Positions 1 to 38,027 of a stretch of 38,027 bases of DNA are shown here, one piece after another. A model generated the notes under the pieces. That model saw only the letters and a list, made by a program, of their open reading frames with translations. It made no database searches and was not told where the DNA came from. The translations under genes were made by a program, and so were the position numbers. Where the stretch lies: NCBI GenBank assembly GCA_015523685.1, contig WAJW01000185.1, forward strand, positions 1 through 38,027, in the 5' to 3' direction. How positions within the stretch are numbered: the stretch's first letter is position 1; the number at the start of each line of letters is the position of its first letter. This DNA comes from Archaeoglobaceae archaeon. Lineage in GTDB: Archaea > Halobacteriota > Archaeoglobi > Archaeoglobales > JdFR-42.

Positions 1-204
1 AGATGGCTCGTGGATAGAATTCTGTGATCCTTCTGAAAATCTTTATTTAGCTCTATCTACCCACTGCTTTCAGGTTTCCTGCGGAAGCGAGGGGTATATG
101 GAGTTGAAATCATTAATGCTCCCGGAATTTAAATGCAAAAGAAGAGGAAATAATGAGATCGATGTTTCAGATTCATTTCCGGATACAAAACATCACGTGC
201 TCCG

Positions 205-573
205 ATGCATGTTTCATGCCATCAAATAAATCGGAAAGTGACAGGAAATGGGATGGATAATTTACATGTCCCTGAGGATTGCAGGGTGCAACAGTTAAAG
301 ACCGGACAATCAGGGGCAGTATTAAATAATATCAGACCAACATGTATAACCGTGAAGGCAAAGATAGCAGAAGGTATTGCATTCATTGCATTCGGCTTGC
401 TTGATCTGATTACCGCACACTACACTTTACGTGCATACGATATAGCCATTGAGAATAACGTCCACCATGAACTCGTGGATCTTGCACCGACTCTTTACAG
501 GATTCTCGTTATTTTCGGAATAACTGGCATTGCCCTCGGAGGAGTGATGATCGGAAACTACCTGAAGAAATGA
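205..573 (+). CDS. hypothetical small membrane protein (start uncertain)
   Basis: Open frame with two hydrophobic segments (IAFIAFGLLDLI, ILVIFGITGIALGGVMIG). No recognisable family. The N-terminal third looks non-coding-like, so the true start may be internal. Confidence 0.3.
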   Translation: MHVSCHQINRKVTGNGMDNLHVPEDCRVQQLKTGQSGAVLNNIRPTCITVKAKIAEGIAFIAFGLLDLITAHYTLRAYDIAIENNVHHELVDLAPTLYRILVIFGITGIALGGVMIGNYLKK

Positions 574-620
574 TACATGCTCCGGCCGGTCTGAATCAGG
601 TTTTGATGAAAATAAAAAAG

Positions 621-629
621 ATTAAATAT
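621..629 (+). promoter_or_regulatory. TATA-like box upstream of the sdh operon
   Basis: ATTAAATAT in an A-rich stretch about 45 nt upstream of the sdhA ATG. GGTGA Shine-Dalgarno-like motif at 661-665. Confidence 0.35.
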
Positions 630-669
630 CCATGGAATAACCCAGATCTGCTTTAGTTCTGGTGATGGT

Positions 670-2367
670 ATGATAGTTCAGCATGATGTGACAATCATTG
701 GGGCTGGTCTGGCAGGTCTGAGAGCCTCAATAGGTGCTGCAGAGAAGAGTGACAGAATTTCCATAGCACTTGTATCAAAGATATATCCTCTCAGATCCCA
801 TTCCGTATGCGCTGAAGGTGGAACCGGTGCTGCCCTGAGGGAGGGTGACTCTGTCGAACTTCATTCATGGGATACAGTGAAGGGCAGTGATTTCCTCGGG
901 GATCAGGATGCCATCGAGTTCTTCTGTTCAATTGCACCGAGGGAAGTGATCCTCCTGGAGCACTGGGGATGCCCGTGGAGCAGAACCGAGAACGGGATGC
1001 TCGATCAGAGACCATTCGGGGGGCATAGCTTTCCACGTGCATGTTATGCAGCAGATAGAACGGGATTTCACGAGATGCACACCCTCTATGAAAGAAGTCT
1101 GATGTACGATAATATAGAGAGGTACAGCGAGTATTTTGTCACATCCCTGATAATAGAGGATAACAGGGTTCGGGGAGTTACCGCAATTGACCTGAGAACT
1201 GGCGAGCTCATGGTTTTCCAGTCAAAGGCCGTCATCATAGCGACGGGTGGGGCGGGCAGACTGTATGAGTTCACAACATACTCCCACACCGTGACGGGAG
1301 ATGGAATGGCCATAGCATACAGGGCTGGAATACCTCTAAAGGACATGGAATTTTTCCAGTTTCATCCAACGGGGCTTCTTCCTTCAGGAATCCTCATCAC
1401 AGAGGGGGCAAGGGGTGAGGGAGGTTATCTTCTCAACAACAGGAATGAGAGATTTATGGAGAGATACGCACCGGAAAAGATGGAGCTTGCACCAAGAGAT
1501 ATTGTTTCAAGATCGATGATGACCGAAATCAACGAGGGGAGGGGGTTCGAAGGTCCGTATGGCCAGTACCTCTTACTTGATCTCAGACATCTTGGGGAGG
1601 AGAAAATCAATGAGAAACTTCCCCTGATAAGAGAGGCTTCTATCAAATTCAGCGGAGTTGATCCAGTGGAGGAGCCCATCCCTGTCAGACCCGTGGCCCA
1701 CTATACGATGGGTGGAATTCATACGAACATGTACACCGAAACACCTGTAAAGGGCCTTTATTCTGCAGGAGAGGCTGCGTGTGTCAGCATACACGGAGCA
1801 AACAGGCTCGGCACAAACTCAACCATGGAATGTCTTGTTTTCGGGGGGGTAGCAGGAGAACGTGCAGCTGAGTTTGCCCTCGGAAACGATTTTGCCCCCG
1901 TCAGCAGTGATTACGTGAAGGAAGAGGAGAGAAGACTGTTCGATGATCTGCTTTCCAGAAATGGAGATGAGAGAATTTCTGTGATAAGAGACGAGATGCG
2001 ATCAACAATGGAAAGACATGTGGGGATCTTCAGAAACGGAGAAGATCTTAAAACAGGTTTAAGGAAAATACAGGAGCTTAAGGAGAGATTTAAAAACATA
2101 TCCATAACAGATAAGGGGAGATCCTTCAACACCGAGCTCACACATGCCCTTGAAGTTGATTTCATGCTCGATCTCGCTGAGGTCGTTGTATCTGGAGCTC
2201 TTTTACGTGAGGAGAGCAGGGGTGCACATTACAGAACTGATTTCCCGAAAAGGGATGATAAAAAATGGCTCAAGCACACACTCGCATATTACACTCCAGA
2301 AGGTCCGAAATTCGATTACATCCCGGTGACCATCACAAAATGGAAACCGGTGGAGAGAAAATACTGA
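670..2367 (+). CDS. sdhA: succinate dehydrogenase / fumarate reductase flavoprotein subunit
   Basis: N-terminal dinucleotide fold DVTIIGAGLAGLRA. Covalent-FAD His context RSHSVCAEGG. FFQFHPTG and GANRLGTNS motifs. Followed by sdhB/C/D. Confidence 0.93.
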   Translation: MIVQHDVTIIGAGLAGLRASIGAAEKSDRISIALVSKIYPLRSHSVCAEGGTGAALREGDSVELHSWDTVKGSDFLGDQDAIEFFCSIAPREVILLEHWGCPWSRTENGMLDQRPFGGHSFPRACYAADRTGFHEMHTLYERSLMYDNIERYSEYFVTSLIIEDNRVRGVTAIDLRTGELMVFQSKAVIIATGGAGRLYEFTTYSHTVTGDGMAIAYRAGIPLKDMEFFQFHPTGLLPSGILITEGARGEGGYLLNNRNERFMERYAPEKMELAPRDIVSRSMMTEINEGRGFEGPYGQYLLLDLRHLGEEKINEKLPLIREASIKFSGVDPVEEPIPVRPVAHYTMGGIHTNMYTETPVKGLYSAGEAACVSIHGANRLGTNSTMECLVFGGVAGERAAEFALGNDFAPVSSDYVKEEERRLFDDLLSRNGDERISVIRDEMRSTMERHVGIFRNGEDLKTGLRKIQELKERFKNISITDKGRSFNTELTHALEVDFMLDLAEVVVSGALLREESRGAHYRTDFPKRDDKKWLKHTLAYYTPEGPKFDYIPVTITKWKPVERKY

Positions 2368-2376
2368 GGTGTTCGG

Positions 2377-3102
2377 ATGGAGGAGAGAGAGGTCACATTC
2401 ATCGTAAAAAGATTTTATAGAAATGAGTGGCGTGAGGACAGATACGAATTCAAAGCAGTAAGGGGAATGACGGTTCTCGATGGTCTTTTCCACATTAGAG
2501 ACAATATCGACCCTTCTCTGTCATTCAGGGCTTCATGCAGAATGGGGATATGCGGAAGCTGTGGTATGGTGATAAACGGAAAGGCGATGCTTGCGTGCTC
2601 CACCCAGATATTCGATCTCGGAACGGATGTTGTGAGAATCGAGCCTCTGAGGAATATGGAAGCCCTAAAAGATCTCATATCTGACTTCGATGACTTCTTT
2701 GAAAAGCACCGCAGGGTTAAACCATATCTGATAAGGAAAGAGGAAAAAAGCATTGAGGAAGGGGAGTACATTCAGACTCCCGATGAGCTCAGAAAATACA
2801 GGCAGTACTCCCTATGCATAAAGTGCGGATTGTGCTACGATGCATGTTCCATCACGGGATCAAATAAAGAATATCTCGGCCCTGCTGCCCTTGCATCGGC
2901 ATGCAGATTCATAATGGACAGCAGGGATCAGGGAGAGGATGAGAGGATTCCACTGGTAAGTGACCATACAGGTTGCTGGAGATGTCATTTCATGGCTGAA
3001 TGCAGTGAGGTCTGCCCGAAGGAGGTTGATCCTGCTGACGCAATCCAGAAATTGAAGAGAAAGGCACTGATTTATTCGTTGAAAAGGCTTTTCAGAAGGT
3101 GA
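2377..3102 (+). CDS. sdhB: succinate dehydrogenase iron-sulfur subunit
   Basis: Three Cys clusters: CRMGICGSCGMVINGKAMLAC, CIKCGLCYDAC and CWRCHFMAECSEVCP. Sits directly after sdhA. Confidence 0.9.
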   Translation: MEEREVTFIVKRFYRNEWREDRYEFKAVRGMTVLDGLFHIRDNIDPSLSFRASCRMGICGSCGMVINGKAMLACSTQIFDLGTDVVRIEPLRNMEALKDLISDFDDFFEKHRRVKPYLIRKEEKSIEEGEYIQTPDELRKYRQYSLCIKCGLCYDACSITGSNKEYLGPAALASACRFIMDSRDQGEDERIPLVSDHTGCWRCHFMAECSEVCPKEVDPADAIQKLKRKALIYSLKRLFRR

Positions 3103-3488
3103 TGCTCGTGTCGGTAAAAGATTCAATTTCATCATGGTTCAGAATCGAGGGCAGAGGTATTTCAGGCTATGCTTTTATAATCCACAGGCTCACTGGAATC
3201 GTTCTGACCGCGTATATCTTTCTTCATCTGGCATTCCTCACATCACTCACGGAGGGCGAATCCGCATACACCTCACTGATTGAGAAGACCGTTAACATAA
3301 GATTTCTGCCCTTTGACATACTTCTGATTGGAGTGACAATATACCATTCACTGAATGGCCTCAGACTCGTCATTGCGGAATTTTTCGTAACCAGATACCA
3401 CAGAGAACTTTTTGTCATATTCATCATCGTCGGTGTGGTTATATGGATATTCACATCCTATCTCCTTTACAGGTTTGTGGTGGTGTAA
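3099..3488 (+). CDS. sdhC: succinate dehydrogenase membrane anchor / cytochrome b subunit
   Basis: GTGA overlap with the sdhB stop (in-frame ATG at 3102). About three hydrophobic helices with conserved-looking His (IIHRLTG, YHSLNG). Position in operon. Confidence 0.7.
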   Translation: MMLVSVKDSISSWFRIEGRGISGYAFIIHRLTGIVLTAYIFLHLAFLTSLTEGESAYTSLIEKTVNIRFLPFDILLIGVTIYHSLNGLRLVIAEFFVTRYHRELFVIFIIVGVVIWIFTSYLLYRFVVV

Positions 3489-3842
3489 ATGGAAGAGATG
3501 CATACAAAAAAGGTTCTTGAGCCAGTGTGGTGGTTCTTTCAGATTATCACCGGAATACTGCTTCTCGTTCTTGTGTCACTTCACCTGTATGTGACCCATT
3601 TCGCATCAGAAAAAGCCCTTGATTATTCCAGCGTCATCGGAAGGCTATCGTCTCCAGGATTCAAAGTGTTATATGCCGTTCTCCTTCTTGCGGTGGTTTA
3701 TCATGGTATAAATGGAATGAGAGCTATATTCCTCGATCTCACAATGAGCGACGTGACAAAAAGGATTGTCAATATCCTCAGCCTGATTGTTGCACTTCTG
3801 CTCTTCGGATATGGAGTATATCTTCTGGCAAACATTGGATAA
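3489..3842 (+). CDS. sdhD: succinate dehydrogenase small membrane anchor subunit
   Basis: ATG immediately abuts the sdhC stop. Three hydrophobic helices and a YHGINGMR motif paralleling sdhC. Confidence 0.7.
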   Translation: MEEMHTKKVLEPVWWFFQIITGILLLVLVSLHLYVTHFASEKALDYSSVIGRLSSPGFKVLYAVLLLAVVYHGINGMRAIFLDLTMSDVTKRIVNILSLIVALLLFGYGVYLLANIG

Positions 3843-3851
3843 CCGGCTGAG

Positions 3852-4169
3852 TTATCCATCTTCTTTTTTAATCAAATCCTGATATTTAACCGATTGAAGA
3901 ATTCCATCCAGCTTTTCCACTTCCTTCTGGTAGGTGATATATCCCTTTTCTGTAATTTTCACCACAGTTCTGATACCCTTCGGTGTTATCACTTTTTTTC
4001 TCTTTATGTAATCCCCATCTTCCAGTCTTCGCAGATGGGTACTGAGACTGCCCCATCCTATATTGCTCGCTCTCGCCAGCTCACCCTCTGTCAGTTCTTT
4101 GAAGAGGTACAGGAGAGTGAGTATAACGAATCGCTTTGGATTGAATATGTTTTCATCGAACTCAACCAT
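3852..4169 (-). CDS. winged-helix (ArsR/MarR-like) transcriptional regulator
   Basis: The stretch LTEGELARASNIGWGSLSTHLRRLEDGDYIKRKK is a typical HTH plus wing. I chose the internal ATG at 4169 (GGGGAT SD-like 4-5 nt upstream) over the ORF-track start 4223. The chosen start overlaps the upstream membrane gene by 8 nt. Confidence 0.7.
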   Translation of the reverse strand: MVEFDENIFNPKRFVILTLLYLFKELTEGELARASNIGWGSLSTHLRRLEDGDYIKRKKVITPKGIRTVVKITEKGYITYQKEVEKLDGILQSVKYQDLIKKEDG

Positions 4170-4788
4170 ATATCCCCTTCTGAGCTCTGACGAACCCGTA
4201 GAGCCCTGAAAACAGATATACACCCATCATGAGTCCATCTGCCAGAAGGCTTAAAGCAACCACATGATACGTGGTGGATACACTGCCAGTAAAGGGCACA
4301 AAAACAGTTGAGGTTACGATGATGGCAACACCTGTAAGGGTCATGGATTTTGTTACGATAAACCTGCTTTTCCTTTCAACATACAATCCCGCGAGAATTA
4401 ATCCGACTCCAAGGGATGGATACCACGCAAGGGAATAATAGAGGGCATTCTGAACCCCTGATAGATCCAAAAGCGGGGGGATAACGGAGTATGAAAAAAG
4501 GAATGGCAGGGCAAACAGCACCCATGAGTATTTCCATGGCCGATATATTTCCTCAACCCCGGGAACGAACCTCCAGAAATACCGGTAGACAAATCCTGCC
4601 AGTAAACCCGCGATCAGGAGAATGAGAAAAACCCAGTGATCATACCCCAGGAGGAGGAGGGCATTCATAAGAGCCGTAGCGGAGCCTATAATCATCCCGA
4701 ATATTATCCAGCCGAGAGATGCAACGATGTTGTATCTGTACCTCTCAAGTTTCAGGGCAATTTCCCCAAGGATTTTTTCTTCGTTCAT
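4162..4788 (-). CDS. hypothetical polytopic membrane protein
   Basis: About 6 hydrophobic segments and no recognisable family. Co-directional with, and overlapping, the downstream wHTH regulator. Confidence 0.55.
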   Translation of the reverse strand: MNEEKILGEIALKLERYRYNIVASLGWIIFGMIIGSATALMNALLLLGYDHWVFLILLIAGLLAGFVYRYFWRFVPGVEEIYRPWKYSWVLFALPFLFSYSVIPPLLDLSGVQNALYYSLAWYPSLGVGLILAGLYVERKSRFIVTKSMTLTGVAIIVTSTVFVPFTGSVSTTYHVVALSLLADGLMMGVYLFSGLYGFVRAQKGIYG

Positions 4789-4881
4789 GTTAAATTCTTG
4801 CCCGTCAGGGTTTAAATAACCTGATCAAACTCTCATAATAATAGCCGGATGCAGTGTATGCCCCGGCTGATGAGGTTTATA

Positions 4882-5826
4882 TCAATCAATCACATCAACC
4901 TTTGCACCGGCATTTCTCACATTTGTGTACAAAGATATCCCCTCCCCGACCTCAGAAATAAACTTTTCAAGAGATCTGGCCAGTTTTCTCGCTTTATTCA
5001 AACCCTCCACAAATCCGTAAAATGCGGGACCCCATGAACTCTGACCGCATCCACCTGCACCCATTTCCCTCAGAAATTCAATACCATCCTGGATGATCCT
5101 CTCCCTCACAATGCCGGATTGAGCAACAGAGAAGGATTTCCCCACCTCCACATCTATTCTATCGAGAGCGTTGACAAACTCGCTGAAATCTTCCTCAACA
5201 ATTGCAGGAAGAAGGTTCATGAGCAGTATTCTGGATATCCTCTCCGATGTATCCATCCCTCTCTGTGAAACAAGATTCATCAACCTTTTTTCATCGTGTC
5301 CCCAGACGCGCTCCATCTCAGGAATTCCGATAACAGCATACCAGTTCTCCGGTATCTCATATCTGACAAGCAGGGGAGGAAGGTCTCCTTTTCCATGACC
5401 TCCATCGAGAATAAAACCACCATGTTCAAACGCATGGATTCCAACACCTGAAACCGAGCCTCTCCCCATAATCCGGGCAATATCATATGTGCTCAGGTTC
5501 AGGTTGGTCAGGATCGATATTGCTTTACCTGTGGAAAGGGCAAGCTGGGTGCCCGAACCGAGCCCGGAATGAGATGGGGGGGATGAAACAATCTCTATCC
5601 TGAACTTATCTTCTAATCCAAGTTTGTTTATAAATCTTCCGGCAAATTCCTCAACCCTATGAGCATCTCTTCCTGAAACGATAAAACTATCCGAGAATTC
5701 AGCCTCAATTACCGTGGCAGGATAATTCAGGGCAAGACCAAATGAACCGTACTTCCTCCCGCTGGAACCCCTCATATCAACTATTCCGAGATGGAGTCTT
5801 GATGGACCTTCAACCCTTACCTTCAT
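4882..5826 (-). CDS. mptG: beta-ribofuranosylaminobenzene 5'-phosphate (beta-RFAP) synthase family, GHMP-kinase-like (methanopterin biosynthesis)
   Basis: N-terminus PSRLHLGIVDMRGSSGRKYGSFGLAL and the HSGLGSGTQLAL loop resemble the MptG family. Size of about 314 aa fits. Confidence 0.7.
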   Translation of the reverse strand: MKVRVEGPSRLHLGIVDMRGSSGRKYGSFGLALNYPATVIEAEFSDSFIVSGRDAHRVEEFAGRFINKLGLEDKFRIEIVSSPPSHSGLGSGTQLALSTGKAISILTNLNLSTYDIARIMGRGSVSGVGIHAFEHGGFILDGGHGKGDLPPLLVRYEIPENWYAVIGIPEMERVWGHDEKRLMNLVSQRGMDTSERISRILLMNLLPAIVEEDFSEFVNALDRIDVEVGKSFSVAQSGIVRERIIQDGIEFLREMGAGGCGQSSWGPAFYGFVEGLNKARKLARSLEKFISEVGEGISLYTNVRNAGAKVDVID

Positions 5827-6844
5827 AAAGCACTTCCGGAATGGTTCTTTCGTAAGGAGGATGGATAATGCCCTTTTCAGTTATGAGAGCGGTAACATAT
5901 TTCAGGGGAGTTGGATCGAATGCAGGATTGTAAACCCTGACATCCAGCGGTGCAATCTGATGTTCTCCAAAAAACTTCAATTCATCTGGACTCCTTTCCT
6001 CAATAACAACATCTCCTTCTTCTCTTTCGAAATCAAATGTTGTGGTTGGCACCGCAACATAGAAGGGGATACCATGATGATCAGCCAGAATTGAGAGAGA
6101 GTAAGTTCCAATCTTGTTGAAAACCGCATACCTCACAACCCTGTCCGCTCCAACCATGACAAGATCCACCATGCCTTTCTTCATAACAAATCCGGCCATG
6201 TTATCTGTGATAAGCGTCACATCTATTCCATCCTCCATCAGCTCCCACGCTGTCAGTCTTGAACCCTGATTCAGTGGCCTTGTCTCGCAGGCAATAACCT
6301 TTATATCCCTCCCGGCCTCCACAGCACTCCTTATAACTCCCAGAGCGGTACCCCAGTCAACACACGCCAGCCTCCCTGCATTGCAGTAGGTCATCACGGT
6401 ATCTCCATCCCTGATGAGCTTTTTACCATTCTCGCCTATCATCCTGTTTATCCTCACATCCTCCTCGGCAATTTTTTCAGCCTCTTTCAGAGCAAGTTCC
6501 CTTATTTCATCAACACTCTCACCTTTCAGCGCGGACTTCAGGGTGCGATCTATGCCGTAAAATAGATTAACCGCTGTTGGCCTTGTATTTCTCAGAACCT
6601 CCGCCTTCTCGATGAGATACCTCTTTACCTCCTCGGTGTTTCCTCCGGCCTCATACGAAGCGAGAACCACACCATAAGCCCCGGCAACACCGAGGGCTGG
6701 AGCTCCTCTGACCTTGAGAACCTTAATGGCCTCGGCAAGCTGGTTGACAGACCTGCATTTCTCCAGAACAAATTCTGATGGAAGCTTTGTCTGATCAATG
6801 AGGATCACAGATGATGTTTCATCATCCCAGTAGATCGTCCTCAT
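5810..6844 (-). CDS. mtnA: methylthioribose-1-phosphate isomerase (eIF-2B alpha/beta/delta-like family)
   Basis: MRTIYWDD...VILIDQTKLPSEF...VRGAPALGVAGAYG, CNAGRLA and GADRV motifs. Start taken at the ATG at 6844. The ORF-track start 6865 is also possible. Confidence 0.85.
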   Translation of the reverse strand: MRTIYWDDETSSVILIDQTKLPSEFVLEKCRSVNQLAEAIKVLKVRGAPALGVAGAYGVVLASYEAGGNTEEVKRYLIEKAEVLRNTRPTAVNLFYGIDRTLKSALKGESVDEIRELALKEAEKIAEEDVRINRMIGENGKKLIRDGDTVMTYCNAGRLACVDWGTALGVIRSAVEAGRDIKVIACETRPLNQGSRLTAWELMEDGIDVTLITDNMAGFVMKKGMVDLVMVGADRVVRYAVFNKIGTYSLSILADHHGIPFYVAVPTTTFDFEREEGDVVIEERSPDELKFFGEHQIAPLDVRVYNPAFDPTPLKYVTALITEKGIIHPPYERTIPEVLYEGKG

Positions 6845-7397
6845 TTTTAACACCGGCCACATCAATTACGGTCATTCCTGTTTTGAGTTTTCCCGCCTCT
6901 TCCATACTCAGCACCTCTCTCTCAACACCATCCCCTATTATGGCACTGTTTCCGAAAGGGTCTTCCACAATAAGGGTAACTTCGTTTCTTCCTTCAAGGA
7001 TCTCATCAATAAGAGTCATGAGCTCTTTTGCTCTCTTAACCTTATCCCTGTCCTCCCACTGTTCAACCATGGACAGTATATCCCTTATACGATGAAAAAC
7101 GCCTTCCACATTTGTAACGTAGGCGAGAGATGCCGGACCTGGCTCAATATCGATACCGAGCTCCGGAACCCTTATGGTTCCAGAAGTGGATCTTATAACC
7201 CTGAAGAAAAGAGACGATGAGTCAACCTTCACCCTGTATCTTACCGGTTCCCGCACCTCCAGTATGATATAATCTGCATGTCTGAATCCACAAATGCAGG
7301 TAATTGATGTTAGCATTACATCCCCGAAATGGGGAACATTTTCAACAGAAATATTCAGTGTTACCTCTCTGTGGCAGATGGGACAGAATACCTTCAC
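6822..7397 (-). CDS. ZPR1-type zinc finger protein
   Basis: CPIC...(x)...CICG zinc-ribbon followed by the ZPR1 beta-domain pattern (VPHFGDVMLTSITC, IRVPELGIDIEPG). About 190 aa, as in archaeal ZPR1 homologues. Confidence 0.8.
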   Translation of the reverse strand: MKVFCPICHREVTLNISVENVPHFGDVMLTSITCICGFRHADYIILEVREPVRYRVKVDSSSLFFRVIRSTSGTIRVPELGIDIEPGPASLAYVTNVEGVFHRIRDILSMVEQWEDRDKVKRAKELMTLIDEILEGRNEVTLIVEDPFGNSAIIGDGVEREVLSMEEAGKLKTGMTVIDVAGVKNEDDLLG

Positions 7398-7777
7398 TTC
7401 TCCCCTCCAGAAATCTTGGTTCTGTCGATCCTTATGCCTGTGGGTGTTATGACGAGATGATCCTCCTTCAAACCTGCAATATCTCCCCGAACATCTGCCG
7501 CAACCCTTTTGAGTTCCTTTATCGCCCTGTCCATCACAAGCTTATCATGCTTTATCATAGAAATATCAACTATTACAATATTTCCCTCATAAATCTGTCT
7601 CCTTATCTCTGGCAACTCAGACATCCCGGTAAGCTCTGCGACCCTGACATATGCCTCGGCAGGTTCTTCTTCAAGGAACTCCTGCTCATATTCACTCAGA
7701 TCCAGCTCTTCATACTCCATAACACCATAATCCTTTTTTCCACCAAGAATTTTGTTGAACAGTCCCATTTCATACAC
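7394..7777 (-). CDS. sepF: cell division protein SepF homologue
   Basis: Short N-terminal amphipathic peptide (MGLFNKILGG), an acidic linker, then the SepF core (YEGNIVIVDIS...RAIKELKRVAADVRGDIAGL...LVITPTGIRIDR). ATGA overlap with the ZPR1 gene. Confidence 0.75.
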   Translation of the reverse strand: MYEMGLFNKILGGKKDYGVMEYEELDLSEYEQEFLEEEPAEAYVRVAELTGMSELPEIRRQIYEGNIVIVDISMIKHDKLVMDRAIKELKRVAADVRGDIAGLKEDHLVITPTGIRIDRTKISGGEK

Positions 7778-7835
7778 CTCTAATTAAAGATTAATCCCAG
7801 ATATTTAAATCATTCTTTCCCCGAGCACCATTAAC

Positions 7836-8321
7836 TCATGAGTTCAGGAAAAAATTCCATATTTTATCCCCCACATGATGGATATTCTTAACCGCCCTGC
7901 CCTTCCCCGATATCATTTCCGGGCCATCGACAATAGCGATCCCCACAGCAATGGGTGTGTTCTTCTTCTCTTCCACCACTATAACGAAATCCCCCTTCTT
8001 TACTTCTCCTTTCACACTCACAATTCCGGGTTTCATCACATCCGCGCCATTCATGATGAACCTGACAGCTCCCTCGTCAACAATAATGTAATTTCCACTG
8101 GGTCTGTATTTCAGTGCACCGAAGACCGTGAAAAAATATTTACGGTCGATTTCCATCAGAACCGGTTCCCCTCCCACGTTAACGATTTTTGTTCCATCAT
8201 CGAATTCCACCATCTCAAAACTCTCGTTTTTGAAGCCGGTATCTGTCAGGAAGGGCTCCAAATCCCTCAGGATCATTTTCAGTTCCTTTTTTCTGAGATG
8301 AAATCTTGATTTGATCTTCAT
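7836..8321 (-). CDS. PUA domain RNA-binding protein (MCT-1/Tma20-like)
   Basis: The C-terminal half (GAVRFIMNGADVMKPGI...GDFVIVVEEKKNTPIAVGIA) is a PUA fold. Start at 8321 chosen (GGAG upstream). The longer ORF to 8354 is possible if the mRNA is leaderless. Confidence 0.75.
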   Translation of the reverse strand: MKIKSRFHLRKKELKMILRDLEPFLTDTGFKNESFEMVEFDDGTKIVNVGGEPVLMEIDRKYFFTVFGALKYRPSGNYIIVDEGAVRFIMNGADVMKPGIVSVKGEVKKGDFVIVVEEKKNTPIAVGIAIVDGPEMISGKGRAVKNIHHVGDKIWNFFLNS

Positions 8322-8549
8322 CCTGGCTCCAGATCTCATTTGATTGCACCTCACGGTAGAATGGCCGAAGGCTTATAATTAAATTTCCGTATGGAAATCA
8401 AATTAAGAATCTCAGATTCTAAAGCAGTTCCATCTGATCTGCTCTAATATATAATGCCGGTTCAGAGGAAAATTATATCTCCGATATGTTTAAATACGTT
8501 AAACCCTCCCATTCACATATAAAATCAGAGACTGATTTAATCTTACTGA

Positions 8550-8780
<231 letters not shown>

Positions 8781-8797
8781 TGTGAAAAGGTGATATA

Positions 8798-8965
8798 ATG
8801 TCAAAAGGAACTCCGTCAATGGGAAAAAGAAACAAGAGAACGCACATAAAGTGCAGGAGATGCGGTAAGGTCTCGTATCACAGAAGCAGGAGATACTGTG
8901 CTTCATGCGGATTTGGAAAAAGTAAGAGGATGAAGAATTACAGATGGAAAAATAAAAAAGGATAA
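8798..8965 (+). CDS. rpl37e: 50S ribosomal protein L37e
   Basis: Not in the ORF track (55 aa). Hand translation: [55 protein letters not shown]. It has the CxxC...CxxC zinc ribbon. GGTGAT SD upstream. Confidence 0.9.
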
Positions 8966-8979
8966 TCCGGTGGTCCCTG

Positions 8980-10368
8980 TTGTGTGGTGTTGTAGGGATA
9001 TATTCTGAAAGGGAAGATCTCACACCTCATCTGCTTTACTATTCTCTGTATGCCCTACAGCACAGAGGACAGGAATCAGCTGGAATTGCCGTGTGGAGGA
9101 AGGGTATCAAGCTCCATCGGGGAATGGGTCTTGTACATGAAGTTTTCAACAGGAATGTTCTCAATGAGTTCAGAGGAAATGCAGGAATAGGACATGTCCG
9201 CTATTCAACAACAGGCTCCTCCACATTTGAGAACAGTCAGCCCATGCTCGTCAGATCGAGGGAGGGCGAGATCGCCATTGCTCACAACGGAAACCTCGTA
9301 AACTCATTTGAACTCAGAAAAGAGATGGAGATGGATGGAAGGGTCTTCCATTCCGAATCAGATACGGAAGTCATTGCTCAGCTACTTGGAAAATACCTTC
9401 TTCATTTTGATGTCCTGGAATCTTTCAGGAGGGTCACAAGAGAGCTTGTTGGTTCATTTTCGATAACAATGCTCCTGAACGACATGCTCATTGCGTATCG
9501 TGATCCATACGGAATCAAGCCTCTCTGCATAGGTGAGCTGGATTCAGGATACATAATTGCCTCGGAGAGCGCAGCAATAGATACAGTGGGTGGTAAATTT
9601 CTGAGGGATGTTATGCCAGGGGAACTGATTGCGATCAGAAATGGAGAGATCGAAAGCCATATCCTCTTCAAAAACTCCTACCGTGCCAATTGCGTATTTG
9701 AATACATATACTTTGCAAGGCCTGATTCGATAATAGATGGCAGATACGTTTATGATGTTAGATTAAAAATAGGGAAGAGGCTTGCGAGAGAACACCCTGC
9801 GGATGCAGACATCGTTTCTCCTGTTCCTGATTCAGGCATAACATTCGCCATAGGGTACAGTCACGAATCAGGAATTGATTTTGCGGAGAGCCTCATAAAA
9901 AACAGATACGTGGGGCGCACTTTCATCATGCCGGCACAGGAACTGAGGGAGAACTCCGTCAGATTGAAGCTGAATGCTGTGAGATCTAACGTTGCGGGTA
10001 GGAAGATAATCCTGGTGGACGACAGCATTGTCAGGGGAACCACGAGCAGGAGAATCGTGGACATGCTCAGGAAAGCCGGGGCAAAGGAAGTGCATATGAG
10101 GATTGGAAGTCCACCAATCATCGCACCATGTTATTTTGGAATTGATATGGCAACCAGAGAAGAGCTAATTGCTGCATTCAAGAGCATTGAAGGAGTGAGA
10201 TTTATGATAAACGCAGATACCCTCGGATATCTCAGTCTTGAGGGGTTGATTGAAAGTGTAGGACTGAAAGAGAACGAGCTATGTCTTGCATGCCTGACTG
10301 ATCTTTATCCTGTCAGCATTCCTGGAGAAAAATGCGTCCAGCATCAATCCAGTCTTGTAGAGTTCTGA
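8980..10368 (+). CDS. purF: amidophosphoribosyltransferase
   Basis: TTG start followed by the catalytic Cys (MCGVVGIYS). Ntn-glutaminase domain, PRTase loop ILVDDSIVRGTT and C-terminal Cys ligands. GGTGG SD 7 nt upstream. Confidence 0.93.
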   Translation: MCGVVGIYSEREDLTPHLLYYSLYALQHRGQESAGIAVWRKGIKLHRGMGLVHEVFNRNVLNEFRGNAGIGHVRYSTTGSSTFENSQPMLVRSREGEIAIAHNGNLVNSFELRKEMEMDGRVFHSESDTEVIAQLLGKYLLHFDVLESFRRVTRELVGSFSITMLLNDMLIAYRDPYGIKPLCIGELDSGYIIASESAAIDTVGGKFLRDVMPGELIAIRNGEIESHILFKNSYRANCVFEYIYFARPDSIIDGRYVYDVRLKIGKRLAREHPADADIVSPVPDSGITFAIGYSHESGIDFAESLIKNRYVGRTFIMPAQELRENSVRLKLNAVRSNVAGRKIILVDDSIVRGTTSRRIVDMLRKAGAKEVHMRIGSPPIIAPCYFGIDMATREELIAAFKSIEGVRFMINADTLGYLSLEGLIESVGLKENELCLACLTDLYPVSIPGEKCVQHQSSLVEF

Positions 10369-10386
10369 TGTTATCCTTATACCCGC

Positions 10387-11145
10387 ATGTCAAAAAGTAT
10401 TTATCATCCCGGAACCCAGGAATCTGTAATGAACAAAACAGAAGAAAATGATGGAGGGTACTTCACCAGTTTCATTCCATCCCAGGTTACTCTGAGGGCA
10501 TACCATGAAAACTGCTCTAACGAGATCACCAGAGGTATATCCGGGATAACGGGATGGATTCTTCACTTTGATCTGAAAAAGGATGGTTCATTTACCAATT
10601 ATACCGCATATATGATAAATGATAAGTCTGAAGAGTTCAGAACTCTGATAAACAACATGAAAAAATTCAGATTTTTCTCAAAGATCTCCTATTTCAGATA
10701 CAGGCCTGATTTCCATCTTTTCTGCTTTCAGGGTAGAATGCATAAGGAATACGAGCCCATATCTGACATACTTGAAAAATACGAATGCCACTTCATATAT
10801 CCAATAGAAGTGGTGCCCGAATGGGAGAAGTGGCACCTGTTCATAAAAAACAGATCCCAGATAAAAGGGTGTATCGATGAACTCAGGGAGTTTGCGGATG
10901 TACACATGGAAAACATCTCCACCTTTGATCCCCTGAAGGCAATAAATCAGCATGGTGTGAACATAGAAAATCTGATAACCCCGAGACAGAGGGAGATTCT
11001 CGAGAGGGCCCTTTCAATGGGATACTTTGACACGCCTCGCAAATGCTCCCTGAGAGAGATGTCAGAGGTTCTTAACATCTCTCATACAGCCATAAACAAG
11101 CATATAAGGAATATAGAAAAGAAGATGCTCAAGAACCTGTTATGA
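10387..11145 (+). CDS. HTH_10 (bacterio-opsin-activator-type) DNA-binding protein with uncharacterised N-terminal domain
   Basis: The C-terminal LTPRQREILERALSMGYFDTPRKCSLREMSEVLNISHTAINKHIRNIEKK is the Bat-type HTH. The N-terminal 190 aa are not recognisable. Alternative start at 10429. Confidence 0.65.
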   Translation: MSKSIYHPGTQESVMNKTEENDGGYFTSFIPSQVTLRAYHENCSNEITRGISGITGWILHFDLKKDGSFTNYTAYMINDKSEEFRTLINNMKKFRFFSKISYFRYRPDFHLFCFQGRMHKEYEPISDILEKYECHFIYPIEVVPEWEKWHLFIKNRSQIKGCIDELREFADVHMENISTFDPLKAINQHGVNIENLITPRQREILERALSMGYFDTPRKCSLREMSEVLNISHTAINKHIRNIEKKMLKNLL

Positions 11146-11199
11146 AATGCATTCCCTCCATACAAAATTTTTTAAATCTTTTAATCAAAGGATCTGCCA

Positions 11200-12105
11200 A
11201 TGTACGATTTCCCGCCATACAGACCTCCAAGTGAGGCAGAGAGCATCCTGATCAGGGTTACGGAAGGGTGTCCCTGGAACTCCTGCCGGTTCTGCGGGAT
11301 GTACAGGAACGAGAGATTCAGAATAAGACCCATTGAGGAGATCGAGAGAGACATCAAAATTGCAGACAGGATCTTTGGTGAAAGACCTTCAGTCTTCTTT
11401 GGGGATTCCGATAACCTCCTCCATCCAGAGCTTGAAAGAATTCTCGATATGATAAGAGATCACATGCCCTATGTGAATAGAATAACAACCTACTCCCGCG
11501 CCAGAACTCTTAAACACGAGAGTGAAGAGAGACTGATAGATCTCAGAGAAAGAGGACTGAGAAGAATTCATCTCGGACTTGAATCCGGAGATAAAGAAAT
11601 TCTTAAATTGCTTAACAAGGGCATAACCCCGGAAGATGCCATAATGGCAGGAAAAAAGGCTTTGAAGGCTGGATTTGAAATCTCAGAATACGTGCTGATA
11701 GGATTTGGGGAGAGACATGCAAGAGAGACAGCAAAGGTTCTCAACATGATCGCCCCCCACTTCGTGAGGCTCAGATCCATTACACTCATCCCCGGAACAG
11801 AACTCCATGACATGGTGGAAAGGGGCGAGGTGGTGCTTTCCACTCCTGCCGGAAGACTGGAAGAGGTGAGGATACTCGTTGAGAACCTCTCTATTCAGAC
11901 AGAATTCCTTTCAGACCACATATCAAATTACCTATGGAGCAGGGATGGAGTGGTATACACAGGAGTGAACGGGAAACTTCCGGAGGATAAGGAATCAATG
12001 CTTGAATCAATGGACAGATTGATCGAAATCGTTTCAGAACTCGAAAATTCAGGAAATCTCCTTGACAGCAATGACATGTTCAGGATGGGAAGGATATCCC
12101 TCTGA
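11200..12105 (+). CDS. radical SAM domain protein with non-canonical Cx4Cx2C cluster motif
   Basis: EGCPWNSCRFCGMY near the N-terminus. GDSD and LGLESGD (GGE-like/ribose motif) strands of the partial TIM barrel. Function unknown. Confidence 0.75.
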   Translation: MYDFPPYRPPSEAESILIRVTEGCPWNSCRFCGMYRNERFRIRPIEEIERDIKIADRIFGERPSVFFGDSDNLLHPELERILDMIRDHMPYVNRITTYSRARTLKHESEERLIDLRERGLRRIHLGLESGDKEILKLLNKGITPEDAIMAGKKALKAGFEISEYVLIGFGERHARETAKVLNMIAPHFVRLRSITLIPGTELHDMVERGEVVLSTPAGRLEEVRILVENLSIQTEFLSDHISNYLWSRDGVVYTGVNGKLPEDKESMLESMDRLIEIVSELENSGNLLDSNDMFRMGRISL

Positions 12106-12663
12106 TCATATTCCCTCCCATGGAGAGTAAAGCTCATGTTCTATCTCGAAGAAGTCAAGAACCCTGCCAACGGTATGGTTAACGATGTCATCTATGGATG
12201 ATGGTTTTATGTAAAATGCCGGAACCGGGGGGAAAATTACCGCCCCTATTTCTGCAAGCCTCGTTAAGGATCTGAGATGTCCCACGTGAAGGGGAGTTTC
12301 CCTCACCACAGCAACAAGAGTTTTTTTCTGCTTTAAGACAACATCTGCCGATCTTGCTATGAGGTTGTCCGTTATGGAATACGCAATTGAACTCGCCATC
12401 TTGATGGAGCAGGGAGAGATTATCATTCCATCGCATGGGAAACTCCCGCTCGCTATCCTTGCTCCTACATCCGAATACTCATACACATGGGTGGCGAGGG
12501 ATTCCAGATCCACATCTCCGGTTTCAACCTCCATGTTTTTTCTTGCGGAAGGTGATACAACAAGATGGGTTTCAACATCCTCCATCTCACTCAGCACTTC
12601 AAGTAGCCTTACACCGTATATCTGACCGGATGCTCCGCTCATTCCAACTATAATTCTTTTCAT
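12106..12663 (-). CDS. ubiX: flavin prenyltransferase UbiX (prenyl-FMN synthase)
   Basis: The sequence MKRIIVGMSGASGQIYGVRLLEVL...ISPCSIKMASSIAYS...RETPLHVGHL matches the UbiX/Pad1 flavoprotein family. About 185 aa. Confidence 0.88.
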   Translation of the reverse strand: MKRIIVGMSGASGQIYGVRLLEVLSEMEDVETHLVVSPSARKNMEVETGDVDLESLATHVYEYSDVGARIASGSFPCDGMIISPCSIKMASSIAYSITDNLIARSADVVLKQKKTLVAVVRETPLHVGHLRSLTRLAEIGAVIFPPVPAFYIKPSSIDDIVNHTVGRVLDFFEIEHELYSPWEGI

Positions 12664-14021
12664 TTTCTGATCCCCCTTATTTCCTCTTTTGGAGCCTGAG
12701 AGAAAGGCTCAAGATATTTCCTCAGAACTTCCGGTATTTCGATAACCCCGCCATCCCTCTGGTAATTTTCCATTATAGCGGTTATGGCTCTTGTCGTTGC
12801 AATGGCAGTGGAATTAAGGGTGTGAACAAAACCCTTCGATGGCTTCCCCTTCTCCTCGGAATATCTGATGTTCAGCCTGTAGGACTGATAATCGGTGCAG
12901 TTACTGCACGATACCATCTCTCTGTATTTCCCCTGTGCGGGCATCCACACCTCGAGGTCGTATTTCCTGGAGGCAACATCACCCAGATCTCCCGTGCATA
13001 TGTCCACAATTCTGTAAGGAAGTCCAAGCCCCTGCCACATCTCTTCCACGTTACTCAGGAGTTCCAGATGCCACTGCCACGATTCTTCAGGGAGGCAGAA
13101 CACAAACTGTTCAACCTTGTTGAACTGATGAACCCTGAAAATACCCTTTGTGTCCTTTCCATGGGATCCCGCCTCCTTCCTGAAACACGGGCTTACACCG
13201 GCGTAAAGATAGGGGAGCTCGTCCTGAGGAATTGTTTCATCCATGTGCATTGCAGCAATTGGATGTTCGGATGTGGCAATGAGATACAGATCCTCACCCT
13301 CTATCCTGTAGATCATGTCCTCAAAATCAGAGAAAGTTGTAACTCCCTCATACGGCCTCCTCCTCATCATATATGGAGGCATCACGATCCTGAATCCCTT
13401 TGAAGATATGAAATCAATTGCGTACATTATGAGGGCGAAATCAAGCCACACAATATCGTCGAAGAGATAATAAAACCTTGACCCTGCGACCTTCCCTGCC
13501 CTTCCCGTATCAACAAAGCCAGAGAGCTCTGATATATCCGCATGAGGAATTATCTCTCCATCCACCACCTCATATTCCACTTCAAATCCCTCTGTTTCCT
13601 CCAGAAAAACTTCAAGATGCCTCTCCATGACCCTGGGTTTTCCCCAGTATTTCAGGGGGAGATTATCATTTTCATCTTTACCAACAGGCGTGTCTTCATG
13701 GACAACGTTAGGTATGGAGAGAAGGACAGAGTCCAGCCGGTCTTTTATCTCTGAAACCTCCTTTTCAAGGGACTCAATTGAACCTGAAAGATCTTTTGCT
13801 TTTTCTATAAGCCTCTTCCTCTCATCTCCGTCTGCCCTCGCAACCATTTTTGAAAGCTCGTTTCTCCTGTGTCTTATTTCATTCAGCTCCGTCAGCTTCG
13901 ATCTCCAGAGCCTGTCCAGCTCGACCGCCTCATCCACAACCTCAACAGATAGACCTCGAGCCCTCTGAGACCACCTGAGCTTTTCAGGATTTTCCCTCAC
14001 CAGTCTGAGTATCGTCCACAT
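12660..14021 (-). CDS. serS: seryl-tRNA synthetase
   Basis: N-terminal coiled-coil arm (RLWRSKLTELNEIRHRRNELSK...). Class II motifs (FRVHQFNKVEQF, TLNSTAIATTRAITAIMENYQ). Confidence 0.93.
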   Translation of the reverse strand: MWTILRLVRENPEKLRWSQRARGLSVEVVDEAVELDRLWRSKLTELNEIRHRRNELSKMVARADGDERKRLIEKAKDLSGSIESLEKEVSEIKDRLDSVLLSIPNVVHEDTPVGKDENDNLPLKYWGKPRVMERHLEVFLEETEGFEVEYEVVDGEIIPHADISELSGFVDTGRAGKVAGSRFYYLFDDIVWLDFALIMYAIDFISSKGFRIVMPPYMMRRRPYEGVTTFSDFEDMIYRIEGEDLYLIATSEHPIAAMHMDETIPQDELPYLYAGVSPCFRKEAGSHGKDTKGIFRVHQFNKVEQFVFCLPEESWQWHLELLSNVEEMWQGLGLPYRIVDICTGDLGDVASRKYDLEVWMPAQGKYREMVSCSNCTDYQSYRLNIRYSEEKGKPSKGFVHTLNSTAIATTRAITAIMENYQRDGGVIEIPEVLRKYLEPFSQAPKEEIRGIRK

Positions 14022-14044
14022 TCGGGATCCACCATGCGAGACTG

Positions 14045-14066
14045 AAAATAATATAATATATAAATT
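14045..14066 (-). promoter_or_regulatory. AT-rich TATA-like region upstream of serS
   Basis: Plus-strand AAAATAATATAATATATAAATT lies 24-45 nt upstream of the serS ATG (14021) in an otherwise short intergenic gap. Confidence 0.4.
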
Positions 14067-14106
14067 CCCTGCTCAGTCCCGCTGAAAATCACCAATCAGC
14101 ATGTGA

Positions 14107-15669
14107 TCATTCATCCCTCTGACCTGAAAAAATTTTTCTGAGTTCGTATTTCAGTATCTTTCCACTCGGATTTTTTGGCAGGGCATCGACAAATTCCACT
14201 ATCCTGGGTTTTTTATAGCTGGCTATTCTCTCCTTGCAGAACTCAATTATTTCCTCCTCTGTTACCTCAGCCCCTTCTTTCACCACTATCACAGCCATAA
14301 CATTCTCACCCCACACCTCATCAGGAACTCCTATAACAGCAGCCTCAAGAACAGCGGGATGCCGGTAGAGCACCTCCTCGATTTCCCTGGGATATATGTT
14401 TTCACCACCGCTTATAATAACATCCTTCTTCCGATCAACCACGTAGAGATATCCATTCCCGTCCAGCTTTCCAATATCTCCACTGAGAAGCCATCCATTC
14501 TTCAGCGTTTTTTCTGTCTCTTCAGGCATTCTCCAGTAGCCTTTCATTATAAAATCACTCCTGATAGCTATCTCCCCAAGTTCCCCCACGGGTACCTCTT
14601 TCATCTCCTCATCAACTATCTTTATCTCCACTCCTATCGCCGGGAATCCAGCAGATTGCAGTCTTTTCTCAGAATCTTCATCAAGCTCATGATCTTCTTT
14701 ATGAAGAACAGTCGCAAGAGGGCCTGCCTCTGTCAATCCATATCCCTGAATGAGCACATTTCCAAAGACCCCGATTGCCCTTTTAAGGAGGGCCACAGGC
14801 ATGGGGGATGATGCGTACCAAACTGTCCTCAGACTCGAGAGGTCATGGCTTTCAATTCCGGGAACCTCAAGTATAAATGCGATCATCGTCGGAACGAGCT
14901 GGGTTGTTGTTATTCTGTATCTCTCCACATCTTTGAGAAACTGCTCAGGGCTGAATTTATCCCTTATATAGACCGTACAGCTCCTCAATGTATGGGACAG
15001 GGGGAGTGCTCTCCCACCGACATGATAAAGGGGCATTATAGCAAGGTGAACATCACTCCTCACGAGAGCCTGTTCCATGAGCAACGCCTTCGCATTTTCC
15101 AGCTGTCCCCTGTGAGTTAACATCACACCCTTGGGCAGCCCTGTGGTTCCGCTCGTGTACATGAGATATACAACATCATCCCCCTCAACGTTAACATCGG
15201 GTTCAACCTTCTCTCCTTTTTTTATGGCTTCCCCGTATTCAGTATAATTACCGCATCCATCCCCCATGCATATGTATTCCTCAACAGAATTAATATCACA
15301 TCCAACTTTTTCAACCATTCCTGCATATTCGGAAGCGAAGAACAGCACACGTGATTCAGAATGATTCAGGAGGAGGGCTATTTCATCTGAAGATAGCCTG
15401 AAATTTAGAGGTACTGCAATAAAACCACCCCTCTCTGCCACACCGTAAACCTCCATATATTCAAGTGAGTTTTTGGATAGAATTGCAATTCTGTCTCCCT
15501 TTTCAAATCCCCTGTTGTTAAGATAGTTTATGAGAGAATAAACTCTGTCTCTGAATTCTCTGAACGATACCTGCTTTGAAAAATCCTCATTTCCTTTACC
15601 TGAAACAAAGGCTGGTTTATCTGGAAATACTCTTGCATTCTTCTCCATTATATCCCCGAGATATCTCAT
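14107..15669 (-). CDS. AMP-dependent acyl-CoA synthetase/ligase
   Basis: AMP-binding motif LMYTSGTTGLPKGVMLTH, then GYGLTE and the C-terminal PKNPSGKILK. Start at 15669 preferred (GAGAGGTG SD 5 nt upstream). The ORF-track start 15717 would form an ATGA overlap with the hyuB stop. Confidence 0.85.
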   Translation of the reverse strand: MRYLGDIMEKNARVFPDKPAFVSGKGNEDFSKQVSFREFRDRVYSLINYLNNRGFEKGDRIAILSKNSLEYMEVYGVAERGGFIAVPLNFRLSSDEIALLLNHSESRVLFFASEYAGMVEKVGCDINSVEEYICMGDGCGNYTEYGEAIKKGEKVEPDVNVEGDDVVYLMYTSGTTGLPKGVMLTHRGQLENAKALLMEQALVRSDVHLAIMPLYHVGGRALPLSHTLRSCTVYIRDKFSPEQFLKDVERYRITTTQLVPTMIAFILEVPGIESHDLSSLRTVWYASSPMPVALLKRAIGVFGNVLIQGYGLTEAGPLATVLHKEDHELDEDSEKRLQSAGFPAIGVEIKIVDEEMKEVPVGELGEIAIRSDFIMKGYWRMPEETEKTLKNGWLLSGDIGKLDGNGYLYVVDRKKDVIISGGENIYPREIEEVLYRHPAVLEAAVIGVPDEVWGENVMAVIVVKEGAEVTEEEIIEFCKERIASYKKPRIVEFVDALPKNPSGKILKYELRKIFSGQRDE

Positions 15670-15713
15670 GTTAACACCTCTCTCCAAAAAAATTGAAAGG
15701 GGAATTTCGCCGT

Positions 15714-17523
15714 TCAAGACCTCTTTTTGAGCTCATTCCTCAGATTCTCTGTGGCATCCATGTCAACTCTCATCTCAGGAACGTCAGAGATTATAACCCC
15801 GTATACCTCCCGCGCACGCTGAACACTTATCTTACCCTCCATCACATCCTTCAGCACCGCATTCACATCTCTTTCGAGAGGGTCGCCGACACCACAGCCA
15901 CCCTGGAGATAATCGATTATCCTGTCTCCCGGCTCGAGAGTAAAGAACTGCACACTCCTGCACTCCTCATGTCCTATCACCGTTCCATCCTTTCTGACGA
16001 TTTTTTTCTCGTTTGGTCTGGGAATCTGGCCTCCTTCGATGGCCGGGCCTATCTCGTATTCGTACGGATCCACACAGTACGCAGCGGTGAATTCGGCATC
16101 TGCAGTCCACACATTCCACATGCCCATACCTCCACGCCACCTTCATGCGCCTTCAGAATCTTCTGCAAACTCCCACTTCTCACACACAATCGGATAGGCA
16201 AGCTCAACAATTTCAATTTCCGGATAGTAAAGGGTTCCACTGCATATAACCGGAGAGTTGGCCGACCATCCATCGGTTCCCCAGATCGCTCCAGCCCCGC
16301 ATGAAGTCCCGAGAAAGTCCGGAGTGCCAAAATACCTTTTCCACCGGGGATCATAGCCACCGATTGTCCAGTAAGGTATCGAGCCCCAGCCCGCTGGAGT
16401 TTCCTTTGGAAGAGACTGCGCAAGGCATTTCCAACACCGCCTCGATTATCTGCTTTGCAACAAAATTTGTATCGTTGCCACATGTCGCCGGTAGCCGGGC
16501 ATGAACGATTGTGCCGGGCTTTGTCAGAATGTGGACGGGTCTGAAACAGCCCGAGTTTCTGTACTCCCGCCTTATATCCTTTCCAAGAGACGTTAATATT
16601 GCCAGCCACACACTGCTGTAGGTATTTGCAATGGAGCTGTTGACGATCTCCCTCACCTGGGGATCGGTTTCTGTGAAATCAAGTTTCATTTCATCTCCTT
16701 CAACGCTCATCCTGCATCGTATCACCGCAGCATCCCCGTACCTGCCCTCATACGTGGGATTCACCTCGCTTTCGTAGTCTCCATCAGGAATTCTCTCGAT
16801 CTGCTCACGAATCATGTGCTCTGCATAATCGAAAACATCTTTTATGTACGTGAAGACCTTCTCCTCACCCCAGTAATCCATAAGCTCTCTCAATCTCCTC
16901 GTCCCTATCTGAGTTGCAGAGGCCATGCAGAGAAGGTCGCTGTAACACATTTCAGAGGTTCTGACATTGGTCGTTATGAGCTTGAGAACGTCCTCCCGCC
17001 TTTCTCCCCTGTCGTATATTTTTATTGGCGGAATCCTGAGACCTTCGGCCCAGCAGTCCATTGCATTGGGGTTGTATCCTCCCGGTGCTCCACCTCCGAT
17101 GTCTGCCTGATGGGCCTTGACCGCAATTACGAACTTTGGCTCCCCTCCGTAAAATACGGGAGTGACTATGCACCAGTCCTGAGGCTGATTTCCGCAATCG
17201 AGGGTAAAAAGATCACTGCACAGGAAAATATCTCCTTCGTTTATGTCCTCCTGCAGAACTTCCTCGTAGTATCTGAAGGTGCCTTTTACAGCAAATGGTG
17301 TGCCTCCAACCAGCACAGGTATGTATTCCGCAAGGGATACTATGTCTCCATCCACCATATTGACGGTAACCACATAGTCATGGGCAGAGAAAAATACAGG
17401 AGATTTGGCGGTTCTTTCGATATTCAGACCCATTTCCTGGGCGATTGTGTAAAAGCTTGATGCAAGTATCTCAAAATCTGCAGGTGAGGTTGTGAATTCC
17501 ATTTCTCTCTTTTCTTCGGACAT
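15714..17523 (-). pseudogene. hyuB: hydantoinase B / oxoprolinase-family subunit, disrupted (one +1 frame change near 16425-16445 and one in-frame TGA at 16143-16145)
   Basis: Three pieces read by hand. Frame A runs 17523 to about 16431. The +1 frame runs from about 16430 to 16146 (CLAQSLPKETPAGWGS...YPEIEIVELAYPIVCEKWEFAEDSEGA). After the TGA, the same frame continues RWRGGMGMWNVW... to 15714. Confidence 0.8.
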
Positions 17524-17534
17524 TTTATCACCCC

Positions 17535-19607
17535 CTATCCTCCAAGCTCTATCATGTAATCCCCGAATCCCGTTACTTTCAACACCGAATCGGGAGGAAC
17601 CACGATTGTGGTTGCACTCTGCTCCACAACTGCAGGGCCGGGTATTGCATTTCCGGGTTCCAGAGAGTCTCCGTCATATACAGGTGTTTCCGTAAAATCG
17701 TTTAGCTCAAAGAAAAAGACATCCCGCTGAGCTTTTACGTGTTTATCTGCACTGGTTTCAGCCCCGGGAAGGGGCTTTCGATCAGGTCTTCTGACCCTCC
17801 CGTAACCTTCAAGCCTGAAGTTTATGACCTCTATGTCCGTCACATCCCTGTAACCGAAGAGGGCCTCATGTTTCCGATGGAACCTCTCTGCTATTGATGG
17901 AAGATACTCTTCATACATCTCGGACTCGTCTATCGGGACGCTGATTTCATGATACTGTCCCTCATACCTCATATCCCAGCTGTAACGGAAATATCTGTTT
18001 TCAGTCGGGATACCTTCTTTTTCAAGCAGATCTATGGCAGAGTCCCTCAACGAATCTCTGATCTCACGCATCTTATCCATGTTGAGCTCACTCATTCTCG
18101 CAACTATGGAAGCCACAAAATCATGCCTTATATCCGAAATTATGCTTCCGAGAGCGCAGAAAATTGATGAAAATCGAGGTATCAGGACTTTCCTTATTCT
18201 CAGTTCCTTTGCAAGTCTTGCAGCATGGACAGGCCCCGCCCCTCCCGCAACCACGAGGGTGTACTTTCTGGGATCCTCCCCCCGCCGAACTGAAACAGTG
18301 GCTATTGCATCGGTCATGTTGTGGTCTGCAATGGCAACTATTGATCTTGCAGACTCAGCCACATCCATCCCCAGTGGTTCAGCAATATTCTCCTCCACCG
18401 CTCTGTATGCAAGGTCAGGGTCAAGCCTGATCTCACCACCCAGGAAATAGTCTGGATTGAGATAACCGAGAATCAAATCCGCATCTGTAACAGTGGGCTT
18501 CAATGAGCCCTTACCATAGCAGGCAGGCCCCGGATCAGCCCCGGCAGATTCAGGCCCGACATGCAATGCACCGAATCTGCCAATCCAGGCTATGCTTCCT
18601 CCTCCTGCCCCAACCGTATGTACATCAACCCTCGGAAGCCTTATGTGATATATTCCCCCTACAGCTGCCTCATAGCTCATTAATGGCTGGCCATTTCTGA
18701 CGAGACTTACATCAAAACTCGTACCACCCATGTCAATTGTGATAATGTCATCGATTCCCATGGGTTGAGCAATAAAAATTCCTGCCGTGGGGCCACAGGA
18801 AGGCCCTGACTGAATTGTACGAATCGGTGACTCCATGACATTGGAGGGATCAGATAAGCTCCCGTCCGCCTGAACAACAAGAAACTTACCATTGAAATCA
18901 TTTCTCTCCAGTTTTTCAGCAAGAGCCTTGAGATAAAAAACGACTGCAGGACCCGCATATGCATTGAGAGCAGAGGTGTTGATCCTCTCGTAAAAACCGG
19001 CCTCGGGATAAATTCTGTAAGATGATGCAATAAAAAGACCCGGTAACTCTTCACGGAGGAATTCTTCAACAGCGATCTCATGAACTGGATTGAGATACGA
19101 ATTCAAAAGACAGATGGCAACTGATTCGACTTTCAGATCCGTTATCCTCCTTCTGGTTTTTTCGAGATCCTCGATCCTCAAGTCAGAGAGTATCTCTCCA
19201 GATGCATCGATTCTCTCCCCAACGGGAAAAACCAGAAATCTCGGTATGAGTGGTTTTTCTTTACCTTTCTTTAAATCAAAAATGTATTCAGGCCTTTTCA
19301 CGCCTTTCTGCATATCTATATAATCTCTGAAGCCCTCTGTGGTGATAAGGGCTGTTTTTGCTCCCTTTCTTGTGAGAATTACGTTTGTCGTAGCTGTTGT
19401 TCCATGAAATATAAATTCAGTATTCTTTAACATCCCATTCAGCGTGTGGCCAATTTTTCCTGCGAGAAACGTTAGGCCGTCCACTATGCAATCAACAGTA
19501 TCCCGATCCATCATCACCTTATGGGAAACCATCGACCGGGTTTCCATATCAATGAGCAGGAGGTCTATAAAGGTTCCACCAACATCTATTCCTATTCTGT
19601 ATCTCAT
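17535..19607 (-). CDS. hyuA: hydantoinase A / oxoprolinase-family subunit (ATP-dependent hydantoinase/carboxylase family)
   Basis: MRYRIGIDVGGTFIDLLL, DMGGTSFDVSL and VGAGGGSIAW are ASKHA-fold ATPase motifs. Start 19607 preferred, since the AT-rich box at 19623-19637 fits a leaderless transcript. The ORF-track start is 19619. Confidence 0.9.
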   Translation of the reverse strand: MRYRIGIDVGGTFIDLLLIDMETRSMVSHKVMMDRDTVDCIVDGLTFLAGKIGHTLNGMLKNTEFIFHGTTATTNVILTRKGAKTALITTEGFRDYIDMQKGVKRPEYIFDLKKGKEKPLIPRFLVFPVGERIDASGEILSDLRIEDLEKTRRRITDLKVESVAICLLNSYLNPVHEIAVEEFLREELPGLFIASSYRIYPEAGFYERINTSALNAYAGPAVVFYLKALAEKLERNDFNGKFLVVQADGSLSDPSNVMESPIRTIQSGPSCGPTAGIFIAQPMGIDDIITIDMGGTSFDVSLVRNGQPLMSYEAAVGGIYHIRLPRVDVHTVGAGGGSIAWIGRFGALHVGPESAGADPGPACYGKGSLKPTVTDADLILGYLNPDYFLGGEIRLDPDLAYRAVEENIAEPLGMDVAESARSIVAIADHNMTDAIATVSVRRGEDPRKYTLVVAGGAGPVHAARLAKELRIRKVLIPRFSSIFCALGSIISDIRHDFVASIVARMSELNMDKMREIRDSLRDSAIDLLEKEGIPTENRYFRYSWDMRYEGQYHEISVPIDESEMYEEYLPSIAERFHRKHEALFGYRDVTDIEVINFRLEGYGRVRRPDRKPLPGAETSADKHVKAQRDVFFFELNDFTETPVYDGDSLEPGNAIPGPAVVEQSATTIVVPPDSVLKVTGFGDYMIELGG

Positions 19608-19752
19608 TATTTCATGCATATTTTAATTAATAAATAGTTAAGTTTTTCTCATTCAGGAGAGAAACATTTAATCCCATATCAGAACCACACAGTTTCCGCA
19701 TTCTATGGAAATTTAAATATAGAACCAGAAGAAAATTCAATTCGGTGAAGTT

Positions 19753-20097
19753 ATGTTTCCGATGCGTGGAATGAGTCCTGCAAAGCTCAAACAGATGATG
19801 AGACAGATGGGAATTGAGCTTGAAGAGCTGGATGATGTTGAGCAGGTTGTTATCACAACCAGAAGCAAGGAGATTATTTTTGAGAACCCAAATGTTGTTA
19901 TAATGAAAGCAAAGGGAGTGGAGACGTTCCAGATTACTGGAGATTACGTGGAGAAAGACAGAAAGCCACCAGTGAAGGAAGAGGATGTAAAAATAGTTGC
20001 AGAACAGGCAGGTGTTGGTGAGGATGAGGCAAGAAAGGCGCTCGAGGAAGCCGGTGGTGATCTGGCAGAAGCAATCTTGAAGCTAACTCAGGACTGA
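19753..20097 (+). CDS. nac: nascent polypeptide-associated complex protein (NAC alpha homologue with UBA tail)
   Basis: NAC domain (QMGIELEELDDVEQVVITTRSKEIIFENPNVVIMKAKGVETFQITG). C-terminal UBA-like EEDVKIVAEQAGVGEDEARKALEEAGGDLAEAILKL. Confidence 0.88.
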   Translation: MFPMRGMSPAKLKQMMRQMGIELEELDDVEQVVITTRSKEIIFENPNVVIMKAKGVETFQITGDYVEKDRKPPVKEEDVKIVAEQAGVGEDEARKALEEAGGDLAEAILKLTQD

Positions 20098-20099
20098 GT

Positions 20100-20831
20100 A
20101 TGAGACTTGTTCTGTGCAGGGGAAAGGAGTACTTTCTTGTTGAAAAATTTGAGGGAGAGCTTCACACCCACAGAGGTGTGATCGATCTGTCAGAATTAAA
20201 ACACGCAAATCCAGGTGATACCATTAAAACGCATCTCGGTGTCGAGTACCGGGTTCTTCCTTTTAAACCATCCGATTATTTCAGATTCTTCCGCAGAACA
20301 TCAACACCTGTGATGCCCAAGGACATAGGAGCGATAATAGCATATTCTGGTATAAGGAGGGGAGACACGGTTCTGGATTCTGGTACGGGTACGGGAATGC
20401 TTGCCGCATATCTGGCAAATGCGGTGTATCCGGGTAAGGTCATAACGGTGGAAAAAAGATGGGACTTTGCAGAGGTGGCAAGAAAAAATTTTGAGATGAC
20501 CGGTCTGGACAACATCCATCTCATATGCGGTGATCTTCTGGAGGTTCACAGGGGCTTCAAGATTAAGTTTGATCTGATAACCCTTGATATGAAAGATGAC
20601 AGGGATTTCGTGGAGCATTCAAAAGACCTGCTAAACCCCGGTGGATGTCTGGCGATCTACAATCCTTACGTTGAACATGCGAGGGACGTTGTAAGAAAAA
20701 TGGAACAGCATGGATTTCTCGATATCGAATGCTTCGAGCTCCTGAGAATAGACATGGAGTTCAAAAGAATTGGCTCAAGACCTTCAACAGGGGTGTGGCA
20801 TACAGGGTATATTGCATTGGGACGGGTTTGA
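20100..20831 (+). CDS. trmI: tRNA (adenine-N1)-methyltransferase TrmI (Gcd14 family)
   Basis: N-terminal beta domain, then the SAM motif GDTVLDSGTGTGMLAAYLA and DLITLDM...NPGG. Starts 3 nt after nac. Confidence 0.8.
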   Translation: MRLVLCRGKEYFLVEKFEGELHTHRGVIDLSELKHANPGDTIKTHLGVEYRVLPFKPSDYFRFFRRTSTPVMPKDIGAIIAYSGIRRGDTVLDSGTGTGMLAAYLANAVYPGKVITVEKRWDFAEVARKNFEMTGLDNIHLICGDLLEVHRGFKIKFDLITLDMKDDRDFVEHSKDLLNPGGCLAIYNPYVEHARDVVRKMEQHGFLDIECFELLRIDMEFKRIGSRPSTGVWHTGYIALGRV

Positions 20832-21181
20832 AACCTGCATATCACGTTTGTGGATACAGGGTTTATATCTTCAGAGATTTTTATCCGGACACGGGACATA
20901 TGAATACAATTCAGGTGAAACAGCCTGATAACGTGCAGATACATCGCTAAAACATCCATTCAAACACGTAAGATCTGGGATTTCTTAAAATAATGGCCAG
21001 AACTTTCATCTCTTCAACCCGGAAAGATTAAATGATTGATGAAGATCACAGATATATTCTTCTGTAAATTCAGCTTACAGAAATCCGTTATCTGCACGAG
21101 GAACAGAGTTGAGTTTACAGATCGAATTCAAGCCCTCTGATTCCCTGAGCATCCTACCTCATTCTGAGAAACATGGAAAAG

Positions 21182-21194
21182 TTTTAATTATATA
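21182..21194 (+). promoter_or_regulatory. TATA-like box upstream of fae-hps
   Basis: TTTTAATTATATA lies about 30-40 nt upstream of the TTG start at 21223. GAGGTG SD at 21212-21217. Confidence 0.45.
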
Positions 21195-21222
21195 CCCTCT
21201 CTCAGAATTGTGAGGTGTTAAT

Positions 21223-22404
21223 TTGTTCAGAGTTGGCGAGGCTCTCATCGGTGAGGGTAATGAAGTTGCTCATGTGGATCTGATAATTGGAAAAAGAGAT
21301 GGACCTGCTGGAACTGCATTTACAAATGCTCTGGCCCAGCTTTCCGCGGGCCATACCCCCCTGCTTGCAGTAATAAGACCGAATCTTATCACAAAACCAC
21401 CTGCGGTTATAGTCCCCAAGGTCACGGTTAAATCCATGGAACAGGCAGAGCTCATTTTCGGGCCTGCTCAGGCGGCGGTTGCAAAGGCGGTTGCAGATGC
21501 TGTAGAAGAGGGGGTGATCCCGAGGGAAGAAGCAGAGGATTACGTTGTTATCGTCAGTGTGTTCATACATCCATCAGCAAAGGACAGAGAGCGTATATAT
21601 CATTACAACTACGGAGCTACAAAACTCGCCATTCAGAGAGCGATGGATGGATTTCCAGATGTGGATACAATGCTTTACGAGAAAGACAGATTCGGTCATC
21701 CCATGGTTGGCAACAAGCTTGTAAAGCTCTGGGACCCTCCCTATCTCCAGGTTGCCCTCGATTTCCCCGATCTGAAAAAGACCCTGAGTGTGGTTTCCCA
21801 GCTTCCTGACAACGACCATCTGATCCTCGAAGCGGGTACTCCTCTTATCAAAAGATATGGTGTTGAGGTTATAAGGAGAATAAGGGAGATAAAACCGAAT
21901 GCGTTCATCGTCGCAGATCTTAAAACACTCGATACAGGTAATCTCGAGGCAAGGATGGCGGCTGATGCAACTGCAAGCGCGGTGGTGATCTCGGGACTGG
22001 CTCCAAGACCTACCATAGAGAAGGCCATTTCAGAGGCAAGAAAAACGGGAATCTACTCAGTTGTGGATATGCTCAACGTTCCGGACCCCCTTAAGAGGCT
22101 AACCTCATTCTCGTCAATGCCGGATGTTGTGGAGATACACAGGGCAATCGACCTCGAGGGAGAGGTTTCACAGGCCTGGGAGAGCATAAAGGAGATCAAG
22201 GAAAAGGTTGGAGGAATTCTGGTGGCAGTTGCTGGAGGAATCAGGCCTGAAAATGTCCAGGAGGCAATTTCAGCTGGAGCAGACATACTGGTTGTCGGTA
22301 GAGCCATAACAAATGCAAAGGACGTGGAGGGATCTGCAAGACAGTTCCTCAAAGCGATGAAAAAGGAGGATGTTGATCAGTTCAGAATAATGACGGATTT
22401 CTGA
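21223..22404 (+). CDS. fae-hps: bifunctional formaldehyde-activating enzyme / 3-hexulose-6-phosphate synthase
   Basis: The N-terminal half FRVGEALIGEGNEVAHVDLIIGKRDGPAGTAFTNALAQLSAGHTPLLAVIRPNL is Fae. The C-terminal half LQVALDF...ADLKTLDTG...VVGRAIT is an OMPDC-suprafamily HPS. TTG start. Confidence 0.88.
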   Translation: MFRVGEALIGEGNEVAHVDLIIGKRDGPAGTAFTNALAQLSAGHTPLLAVIRPNLITKPPAVIVPKVTVKSMEQAELIFGPAQAAVAKAVADAVEEGVIPREEAEDYVVIVSVFIHPSAKDRERIYHYNYGATKLAIQRAMDGFPDVDTMLYEKDRFGHPMVGNKLVKLWDPPYLQVALDFPDLKKTLSVVSQLPDNDHLILEAGTPLIKRYGVEVIRRIREIKPNAFIVADLKTLDTGNLEARMAADATASAVVISGLAPRPTIEKAISEARKTGIYSVVDMLNVPDPLKRLTSFSSMPDVVEIHRAIDLEGEVSQAWESIKEIKEKVGGILVAVAGGIRPENVQEAISAGADILVVGRAITNAKDVEGSARQFLKAMKKEDVDQFRIMTDF

Positions 22405-22414
22405 GGCCTTCTCC

Positions 22415-23077
22415 ATGAAACCGGTTATAATTCTTAATTTTAAGGCTTACAGAGAGGGCATTCTAAGAATGGAAGAGATCGTTGAATCCGCAAGGGAGAT
22501 AAACGAGAGTGGCATCGCTGAAGTCTATCTTGCACCACCTCTTCTTTACGCACTTAAGATTTCAGAGAATGGGATTCCGGTTCTGGCCCAGCATACAGAT
22601 GCGATATCCTATGGTAGCCACACGGGCCGTATACCCCCCGAAATGATCGGGTCTGCCGGACTGAAAGGGAGCCTGATAAATCATTCAGAGAGAAGGCTTA
22701 CCCTTGCAGACATAGAATTCATAATCTCCAGATTCAGGGAACTTGAACTCATTTCCGTGGTATGCACAAACAACATATCAACAAGCAGATCTGCCTCAGC
22801 CCTCAGACCGGATTTTGTTGCCATAGAGCCCCCTGAACTGATCGGATCCGGCATTCCGGTTTCAAAAGCAGAACCGGAGATCGTTGAGGGTTCGGTAAGG
22901 GCGGTGAAAGATGTTAATCCATCGGTCAGAGTTCTGTGTGGGGCGGGGATAAGCAGATACGAAGACCTCACCAGTGCACTGGAACTGGGAGCAGAAGGTG
23001 TCCTCCTTGCATCAGGGGTTATCAGGGCAAAGAATCCGGGGGAAAAGTTGAAAGAGTTAGCGGGAATTGAGCCCTGA
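22415..23077 (+). CDS. tpiA: triosephosphate isomerase (short archaeal type)
   Basis: ILNFKAY, GSLINHSERR, AIEPPELIGSG and GAGIS motifs. About 220 aa, as in archaeal TIMs. Confidence 0.9.
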   Translation: MKPVIILNFKAYREGILRMEEIVESAREINESGIAEVYLAPPLLYALKISENGIPVLAQHTDAISYGSHTGRIPPEMIGSAGLKGSLINHSERRLTLADIEFIISRFRELELISVVCTNNISTSRSASALRPDFVAIEPPELIGSGIPVSKAEPEIVEGSVRAVKDVNPSVRVLCGAGISRYEDLTSALELGAEGVLLASGVIRAKNPGEKLKELAGIEP

Positions 23078-23533
23078 AATGAATTCAAGAATATTGTCCC
23101 AGTGGCTTCCCCTCCAGTAAAGTTTGTCACATTTTTCACAGTAAAAGAGGTCCAGATCCATAACCCCATCAGGAAAATTTTCTCTCCTGATAACATTGAC
23201 AGCTTCTTCTTTTGAAGGTTTTCTCAGCAGAGAATTGCAGAGACTGCACCTCTGCATTACGGGTTCGAAAGTCAGGCTCAATTTTTCCTTCAACTCCACG
23301 AGCTGGGATCTGAGGTCATTACCTTCAATCAATACCGCTTCTCTTCCCCTCCTGATTGATTTTCTGTAGAGTTCTCTATCCCTCGTAACCAGTACCCTCT
23401 CCTTTAACCTCATCAGAAGAAATTCATCCTCATCCATGTCCACATCAAGCTCCCCGATATACAGGGTATCATATCCACATAACCTCAGCCATACTCTCAT
23501 CTTTCCGAGCATTCTATCCAGGATGAGCTTCAT
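23057..23533 (-). CDS. Mut7-C (DUF82) PIN-like ribonuclease domain protein with C-terminal zinc ribbon
   Basis: MKLILDRMLGKMRVWLRLCGYDT...LVTRDREL...RCSLCNSLL...YCEKCDKLYWRGSHW. The 3' end overlaps the tpiA 3' end by 21 nt (convergent). Confidence 0.8.
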   Translation of the reverse strand: MKLILDRMLGKMRVWLRLCGYDTLYIGELDVDMDEDEFLLMRLKERVLVTRDRELYRKSIRRGREAVLIEGNDLRSQLVELKEKLSLTFEPVMQRCSLCNSLLRKPSKEEAVNVIRRENFPDGVMDLDLFYCEKCDKLYWRGSHWDNILEFISGLNSR

Positions 23534-23644
23534 ATGTTACCATCCCCGATATGGCGGAGGTGGTTTATAACACTGCCTCAAAATTTCCATGTCTGGAGTA
23601 GGGATATGTGAAATGAAGTCGGGAAAACCGGGGGAATTATATTG

Positions 23645-23652
23645 TTTATAAA
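23645..23652 (+). promoter_or_regulatory. TATA-like box upstream of the Mo-hydroxylase operon
   Basis: TTTATAAA lies 36-43 nt upstream of the ATG at 23688, in the 154-nt gap after the divergent Mut7-C gene. Confidence 0.4.
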
Positions 23653-23675
23653 TCGTAAAACCTTTTAAGGTCAAA

Positions 23676-23688
23676 TGATAATTTATCA
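23676..23688. promoter_or_regulatory. perfect 13-bp palindrome TGATAA-T-TTATCA between TATA box and start codon (candidate operator)
   Basis: Read directly. Half-sites are at 23676-23681 and 23683-23688. The last A is the first base of the ATG. Confidence 0.4.
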
Positions 23689-24167
23689 TGATGAAAGAGC
23701 ATTCTGTAGAGATTGTTGTCAATGGTGAGAGACATCACCTTACCGTGGGAAGTGAGATGACACTTCTCGAGGTTCTCAGAGACAGACTTGGTTTAAAGGG
23801 TGTAAAGGAGGGTTGCAGTAAGGGAGAGTGCGGAGCCTGCACAGTTCTTGTGGATGGCAGACCGGTTAACTCCTGTCTTCTTCTTGCAGTGGAAGCGGAT
23901 GGAAAAGAGATAATAACGATAGAGGGGGTGGAGAGGGACGGCCAGCTAAACCCCATTCAGGAGGAATTCATAGAACATGGAGCGGTGCAGTGTGGTTTCT
24001 GTACACCCGGGATGATAATATCAGCAAAATACCTTATTGAAAATAATCCAGATCCTTCAGAGGAAGAAATCCGGGAGGCAATATCGGGTAATCTGTGCAG
24101 ATGCACGGGATATGTAAGGATAATTTCTGCGATTAAATCGGCTGTAGATAAGTACTCCATGAGGTGA
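23688..24167 (+). CDS. molybdenum hydroxylase (xanthine dehydrogenase family) small subunit, two [2Fe-2S] clusters
   Basis: Plant-type cluster CSKGECGACTV...C and the second cluster QCGFCTPGMI...CRCTGY. About 159 aa. Confidence 0.92.
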   Translation: MMKEHSVEIVVNGERHHLTVGSEMTLLEVLRDRLGLKGVKEGCSKGECGACTVLVDGRPVNSCLLLAVEADGKEIITIEGVERDGQLNPIQEEFIEHGAVQCGFCTPGMIISAKYLIENNPDPSEEEIREAISGNLCRCTGYVRIISAIKSAVDKYSMR

Positions 24168-24173
24168 TAATGC

Positions 24174-26549
24174 TTGCAGGAAATTCTCAGGAAAAAAAAG
24201 ACAGAATACAGGTATGTGGGCAAACCTGTCAGAAGAGTGGATGGTTACAAGAAGGTAACAGGAAGAGCCGTTTATACCGTGGATGTGGATCTTCCCGGGA
24301 TGCTTCACGGAAAAATCCTGAGAAGCCCCCATCCCCATGCCATCATAAAAAGCATAGATACCTCAAAGGCAGAAAGACTTCCGGGAGTGAAGGCGATTAT
24401 AACAGGAAAGGATACAGAAGGTGTCCGCTTTGGATTTGTGGAAACACCCCATATGCCTGCGGACATGCCTCCTCTCGCAGAGGACAGGGTGAGATATGTT
24501 GGTGAGGCCGTTGCTGCGGTTGCAGCGACTTCAGAAAAGGTTGCGGTTAAGGCCATTAACCTCATAGAGGTGGAATATGAGCCTCTTAAAGCTGTTTTTC
24601 ATCCAGAAGAGGCCATGAAACCCGAGGCCCCGGCAATCCATGACGTCATATATCCTTCCGGTCGATCTTTCTGGCAGGAGTGGGGCGTGGAGAGGGATAG
24701 CACACCCCAGAAAGTCGAGAGGAACATCGCAAGCACCCTCAAACTTGAAATAGGAGATGTGGAGGAGGGTTTTGGCAATGCCGATCATGTAAAAGAGGGG
24801 CGATTTGAGACGAATGTAACCGCACATGGGGCTCTCGAACCCCATGGAGCGGTTGCAAGATACTCCGAGGGGAGGCTGGATGTCTGGCTATCCCATATGG
24901 GTCCGTATATGAAAAGATACTGGCTTGCCAGAACAATGGGGCTTCCTGAGAGTCATGTCAGGGTTCGTCCCGCATTTGTGGGAGGTGCCTTCGGAGGGAA
25001 GATTGACCTTTTTGATTATGAATACATAGCAAGCCACCTCTCCAGATTGACCGGCAGACCCGTTAAGATAGTTCTCACACGGCGGGAGGTGTTTCAGGCA
25101 ACCAGGCTTAGACATCCGATGATTTTCTACATTAAGACCGGTGTAAAAAAGGATGGAAGGATAACCGCTATGGATATTAAAGCAATCGATGACACCGGAG
25201 CTTACAGAGGTACCGGACCGGTGGTTGTCTATCTCGCCCACGCTTTTTCAATTCCGATATACAGAATTCCAAATCTGAGGTATACGGGTTATGCTGTTTA
25301 CACAAACAATCCTGTCAGAGTGGCGATGAGGGGGCATGGAGCGCCTCAGGCAAGGTTTGCTGTTGAACAGCAGATCGATGAAATCGCAGAAGAGGCAGGA
25401 CTTGATCCCTATGAAATCAGGATGATAAATGCAAGGGAAAGGGGAGATGTTCTGCCCAATGGCGACGTGCTTAATAGCTGTGGTCTTAAGGAGGCCCTCA
25501 CAAGAGCGGTTGAAGATGGCAAATTCCTCCAGAAGTACGGGAAACACAGGGGGAAAGGAAGAGGAGTCGGAATCGGACTGACGAGCATGTTCAGCGGTGC
25601 CCAGTTCTATCCGTTCGGTGCAACAGGAGTTGTTCTCCTTCATGATGATGGAGGAGCCACTGTTTTTACGGGAGCGATAGAATTTGGACAGGGTTCCGAT
25701 ACCATGATGTGCCAGATTGTTGCTGAAGAGCTGGGAATCGACATGGAGAGGGTGAGCATTCTCTCAGGAGATTCCGAACTCTGCCCCATCGCCCTTGATA
25801 ACTGGTTGAGCGGAGGCACATTCGTGAATGGAAGGGCGGTACAGCTCGCAGCCATTGATGCAAGAAATAAACTGTTCGAGTACGCTGCAGAATTGCTGGG
25901 AGTTAGCAGAGACGAGCTTCAGGCGGAAGACAATGTGATATATTCCGCTGACAACCCTTCGAAGAGGATACCTCATGAAAAGGTGGTAAAGTACGCAATT
26001 CACAGAAACAGAGGTCAGCAGATTGTCGGAGTTGGTCATGCAACTCCTGTCGAAGGAGCGTACTGGTATCCGAGCCTTACCACCGGTAAAGGCAGGTTCA
26101 CCGGGGCATATTCCTTCTCCGCGACCTTTGCGGAAGTTGAGGTGGATTTTGAGACGGGAGTGGTTAAGGTGGTCAGAATAATAAACGCCCACGACTGTGG
26201 ATATCCCATCAATCCCGTACTCGTTGAGGGGCAGGCGGAAGGGCAGGGCTACATGGGAATGGGTCAGGTACTTTTTGAGGAGGTTATCGAGGAAAAGGGT
26301 ACAATCCTCAATCCCAACTTTCTGGACTATCTCATGCCCACCTCCATTGACGTACCCGAAATGAAGACCATACACATCGAGACACACGACCCCAACGGTC
26401 CTTTCGGTGGAAAAGAGGTTGGAGAGGGAGTTATTGCGGGTGTTGTTTCAGCGATAGCCAACGCAATCTACGATGCAACCGGAGTTCGTTTCAGAAAACT
26501 CCCGATTCTACCTTCAGATATTCTTGATGCCCTGGAGGGGAGAGAATGA
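24174..26549 (+). CDS. molybdenum hydroxylase large (molybdopterin-binding) subunit
   Basis: YVGKPVRRVDGYKKVTGRAVYTVD N-terminus. GGAFGGK motif. C-terminal GGKEVGEG containing the family catalytic Glu position. TTG start 7 nt after a GAGGTGA SD. Confidence 0.9.
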   Translation: MQEILRKKKTEYRYVGKPVRRVDGYKKVTGRAVYTVDVDLPGMLHGKILRSPHPHAIIKSIDTSKAERLPGVKAIITGKDTEGVRFGFVETPHMPADMPPLAEDRVRYVGEAVAAVAATSEKVAVKAINLIEVEYEPLKAVFHPEEAMKPEAPAIHDVIYPSGRSFWQEWGVERDSTPQKVERNIASTLKLEIGDVEEGFGNADHVKEGRFETNVTAHGALEPHGAVARYSEGRLDVWLSHMGPYMKRYWLARTMGLPESHVRVRPAFVGGAFGGKIDLFDYEYIASHLSRLTGRPVKIVLTRREVFQATRLRHPMIFYIKTGVKKDGRITAMDIKAIDDTGAYRGTGPVVVYLAHAFSIPIYRIPNLRYTGYAVYTNNPVRVAMRGHGAPQARFAVEQQIDEIAEEAGLDPYEIRMINARERGDVLPNGDVLNSCGLKEALTRAVEDGKFLQKYGKHRGKGRGVGIGLTSMFSGAQFYPFGATGVVLLHDDGGATVFTGAIEFGQGSDTMMCQIVAEELGIDMERVSILSGDSELCPIALDNWLSGGTFVNGRAVQLAAIDARNKLFEYAAELLGVSRDELQAEDNVIYSADNPSKRIPHEKVVKYAIHRNRGQQIVGVGHATPVEGAYWYPSLTTGKGRFTGAYSFSATFAEVEVDFETGVVKVVRIINAHDCGYPINPVLVEGQAEGQGYMGMGQVLFEEVIEEKGTILNPNFLDYLMPTSIDVPEMKTIHIETHDPNGPFGGKEVGEGVIAGVVSAIANAIYDATGVRFRKLPILPSDILDALEGRE

Positions 26550-27502
26550 TCATACCATTCGAGTTTGAATACTTCAGGCCTTCAAGTATCAGGGAGGCGG
26601 TTGATCTCCTCTCAGAGGAGGATTCCATACCCATTGGAGGAGGCACGGATCTCGTTCCGATGTTCAAGGATGCTCTTATAAAACCCGGGAAGGTTGTTAG
26701 CCTGAAAAATATTCCTGAAACTCACGGAATTGAATTTGATGGAGAGAGACTTTCAATCGGTTCAGCGGTAACCCTTACAGAAATTGCTGAGAACGGTGTA
26801 ATCAGGGAACATTTCAACTCAATAGCGACAACCGCAAGGAATGTTGCCTCACCTCAGATCCGGAATCTGGGAACCATAGGGGGAAATTTATGCCAGAATC
26901 TGAGATGCCCGTACTACAGGCTCGGTTATCCGTGCCATAAAAATGGAGGCAAGAAATGCTTTGCCATTGGAGGAGAGAGTAGATGGCACTCCATTTTTGG
27001 AGGGAAAAAATGCTTTGCTGTAAACCCTTCAGATATGGCAACAATACTCATTGCCCATGGAGCCGTCCTTGAGATAGCGGGCAGAAATGACACAATTCCT
27101 TTAGAGGAGCTCTATGAAGGCCCAGGAGAACTCTCATTAAAAAAAGGGGAAATAATAACCCGAATTTATCTGGAAAGGAGAGAGAATTCGAAAGCCATCT
27201 TTATGAAGTTCAGACTAAGGGGATCAATTGACTTTGCCCTTGTCAGCACGGGTATAAGGATTGACTTTGATGGGAATGAGATTGAAGATGCATCCATAAT
27301 TCTGGGCAGTGTGTATGGCACACCATACAGGGCAATAAATTCGGAGGAGTTTCTGAAAGGAAATACTCTGACGGACACAGCGATTACAAAAGCCTCGGAA
27401 CTGGCTGTTGAAGGGGCGAAACCCCTCAAAAAGAATAAATACAAGGTTAAAATTGCAAAAACTCTCGTTAAGAGGGGGCTCGAAACTCTCAGAGGTGGAT
27501 GA
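26546..27502 (+). CDS. molybdenum hydroxylase FAD-binding medium subunit with Cys-rich (HcrB/PaoB-type, putative [4Fe-4S]) insertion
   Basis: GGGTDLVP and GTIGGNL FAD motifs, then CQNLRCPYYRLGYPCHKNGGKKCFAIGGESRWHSIFGGKKCFAVNPSD. ATGA overlap with the large-subunit stop. Confidence 0.88.
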   Translation: MIIPFEFEYFRPSSIREAVDLLSEEDSIPIGGGTDLVPMFKDALIKPGKVVSLKNIPETHGIEFDGERLSIGSAVTLTEIAENGVIREHFNSIATTARNVASPQIRNLGTIGGNLCQNLRCPYYRLGYPCHKNGGKKCFAIGGESRWHSIFGGKKCFAVNPSDMATILIAHGAVLEIAGRNDTIPLEELYEGPGELSLKKGEIITRIYLERRENSKAIFMKFRLRGSIDFALVSTGIRIDFDGNEIEDASIILGSVYGTPYRAINSEEFLKGNTLTDTAITKASELAVEGAKPLKKNKYKVKIAKTLVKRGLETLRGG

Positions 27503-27503
27503 G

Positions 27504-29075
27504 ATGAAAATAGACTCTTTCATACCCTACGAACTTCAGCCTACCCTCGTTTTTCCCCTTCCTGAAATTCAGTATCCTCCTCAAATAAATGTATGCAATG
27601 AACTGGTTGACAGAAATGTGGAGAGGGGTCTGGGTGATAAACCTGCGGTCATATCGGATGAGGGAGTAATAACCTACAGGGAACTGCAGAATGAGATTTC
27701 ACGGATTTCCGGGGGATTAATTGACGCTGGAATAGGGGAAGGAGATAGGGTCCTTATCAGGGGGATGAATCGCCCTGAAACCCTCATATCCATTCTGGCG
27801 GTAATGAGATGTGGGGCTATAGCTGTACCAACGATGCATCTCCTCAGAGAGGGTGAGCTTGAAAAAATAGCAAAGGACTGTGAGCCGAAAATGGCCATTG
27901 TTCAGAGCGGTCTGGAGAGGGAGATTGAAAGAATCGATTACGAATTCAGAGAAATAATCCAATTTCCTGAATCAGAAAGACACTCGTCTCTGAAAGACCT
28001 GAGAGGTGAAAAAACCAGGGCGGTTTCAACGGAGAGGGATGATATTGCCCTGATGCTCTACACCTCGGGAACAACCGGAACTCCAAAGGGTGTGATACAT
28101 ACCCATGAATCAATACTGAGTGCTGCAGACACCTTCAGCAGATATGCCTTTTCTCCCGATGAAAGGGACATATTCACGGGACACCCATCAATGGCCTTTG
28201 CCTACTGTTTTGCCGGACTCATCGTTTACCCTCTCCGGGCTGGAGCTTCGACCGCCCCCATGGAAGAATTCCACCCCGACAGAACCCTTGACATCATAGA
28301 GGATTATCAGGCAACTATATTTTTTACCGTTCCAACAGCCATCAATCTAATCCTCCAGAATGAAACGGATGAGCACAGCCTTGAGAGTCTGAGAGCAGTT
28401 TCGAGTGCCGGAGAGAAACTCCCTCCTGCAATCCTGAGAAAATGGATGGAGAGATTCAATGTGCCCATAGTCGAAAACATGGGAACCTCGGAAATCCTCG
28501 CGAGTTTCATCTCGAACAGGGTGGATGAAATAAAGGAGGGATCATGTGGCAGACCTGTTCCGGGTTATGAAGTGAGAATAATGGACGATAATATGAGAGA
28601 GGTGAAGAGAGGAGAGATCGGGTACATGTTTGTGAGAGGTCCCACAGGCGCAAGATACTGGAAGAGAAATGAAGAACAGAAAAAGTACGTGAAACGTGGA
28701 TGGACATATACCGGTGATCTGGCATGGATGGATGAGGATGGCCACATATACTACGTTGCAAGGGTGGACGATGTCATAATATCTTCGGGATACAGAATCA
28801 CATCCCAGGAAGTGGAGAATATCCTGCTTGAACATCCAGCGGTTAAGGAAGTTGCTGTTACGGGAGTTAAGGACGAGAAGAGGGGTCAGGTTCCCAAGGC
28901 GTTTGTTGTTCTTAAAGATGAAGTTGCCCCGGAAGAATCACTGAAAGAAGAGCTGAAAAACTTTGCTAAATCGAAGCTCGCTCCATATAAATATCCGAGA
29001 CAGATCGAGTTTTTAAAGGAATTACCCAAAACCCCAACGGGAAAGATAAAAAGGAGAGAGCTAAGGAACAGATGA
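27504..29075 (+). CDS. aryl-CoA ligase (benzoate / 4-hydroxybenzoate-CoA ligase-like AMP-dependent synthetase)
   Basis: N-terminus NVCNELVDRNVERGLGDKPAV and AMP motif LMLYTSGTTGTPKGVIHTH. The C-terminus KLAPYKYPRQIEFLKELPKTPTGKIKRRELR resembles aromatic-acid CoA ligases. Start at 27504, 1 nt after the upstream stop. The ORF-track start 27408 lies inside the FAD subunit gene. Confidence 0.8.
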   Translation: MKIDSFIPYELQPTLVFPLPEIQYPPQINVCNELVDRNVERGLGDKPAVISDEGVITYRELQNEISRISGGLIDAGIGEGDRVLIRGMNRPETLISILAVMRCGAIAVPTMHLLREGELEKIAKDCEPKMAIVQSGLEREIERIDYEFREIIQFPESERHSSLKDLRGEKTRAVSTERDDIALMLYTSGTTGTPKGVIHTHESILSAADTFSRYAFSPDERDIFTGHPSMAFAYCFAGLIVYPLRAGASTAPMEEFHPDRTLDIIEDYQATIFFTVPTAINLILQNETDEHSLESLRAVSSAGEKLPPAILRKWMERFNVPIVENMGTSEILASFISNRVDEIKEGSCGRPVPGYEVRIMDDNMREVKRGEIGYMFVRGPTGARYWKRNEEQKKYVKRGWTYTGDLAWMDEDGHIYYVARVDDVIISSGYRITSQEVENILLEHPAVKEVAVTGVKDEKRGQVPKAFVVLKDEVAPEESLKEELKNFAKSKLAPYKYPRQIEFLKELPKTPTGKIKRRELRNR

Positions 29076-29641
29076 TCAGGGCGGTCATACTTGCCTCCGG
29101 GAAATCAGAACGATTCGGCGGTGTGAAGCTTCTTGAAAGATTTCGTGGAAGACCTCTCATAGAGATATGCCTCAATTCATTTTTGAAAACAGGAGTAAAA
29201 GGAGTCGTTGTAACACACAACCCTGCAATCTCGGATATATCCACAAAGATGGGTTTCAGAACAGTTCCTGGAGGGGTATCGCTGAGTGAAAGTCTCAAAT
29301 CAGGTTTAAAATCAGTTGACTGGAGTGAGGGGATACTCATCCATCTCGCCGACATACCCTTTGTAAGACCGGAGACAATTAAGAATCTGATTGATGCATT
29401 CTCCAGCAGTCCTGATAAAATTTTGATCCCCCGCTACAACGGTGCTCCCGGACATCCGAGGATATTTCCTCCAGAATTGATTCCAGAATTTTTCAGTATA
29501 ACAGGTGACAGGGGAGGAAGAGATATAGTGGACAGACATTCAGAAAAGGTGAGAAGATTTGACTGCAATGATCCGGGTGTGATTTACGATATAGATACGA
29601 GAGAACAGCTGGAGAGGGCGTACAGCCTGTTCAGGATATGA
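29072..29641 (+). CDS. mocA: MobA-like NTP transferase, molybdenum cofactor cytidylyltransferase type
   Basis: AVILASGKSERFGG.KLL, LADIPFV, GAPGHPRIFP, GDRGGRDIV and DIDTREQLE match the MocA pattern. ATGA overlap with the ligase stop. Confidence 0.75.
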   Translation: MIRAVILASGKSERFGGVKLLERFRGRPLIEICLNSFLKTGVKGVVVTHNPAISDISTKMGFRTVPGGVSLSESLKSGLKSVDWSEGILIHLADIPFVRPETIKNLIDAFSSSPDKILIPRYNGAPGHPRIFPPELIPEFFSITGDRGGRDIVDRHSEKVRRFDCNDPGVIYDIDTREQLERAYSLFRI

Positions 29642-29643
29642 TT

Positions 29644-30456
29644 TCAGTACAGGATTCCTGCCCCTCTCCCCAGATACATCACGGCCTCAAGGACGCCTCC
29701 CGCAACCGCCCTTGATTTATCGGAGATGGTGAAACAGTACTCCCTGTTGCCTCTCGGATCGACATCACCGATCTTCATCCCCCTTCTCACCCTGATTCCC
29801 GGTCTGATCAGACCTCTCAAGACTCCATCAATCTCTGATACGACATCAATTCCGGAAACCCTGCCGACAACATCTCCCTTCTTCACATGATCCCCTATTT
29901 TTCTTTCAGATCTGAAGATTCCATCTGCTGGAGCTCTGAGCACTCTTTCAACTGTGTATCCTCCGATATTACCCGGAATACCCGTGTTCTCCTCTGCCGA
30001 GCCTTCAAGAATCACCCTCCCGAGATTATGACCCCTGTTGGTTTCTATCACAGCATGGACATCCTTTCCCGCTCTGAAACCCGGTCCAAGAGCAATCACA
30101 ACGGGAGCATCGTTTATTGCTGTTCCCGTGTTCCTCTTTGCCATTATAGCATCAACCACCACTTCAGGATTCAGAATTTTTACAGTACTTCCGGAAGGAT
30201 CGGCAATTACGGGAATACCACCCCTCTCCCACACATTCCTGAATTCACTCACTTCCGAAACACGATATGCAGTAATCCCCTCCACCTCCTTCATCCCATC
30301 GTAAATCGCTTCACTGAAGGATACCTCTCTGCGAATGGAGGTTGGATACGGGGCTTCTGTAATACACACCCTGAAACCCGCTCTTGCAAGCCTCCACGCA
30401 ACCCCCGTTCCCAGATCTCCACCACCCTTTATCAGGACTCTTATATCCCCGATCAT
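29644..30456 (-). CDS. YqeB/EF2563-like selenium-dependent molybdenum hydroxylase system accessory protein (family call from memory)
   Basis: IRVLIKGGGDLGTGVAWRLARAGFRV...IRREVSFSEAIYDG...RGHNLGRVILEGSAEENTGIPGNIGGYTVERVLRAPADGIF...GDVDPRG...ISDKSRAVAGGVLEAV. Start at 30456. The 77 upstream codons of the ORF-track call are low-complexity and overlap xdhC. Confidence 0.6.
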   Translation of the reverse strand: MIGDIRVLIKGGGDLGTGVAWRLARAGFRVCITEAPYPTSIRREVSFSEAIYDGMKEVEGITAYRVSEVSEFRNVWERGGIPVIADPSGSTVKILNPEVVVDAIMAKRNTGTAINDAPVVIALGPGFRAGKDVHAVIETNRGHNLGRVILEGSAEENTGIPGNIGGYTVERVLRAPADGIFRSERKIGDHVKKGDVVGRVSGIDVVSEIDGVLRGLIRPGIRVRRGMKIGDVDPRGNREYCFTISDKSRAVAGGVLEAVMYLGRGAGILY

Positions 30457-30466
30457 TGAACAAGAG

Positions 30467-30488
30467 TTAAATATCCCATCAATATAAA
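30467..30488. promoter_or_regulatory. back-to-back TATA-like boxes in the 44-nt divergent gap (candidate crossed leaderless promoters)
   Basis: TTAAATAT (30467-30474) is centred about 30 nt from the xdhC ATG (30501). AATATAAA (30481-30488, TTTATATT on the minus strand) is centred about 28 nt from the yqeB-like ATG (30456). Confidence 0.4.
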
Positions 30489-30500
30489 CTCTCTCCCGTA

Positions 30501-31508
30501 ATGATATACCAGGAGCTTGAGAGATTTGTGGATAAAAAAATACCGTTTGCACTTGTAGCTGTGATTGAAAAGAGGGGCTCAGGACCCGTTTCAATGGATT
30601 CAAGGATGGCTGTAACCTTTGATGATTCAATTGGCACGGTTGGTGGAGGGGTTCTGGAGGCAAGGGCAAAAGAGAGGGCAGTTTCATGCCTTGAGAATGG
30701 CAGTTCGGAGGTCATCCAGTTCGTTCTCAGAGAAGATGGAAATGTGGATCTCATATGCGGAGGGGAGGTGAAGTTGTTCATCAAACCTTTCCTTCCTGAA
30801 AATCCGGATTATAGACTGATGGAGAAGGCCATCAGATTCTCAAAACAGGGTACTGATGTCTGTATGGGATTTGTGATCTCTCCCTTTGAGGGAGTTTATC
30901 TCCACACCGGGAGTACTGGAGAGGATCTGGGTATTCCCGAAGGTATCAAAGAAAGAATTAAGGAGTTGTGTGAGCAAACTGCAATTGAAGGGAAGAGCAG
31001 ATTTTTTAAAAATGAATTTTCCGCATTCATTGAGTATATATCCAGAAAGCCCATGCTTGTCCTTTTTGGGGGAGGGCATGTCAGTTATTATCTTTCAAAA
31101 ATTGCCTCCCTGAATGGCTTTTCCATCACGGTGATTGACGACAGGCCCGAATATGCGAACAGGGAGAGGTTTCCCGAAGCTGAAAGGGTTATTGCAGGCG
31201 ATTATGGGGAGGTGACCGATAGTCTCACACTGGATGGCAATACATACATTGTCATACAGACGAGAGGTCATGAAATTGATAAAGAAGTCCTGAAAAGAGT
31301 TATCAATTCAAATGCAGTGTATATAAGTATGATAGGGAGCAGAAGAAAGGTCAACCTGATTTTCAGGAGGCTGAGAGAGGAGGGCATCCCTGAAGATTTG
31401 CTAAGGAGGGTCAGAGCTCCGGTTGGGCTCGATATAGGATCTGAAACACCACCGGAAATAGCCGTCAGCATAATGGCCCAGATAATTATGGAAAGACGGA
31501 AAAAATAA
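30501..31508 (+). CDS. xdhC: XdhC/CoxI family molybdenum cofactor insertion chaperone
   Basis: N-terminal XdhC_CoxI domain (ALVAVIEKRGSGPVSMDSRMAV...VGGGVLEA). C-terminal Rossmann domain (VLFGGGHVSYYL...IVIQTRGHEIDKEVL...MIGSRRK...VRAPVGLDIGSETPPEIAVSI). Confidence 0.82.
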   Translation: MIYQELERFVDKKIPFALVAVIEKRGSGPVSMDSRMAVTFDDSIGTVGGGVLEARAKERAVSCLENGSSEVIQFVLREDGNVDLICGGEVKLFIKPFLPENPDYRLMEKAIRFSKQGTDVCMGFVISPFEGVYLHTGSTGEDLGIPEGIKERIKELCEQTAIEGKSRFFKNEFSAFIEYISRKPMLVLFGGGHVSYYLSKIASLNGFSITVIDDRPEYANRERFPEAERVIAGDYGEVTDSLTLDGNTYIVIQTRGHEIDKEVLKRVINSNAVYISMIGSRRKVNLIFRRLREEGIPEDLLRRVRAPVGLDIGSETPPEIAVSIMAQIIMERRKK

Positions 31509-31523
31509 TTCTATCACTGTAAA

Positions 31524-31547
31524 ACAATCTTTAATACAATCTTTAAT
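31524..31547 (+). repeat. perfect tandem direct repeat 2 x ACAATCTTTAAT upstream of the ABC transporter operon (candidate regulator binding site)
   Basis: Read directly. Copies are at 31524-31535 and 31536-31547. It lies upstream of AT-rich TATA-like stretches (31557-31569, 31581-31594) and the ATG at 31612. Confidence 0.5.
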
Positions 31548-31611
31548 TCGAAAATTATTTTAATATCTTTGTCAATCATTTACAATAATAAATTGAGATG
31601 GAGTGATTGAG

Positions 31612-32880
31612 ATGTTGAAAAAACCTGTAACAAGGAGGGATTTTGTAAAGGGTGTTGCTGTGGGAGGTTCTCTGATTATTGGAAGCTCACTGCTTGGATG
31701 TGCGGAGAAAAAACCCACGCCTACTCCAACTCCGGGAGAGACACCCAAGCCTACCCCAACCGCACCGAAAAAACCCATAAAGATAGGAGCTCTTGAGCCG
31801 TTGAGCGGTCCTTTTGCGTCGTGGGGTGATCCCCATCTTAAAGGGCTCAAAATGGCGGTTGAAGAGATCAATTCCGCGGGAGGTGTGCTTGGAACCAAAC
31901 TTGAGGTGGTTGAAAGGGATACAAAGAACAACCCGAGTGAGGCAGCAACAACTGTTGAAGAGCTGGCATATCAGGAGGGTGTGGTTGCAATAACCGGAAT
32001 TGTCTCAAGCGGTGTGGGTCTTGCAACTGGCAAGAAGGCCGAGGAAGTTAAGGTTCCATTATTCCTCCATATGGCTGGAAGCGATGCAATACTTACAAAA
32101 AACAGCAGGTATACCTTCAGAACTGCTCTTTCTCCCGCTCCTGCTCTAATGCAGGCGTTTGCAGAATTCATCAAGAATCAGGGATTCAAGAGAGTCGGAG
32201 CGGTGATTGCCGATTATGCATGGGGTCATGCATGTGAAAAGGCGATAAACAAATACATCGTTCCTCTGGAGGGTGTGGAAGTGCATATGGAGGTTGCACC
32301 GGTCAAAGAGACAGATTTCACCTCCTACCTGAGAAAACTCCAGGAATTCAATCCTGAATTCATCATTGCAACATCCCATCCACCGGGAACGGCAAAGATA
32401 GTAAAGCAGGGCATGGAGCTTGGACTAAACGCGAAATATATAGGGCCTAATTTCTCAAAGAAGATATGGGAGTCTGCTATCGGTGAAAAACTGACCCAGG
32501 GTGTTCTGGATATATCTCCAGTCAACTATGAGCATCCAGCATTTACGGAGCTTGGCAAAAAATTCGTGGCAAAGTACAATGAAGACCTTGACTTTGCGGG
32601 AGTTACAGGATACGTCAACGCATATCAGATAGCAGATGCAATCAAACGGGCAAATTCAAGCGATCCCAAGGATGTTGCAACCGCAATAAGAACAGGCTCA
32701 TTCAAAATGGATCCGTTCGCATACCCGCTTTCATACACAGAGTGGGGAGACCTGAAGGAGGCGAGAGAGGTCATAGTTTCATTTGCAAAAGGAGGGCCTT
32801 CATTCTACCCGAGTGCCCTGACCCACTTCCAGGTGGAATTCATAACGCCACCATTAACTCCACCCGAACCGTCAGCGTAA
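31612..32880 (+). CDS. ABC transporter substrate-binding protein (LivK/type I periplasmic binding fold) with Tat signal, lipobox and Pro/Thr linker
   Basis: MLKKPVTRRDFVKGVAVGGSLIIGSSLLGC, then AEKKPTPTPTPGETPKPTPTAPKKP, then IKIGALEPLSGPFASWG, typical of Leu/Ile/Val-binding-family proteins. GGAGTG SD upstream of the ATG at 31612. The ORF-track GTG is at 31603. Confidence 0.85.
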   Translation: MLKKPVTRRDFVKGVAVGGSLIIGSSLLGCAEKKPTPTPTPGETPKPTPTAPKKPIKIGALEPLSGPFASWGDPHLKGLKMAVEEINSAGGVLGTKLEVVERDTKNNPSEAATTVEELAYQEGVVAITGIVSSGVGLATGKKAEEVKVPLFLHMAGSDAILTKNSRYTFRTALSPAPALMQAFAEFIKNQGFKRVGAVIADYAWGHACEKAINKYIVPLEGVEVHMEVAPVKETDFTSYLRKLQEFNPEFIIATSHPPGTAKIVKQGMELGLNAKYIGPNFSKKIWESAIGEKLTQGVLDISPVNYEHPAFTELGKKFVAKYNEDLDFAGVTGYVNAYQIADAIKRANSSDPKDVATAIRTGSFKMDPFAYPLSYTEWGDLKEAREVIVSFAKGGPSFYPSALTHFQVEFITPPLTPPEPSA

Positions 32881-32914
32881 CTGATAAATGTGAGGACACT
32901 GGAGTCTTTACCGC

Positions 32915-33631
32915 ATGGAAGCACTGCTTAAATGCACCGACATATGGAAATCATTTGGAGGGTTTACCGCCCTCAAAGGCGTGAACATAGAGGTTTTCAG
33001 CGGAGAGATAGTGGGTCTTATCGGCCCCAATGGAGCGGGGAAGACAACCCTGCTCAATTTAATCAACGGGGTGCTCAAACCTACAAAGGGTAAGGTGGAA
33101 TTTGAAGGCAGGATCATAAGTGGTAAAAAACCCCACGTTATCTGCAGACTCGGGATCGGAAGGGTTTTCCAGATCCCCCGTCCTTTTTTTGAAATGAGCT
33201 GTATTGAGAACGTTGTTACAGCACTGCTTTTCAACGATGTGAGGGACAGAGGTGAGGCTGAAGAGAGGGCTATGGAACTTCTGGAGTTTGTCGGGATATC
33301 CGATCCTCAGGCGACTCCGGATGAGATAACACTTCAGGATAAGAGAAGACTTGAGATGGCAAGAGCTCTTGCAACCAATCCAAGACTGATACTTGTGGAT
33401 GAATACATGGCCGGATTGAACATAGGAGAGATAGAAGATGCACTCAACCTCTTCAAAAAGATAAGGGATGATCTTGGCATAACCATCCTCTGGGTTGAGC
33501 ACGTGATGCATGCCATAATGAAGCTGGCTGACAGGATTGTCGTGCTTGATCACGGAACAAAAATCGCCGAAGGAAAACCCGAGGAGATCGTGAAGGATAA
33601 GAAGGTTATTGAGGCATATCTTGGTGGATGA
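32915..33631 (+). CDS. livG: ABC transporter ATP-binding protein, LivG type
   Basis: Walker A GPNGAGKTT, RTFQ-like GRVFQ, signature-like LQDKRRLEMARAL and Walker B LILVDEYMAGL. Confidence 0.88.
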   Translation: MEALLKCTDIWKSFGGFTALKGVNIEVFSGEIVGLIGPNGAGKTTLLNLINGVLKPTKGKVEFEGRIISGKKPHVICRLGIGRVFQIPRPFFEMSCIENVVTALLFNDVRDRGEAEERAMELLEFVGISDPQATPDEITLQDKRRLEMARALATNPRLILVDEYMAGLNIGEIEDALNLFKKIRDDLGITILWVEHVMHAIMKLADRIVVLDHGTKIAEGKPEEIVKDKKVIEAYLGG

Positions 33632-33645
33632 AAGGGGGCAATTGA

Positions 33646-34362
33646 TTGGAAAAGATACTATCGGTAAATGATCTGTATGCGGGCTACAGGGGATTGAACA
33701 TACTCTGGGGTGTCAACATTGAGGTCAGAAAGAACGAGGTTGTTTCTATCATCGGCCCCAATGGAGCGGGGAAGACAACCCTCCTTAAAGCCATCTCCGG
33801 ACTCGTAATTCCATCCAGGGGAGAGAGAAGATTCAATGACAGGGAAATCAACAGCTTCAAGCCCCATACCAGAGTGGACATGGGTCTGACGTTCGTACCA
33901 AGCGAGAGAGAGCTCTTTCCCGAGCTGACAGTTGAGGAGAACCTTGAACTTGGAGCCTACACAAGAAGAGCAAGGAAAAACATGACAAGATCGCTCGAAC
34001 AGATTTACGAGTTTTTTCCACGACTTGAGGAGAGGAGAGATCAGCCAGCCGGAACCCTCAGTGGTGGAGAACAGCAGATGCTTGCAATCGCAAGGGCCCT
34101 GATGTCCTCTCCCGATCTGATTTTACTGGACGAGCCCTCGACGGGCCTGTCACCCATTGCGACAATAACAATATATGAAAAACTCAAGGAACTCACCTCA
34201 AGGCTTTCACTTCTGATAGCAGAACAGAACGTACACCAGGCATTTGAGATAGCTGACAGAATCTACGTGCTGGAGAACGGGAGAATAGTGGCTGAGGGAG
34301 AACCATCGGAACTCTCTGAAGACGGCCTTATAAAATCAGCCTATTTCGGAGTGAGAGAATGA
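33646..34362 (+). CDS. livF: ABC transporter ATP-binding protein, LivF type
   Basis: TTG start. Walker A GPNGAGKTT, LSGGEQQMLAIARAL and LILLDEPSTGLSP. Confidence 0.88.
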   Translation: MEKILSVNDLYAGYRGLNILWGVNIEVRKNEVVSIIGPNGAGKTTLLKAISGLVIPSRGERRFNDREINSFKPHTRVDMGLTFVPSERELFPELTVEENLELGAYTRRARKNMTRSLEQIYEFFPRLEERRDQPAGTLSGGEQQMLAIARALMSSPDLILLDEPSTGLSPIATITIYEKLKELTSRLSLLIAEQNVHQAFEIADRIYVLENGRIVAEGEPSELSEDGLIKSAYFGVRE

Positions 34363-35216
34363 TTGAAATCATTGTGGATGGAATTCTGTTTGGATTGCAG
34401 TTATCACTTCTTGCTATAGGCATGGTACTGATATTCGGTCTCGGAGGTGTGCTGAATCTTGCCCACGGTGAATTCGTGATCATCACAGGAATAATCGCAG
34501 GATTGCTGATGGGCATGGGTTTCAACCCTCTTTTTGCCATAATTCTCGGAATCCTTACATCAGGCGGTGTGTGGGCAGTTCTTGACAGAACGCTTTTGAG
34601 ACCGGTTTACAGACTAACCGGGGAAATTGAGATTCTCGTGGGTCTGTTTCTGACCCTCGGTCTCGCTTCTGCAATTGACGGGGTTATATCGTATTTCTTT
34701 CCCGGGCTTTACTTTTCCATCGGAATTCCCATAGAAACCATAACGGTTCTTGGACTCAAATTCAGGGCATCGAGTATGATTGCAGGACTTGTGGCCATCA
34801 TCTCACTTTTACTGCTCCTTTATTTCCTGGGGCGAACGATGACCGGGAGGGCGATCAGAGCCATACTGCAGAACCAGACCGGAGCAAGGCTTTGCGGGAT
34901 AAACGTTGAGAACATCAGAACACTTGTCTTCTTCCTCGGAGGTATTATGGCGGGGCTTGCGAGCGTTGCTCAGGGTCTGAGCTCATCTGTGGACCCCGGC
35001 TCCGGACTTGAACTGACTTCCCTTGCCCTGATCGTAAGCGTGGTTGGGGGAGTCAGAAGCGTTTACGGTGCCATAATATCAGGTGTTCTCCTCGGCATTG
35101 TCAACTCTTTCGTGGGGTATTATGTTGGAACATATCTTGCCCTCATAATCCTGCTCGGCGTGGTAATCACGGTTGTACTCTTTAAACCAACAGGTCTGTT
35201 TGCCAGGAGTGTGTGA
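34359..35216 (+). CDS. livH: ABC transporter permease, LivH type
   Basis: ATGA overlap with livF. The N-terminus GILFGLQLSLLAIGMVLIFGLGGVLNLAHGEF is typical of LivH. About 8 hydrophobic helices. Confidence 0.85.
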   Translation: MIEIIVDGILFGLQLSLLAIGMVLIFGLGGVLNLAHGEFVIITGIIAGLLMGMGFNPLFAIILGILTSGGVWAVLDRTLLRPVYRLTGEIEILVGLFLTLGLASAIDGVISYFFPGLYFSIGIPIETITVLGLKFRASSMIAGLVAIISLLLLLYFLGRTMTGRAIRAILQNQTGARLCGINVENIRTLVFFLGGIMAGLASVAQGLSSSVDPGSGLELTSLALIVSVVGGVRSVYGAIISGVLLGIVNSFVGYYVGTYLALIILLGVVITVVLFKPTGLFARSV

Positions 35217-35217
35217 T

Positions 35218-36192
35218 ATGAAGACAAACACATTCAGAACAGAGCTTTCGGGTTACCTCCCCTTTGCCATGTTCATCGTTCTCGGTATCCTGCCCGTTGT
35301 TATAAAAAATCCCTATCAGCTAAGGGTTCTCACAAACATAGCGGTTTTCATTTCATTCACATACGCAGCAAACATCATCTTCGGGGAGAGCAGACAGCTA
35401 TTCCTGTGTATGAGTGCCCTTTCAGGCATGGGTGCATATACTTCAGGGATAATATCAATACATCTGGGAATAGACCCATGGATCACCCTTCTGGCCGGCA
35501 TACTCGTATCCACGGCAGTTGGGGCATTGCTGAGCTATGTTTCCGTTTCTCGAGGGCTGGGAGTCATATTTGTGGCAATAGTAACCCTCGCATTCACACT
35601 GATATTCGAGAATGCGGTGCTCGGGCTGAGAGAGCTTACGATGGGTGAAACCGGCCTTCTGATGCCCTCCCTCAGATGGCCACTGGAGAGTTTTATTGAC
35701 AGAAGACTTGCAAGTTTCTATACAATTCTGGTATTCTCAGCCTTTTCGGCCTTCATCTACTTCATTCTCGTTCGTTCAAAACTTGGAATAGGGCTAAGAG
35801 CGATGAGAAGCGACAGTGTGTCATCCGAGGCCATTGGAATAGATGTGACAAAGTACAACGTTATGGCAGCGAGCATCGGGTCCGCGATCCTCGGCCTCAA
35901 TGGCGGTCTTTACGCATATTTCCTGGGGATGTCATCTCCCGGGATTTTCTCCCCTTCCATGGACATAACCATATTCCTCATGCTAATTCTCGGGGGATTT
36001 GGCACCCTCTCTGGACCGATAATAGGCTCGATCGTTATTATTCTGATTCAGGAATTCACGAGGGGTCTTGGTCAGCTGACAATGACGTTTTTCGGGGTTC
36101 TGCTTGTCGTCCTGATCCTGATATTCAGGGAAGGTCTTTCATCCATACTGGAGAGAGCGGGAAGATATCTGAAATCACAGAGAGGTGCATGA
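35218..36192 (+). CDS. livM: ABC transporter permease, LivM type
   Basis: ATG at 35218, 1 nt after the livH stop. The ORF-track start 35173 lies inside livH. Polytopic, with the conserved-looking RAMRSDSVSSEAIGIDV loop. Confidence 0.85.
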   Translation: MKTNTFRTELSGYLPFAMFIVLGILPVVIKNPYQLRVLTNIAVFISFTYAANIIFGESRQLFLCMSALSGMGAYTSGIISIHLGIDPWITLLAGILVSTAVGALLSYVSVSRGLGVIFVAIVTLAFTLIFENAVLGLRELTMGETGLLMPSLRWPLESFIDRRLASFYTILVFSAFSAFIYFILVRSKLGIGLRAMRSDSVSSEAIGIDVTKYNVMAASIGSAILGLNGGLYAYFLGMSSPGIFSPSMDITIFLMLILGGFGTLSGPIIGSIVIILIQEFTRGLGQLTMTFFGVLLVVLILIFREGLSSILERAGRYLKSQRGA

Positions 36193-36362
36193 GGTTCATA
36201 TGACAGGAAACGGGCTTTTAACCTTTCGCACATTTGCAAAATCAGGTATAAATCGCCTCTGGCCTGTTTCATCATAAAATCCGATTTTCCCACTGTGTCA
36301 GAATTCCTCTTCCATCTGGATCAGGAGTGGAAGTGAAATTCAGAGTTTATTTCTTTGAAATA

Positions 36363-37052
36363 CTAAAAGGATTTTTCGATTCTCACGATTCTCTCCATTT
36401 CCATGGCAGAATGCCAGAAGATTATTGCAAGAATTAGATAGGCAAGGGCTATGAGCCCTTTGAATGCTCCTTCAGAATGCCCGTATGTTGCCATACTCAA
36501 ACCGGCAATAGCAGTGATCACTCTCAGACCCAGCGCAGGAAGATACAGATCCATTGGTTCCGGGAGAACTGCAACTATCTTCATGTATCTTTTCAGCATT
36601 AAAAGAAAGTAAAATGTGACCACCATAAATATGGTTGTAACAGCCTGAACAACAATCCAATCCAGATCAATTCTCTCCATGATCAGCCAGAAGATGGCGA
36701 AATACACAGCCATGTCCAGAAGTTTTTTCGAAACCCTGGGTCTGAACCCTGCACGATGAAGGGTAACGATTGAACTCAGCTCAACTATGAAAAAACCCGT
36801 CCAGACAAGCCCAACACCCAGTATCATGAATTCTCTGCTTATGTCATTTCTGAAAATGGAATGAACGATTCCAATCACGTACATATACAGAGTGATGAGA
36901 ACGAGTAAGGCTGCGTGCATTCTGGCGATATTTAACTGAGTGTTTATGAACCTTCTGACCTCTTCATCTTCGAGTATCATGCTCATCGTTAAAAAGGACA
37001 TGCCGAGAAGAGATGTTCCGAGACCCAGATATACCGGATTGGAATAGCTCAT
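36363..37052 (-). CDS. hypothetical polytopic membrane protein
   Basis: 229-aa ORF with about 7 hydrophobic segments and no recognisable family. Convergent with livM. Confidence 0.5.
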   Translation of the reverse strand: MSYSNPVYLGLGTSLLGMSFLTMSMILEDEEVRRFINTQLNIARMHAALLVLITLYMYVIGIVHSIFRNDISREFMILGVGLVWTGFFIVELSSIVTLHRAGFRPRVSKKLLDMAVYFAIFWLIMERIDLDWIVVQAVTTIFMVVTFYFLLMLKRYMKIVAVLPEPMDLYLPALGLRVITAIAGLSMATYGHSEGAFKGLIALAYLILAIIFWHSAMEMERIVRIEKSF

Positions 37053-37535
37053 GGCGGTTAATTAAAATGGACCAAATCGTATAATAAAATTTTGTTTGAA
37101 ATTAATGGTTCAGGGATGCGGTTATGTGAACTCCATACAAATTCCCTGTATCCTGAAATATGAGGGCCGGGATCTGAACCAGATGATGCCATGACCTTTG
37201 CCAAAATTGATAAAGGGAGGTAACTGCAGATAATAACTCTCATTCAGATCAATCGACGGGTTTTCAGATCCGTGTACAGGTAAGCCAGTTATAATCAGAT
37301 ATAAACCATACGGGTATGAATTCCGGGAAGAGATTCTCCGGGTAAATAAAGCCGGTAGAGATCTCAGGCATGACGGTGCGATGAAATGATGAGATGGAGG
37401 ATTTGTGGATAATTACTGCCTAATTCCTGCCATCCGTTTAAGAATTTATTCCCTTAAAGTTAGCGAATTAAGCCAGAAGATCAATTTTTCTTTATACCCG
37501 ATGCTGGAAAGATATTTTTTGTCCAACTCTTTTAA

Positions 37536-37574
37536 TACTTTCATAATCTCTGAAATTGATTATTACTTTCATAA
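37536..37574 (+). repeat. 11-bp direct repeat TACTTTCATAA (two copies, 28-bp period) in an AT-rich non-coding stretch
   Basis: Read directly. Copies are at 37536-37546 and 37564-37574. Function unknown. Confidence 0.3.
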
Positions 37575-37832
37575 CACTAATTAACTTTTAACTACTCTAA
37601 CTAATGCTTTTCTACTTGCGGTGGTGAGAGTTTCCAAAGGGTGTTAAAAAAACATATGCCTATTAAAAATGTGTCAAACTGGAAGAAATCACAGATATGG
37701 AGGTAAATGTATGGATTCACAGGCGGAAATGAGAGATTACAGGTTCAGAGCGAGCATTAAAACAGGAAAGAGAGGAGATCATGCGATAGCAATTGATGCA
37801 AGAAGATAGCTCTGAGAACAGCAATAGGGAAA

Positions 37833-37982
37833 ATGCAGGGTATGCACTACCTCAATTTAGACCAGATACAACTTGAGTTTGGAGAGGACTTGCTGATGGA
37901 CTGGTGGGAAGAGCTCATGTATTTTCTGCCTGCTGAGAGGGTTAGAAGGGCAATCCAGAGGTACTATGAGAAGATCATCTAA
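37833..37982 (+). CDS. possible small ORF (49 aa), hypothetical
   Basis: Hand translation: MQGMHYLNLDQIQLEFGEDLLMDWWEELMYFLPAERVRRAIQRYYEKII. No SD or family support. Below the ORF-track size cut-off. Confidence 0.2.
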   Translation: MQGMHYLNLDQIQLEFGEDLLMDWWEELMYFLPAERVRRAIQRYYEKII

Positions 37983-38027
37983 AAAATTTCTGAATACCAA
38001 AGCAACTCAAATCAACTCAAGAAACTC

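Follow-up and report, generated by a model that had tools for sequence, protein, structure and literature searches.

The island at positions 23645-36192 of an Archaeoglobaceae archaeon contig raises the question of what its three-subunit molybdenum enzyme acts on and in which direction the reaction runs. The stretch analysed, referred to as the window, covers positions 1-38,027 of contig WAJW01000185.1 (38,027 nucleotides). All twelve island genes were present in the order and with the identities given by an earlier note on this DNA, and open reading frames and domains agreed. The features are listed below.

23645..23652, + strand: TATA-box-like element (TTTATAAA), read in the sequence 36 nt 5' of the first ATG
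23688..24167, + strand: [2Fe-2S] subunit (Pfam Fer2_2, 117.7 bits, and Fer2; eight conserved Cys)
24174..26549, + strand: Mo-pterin-binding large subunit, HcrA-like, clade W, 791 aa (Pfam Ald_Xan_dh_C, MoCoBD_1, MoCoBD_2)
26546..27502, + strand: FAD subunit, 318 aa (Pfam FAD_binding_5, CO_deh_flav_C)
27504..29075, + strand: ANL-family acid-CoA ligase of benzoate/anthranilate type, 523 aa (Pfam AMP-binding, AMP-binding_C)
29072..29641, + strand: MobA-like nucleotidyltransferase, probably MocA, 189 aa (Pfam NTP_transf_3, 111 bits)
29644..30456, - strand: YqeB, selenium-dependent molybdenum hydroxylase (SDMH) accessory protein, 270 aa (TIGR03309, 388.6 bits)
30501..31508, + strand: XdhC-family Moco insertion/sulfuration chaperone, 335 aa (Pfam XdhC_CoxI, XdhC_C)
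31603..32880, + strand: LivK/HAAT-type substrate-binding protein (Pfam Peripla_BP_6, 214 bits)
32915..33631, + strand: LivG-like ABC ATPase (Pfam ABC_tran, BCA_ABC_TP_C)
33646..34362, + strand: LivF-like ABC ATPase (Pfam ABC_tran)
34359..35216, + strand: LivH-like permease (Pfam BPD_transp_2, 100.5 bits; ATGA overlap with the LivF-like gene)
35218..36192, + strand: LivM-like permease (Pfam BPD_transp_2, 92.8 bits)

The first five genes form a translationally coupled operon whose junctions (a 6-nt gap, ATGA, a 1-nt gap and ATGA) are exactly those described earlier, and TTTATAAA is a putative archaeal promoter of this operon. The sequence places MocA and YqeB in convergent orientation 2 nt apart, and YqeB and XdhC in divergent orientation 44 nt apart. 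The large-subunit gene has a TTG start with a GAGGTGA Shine-Dalgarno-like motif just 5' of it. For the ligase, the TTG at 27408 in the mechanical ORF list was rejected, the true start being ATG 27504, and a 347-aa YqeB frame from 30687 was discarded as an artefactual N-terminal extension since the TIGR03309 model begins at its residue 84. The likely starts are ATG 31612 for the binding protein and ATG 35218 for the LivM-like permease, for which TTG 35173 is the mechanical ORF start.

The host is an uncultured relative of Ferroglobus and Archaeoglobus. That the flanks are archaeal, as previously claimed, was borne out by a NAC gene scoring above the TIGR00264 cut-off, Fae-Hps and short TIM genes, and a seryl-tRNA synthetase closest to those of Ferroglobus and Geoglobus (68% identity to Ferroglobus). 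The Fae-Hps/TIM/Mut7-C flank adjoins the same island in two to three related archaeal assemblies with large subunits 78% (L002/L003) or more than 90% (L097) identical to that of the window, which argues for a stable locus rather than an assembly chimera.

[quoted passage not shown] Among solved structures, HcrA (1rm6_A; 37.9% identity) matched the large subunit best, at 419.5 bits, a 130-bit margin over the 289 bits of the next one, and the catalytic Glu751 aligns with Glu726 of HcrA. All eight Cys of the small subunit (43/48/51/63/102/105/137/139) are kept, while the FAD subunit has about 37 extra residues forming a Cys-rich loop (C121, C130, C138 and C156), a putative extra [4Fe-4S] site whose four Cys fall on C122/C138/C146/C155 of HcrB in a MAFFT alignment. 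The small-large-FAD gene order is that of hcrCAB and hbaBCD. The proposed likeness to hcrCAB and hbaA-BCD-EFGH was thus sustained by the HcrA match, the four-Cys loop, the aryl-CoA relatives of the ligase and TIGR03194 as the best NCBIfam model for the large subunit.

Membership of the 4-HBCR family itself was not upheld, as all three subunits scored under the equivalog cut-offs. The large subunit reached 644.6 bits against the TIGR03194 cut-off of 994.55, which was passed in a control by true HcrA (1389 bits) and Acidobacteria relatives (1036 bits), while the FAD (beta) subunit scored 168.2 bits (cut-off 404.55) and the small (gamma) subunit 186 bits on TIGR03193 (cut-off 257.8). In a neighbour-joining tree the large subunit fell in a large clade separate from HcrA and without a characterised member (clade W), the hallmark of which is a WxxWG insertion of about 22 residues (residues ~158-182 of the window protein) that is absent from HcrA. 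These misses, the separate clade and the insertion make it quite unlikely that the enzyme is a bona fide, divergent 4-HBCR for growth on 4-hydroxybenzoate or phenol, which would be a subset of the explanation preferred below, even though JGI names a 78% homolog (P0003) '4-hydroxybenzoyl-CoA reductase subunit alpha', the architecture equals that of the R. palustris hba cluster and the Ferroglobus relative has been reported to use 4-hydroxybenzoate. The literature describes Ferroglobus as degrading aromatic acids via CoA thioesters, a point in favour of the explanation preferred below. HcrA-like genes also occur in other archaeal MAGs, namely of Aigarchaeota (59% identity) and Methanomassiliicoccales (L043, 902 bits on TIGR03194). 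With these genes and a Ferroglobus-related host, the earlier argument that processing of aromatic CoA thioesters is rare in archaea loses weight.

The ligase of the window has as its best PDB matches an anthranilate-CoA ligase (4wv3, 277.7 bits) and a benzoate-CoA ligase (2v7b, 265 bits), and it scored 355.7 bits on the benzoate-CoA ligase family TIGR02262, just under the cut-off of 375.25. An acid-CoA ligase lay within 6 kb of the molybdenum-enzyme genes in eight of ten independent clade W lineages compared with 18 of 75 for the other HcrA-like clades (Fisher p = 9e-4). It was an ANL benzoate-type enzyme in the window, L007 and L088 and a PaaK-type enzyme in L004, L005, L085, L086 and L089, and a Liv-type ABC or TRAP carboxylate transporter was often located beside the clade W genes. 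Since a non-orthologous ligase has been swapped into a conserved context, CoA activation is argued to be part of the same pathway; the recurring linkage, the two ligase families and the frequent transporter together support a predicted CoA-thioester substrate, a proposal of the earlier note that the comparative context strengthened. The pairing of clade W members with differing ligase and transporter types suggests several substrates, a further point against a dedicated 4-HBCR.

A substrate that is free and not a thioester, for instance an aromatic acid, an aldehyde or a purine-like heterocycle, with the ligase acting earlier or later on another intermediate or being merely co-regulated, would fit the two clade W lineages without a nearby ligase (L084 and L090). 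It would also fit the XdhA xanthine dehydrogenase models, which scored 539.5 and 527.6 bits on the large subunit, not far under the HcrA model, and the FAD subunit, whose best solved relative is an aldehyde oxidase subunit (5y6q_B, 142.9 bits; 1rm6_B was the other best match). The MocA/XdhC/YqeB set likewise mirrors the purine/SDMH regions of E. coli and Enterococcus (PMC2276186). Such a substrate is nonetheless unlikely given the ligase linkage across lineages through two unrelated families, and given a ligase gene that is translationally coupled to its operon neighbours on either side, the genes for the FAD subunit and MocA. Structures of aldehyde oxidoreductases, CODH and XDH also all match the large subunit far less well than HcrA does (PaoABC and Methylobacillus aldehyde oxidase large subunits, 5g5g and 5y6q, 216 and 200 bits).

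The N-terminus of the importer's binding protein combines a Tat-like motif (RRDFVKG) with a lipobox-like LLGC, and a Pro/Thr linker is also present. The PDB matches of this protein were generic LivJ-type proteins; R. palustris aromatic-acid binders scored lower, and known aromatic-acid binders were no nearer than amino-acid binders, a point against the explanation preferred below. The LivG-like ATPase (192 bits on NF008449) and the LivF-like ATPase (204 bits on NF008626 and 220 bits on TIGR03410) were below the respective cut-offs.

On balance, we lean towards reading the island as a self-contained catabolic module that handles a single class of organic acids, with aromatic or heteroaromatic carboxylates as the likeliest candidates, and activates them to their CoA thioesters. 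We infer that the acid would be imported by the lipoprotein-anchored LivK-type binding protein and the LivHMGF-type ABC transporter, that the benzoate/anthranilate-type ligase would use ATP to form the thioester and that the HcrCAB-like enzyme would alter a ring substituent of this thioester by oxygen-atom transfer at molybdenum. MocA would make the cytosine dinucleotide cofactor, XdhC would hold and insert it, and YqeB would probably provide its labile selenium (or sulfur) ligand. Genes for benzoyl-CoA reductase, dienoyl-CoA hydratase and ring cleavage were found neither in the window nor beside the clade W loci inspected.

As for direction, a 4-HBCR-like reduction that strips a ring substituent from the position para to the thioester appears slightly favoured over an oxidation that hydroxylates an aryl- or heteroaryl-CoA. 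Electrons would in the reductive case pass from ferredoxin via the [4Fe-4S] cluster, FAD and two [2Fe-2S] clusters to molybdenum. The loop for the extra [4Fe-4S] site does not fix the direction since PaoB and the Methylobacillus aldehyde oxidase, both of which act oxidatively, have it too.

The maturation genes bear on the same point. The description of one of them as YqeB-like was correct as to identity, with a full-length TIGR03309 match well above the cut-off of 220 bits and homologs named YqeB/EF2563 family by NCBI, but its role as a marker of SDMHs had been missed. The best NCBIfam model for MocA was TIGR03310 (MocA/YgfJ), with 127.9 bits against a cut-off of 186.45, XdhC scored 274.3 bits on NF045664 (below 350), and neither yqeC nor selD was found in the window. 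XO-family enzymes are mostly hydroxylases, and to our knowledge YqeB is known only with hydroxylases. All known examples of the SDMHs that YqeB marks hydroxylate N-heterocycles (PMC2276186; PMC11448449).

An oxidative variant of the general model, in which the enzyme would hydroxylate an aryl- or N/O-heteroaryl-CoA beside the heteroatom in the manner of furoyl-CoA dehydrogenase, possibly with a selenium-containing cofactor, and the lactam or lactone would then be opened by an amidohydrolase or hydantoinase, is a possible but clearly less probable reading. Apart from YqeB itself, which lay within 10 kb of the enzyme in three of ten clade W lineages and in 2 of 75 in other clades (p = 0.011), it draws on adenine-deaminase-like amidohydrolases directly adjoining the molybdenum-enzyme genes in L084 and L088. 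In L097, a related strain, the island is followed by an Amidohydro_1 gene, and a caprolactamase-like hydantoinase A/B pair is located 4 kb upstream of the island in the window; both would suit this variant, although housekeeping genes separate the pair from the island and its B subunit appears interrupted. The nearest characterised enzyme is moreover a reductase, and a hydratase or lactonase gene is absent from the island.

Among known systems, HcrCAB of Thauera aromatica (PDB 1RM6/1SB3) and hbaA-hbaBCD-hbaEFGH of R. palustris share with the window the small-large-FAD order, the four-Cys loop of the FAD subunit, the MCD-type cofactor logic and an adjacent aryl-type CoA ligase and Liv-type ABC importer. 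The window differs in its modest HcrA identity, sub-cut-off subunits, separate clade and insertion, in its loop spacing (C-x8-C-x7-C-x17-C compared with C-x15-C-x7-C-x8-C in HcrB), in encoding YqeB, XdhC and MocA within the island, and in its archaeal host. SDMH systems (E. barkeri nicotinate dehydrogenase and clostridial xanthine dehydrogenase; yqeB, yqeC, ygfJ) likewise have YqeB and a YgfJ/MocA-like gene beside an XO-family enzyme, whereas the catalytic subunit of the window is HcrA-like (419.5 bits) and not NdhL- or XdhA-like (259 bits for 3hrd_A), and its enzyme is coupled to a CoA ligase; we know of no characterised SDMH for which this is the case. The adjoining XdhC and YqeB genes parallel the XdhC-YqeB fusion of Haloarcula (PMC2276186). 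PaoABC of E. coli and the Methylobacillus aldehyde oxidase also have the extra [4Fe-4S]-binding loop but oxidise free aldehydes, have distant large subunits and lack the ligase linkage. In Cupriavidus basilensis an acid-CoA ligase (HmfD) is paired with the three-subunit XO-family 2-furoyl-CoA dehydrogenase HmfABC acting on a heteroaryl-CoA; the likeness is one of concept, and the host is an aerobe. The second XO-family reductive dehydroxylase, Ucdh/UcdCFO of Enterocloster bolteae, is a urolithin C dehydroxylase described as a three-subunit enzyme with 4-HBCR as its nearest characterised relative; the hydroxyl that it removes lies para to an electron-withdrawing carbonyl (PMC12771579). By description it differs in that its substrate is a free polyphenol lactone, it is 32.7% identical to 4-HBCR, and its medium subunit is unlike HcrB, 4-HBCR beta having an additional element (PMC11760930).

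An ORF list with Pfam and NCBIfam scans bore out every gene that the earlier note had named in the archaeal island, and the features are given below.

Features of the molybdenum enzyme island
23688-24167, + strand: [2Fe-2S] subunit (ORF list, Pfam/NCBIfam)
24174-26549, + strand: molybdopterin subunit, with a TTG start after a GAGGTGA motif
26546-27502, + strand: FAD subunit (ORF list, Pfam/NCBIfam)
27504-29075, + strand: AMP-binding ligase (ORF list, Pfam/NCBIfam)
29072-29641, + strand: MobA-like/MocA (ORF list, Pfam/NCBIfam)
29644-30456, - strand: YqeB in its true extent, the 347-aa ORF being an N-terminal over-extension
30501-31508, divergent from YqeB: XdhC (ORF list, Pfam/NCBIfam)
After XdhC, ending at 36192: five-gene Liv-type importer (Pfam)

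The operon junctions claimed previously (a 6-nt gap, ATGA, a 1-nt gap and ATGA) were read directly in the DNA, as was a TTTATAAA box at 23645-23652, 36 nt upstream of the first ATG. The G+C content of the island was 0.46-0.49 with no departure from the flanks and, since the same Fae-Hps/TIM/Mut7-C flank adjoins it in two related assemblies, the island is taken as a genuine, inherited locus. The archaeal character of the flanks likewise held, with NAC above its NCBIfam cut-off, Fae-Hps, a 220-aa TIM, SepF and ZPR1, and the window seryl-tRNA synthetase shared 68% identity with its counterparts in Ferroglobus sp. and F. placidus and 66% with that of Geoglobus, and was also similar to Archaeoglobaceae MAG counterparts. 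Judged from these flank markers and identities, the host is an uncultured archaeon related to Archaeoglobi. Archaeoglobi are the lineage of F. placidus, the textbook archaeal degrader of aromatics, and this kinship makes an aryl-CoA island less surprising.

The importer was of the HAAT (LivKHMGF) type and comprised a LivK-type substrate-binding protein (SBP), two BPD_transp_2 permeases and two ATPases, one with BCA_ABC_TP_C. The SBP N-terminus carried a Tat-like RRDFVKG motif, a lipobox-like LLGC and a Pro/Thr linker. Its solved relatives were generic LivJ-type proteins with the R. palustris aromatic-acid binders scoring lower, a comparison uninformative on the ligand because amino-acid and aromatic-acid binders are not discriminated. 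LivH-LivM were followed on the right by a 229-aa membrane protein without a family match, and an exact look-up of LivM and this last protein added nothing new past the right edge of the window. Relative to the window, the importer of the related strain L097 (GCA_054013995.1, 1-9958) was rearranged, with SBP-LivG-LivF followed by inverted permease genes and a second LivK-type SBP, and then by genes for a regulator, a 396-aa Amidohydro_1 protein and a lyase of the DHDPS family. No regulator gene was found within the island, while that of L097, beyond the importer, was of the NRD1_2/winged-helix type. The AT-rich XdhC-SBP intergenic region contained a perfect tandem direct repeat at 31524-31547 (ACAATCTTTAAT x2), which may serve the importer genes as an operator or promoter element.

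The large subunit had the features of the XO/molybdenum hydroxylase family of the three-subunit bacterial type, including PF01315, PF02738 and PF20256 (a/b-hammerhead and two MoCo-binding domains), all far above the Pfam cut-off. The catalytic glutamate E751 aligned with HcrA E726 and was invariant across the large-subunit clade described below, and the eight [2Fe-2S] cysteines of the small subunit were conserved. Among solved structures, T. aromatica HcrA was the best match (419.5 bits) followed by a CoxL-like protein (289 bits) and the aldehyde oxidoreductases (about 200-220 bits); to our knowledge, XO-family folds all superpose. [quoted passage not shown] HcrA itself, run as a control on TIGR03194, scored 1389.1 bits and an Acidobacteria relative (L072) 1036.5 bits.

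The phylogenetic comparison with HcrA that had been proposed set the large subunit apart from HcrA. Identity to HcrA was 37.9%, and in a tree of 119 sequences (the window protein, 30 database homologs, 84 genomic loci among the matches listed, HcrA and three outgroups), built by neighbour-joining only and without bootstrap support, HcrA grouped with Acidobacteria loci while the window enzyme was placed elsewhere, in a well-separated group termed clade W. This clade was marked by an insertion of approximately 22 residues (window residues ~158-182) with an invariant W-x-x-W-G; in the alignment, neither HcrA nor any other clade nor the outgroups had this insertion. Six other clade W proteins, 53-78% identical to the window enzyme, scored 640-681 bits on TIGR03194. 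Clade W was found in subsurface Chloroflexota, Thermodesulfobacteriota, Bacillota, Rokubacteria and a few archaea, and by sequence it is an uncharacterised clade distinct from the characterised 4-HBCR. That the window encodes a true 4-HBCR, a special case of the general model set out below, is therefore very improbable, as both the equivalog cut-offs and the tree placement came out against it.

The argument from rarity in archaea is weaker than put forward earlier, since other archaeal MAGs carry HcrA-like genes, including an Aigarchaeota protein 59% identical to the window enzyme. A metagenome scan with the large subunit matched the known 78% relative and three loci of approximately 36-38% identity, and a profile scan of GTDB representatives with the clade alignment gave no Archaeoglobi locus among the matches listed. 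A Methanomassiliicoccales MAG contig (L043, CAYFYA010000030.1, 1524-3791) encodes an archaeal HcrA-like large subunit, with a MocA-like gene upstream. At 901.9 bits on TIGR03194, this subunit comes much closer than the window enzyme to bona fide 4-HBCR.

The FAD subunit contained an insertion of approximately 37 residues with cysteines at 121, 130, 138 and 156. In a MAFFT alignment these fell on the HcrB [4Fe-4S] ligands C122/C138/C146/C155 with a different spacing, and a phmmer pairwise alignment put one of the four elsewhere. The loop is a putative extra [4Fe-4S] site of the kind that 4-HBCR has and was found in most clade W FAD subunits, being missing from three. PaoB has a similar loop, as does the medium subunit of the Methylobacillus aldehyde oxidase, the latter also being the best solved match for the window FAD subunit, and the loop therefore does not fix the direction of the reaction.

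Of the solved structures, an anthranilate-CoA ligase matched the island ligase best at 277.7 bits, followed by benzoate-CoA ligases at 265 and about 250 bits, with acyl- and acetyl-CoA synthetase structures ranking behind. It narrowly missed the benzoate-CoA ligase model TIGR02262 (355.7 bits, cut-off 375.25) and also resembled the generic 'long-chain' family (PRK06187, 373.4 bits, cut-off 476). The second ligase of the window (14107-15717) clearly belonged to that generic family (538 bits), so that of the two it is the island enzyme that lies closer to the aryl type. Placement of the ligase gene inside the molybdenum enzyme operon argues against a free acid rather than its thioester as the substrate of the molybdenum enzyme, a reading we regard as improbable.

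Gene neighbourhoods were inspected for clade W members from ten independent lineages. An acid-CoA ligase lay within 6 kb of the molybdenum enzyme genes in eight of these, mostly directly adjacent, as compared to 18 of 75 loci from other HcrA-like clades among the matches listed (Fisher p = 9e-4), where this and the other context statistics rest on tblastn detection and uneven flank lengths. The archaeal lineage and loci L007 and L088 had an ANL ligase of ~520 aa, whereas L004, L005, L085, L086 and L089 had one of the PaaK type, of ~440 aa. Since non-orthologous ligases replace each other in a conserved setting, clade W enzymes would work in a CoA-thioester pathway, and this exchange of ligases is the strongest evidence of the analysis for such a pathway. 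Carboxylate transporters also recurred, of the Liv-type ABC class in the archaeal lineage, L086 and partly L007, and of the TRAP class in L085. Neither benzoyl-CoA reductase nor ring-cleavage genes turned up in the 38-kb window, within +/-10 kb on related contigs or in the ten clade W neighbourhoods, and the 50-kb contig of L097 was without a benzoyl-CoA pathway.

Among the maturation genes, XdhC was a standard Moco chaperone by NCBIfam and the MobA-like protein best matched MocA/YgfJ (TIGR03310) at 127.9 bits, below the cut-off of 186.45. YqeB was a full-length match to TIGR03309 (388.6 bits, cut-off 220), as expected of an accessory protein of selenium-dependent molybdenum hydroxylases. Haft and Self defined this family as a marker of such enzymes and found it solely in selD-positive genomes (PMC2276186). 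In C. difficile, a yqeB deletion resembles a selD mutant on xanthine and urate while yqeC is dispensable (PMC11448449); YqeC (TIGR03172) was not found among the window ORFs scanned. YqeB lay within 10 kb of the molybdenum enzyme in three of ten clade W lineages and in two of 75 other-clade loci among the matches listed (p = 0.011), and the nearest homologs of the window protein belonged to the bacterial phyla in which clade W also occurs. Proximity of YqeB is informative only when present, because a homolog from an Anaerolineae MAG (P0252) had no molybdenum enzyme adjacent. In bacterial clade W loci L084 (578-2012) and L007 (12437-16111) YqeB was found with MocA-like or XdhC genes near the molybdenum enzyme, a grouping that mirrors the archaeal island, and the order in L007 (Rokubacteria) was molybdenum enzyme genes, XdhC, YqeB and ANL ligase, then LivG/F.

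On balance we favour, by a little, a general model in which an aromatic or heteroaromatic acid would be imported, activated to its CoA thioester at the expense of ATP and subjected as the thioester to oxygen-atom transfer at molybdenum, on a cofactor matured by the dedicated three-gene set. In a variant that is somewhat unlikely overall, the enzyme would hydroxylate its substrate; the YqeB gene favours this variant, as do the adenine-deaminase-like amidohydrolases flanking the molybdenum enzyme genes in L084 and L088 and the amidohydrolase that, along with a DHDPS-family gene, follows the island in L097. Within the general model we lean slightly towards reductive removal of a para substituent, because the closest enzyme of known function is a reductase, the genes are arranged as in hcrCAB, a [4Fe-4S] loop is present in the FAD subunit and the host lineage is anaerobic and Ferroglobus-related. 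Substrate, direction and selenium use are what we infer. It would be a bold and rather improbable proposal that this is the first selenium-dependent, YqeB-matured XO-family enzyme acting on an aryl- or heteroaryl-CoA other than 4-hydroxybenzoyl-CoA, representing a large, global and biochemically untouched clade W.

Elsewhere in the window, an apparent hydantoinase/caprolactamase-like and ligase operon was located at 14107-19619 on the - strand.

Features of the apparent hydantoinase/caprolactamase-like operon
17535-19619, - strand: ATP-dependent hydantoinase/caprolactamase-like subunit A (NF050156, 626 bits, below the 1000 cut-off)
16351-17523, - strand: N-terminal part of hydantoinase subunit B (profile positions 11-343)
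15714-16127, - strand: C-terminal part of hydantoinase subunit B (profile positions 499-574)

Subunit B appears interrupted with its middle unmatched and is followed by the generic acyl-CoA ligase (14107-15717, - strand). The 78% relative (L002/L003) has a Hydantoinase_A gene approximately 9.5 kb upstream of the island. A UbiX-family flavin prenyltransferase was encoded at 12106-12663 on the - strand (NF004685 250 bits, cut-off 188; VdcB 227 bits); such enzymes are partners of UbiD-type aromatic (de)carboxylases, and the window showed no UbiD gene. At 670-3842 lay an operon of four genes resembling succinate dehydrogenase/fumarate reductase (flavoprotein, Fe-S subunit and two Sdh_cyt membrane subunits), followed on the opposite strand by a MarR-type regulator (3852-4223). 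Assignment to the indoleacetate (iaa) pathway was dropped because the window is without mutase or acyl-CoA dehydrogenase genes and because PMC8360864 offers no evidence that the iaa operon has a functional molybdenum enzyme.

Thousands of clade W proteins are labelled '4-hydroxybenzoyl-CoA reductase' by metagenome pipelines, where the label serves as evidence of anaerobic phenol or hydroxybenzoate degradation. The clade shows a consistent link to CoA ligases, whose type varies, and in several lineages also to YqeB. Finding its substrate would mend a widespread annotation and could bring the reductive or selenium-dependent XO branches either a third type of reaction or a first substrate that is a CoA thioester. 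The archaeal island is suited to expression because it is compact and brings its own ligase, MocA, XdhC and YqeB.

The hcr and hba genes are ordered gamma-alpha-beta with a 4-hydroxybenzoate-CoA ligase as neighbour, and the small-large-FAD-ligase order of the window matches this arrangement of HcrCAB/HbaBCD. The resemblance noted at the outset thus stands at the level of architecture, the island repeating the logic of hba in R. palustris and of hcr in Thauera, whereas its sequence belongs to a different, uncharacterised clade. HmfABC is a 2-furoyl-CoA dehydrogenase. The reductive dehydroxylases of the XO family are only now being extended beyond 4-HBCR, for example by Ucdh, which is 32.7% identical to 4-HBCR (PMC12771579).

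Follow-up and report, generated by a model that had tools for sequence, protein, structure and literature searches.

Does the yqeB gene in this 38,027-nt contig of an Archaeoglobaceae archaeon mark a molybdenum (Mo) hydroxylase that carries selenium? The contig (WAJW01000185.1 of assembly GCA_015523685.1, called the window here and analyzed over its full length) holds the gene next to an operon resembling that for 4-hydroxybenzoyl-CoA reductase (4-HBCR). How selenium becomes a labile ligand of molybdenum is less well understood than any other way in which organisms use selenium, and the only factor in it with genetic support is YqeB (PMC11448449). The assembly, G000 below, comprises 1.75 Mb in 227 contigs and is 95% complete; a sister-genus genome (G001, 99% complete) and that of a congener (GCA_054013995.1, with 76-88% nucleotide identity to G000) were available for comparison.

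The yqeB gene and its island

The product of this gene is a genuine member of the YqeB family, which is the best genetic marker for Mo enzymes with a loosely held selenium. Against TIGR03309, which NCBIfam names [quoted passage not shown] it scores 389.8 bits (cut-off 220; E = 5.5e-117) over model positions 1-255 of 256, bearing out the family call of the original prediction over its full length; a whole-genome search with the same model returned it at 389.5 bits, as the single copy in the assembly. The six motifs that had been quoted for it (GGGDLGTGVAWRLARAGF, IRREVSFSEAIYDG, RGHNLGRVI, IPGNIGGYTVERVLRAPADGIF, GDVDPRG, and SDKSRAVAGGVLEAV) all occur exactly in the translation. The size given with them, 271 aa, is right as a number of codons; the protein has 270 residues, followed by a stop. 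The strand, which had been left unstated, is the minus strand, opposite to that of all neighboring genes.

The longest open reading frame extends upstream to an ATG at 30687 (347 aa). The 270-aa start is favored because the TIGR03309 alignment begins at residue 7 of this shorter form, because the congener's gene is likewise called at 270 aa, and because the 44-bp spacer that it leaves before xdhC is AT rich (Table 1). The spacer (TGAACAAGAGTTAAATATCCCATCAATATAAACTCTCTCCCGTA) may act as a bidirectional archaeal promoter.

Table 1. Genes and other features of the yqeB island, with the model matches for each.
Feature	Position	Strand	Matches and remarks
Gamma subunit of Mo hydroxylase, [2Fe-2S]	23688..24167	+	PF01799, PF00111; several gamma models at 170-210 bits, all below cut-offs
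Alpha subunit, Mo-binding, 4-hydroxybenzoyl-CoA-reductase-like	24174..26549	+	best NCBIfam match TIGR03194, 644.6 bits
Beta subunit, FAD, HcrB-type Cys-rich insertion	26546..27502	+	PF00941, PF03450
Aryl-CoA ligase, benzoate-CoA-ligase family	27408..29075	+	TIGR02262, 355.7 bits (cut-off 375); PF00501, PF13193
mocA/ygfJ-like molybdenum cofactor cytidylyltransferase	29072..29641	+	TIGR03310, 127.9 bits (cut-off 186); PF12804, 111 bits
yqeB	29644..30456	-	stand-alone TIGR03309 (YqeB/EF2563) family protein, 270 aa
yqeB-xdhC divergent spacer, 44 bp	30457..30500		AT-rich TATA-like boxes on both strands
xdhC-family Mo-cofactor insertion/maturation chaperone	30501..31508	+	NF045664, 274 bits (cut-off 350); TIGR02964, 120.7 bits (161.6); PF02625, PF13478

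The gene does lie where it had been placed, between the structural operon and xdhC: the operon, a CoA ligase gene and mocA run from 23688 to 29641, with mocA converging on yqeB across a 2-nt gap. It thus has the setting described by Haft and Self (2008), an extended Mo-hydroxylase locus that includes accessory genes of the XdhC and MocA/YgfJ types. The assembly holds a single XdhC, a single MocA, and a single YqeB. Upstream of the operon are genes for a triose-phosphate isomerase of archaeal type and a Fae-Hps fusion, which mark the host as an archaeon, and a Liv-type ABC importer follows xdhC.

The closest solved structure to the alpha subunit is the alpha subunit of Thauera 4-HBCR (1RM6 chain A; 419.5 bits, full length), the next best being CoxL at 289 bits. 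For the beta subunit, TIGR03195 is the only beta-subunit model that aligns in a single stretch. Its Cys-rich sequence is GGNLCQNLRCPYYRLGYPCHKNGGKKCF...KKCF, and the insertion, which comes after the GGNL motif, has the spacing CQNLRC...C...C...C; in Thauera HcrB, this Cys-rich insertion binds an extra [4Fe-4S] cluster. All three subunits fall below the 4-HBCR equivalog cut-offs: 644.6 bits against 994.55 for alpha (TIGR03194), 168.2 against 404.55 for beta (TIGR03195), and 186 against 257.8 for gamma (TIGR03193). The true start of the CoA ligase gene is probably near 27500; the corresponding gene of the congener (locus L109) encodes 524 aa.

The same island order is kept in both relatives. The YqeB orthologue, in the same position, is 82% identical in the congener and 65% identical in the sister genus, where the alpha subunit is 78% identical.

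Selenocysteine genes, selD, and yqeC

Independently of yqeB, the selenocysteine genes of this archaeon show that it uses selenium. The search for Sec machinery that the original prediction had proposed found a tRNA-Sec on contig C10, with a TCA anticodon and a 9/4 fold (Rfam 76.5 bits; ARAGORN); a homologue, on contig C50, of the PSTK-SelB fusion of G001; a SepSecS gene interrupted where contigs C50 and C209 end; and, by a codon-usage screen, a UGSC-family selenoprotein gene (C200:2112-2756) in which an in-frame TGA stands for the U of the motif (NF041046 135 bits, cut-off 125). In G001 the fusion protein has 706 aa, with TIGR03574 matching residues 7-237 and TIGR00475 residues 272-561. Each of these components depends on selenophosphate. 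Another screen for selenoproteins, for Sec/Cys paralogue pairs, yielded antisense-frame artefacts only, and the FdhA-like Mo/W enzymes of the genome have no internal TGA. According to a 2026 review, selenocysteine is used among archaea only in Methanococcales, Methanopyrales, and Asgard archaea (PMC13188914), and no SelD occurs in the 59 genomes of the sister family of the present one. That this archaeal family has a complete selenocysteine system, PSTK-SelB fusion included, is more surprising than the yqeB gene itself.

SelD and YqeC had been said to lie outside the window, and both are indeed missing from it. A SelD family search of the whole assembly likewise gave nothing above cut-off, an absence that the original prediction had named as one of the outcomes that would refute it. 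The four SelD-like matches are ThiL, PurM, methanogenesis marker 2, and an unclassified AIR-synthase-like protein; the best of them, on contig C127, was rejected as SelD, being below every cut-off (HypE 110, ThiL 93, SelD 83 bits). Searches of the assembly by tblastn with SelD of G001 and of the congener retrieved only 27%-identical AIR-synthase paralogues, and the position on contig C193 that is syntenic with the G001 selD is taken by other genes. Metagenome contigs with a SelD 95% identical to that of the congener were considered as the missing piece and dropped, as they are only 78% identical to G000.

Both relatives do have SelD. That of G001 is a true SelD (NF010705 404 bits, N-terminal motif HGCSCK) encoded in the order SelD, 228-aa ORF, DMT transporter, PSTK/SelB, SepSecS; because it sits among selenocysteine genes, its presence can be explained without a selenium cofactor. 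The congener's SelD, 72% identical to it, is encoded in a V4R-selD-OsmC slot adjoining CbiZ, in a genome that also has the island. In G000, V4R, selD, and OsmC are all three missing, and contig C129 ends 26 bp past CbiZ. The absence of selD from the assembly is very likely a gap. It is not accepted here as a refutation, because the Sec pathway and the TGA-containing gene need selenophosphate, because SelD occurs in both of the relatives that share the island, and because C129 stops short of the V4R-selD-OsmC slot, leaving that slot unassembled.

The selenium-cofactor utilization trait, as Zhang in 2008 and Peng in 2016 are said to have defined it, consists of SelD, YqeB, and YqeC. YqeC (TIGR03172), the companion that had been proposed as a further search target, has no match in G000 or in G001, so that the three-gene signature is incomplete in this lineage. 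Of the 50 bacterial genomes whose YqeB proteins are the nearest homologues, 48 have YqeC, as do all six other archaeal YqeB genomes. The trait signature has been accepted only as YqeB and YqeC together, and either alone may serve processes unrelated to selenium (PMC5029168). In Clostridioides difficile, deletion of yqeB mimics that of selD in its effect on xanthine- and urate-dependent growth, while deletion of yqeC has no evident phenotype (PMC11448449), which makes the lack of YqeC weak evidence.

The wider distribution of these genes bears on the same question. TIGR03309 is reported to be confined to selD-positive genomes, against a background of roughly 30% (Haft and Self; PMC2276186). Among 61 genomes of the order, YqeB occurs in two (G000 and G001), SelD in one (G001), and the Mo hydroxylase only in G000 and G001; as the three travel together, data at the level of the order cannot separate them. 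In a sample of 401 genomes of the phylum, YqeB is found in eight, seven of which have SelD, and the G000 protein has the second-highest score of the eight. The six outside this family carry YqeB inside frames of 533-687 aa, with SelD and YqeC as immediate neighbors. SelD is also found in 47 of the 50 bacterial genomes (48 of 51 with the archaeal G001 included). Most of the SelD genes in these bacteria contain an in-frame TGA, and the co-occurrence discriminates weakly, because most such bacteria are selenocysteine users anyway.

Structure and ancestry of YqeB

The YqeB protein from the window matched no family in a Pfam search and had no relative in a sequence search of the PDB, even at E <= 1. 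The AlphaFold2 model is confident (pLDDT 92.1, pTM 0.88), with an N-terminal Rossmann-like domain bearing a GxGxxG motif, followed by a beta-strand-rich region. Foldseek comparison of this model with the PDB gave local matches only, none spanning the whole protein and all with TM-scores <= 0.28, so that a mechanism cannot be read from structural relatives. They include Rossmann-type proteins, barrel domains of aspartoacylase-like enzymes, and a propionyl-CoA carboxylase chain. The match to the last covers 71 columns and may be read as one to the biotin-carrier (BCCP)-type domain of that chain, in agreement with the resemblance to AccB pointed out by Johnstone and Self (PMC11448449).

Nine residues are invariant in a diverse alignment of the family (G13, P38, G124, E138, G146, G179, G211, G215, and K228). 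Cys241 was considered as a residue that might relay selenium, but its conservation does not support this: it is invariant in close homologues, but falls below the 90% conservation threshold in the more diverse alignment. A paralogous relationship to XdhC was also dropped, a profile comparison with the neighboring XdhC giving a probability of 2.4%.

The family comprises 739 clusters (50% identity) at E <= 1e-30. Elsewhere it includes natural fusions of YqeB to XdhC (at either end), to YqeC, to YqeC and MocA together, and to a MeaB-like GTPase; the fusions with XdhC, YqeC, and MocA tie YqeB physically to the same partners.

In a maximum likelihood tree, the YqeB proteins of the three genomes from this archaeal family group in a single clade (support 96/88), nested among sequences from Thermodesulfobacteriota and Myxococcota, though the backbone of the tree is weak. 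The other archaeal YqeB proteins form a separate clade (support 100/100), which suggests independent acquisitions by the two archaeal groups. That the island was transferred whole from those bacteria whose YqeB is nearest was considered and rejected: the alpha subunits encoded near their yqeB genes, where there are any, are only 28-44% identical to that in the window.

The presumed client enzyme and its possible selenium ligand

The reading that we favor is that yqeB is a functional stand-alone gene which, with mocA and xdhC, would make up a cofactor-maturation module for the adjacent 4-HBCR-like hydroxylase; the module may serve a second Mo hydroxylase, encoded elsewhere in the genome, as well. 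In this scheme MocA would make the cytosine-dinucleotide form of the Mo cofactor, which XdhC would hold and then insert into the apo-enzyme. YqeB would act at the XdhC step, such that the terminal labile ligand of the molybdenum becomes selenium, from selenophosphate made by SelD, in place of sulfur. The active selenium metabolism indicated by the selenocysteine machinery means that a selenium donor is available.

From gene content and family membership, we lean slightly towards the adjacent enzyme being selenium dependent. Purification of a Mo hydroxylase from a selD mutant is reported to have yielded inactive enzyme, and the active-site sequence of the Mo subunit cannot separate selenium from sulfur enzymes (bioRxiv 10.1101/2025.04.24.650524). 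The original prediction had remarked that a need for selenium had not been shown for any aryl-CoA-acting member of the family, and a literature search agrees, finding no paper that links 4-HBCR with labile selenium. The fuller proposition, that selenocysteine-decoding archaea have an aryl-CoA-acting, 4-HBCR-type enzyme with Mo=Se for Mo=S, matured by YqeB without YqeC, is more tentative, and we would put it somewhat short of an even chance.

The strongest alternative, though on balance an unlikely one, is that YqeB here is a selenium-independent helper in Mo-cofactor maturation, perhaps aiding XdhC in handling or sulfurating the cofactor, and that the enzyme keeps a sulfido or oxo ligand; the association of YqeB with SelD would then reflect a shared anaerobic lifestyle or the selenocysteine trait. 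It would account for the lack of YqeC in both archaeal genomes searched, for the lack of SelD in the G000 assembly, and for the setting of the G001 SelD within a selenocysteine gene cluster. It also fits the mostly Sec-type, TGA-containing SelD of the bacterial YqeB genomes, whose 47 of 50 discriminates poorly, and the selenium-unrelated roles allowed for YqeB or YqeC alone (PMC5029168). It is less easily squared with the restriction of TIGR03309 to selD-positive genomes (PMC2276186), with selD as the immediate neighbor of yqeB in the six other archaeal genomes, or with the C. difficile deletions, in which loss of yqeB resembles loss of selD and loss of yqeC is silent (PMC11448449). Within the order, moreover, YqeB is confined to a single family, one that uses selenium. 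On the enzyme side, no need for selenium or for YqeB is known for Thauera 4-HBCR, and the first of these points is in favor of the selenium-independent role.

As a second alternative, the real client of YqeB might be another hydroxylase of the xanthine-oxidase family, its position beside the 4-HBCR-like operon reflecting no more than a single shared set of maturation genes. Such an enzyme exists: a second gamma-alpha-beta Mo hydroxylase, split over the ends of contigs C41 and C16, has an alpha subunit 33-39% identical to that in the window, and there is just a single set of XdhC, MocA, and YqeB in the genome to serve both. Of five bacterial loci encoding the closest alpha relatives (52-55% identical), just one has YqeB within 10 kb, and the other four have none in cis. 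We consider this improbable nonetheless, as each of the three archaeal genomes keeps yqeB, mocA, and xdhC beside its 4-HBCR-like operon, a search of G001 with the window alpha finds only the island orthologue at E <= 1e-30, and a shared module would serve both enzymes and not exclude the neighbor.

That yqeB is a decaying, laterally acquired passenger without current function is very improbable: the nesting of the three archaeal proteins among Thermodesulfobacteriota and Myxococcota sequences and the absence of the partner YqeC would fit, but the frame is intact, the family-invariant residues are all present (the invariant columns including the window's own row), the score ranks second among those of the eight archaeal YqeB matches, and orthologues in two genera, though diverged to 65-82% identity, have retained their full length and their location, which argues for purifying selection.

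If the favored reading, with selenium in the adjacent enzyme, is right, the known selenium-dependent hydroxylases would extend beyond those for purines and nicotinate to anaerobic aromatic-acid breakdown, a process for which trace selenium might then be limiting in sediments and hot springs. With Mo=Se, the aryl-CoA branch would have its first selenium-dependent member, and YqeB alone, with XdhC, MocA, and SelD, would be enough for a selenium cofactor. If the client lacks selenium, YqeB alone would not be a reliable selenium marker; this would matter because NCBI names every member of the family [quoted passage not shown] The lineage has a client operon defined in cis and, with its minimal set of one YqeB, one XdhC, one MocA, and no YqeC, lends itself to reconstitution and to experiments on whether YqeC can be dispensed with.

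Several known systems offer comparisons. EF2563 of Enterococcus faecalis and CD3478, the YqeB of C. difficile, are likewise stand-alone family members of about 260-280 aa in a setting of Mo-hydroxylase and cofactor genes, and the C. difficile deletions (PMC11448449) give the best functional anchor for the family; their hosts, however, have yqeC and purine-type clients, whereas the present archaeon lacks yqeC, and its yqeB adjoins a 4-HBCR-like operon with an aryl-CoA ligase gene.

XdhC, as known from the Rhodobacter capsulatus type, oversees sulfuration and insertion of the Mo cofactor in its sulfido form. It is the proposed partner of YqeB and its closest functional analogue, encoded next door here and often fused to YqeB elsewhere, but shows no detectable sequence relationship to it; XdhC also handles the sulfido form of the cofactor, whereas YqeB has no known activity.

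The archaeal setting, which the original prediction had stressed, has a precedent: YqeB has been known in archaea since 2008, from Haloarcula marismortui pNG700. The protein pNG7241 of that species, an XdhC-YqeB fusion, is also an archaeal TIGR03309 member tied to Mo hydroxylases (PMC2276186; PMC2432076). In the pNG700-type arrangement YqeB is fused, with an orphan selD and yqeC adjacent, and YqeC, SelD, and YqeB are similarly adjacent in the six other YqeB genomes of the 401-genome phylum sample; here, by contrast, YqeB stands alone, there is no yqeC, and selD in the relatives lies at a distance, beside selenocysteine genes.

Thauera aromatica HcrCAB (1RM6/1SB3) is the nearest characterized counterpart of the hydroxylase, given the best structural match for alpha, the Cys-rich loop of beta, and the CoA ligase gene alongside. 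The enzymes differ in that all three subunits in the window are below the equivalog cut-offs, and in that the closer relatives of its alpha subunit (51-59% identical) belong to an uncharacterized, mostly bacterial clade. Hydroxylases with an HcrB-type Cys loop are also encoded at two of the bacterial YqeB loci (L048 and L050).

Selenocysteine decoding

The selenocysteine-decoding system of the archaeal lineage to which the window's genome (G000) belongs is complete, with its components lying outside the window (see table). The lineage also has one or more selenoprotein genes that contain a TGA. One component is a fusion of PSTK, the seryl-tRNA(Sec) kinase, to SelB, the elongation factor specific for Sec. 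In the sister-genus genome (G001) this protein has 706 aa, of which residues 7-237 correspond to PSTK and residues from 272 to 561 and further on to SelB. It is kept in both genera, with 58% identity between the G000 and G001 proteins; no mention of such a fusion was found in the Asgard selenoproteome paper (PMC11227280). Because a 2026 review confines archaeal selenocysteine use to Methanococcales, Methanopyrales and Asgard archaea (PMC13188914), this lineage may be an additional, so far unreported, user. No SelD was found in the sister family of the same order (59 genomes).

Positions of features in the window's own assembly (G000) and the sister-genus genome (G001); C, contig; L, G001 locus
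Feature	Genome	Position	Strand	Relative to window
tRNA-Sec	G000	C10:17377-17463		outside
PSTK-SelB	G000	C50:4125-6230		outside
PSTK-SelB, 706 aa	G001	L097:11199-13319
SepSecS (two pieces)	G000	C50:6260-6967; C209:5647-6315		outside
UGSC selenoprotein gene	G000	C200:2112-2756	minus	outside
Second xanthine-oxidase-family Mo hydroxylase (gamma, alpha, beta)	G000	C41:3-2445; C16:73-1534
AIR-synthase-family protein, 322 aa	G000	C127:4583-5548	minus
Its paralogue	G001	C3:148175-148909
227-aa ORF	G001	L098:8513-9196

A SelD-like protein

The 322-aa AIR-synthase-family protein of G000, which has a paralogue in G001, scores 110 bits against HypE, 93 against ThiL and 83 against SelD, missing all of the curated cut-offs, and lacks the SelD N-terminal Cys/Lys motif. 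Comparable sub-threshold SelD-like matches are common among bacterial genomes with YqeB, being found in many of them.

Mo hydroxylases and accessory genes

The genes of the second Mo hydroxylase are divided between the ends of two contigs. Between its alpha subunit and the window's, identity is 33-39%. No accessory genes dedicated to it were seen; it therefore probably relies, in common with the window's enzyme, on the single mocA-yqeB-xdhC set of G000.

Among public relatives of the window's YqeB, fusions (P0252, P0250, P0263, P0268, P0284, P0276, and P0249) join it to XdhC (N- or C-terminal), YqeC, YqeC plus MocA, or a MeaB-like G3E GTPase. The last of these, in P0252 (TIGR00750, 304 bits), was an unexpected partner, and it may be a sign that certain lineages deliver a metal or cofactor in a GTP-dependent step.

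In G001, mocA and yqeB are separated by an additional ORF, predicted to encode membrane-spanning segments and without a counterpart in G000. It matched no NCBIfam family and is not YqeC.

Within the window, the longest CoA-ligase ORF begins at a TTG within the 3′ end of the FAD-subunit gene (overlap at 27408-27502). Since the gene is called at 524 aa in a congener (GCA_054013995.1), the true start is probably near 27500, translationally coupled to the beta-subunit stop codon.
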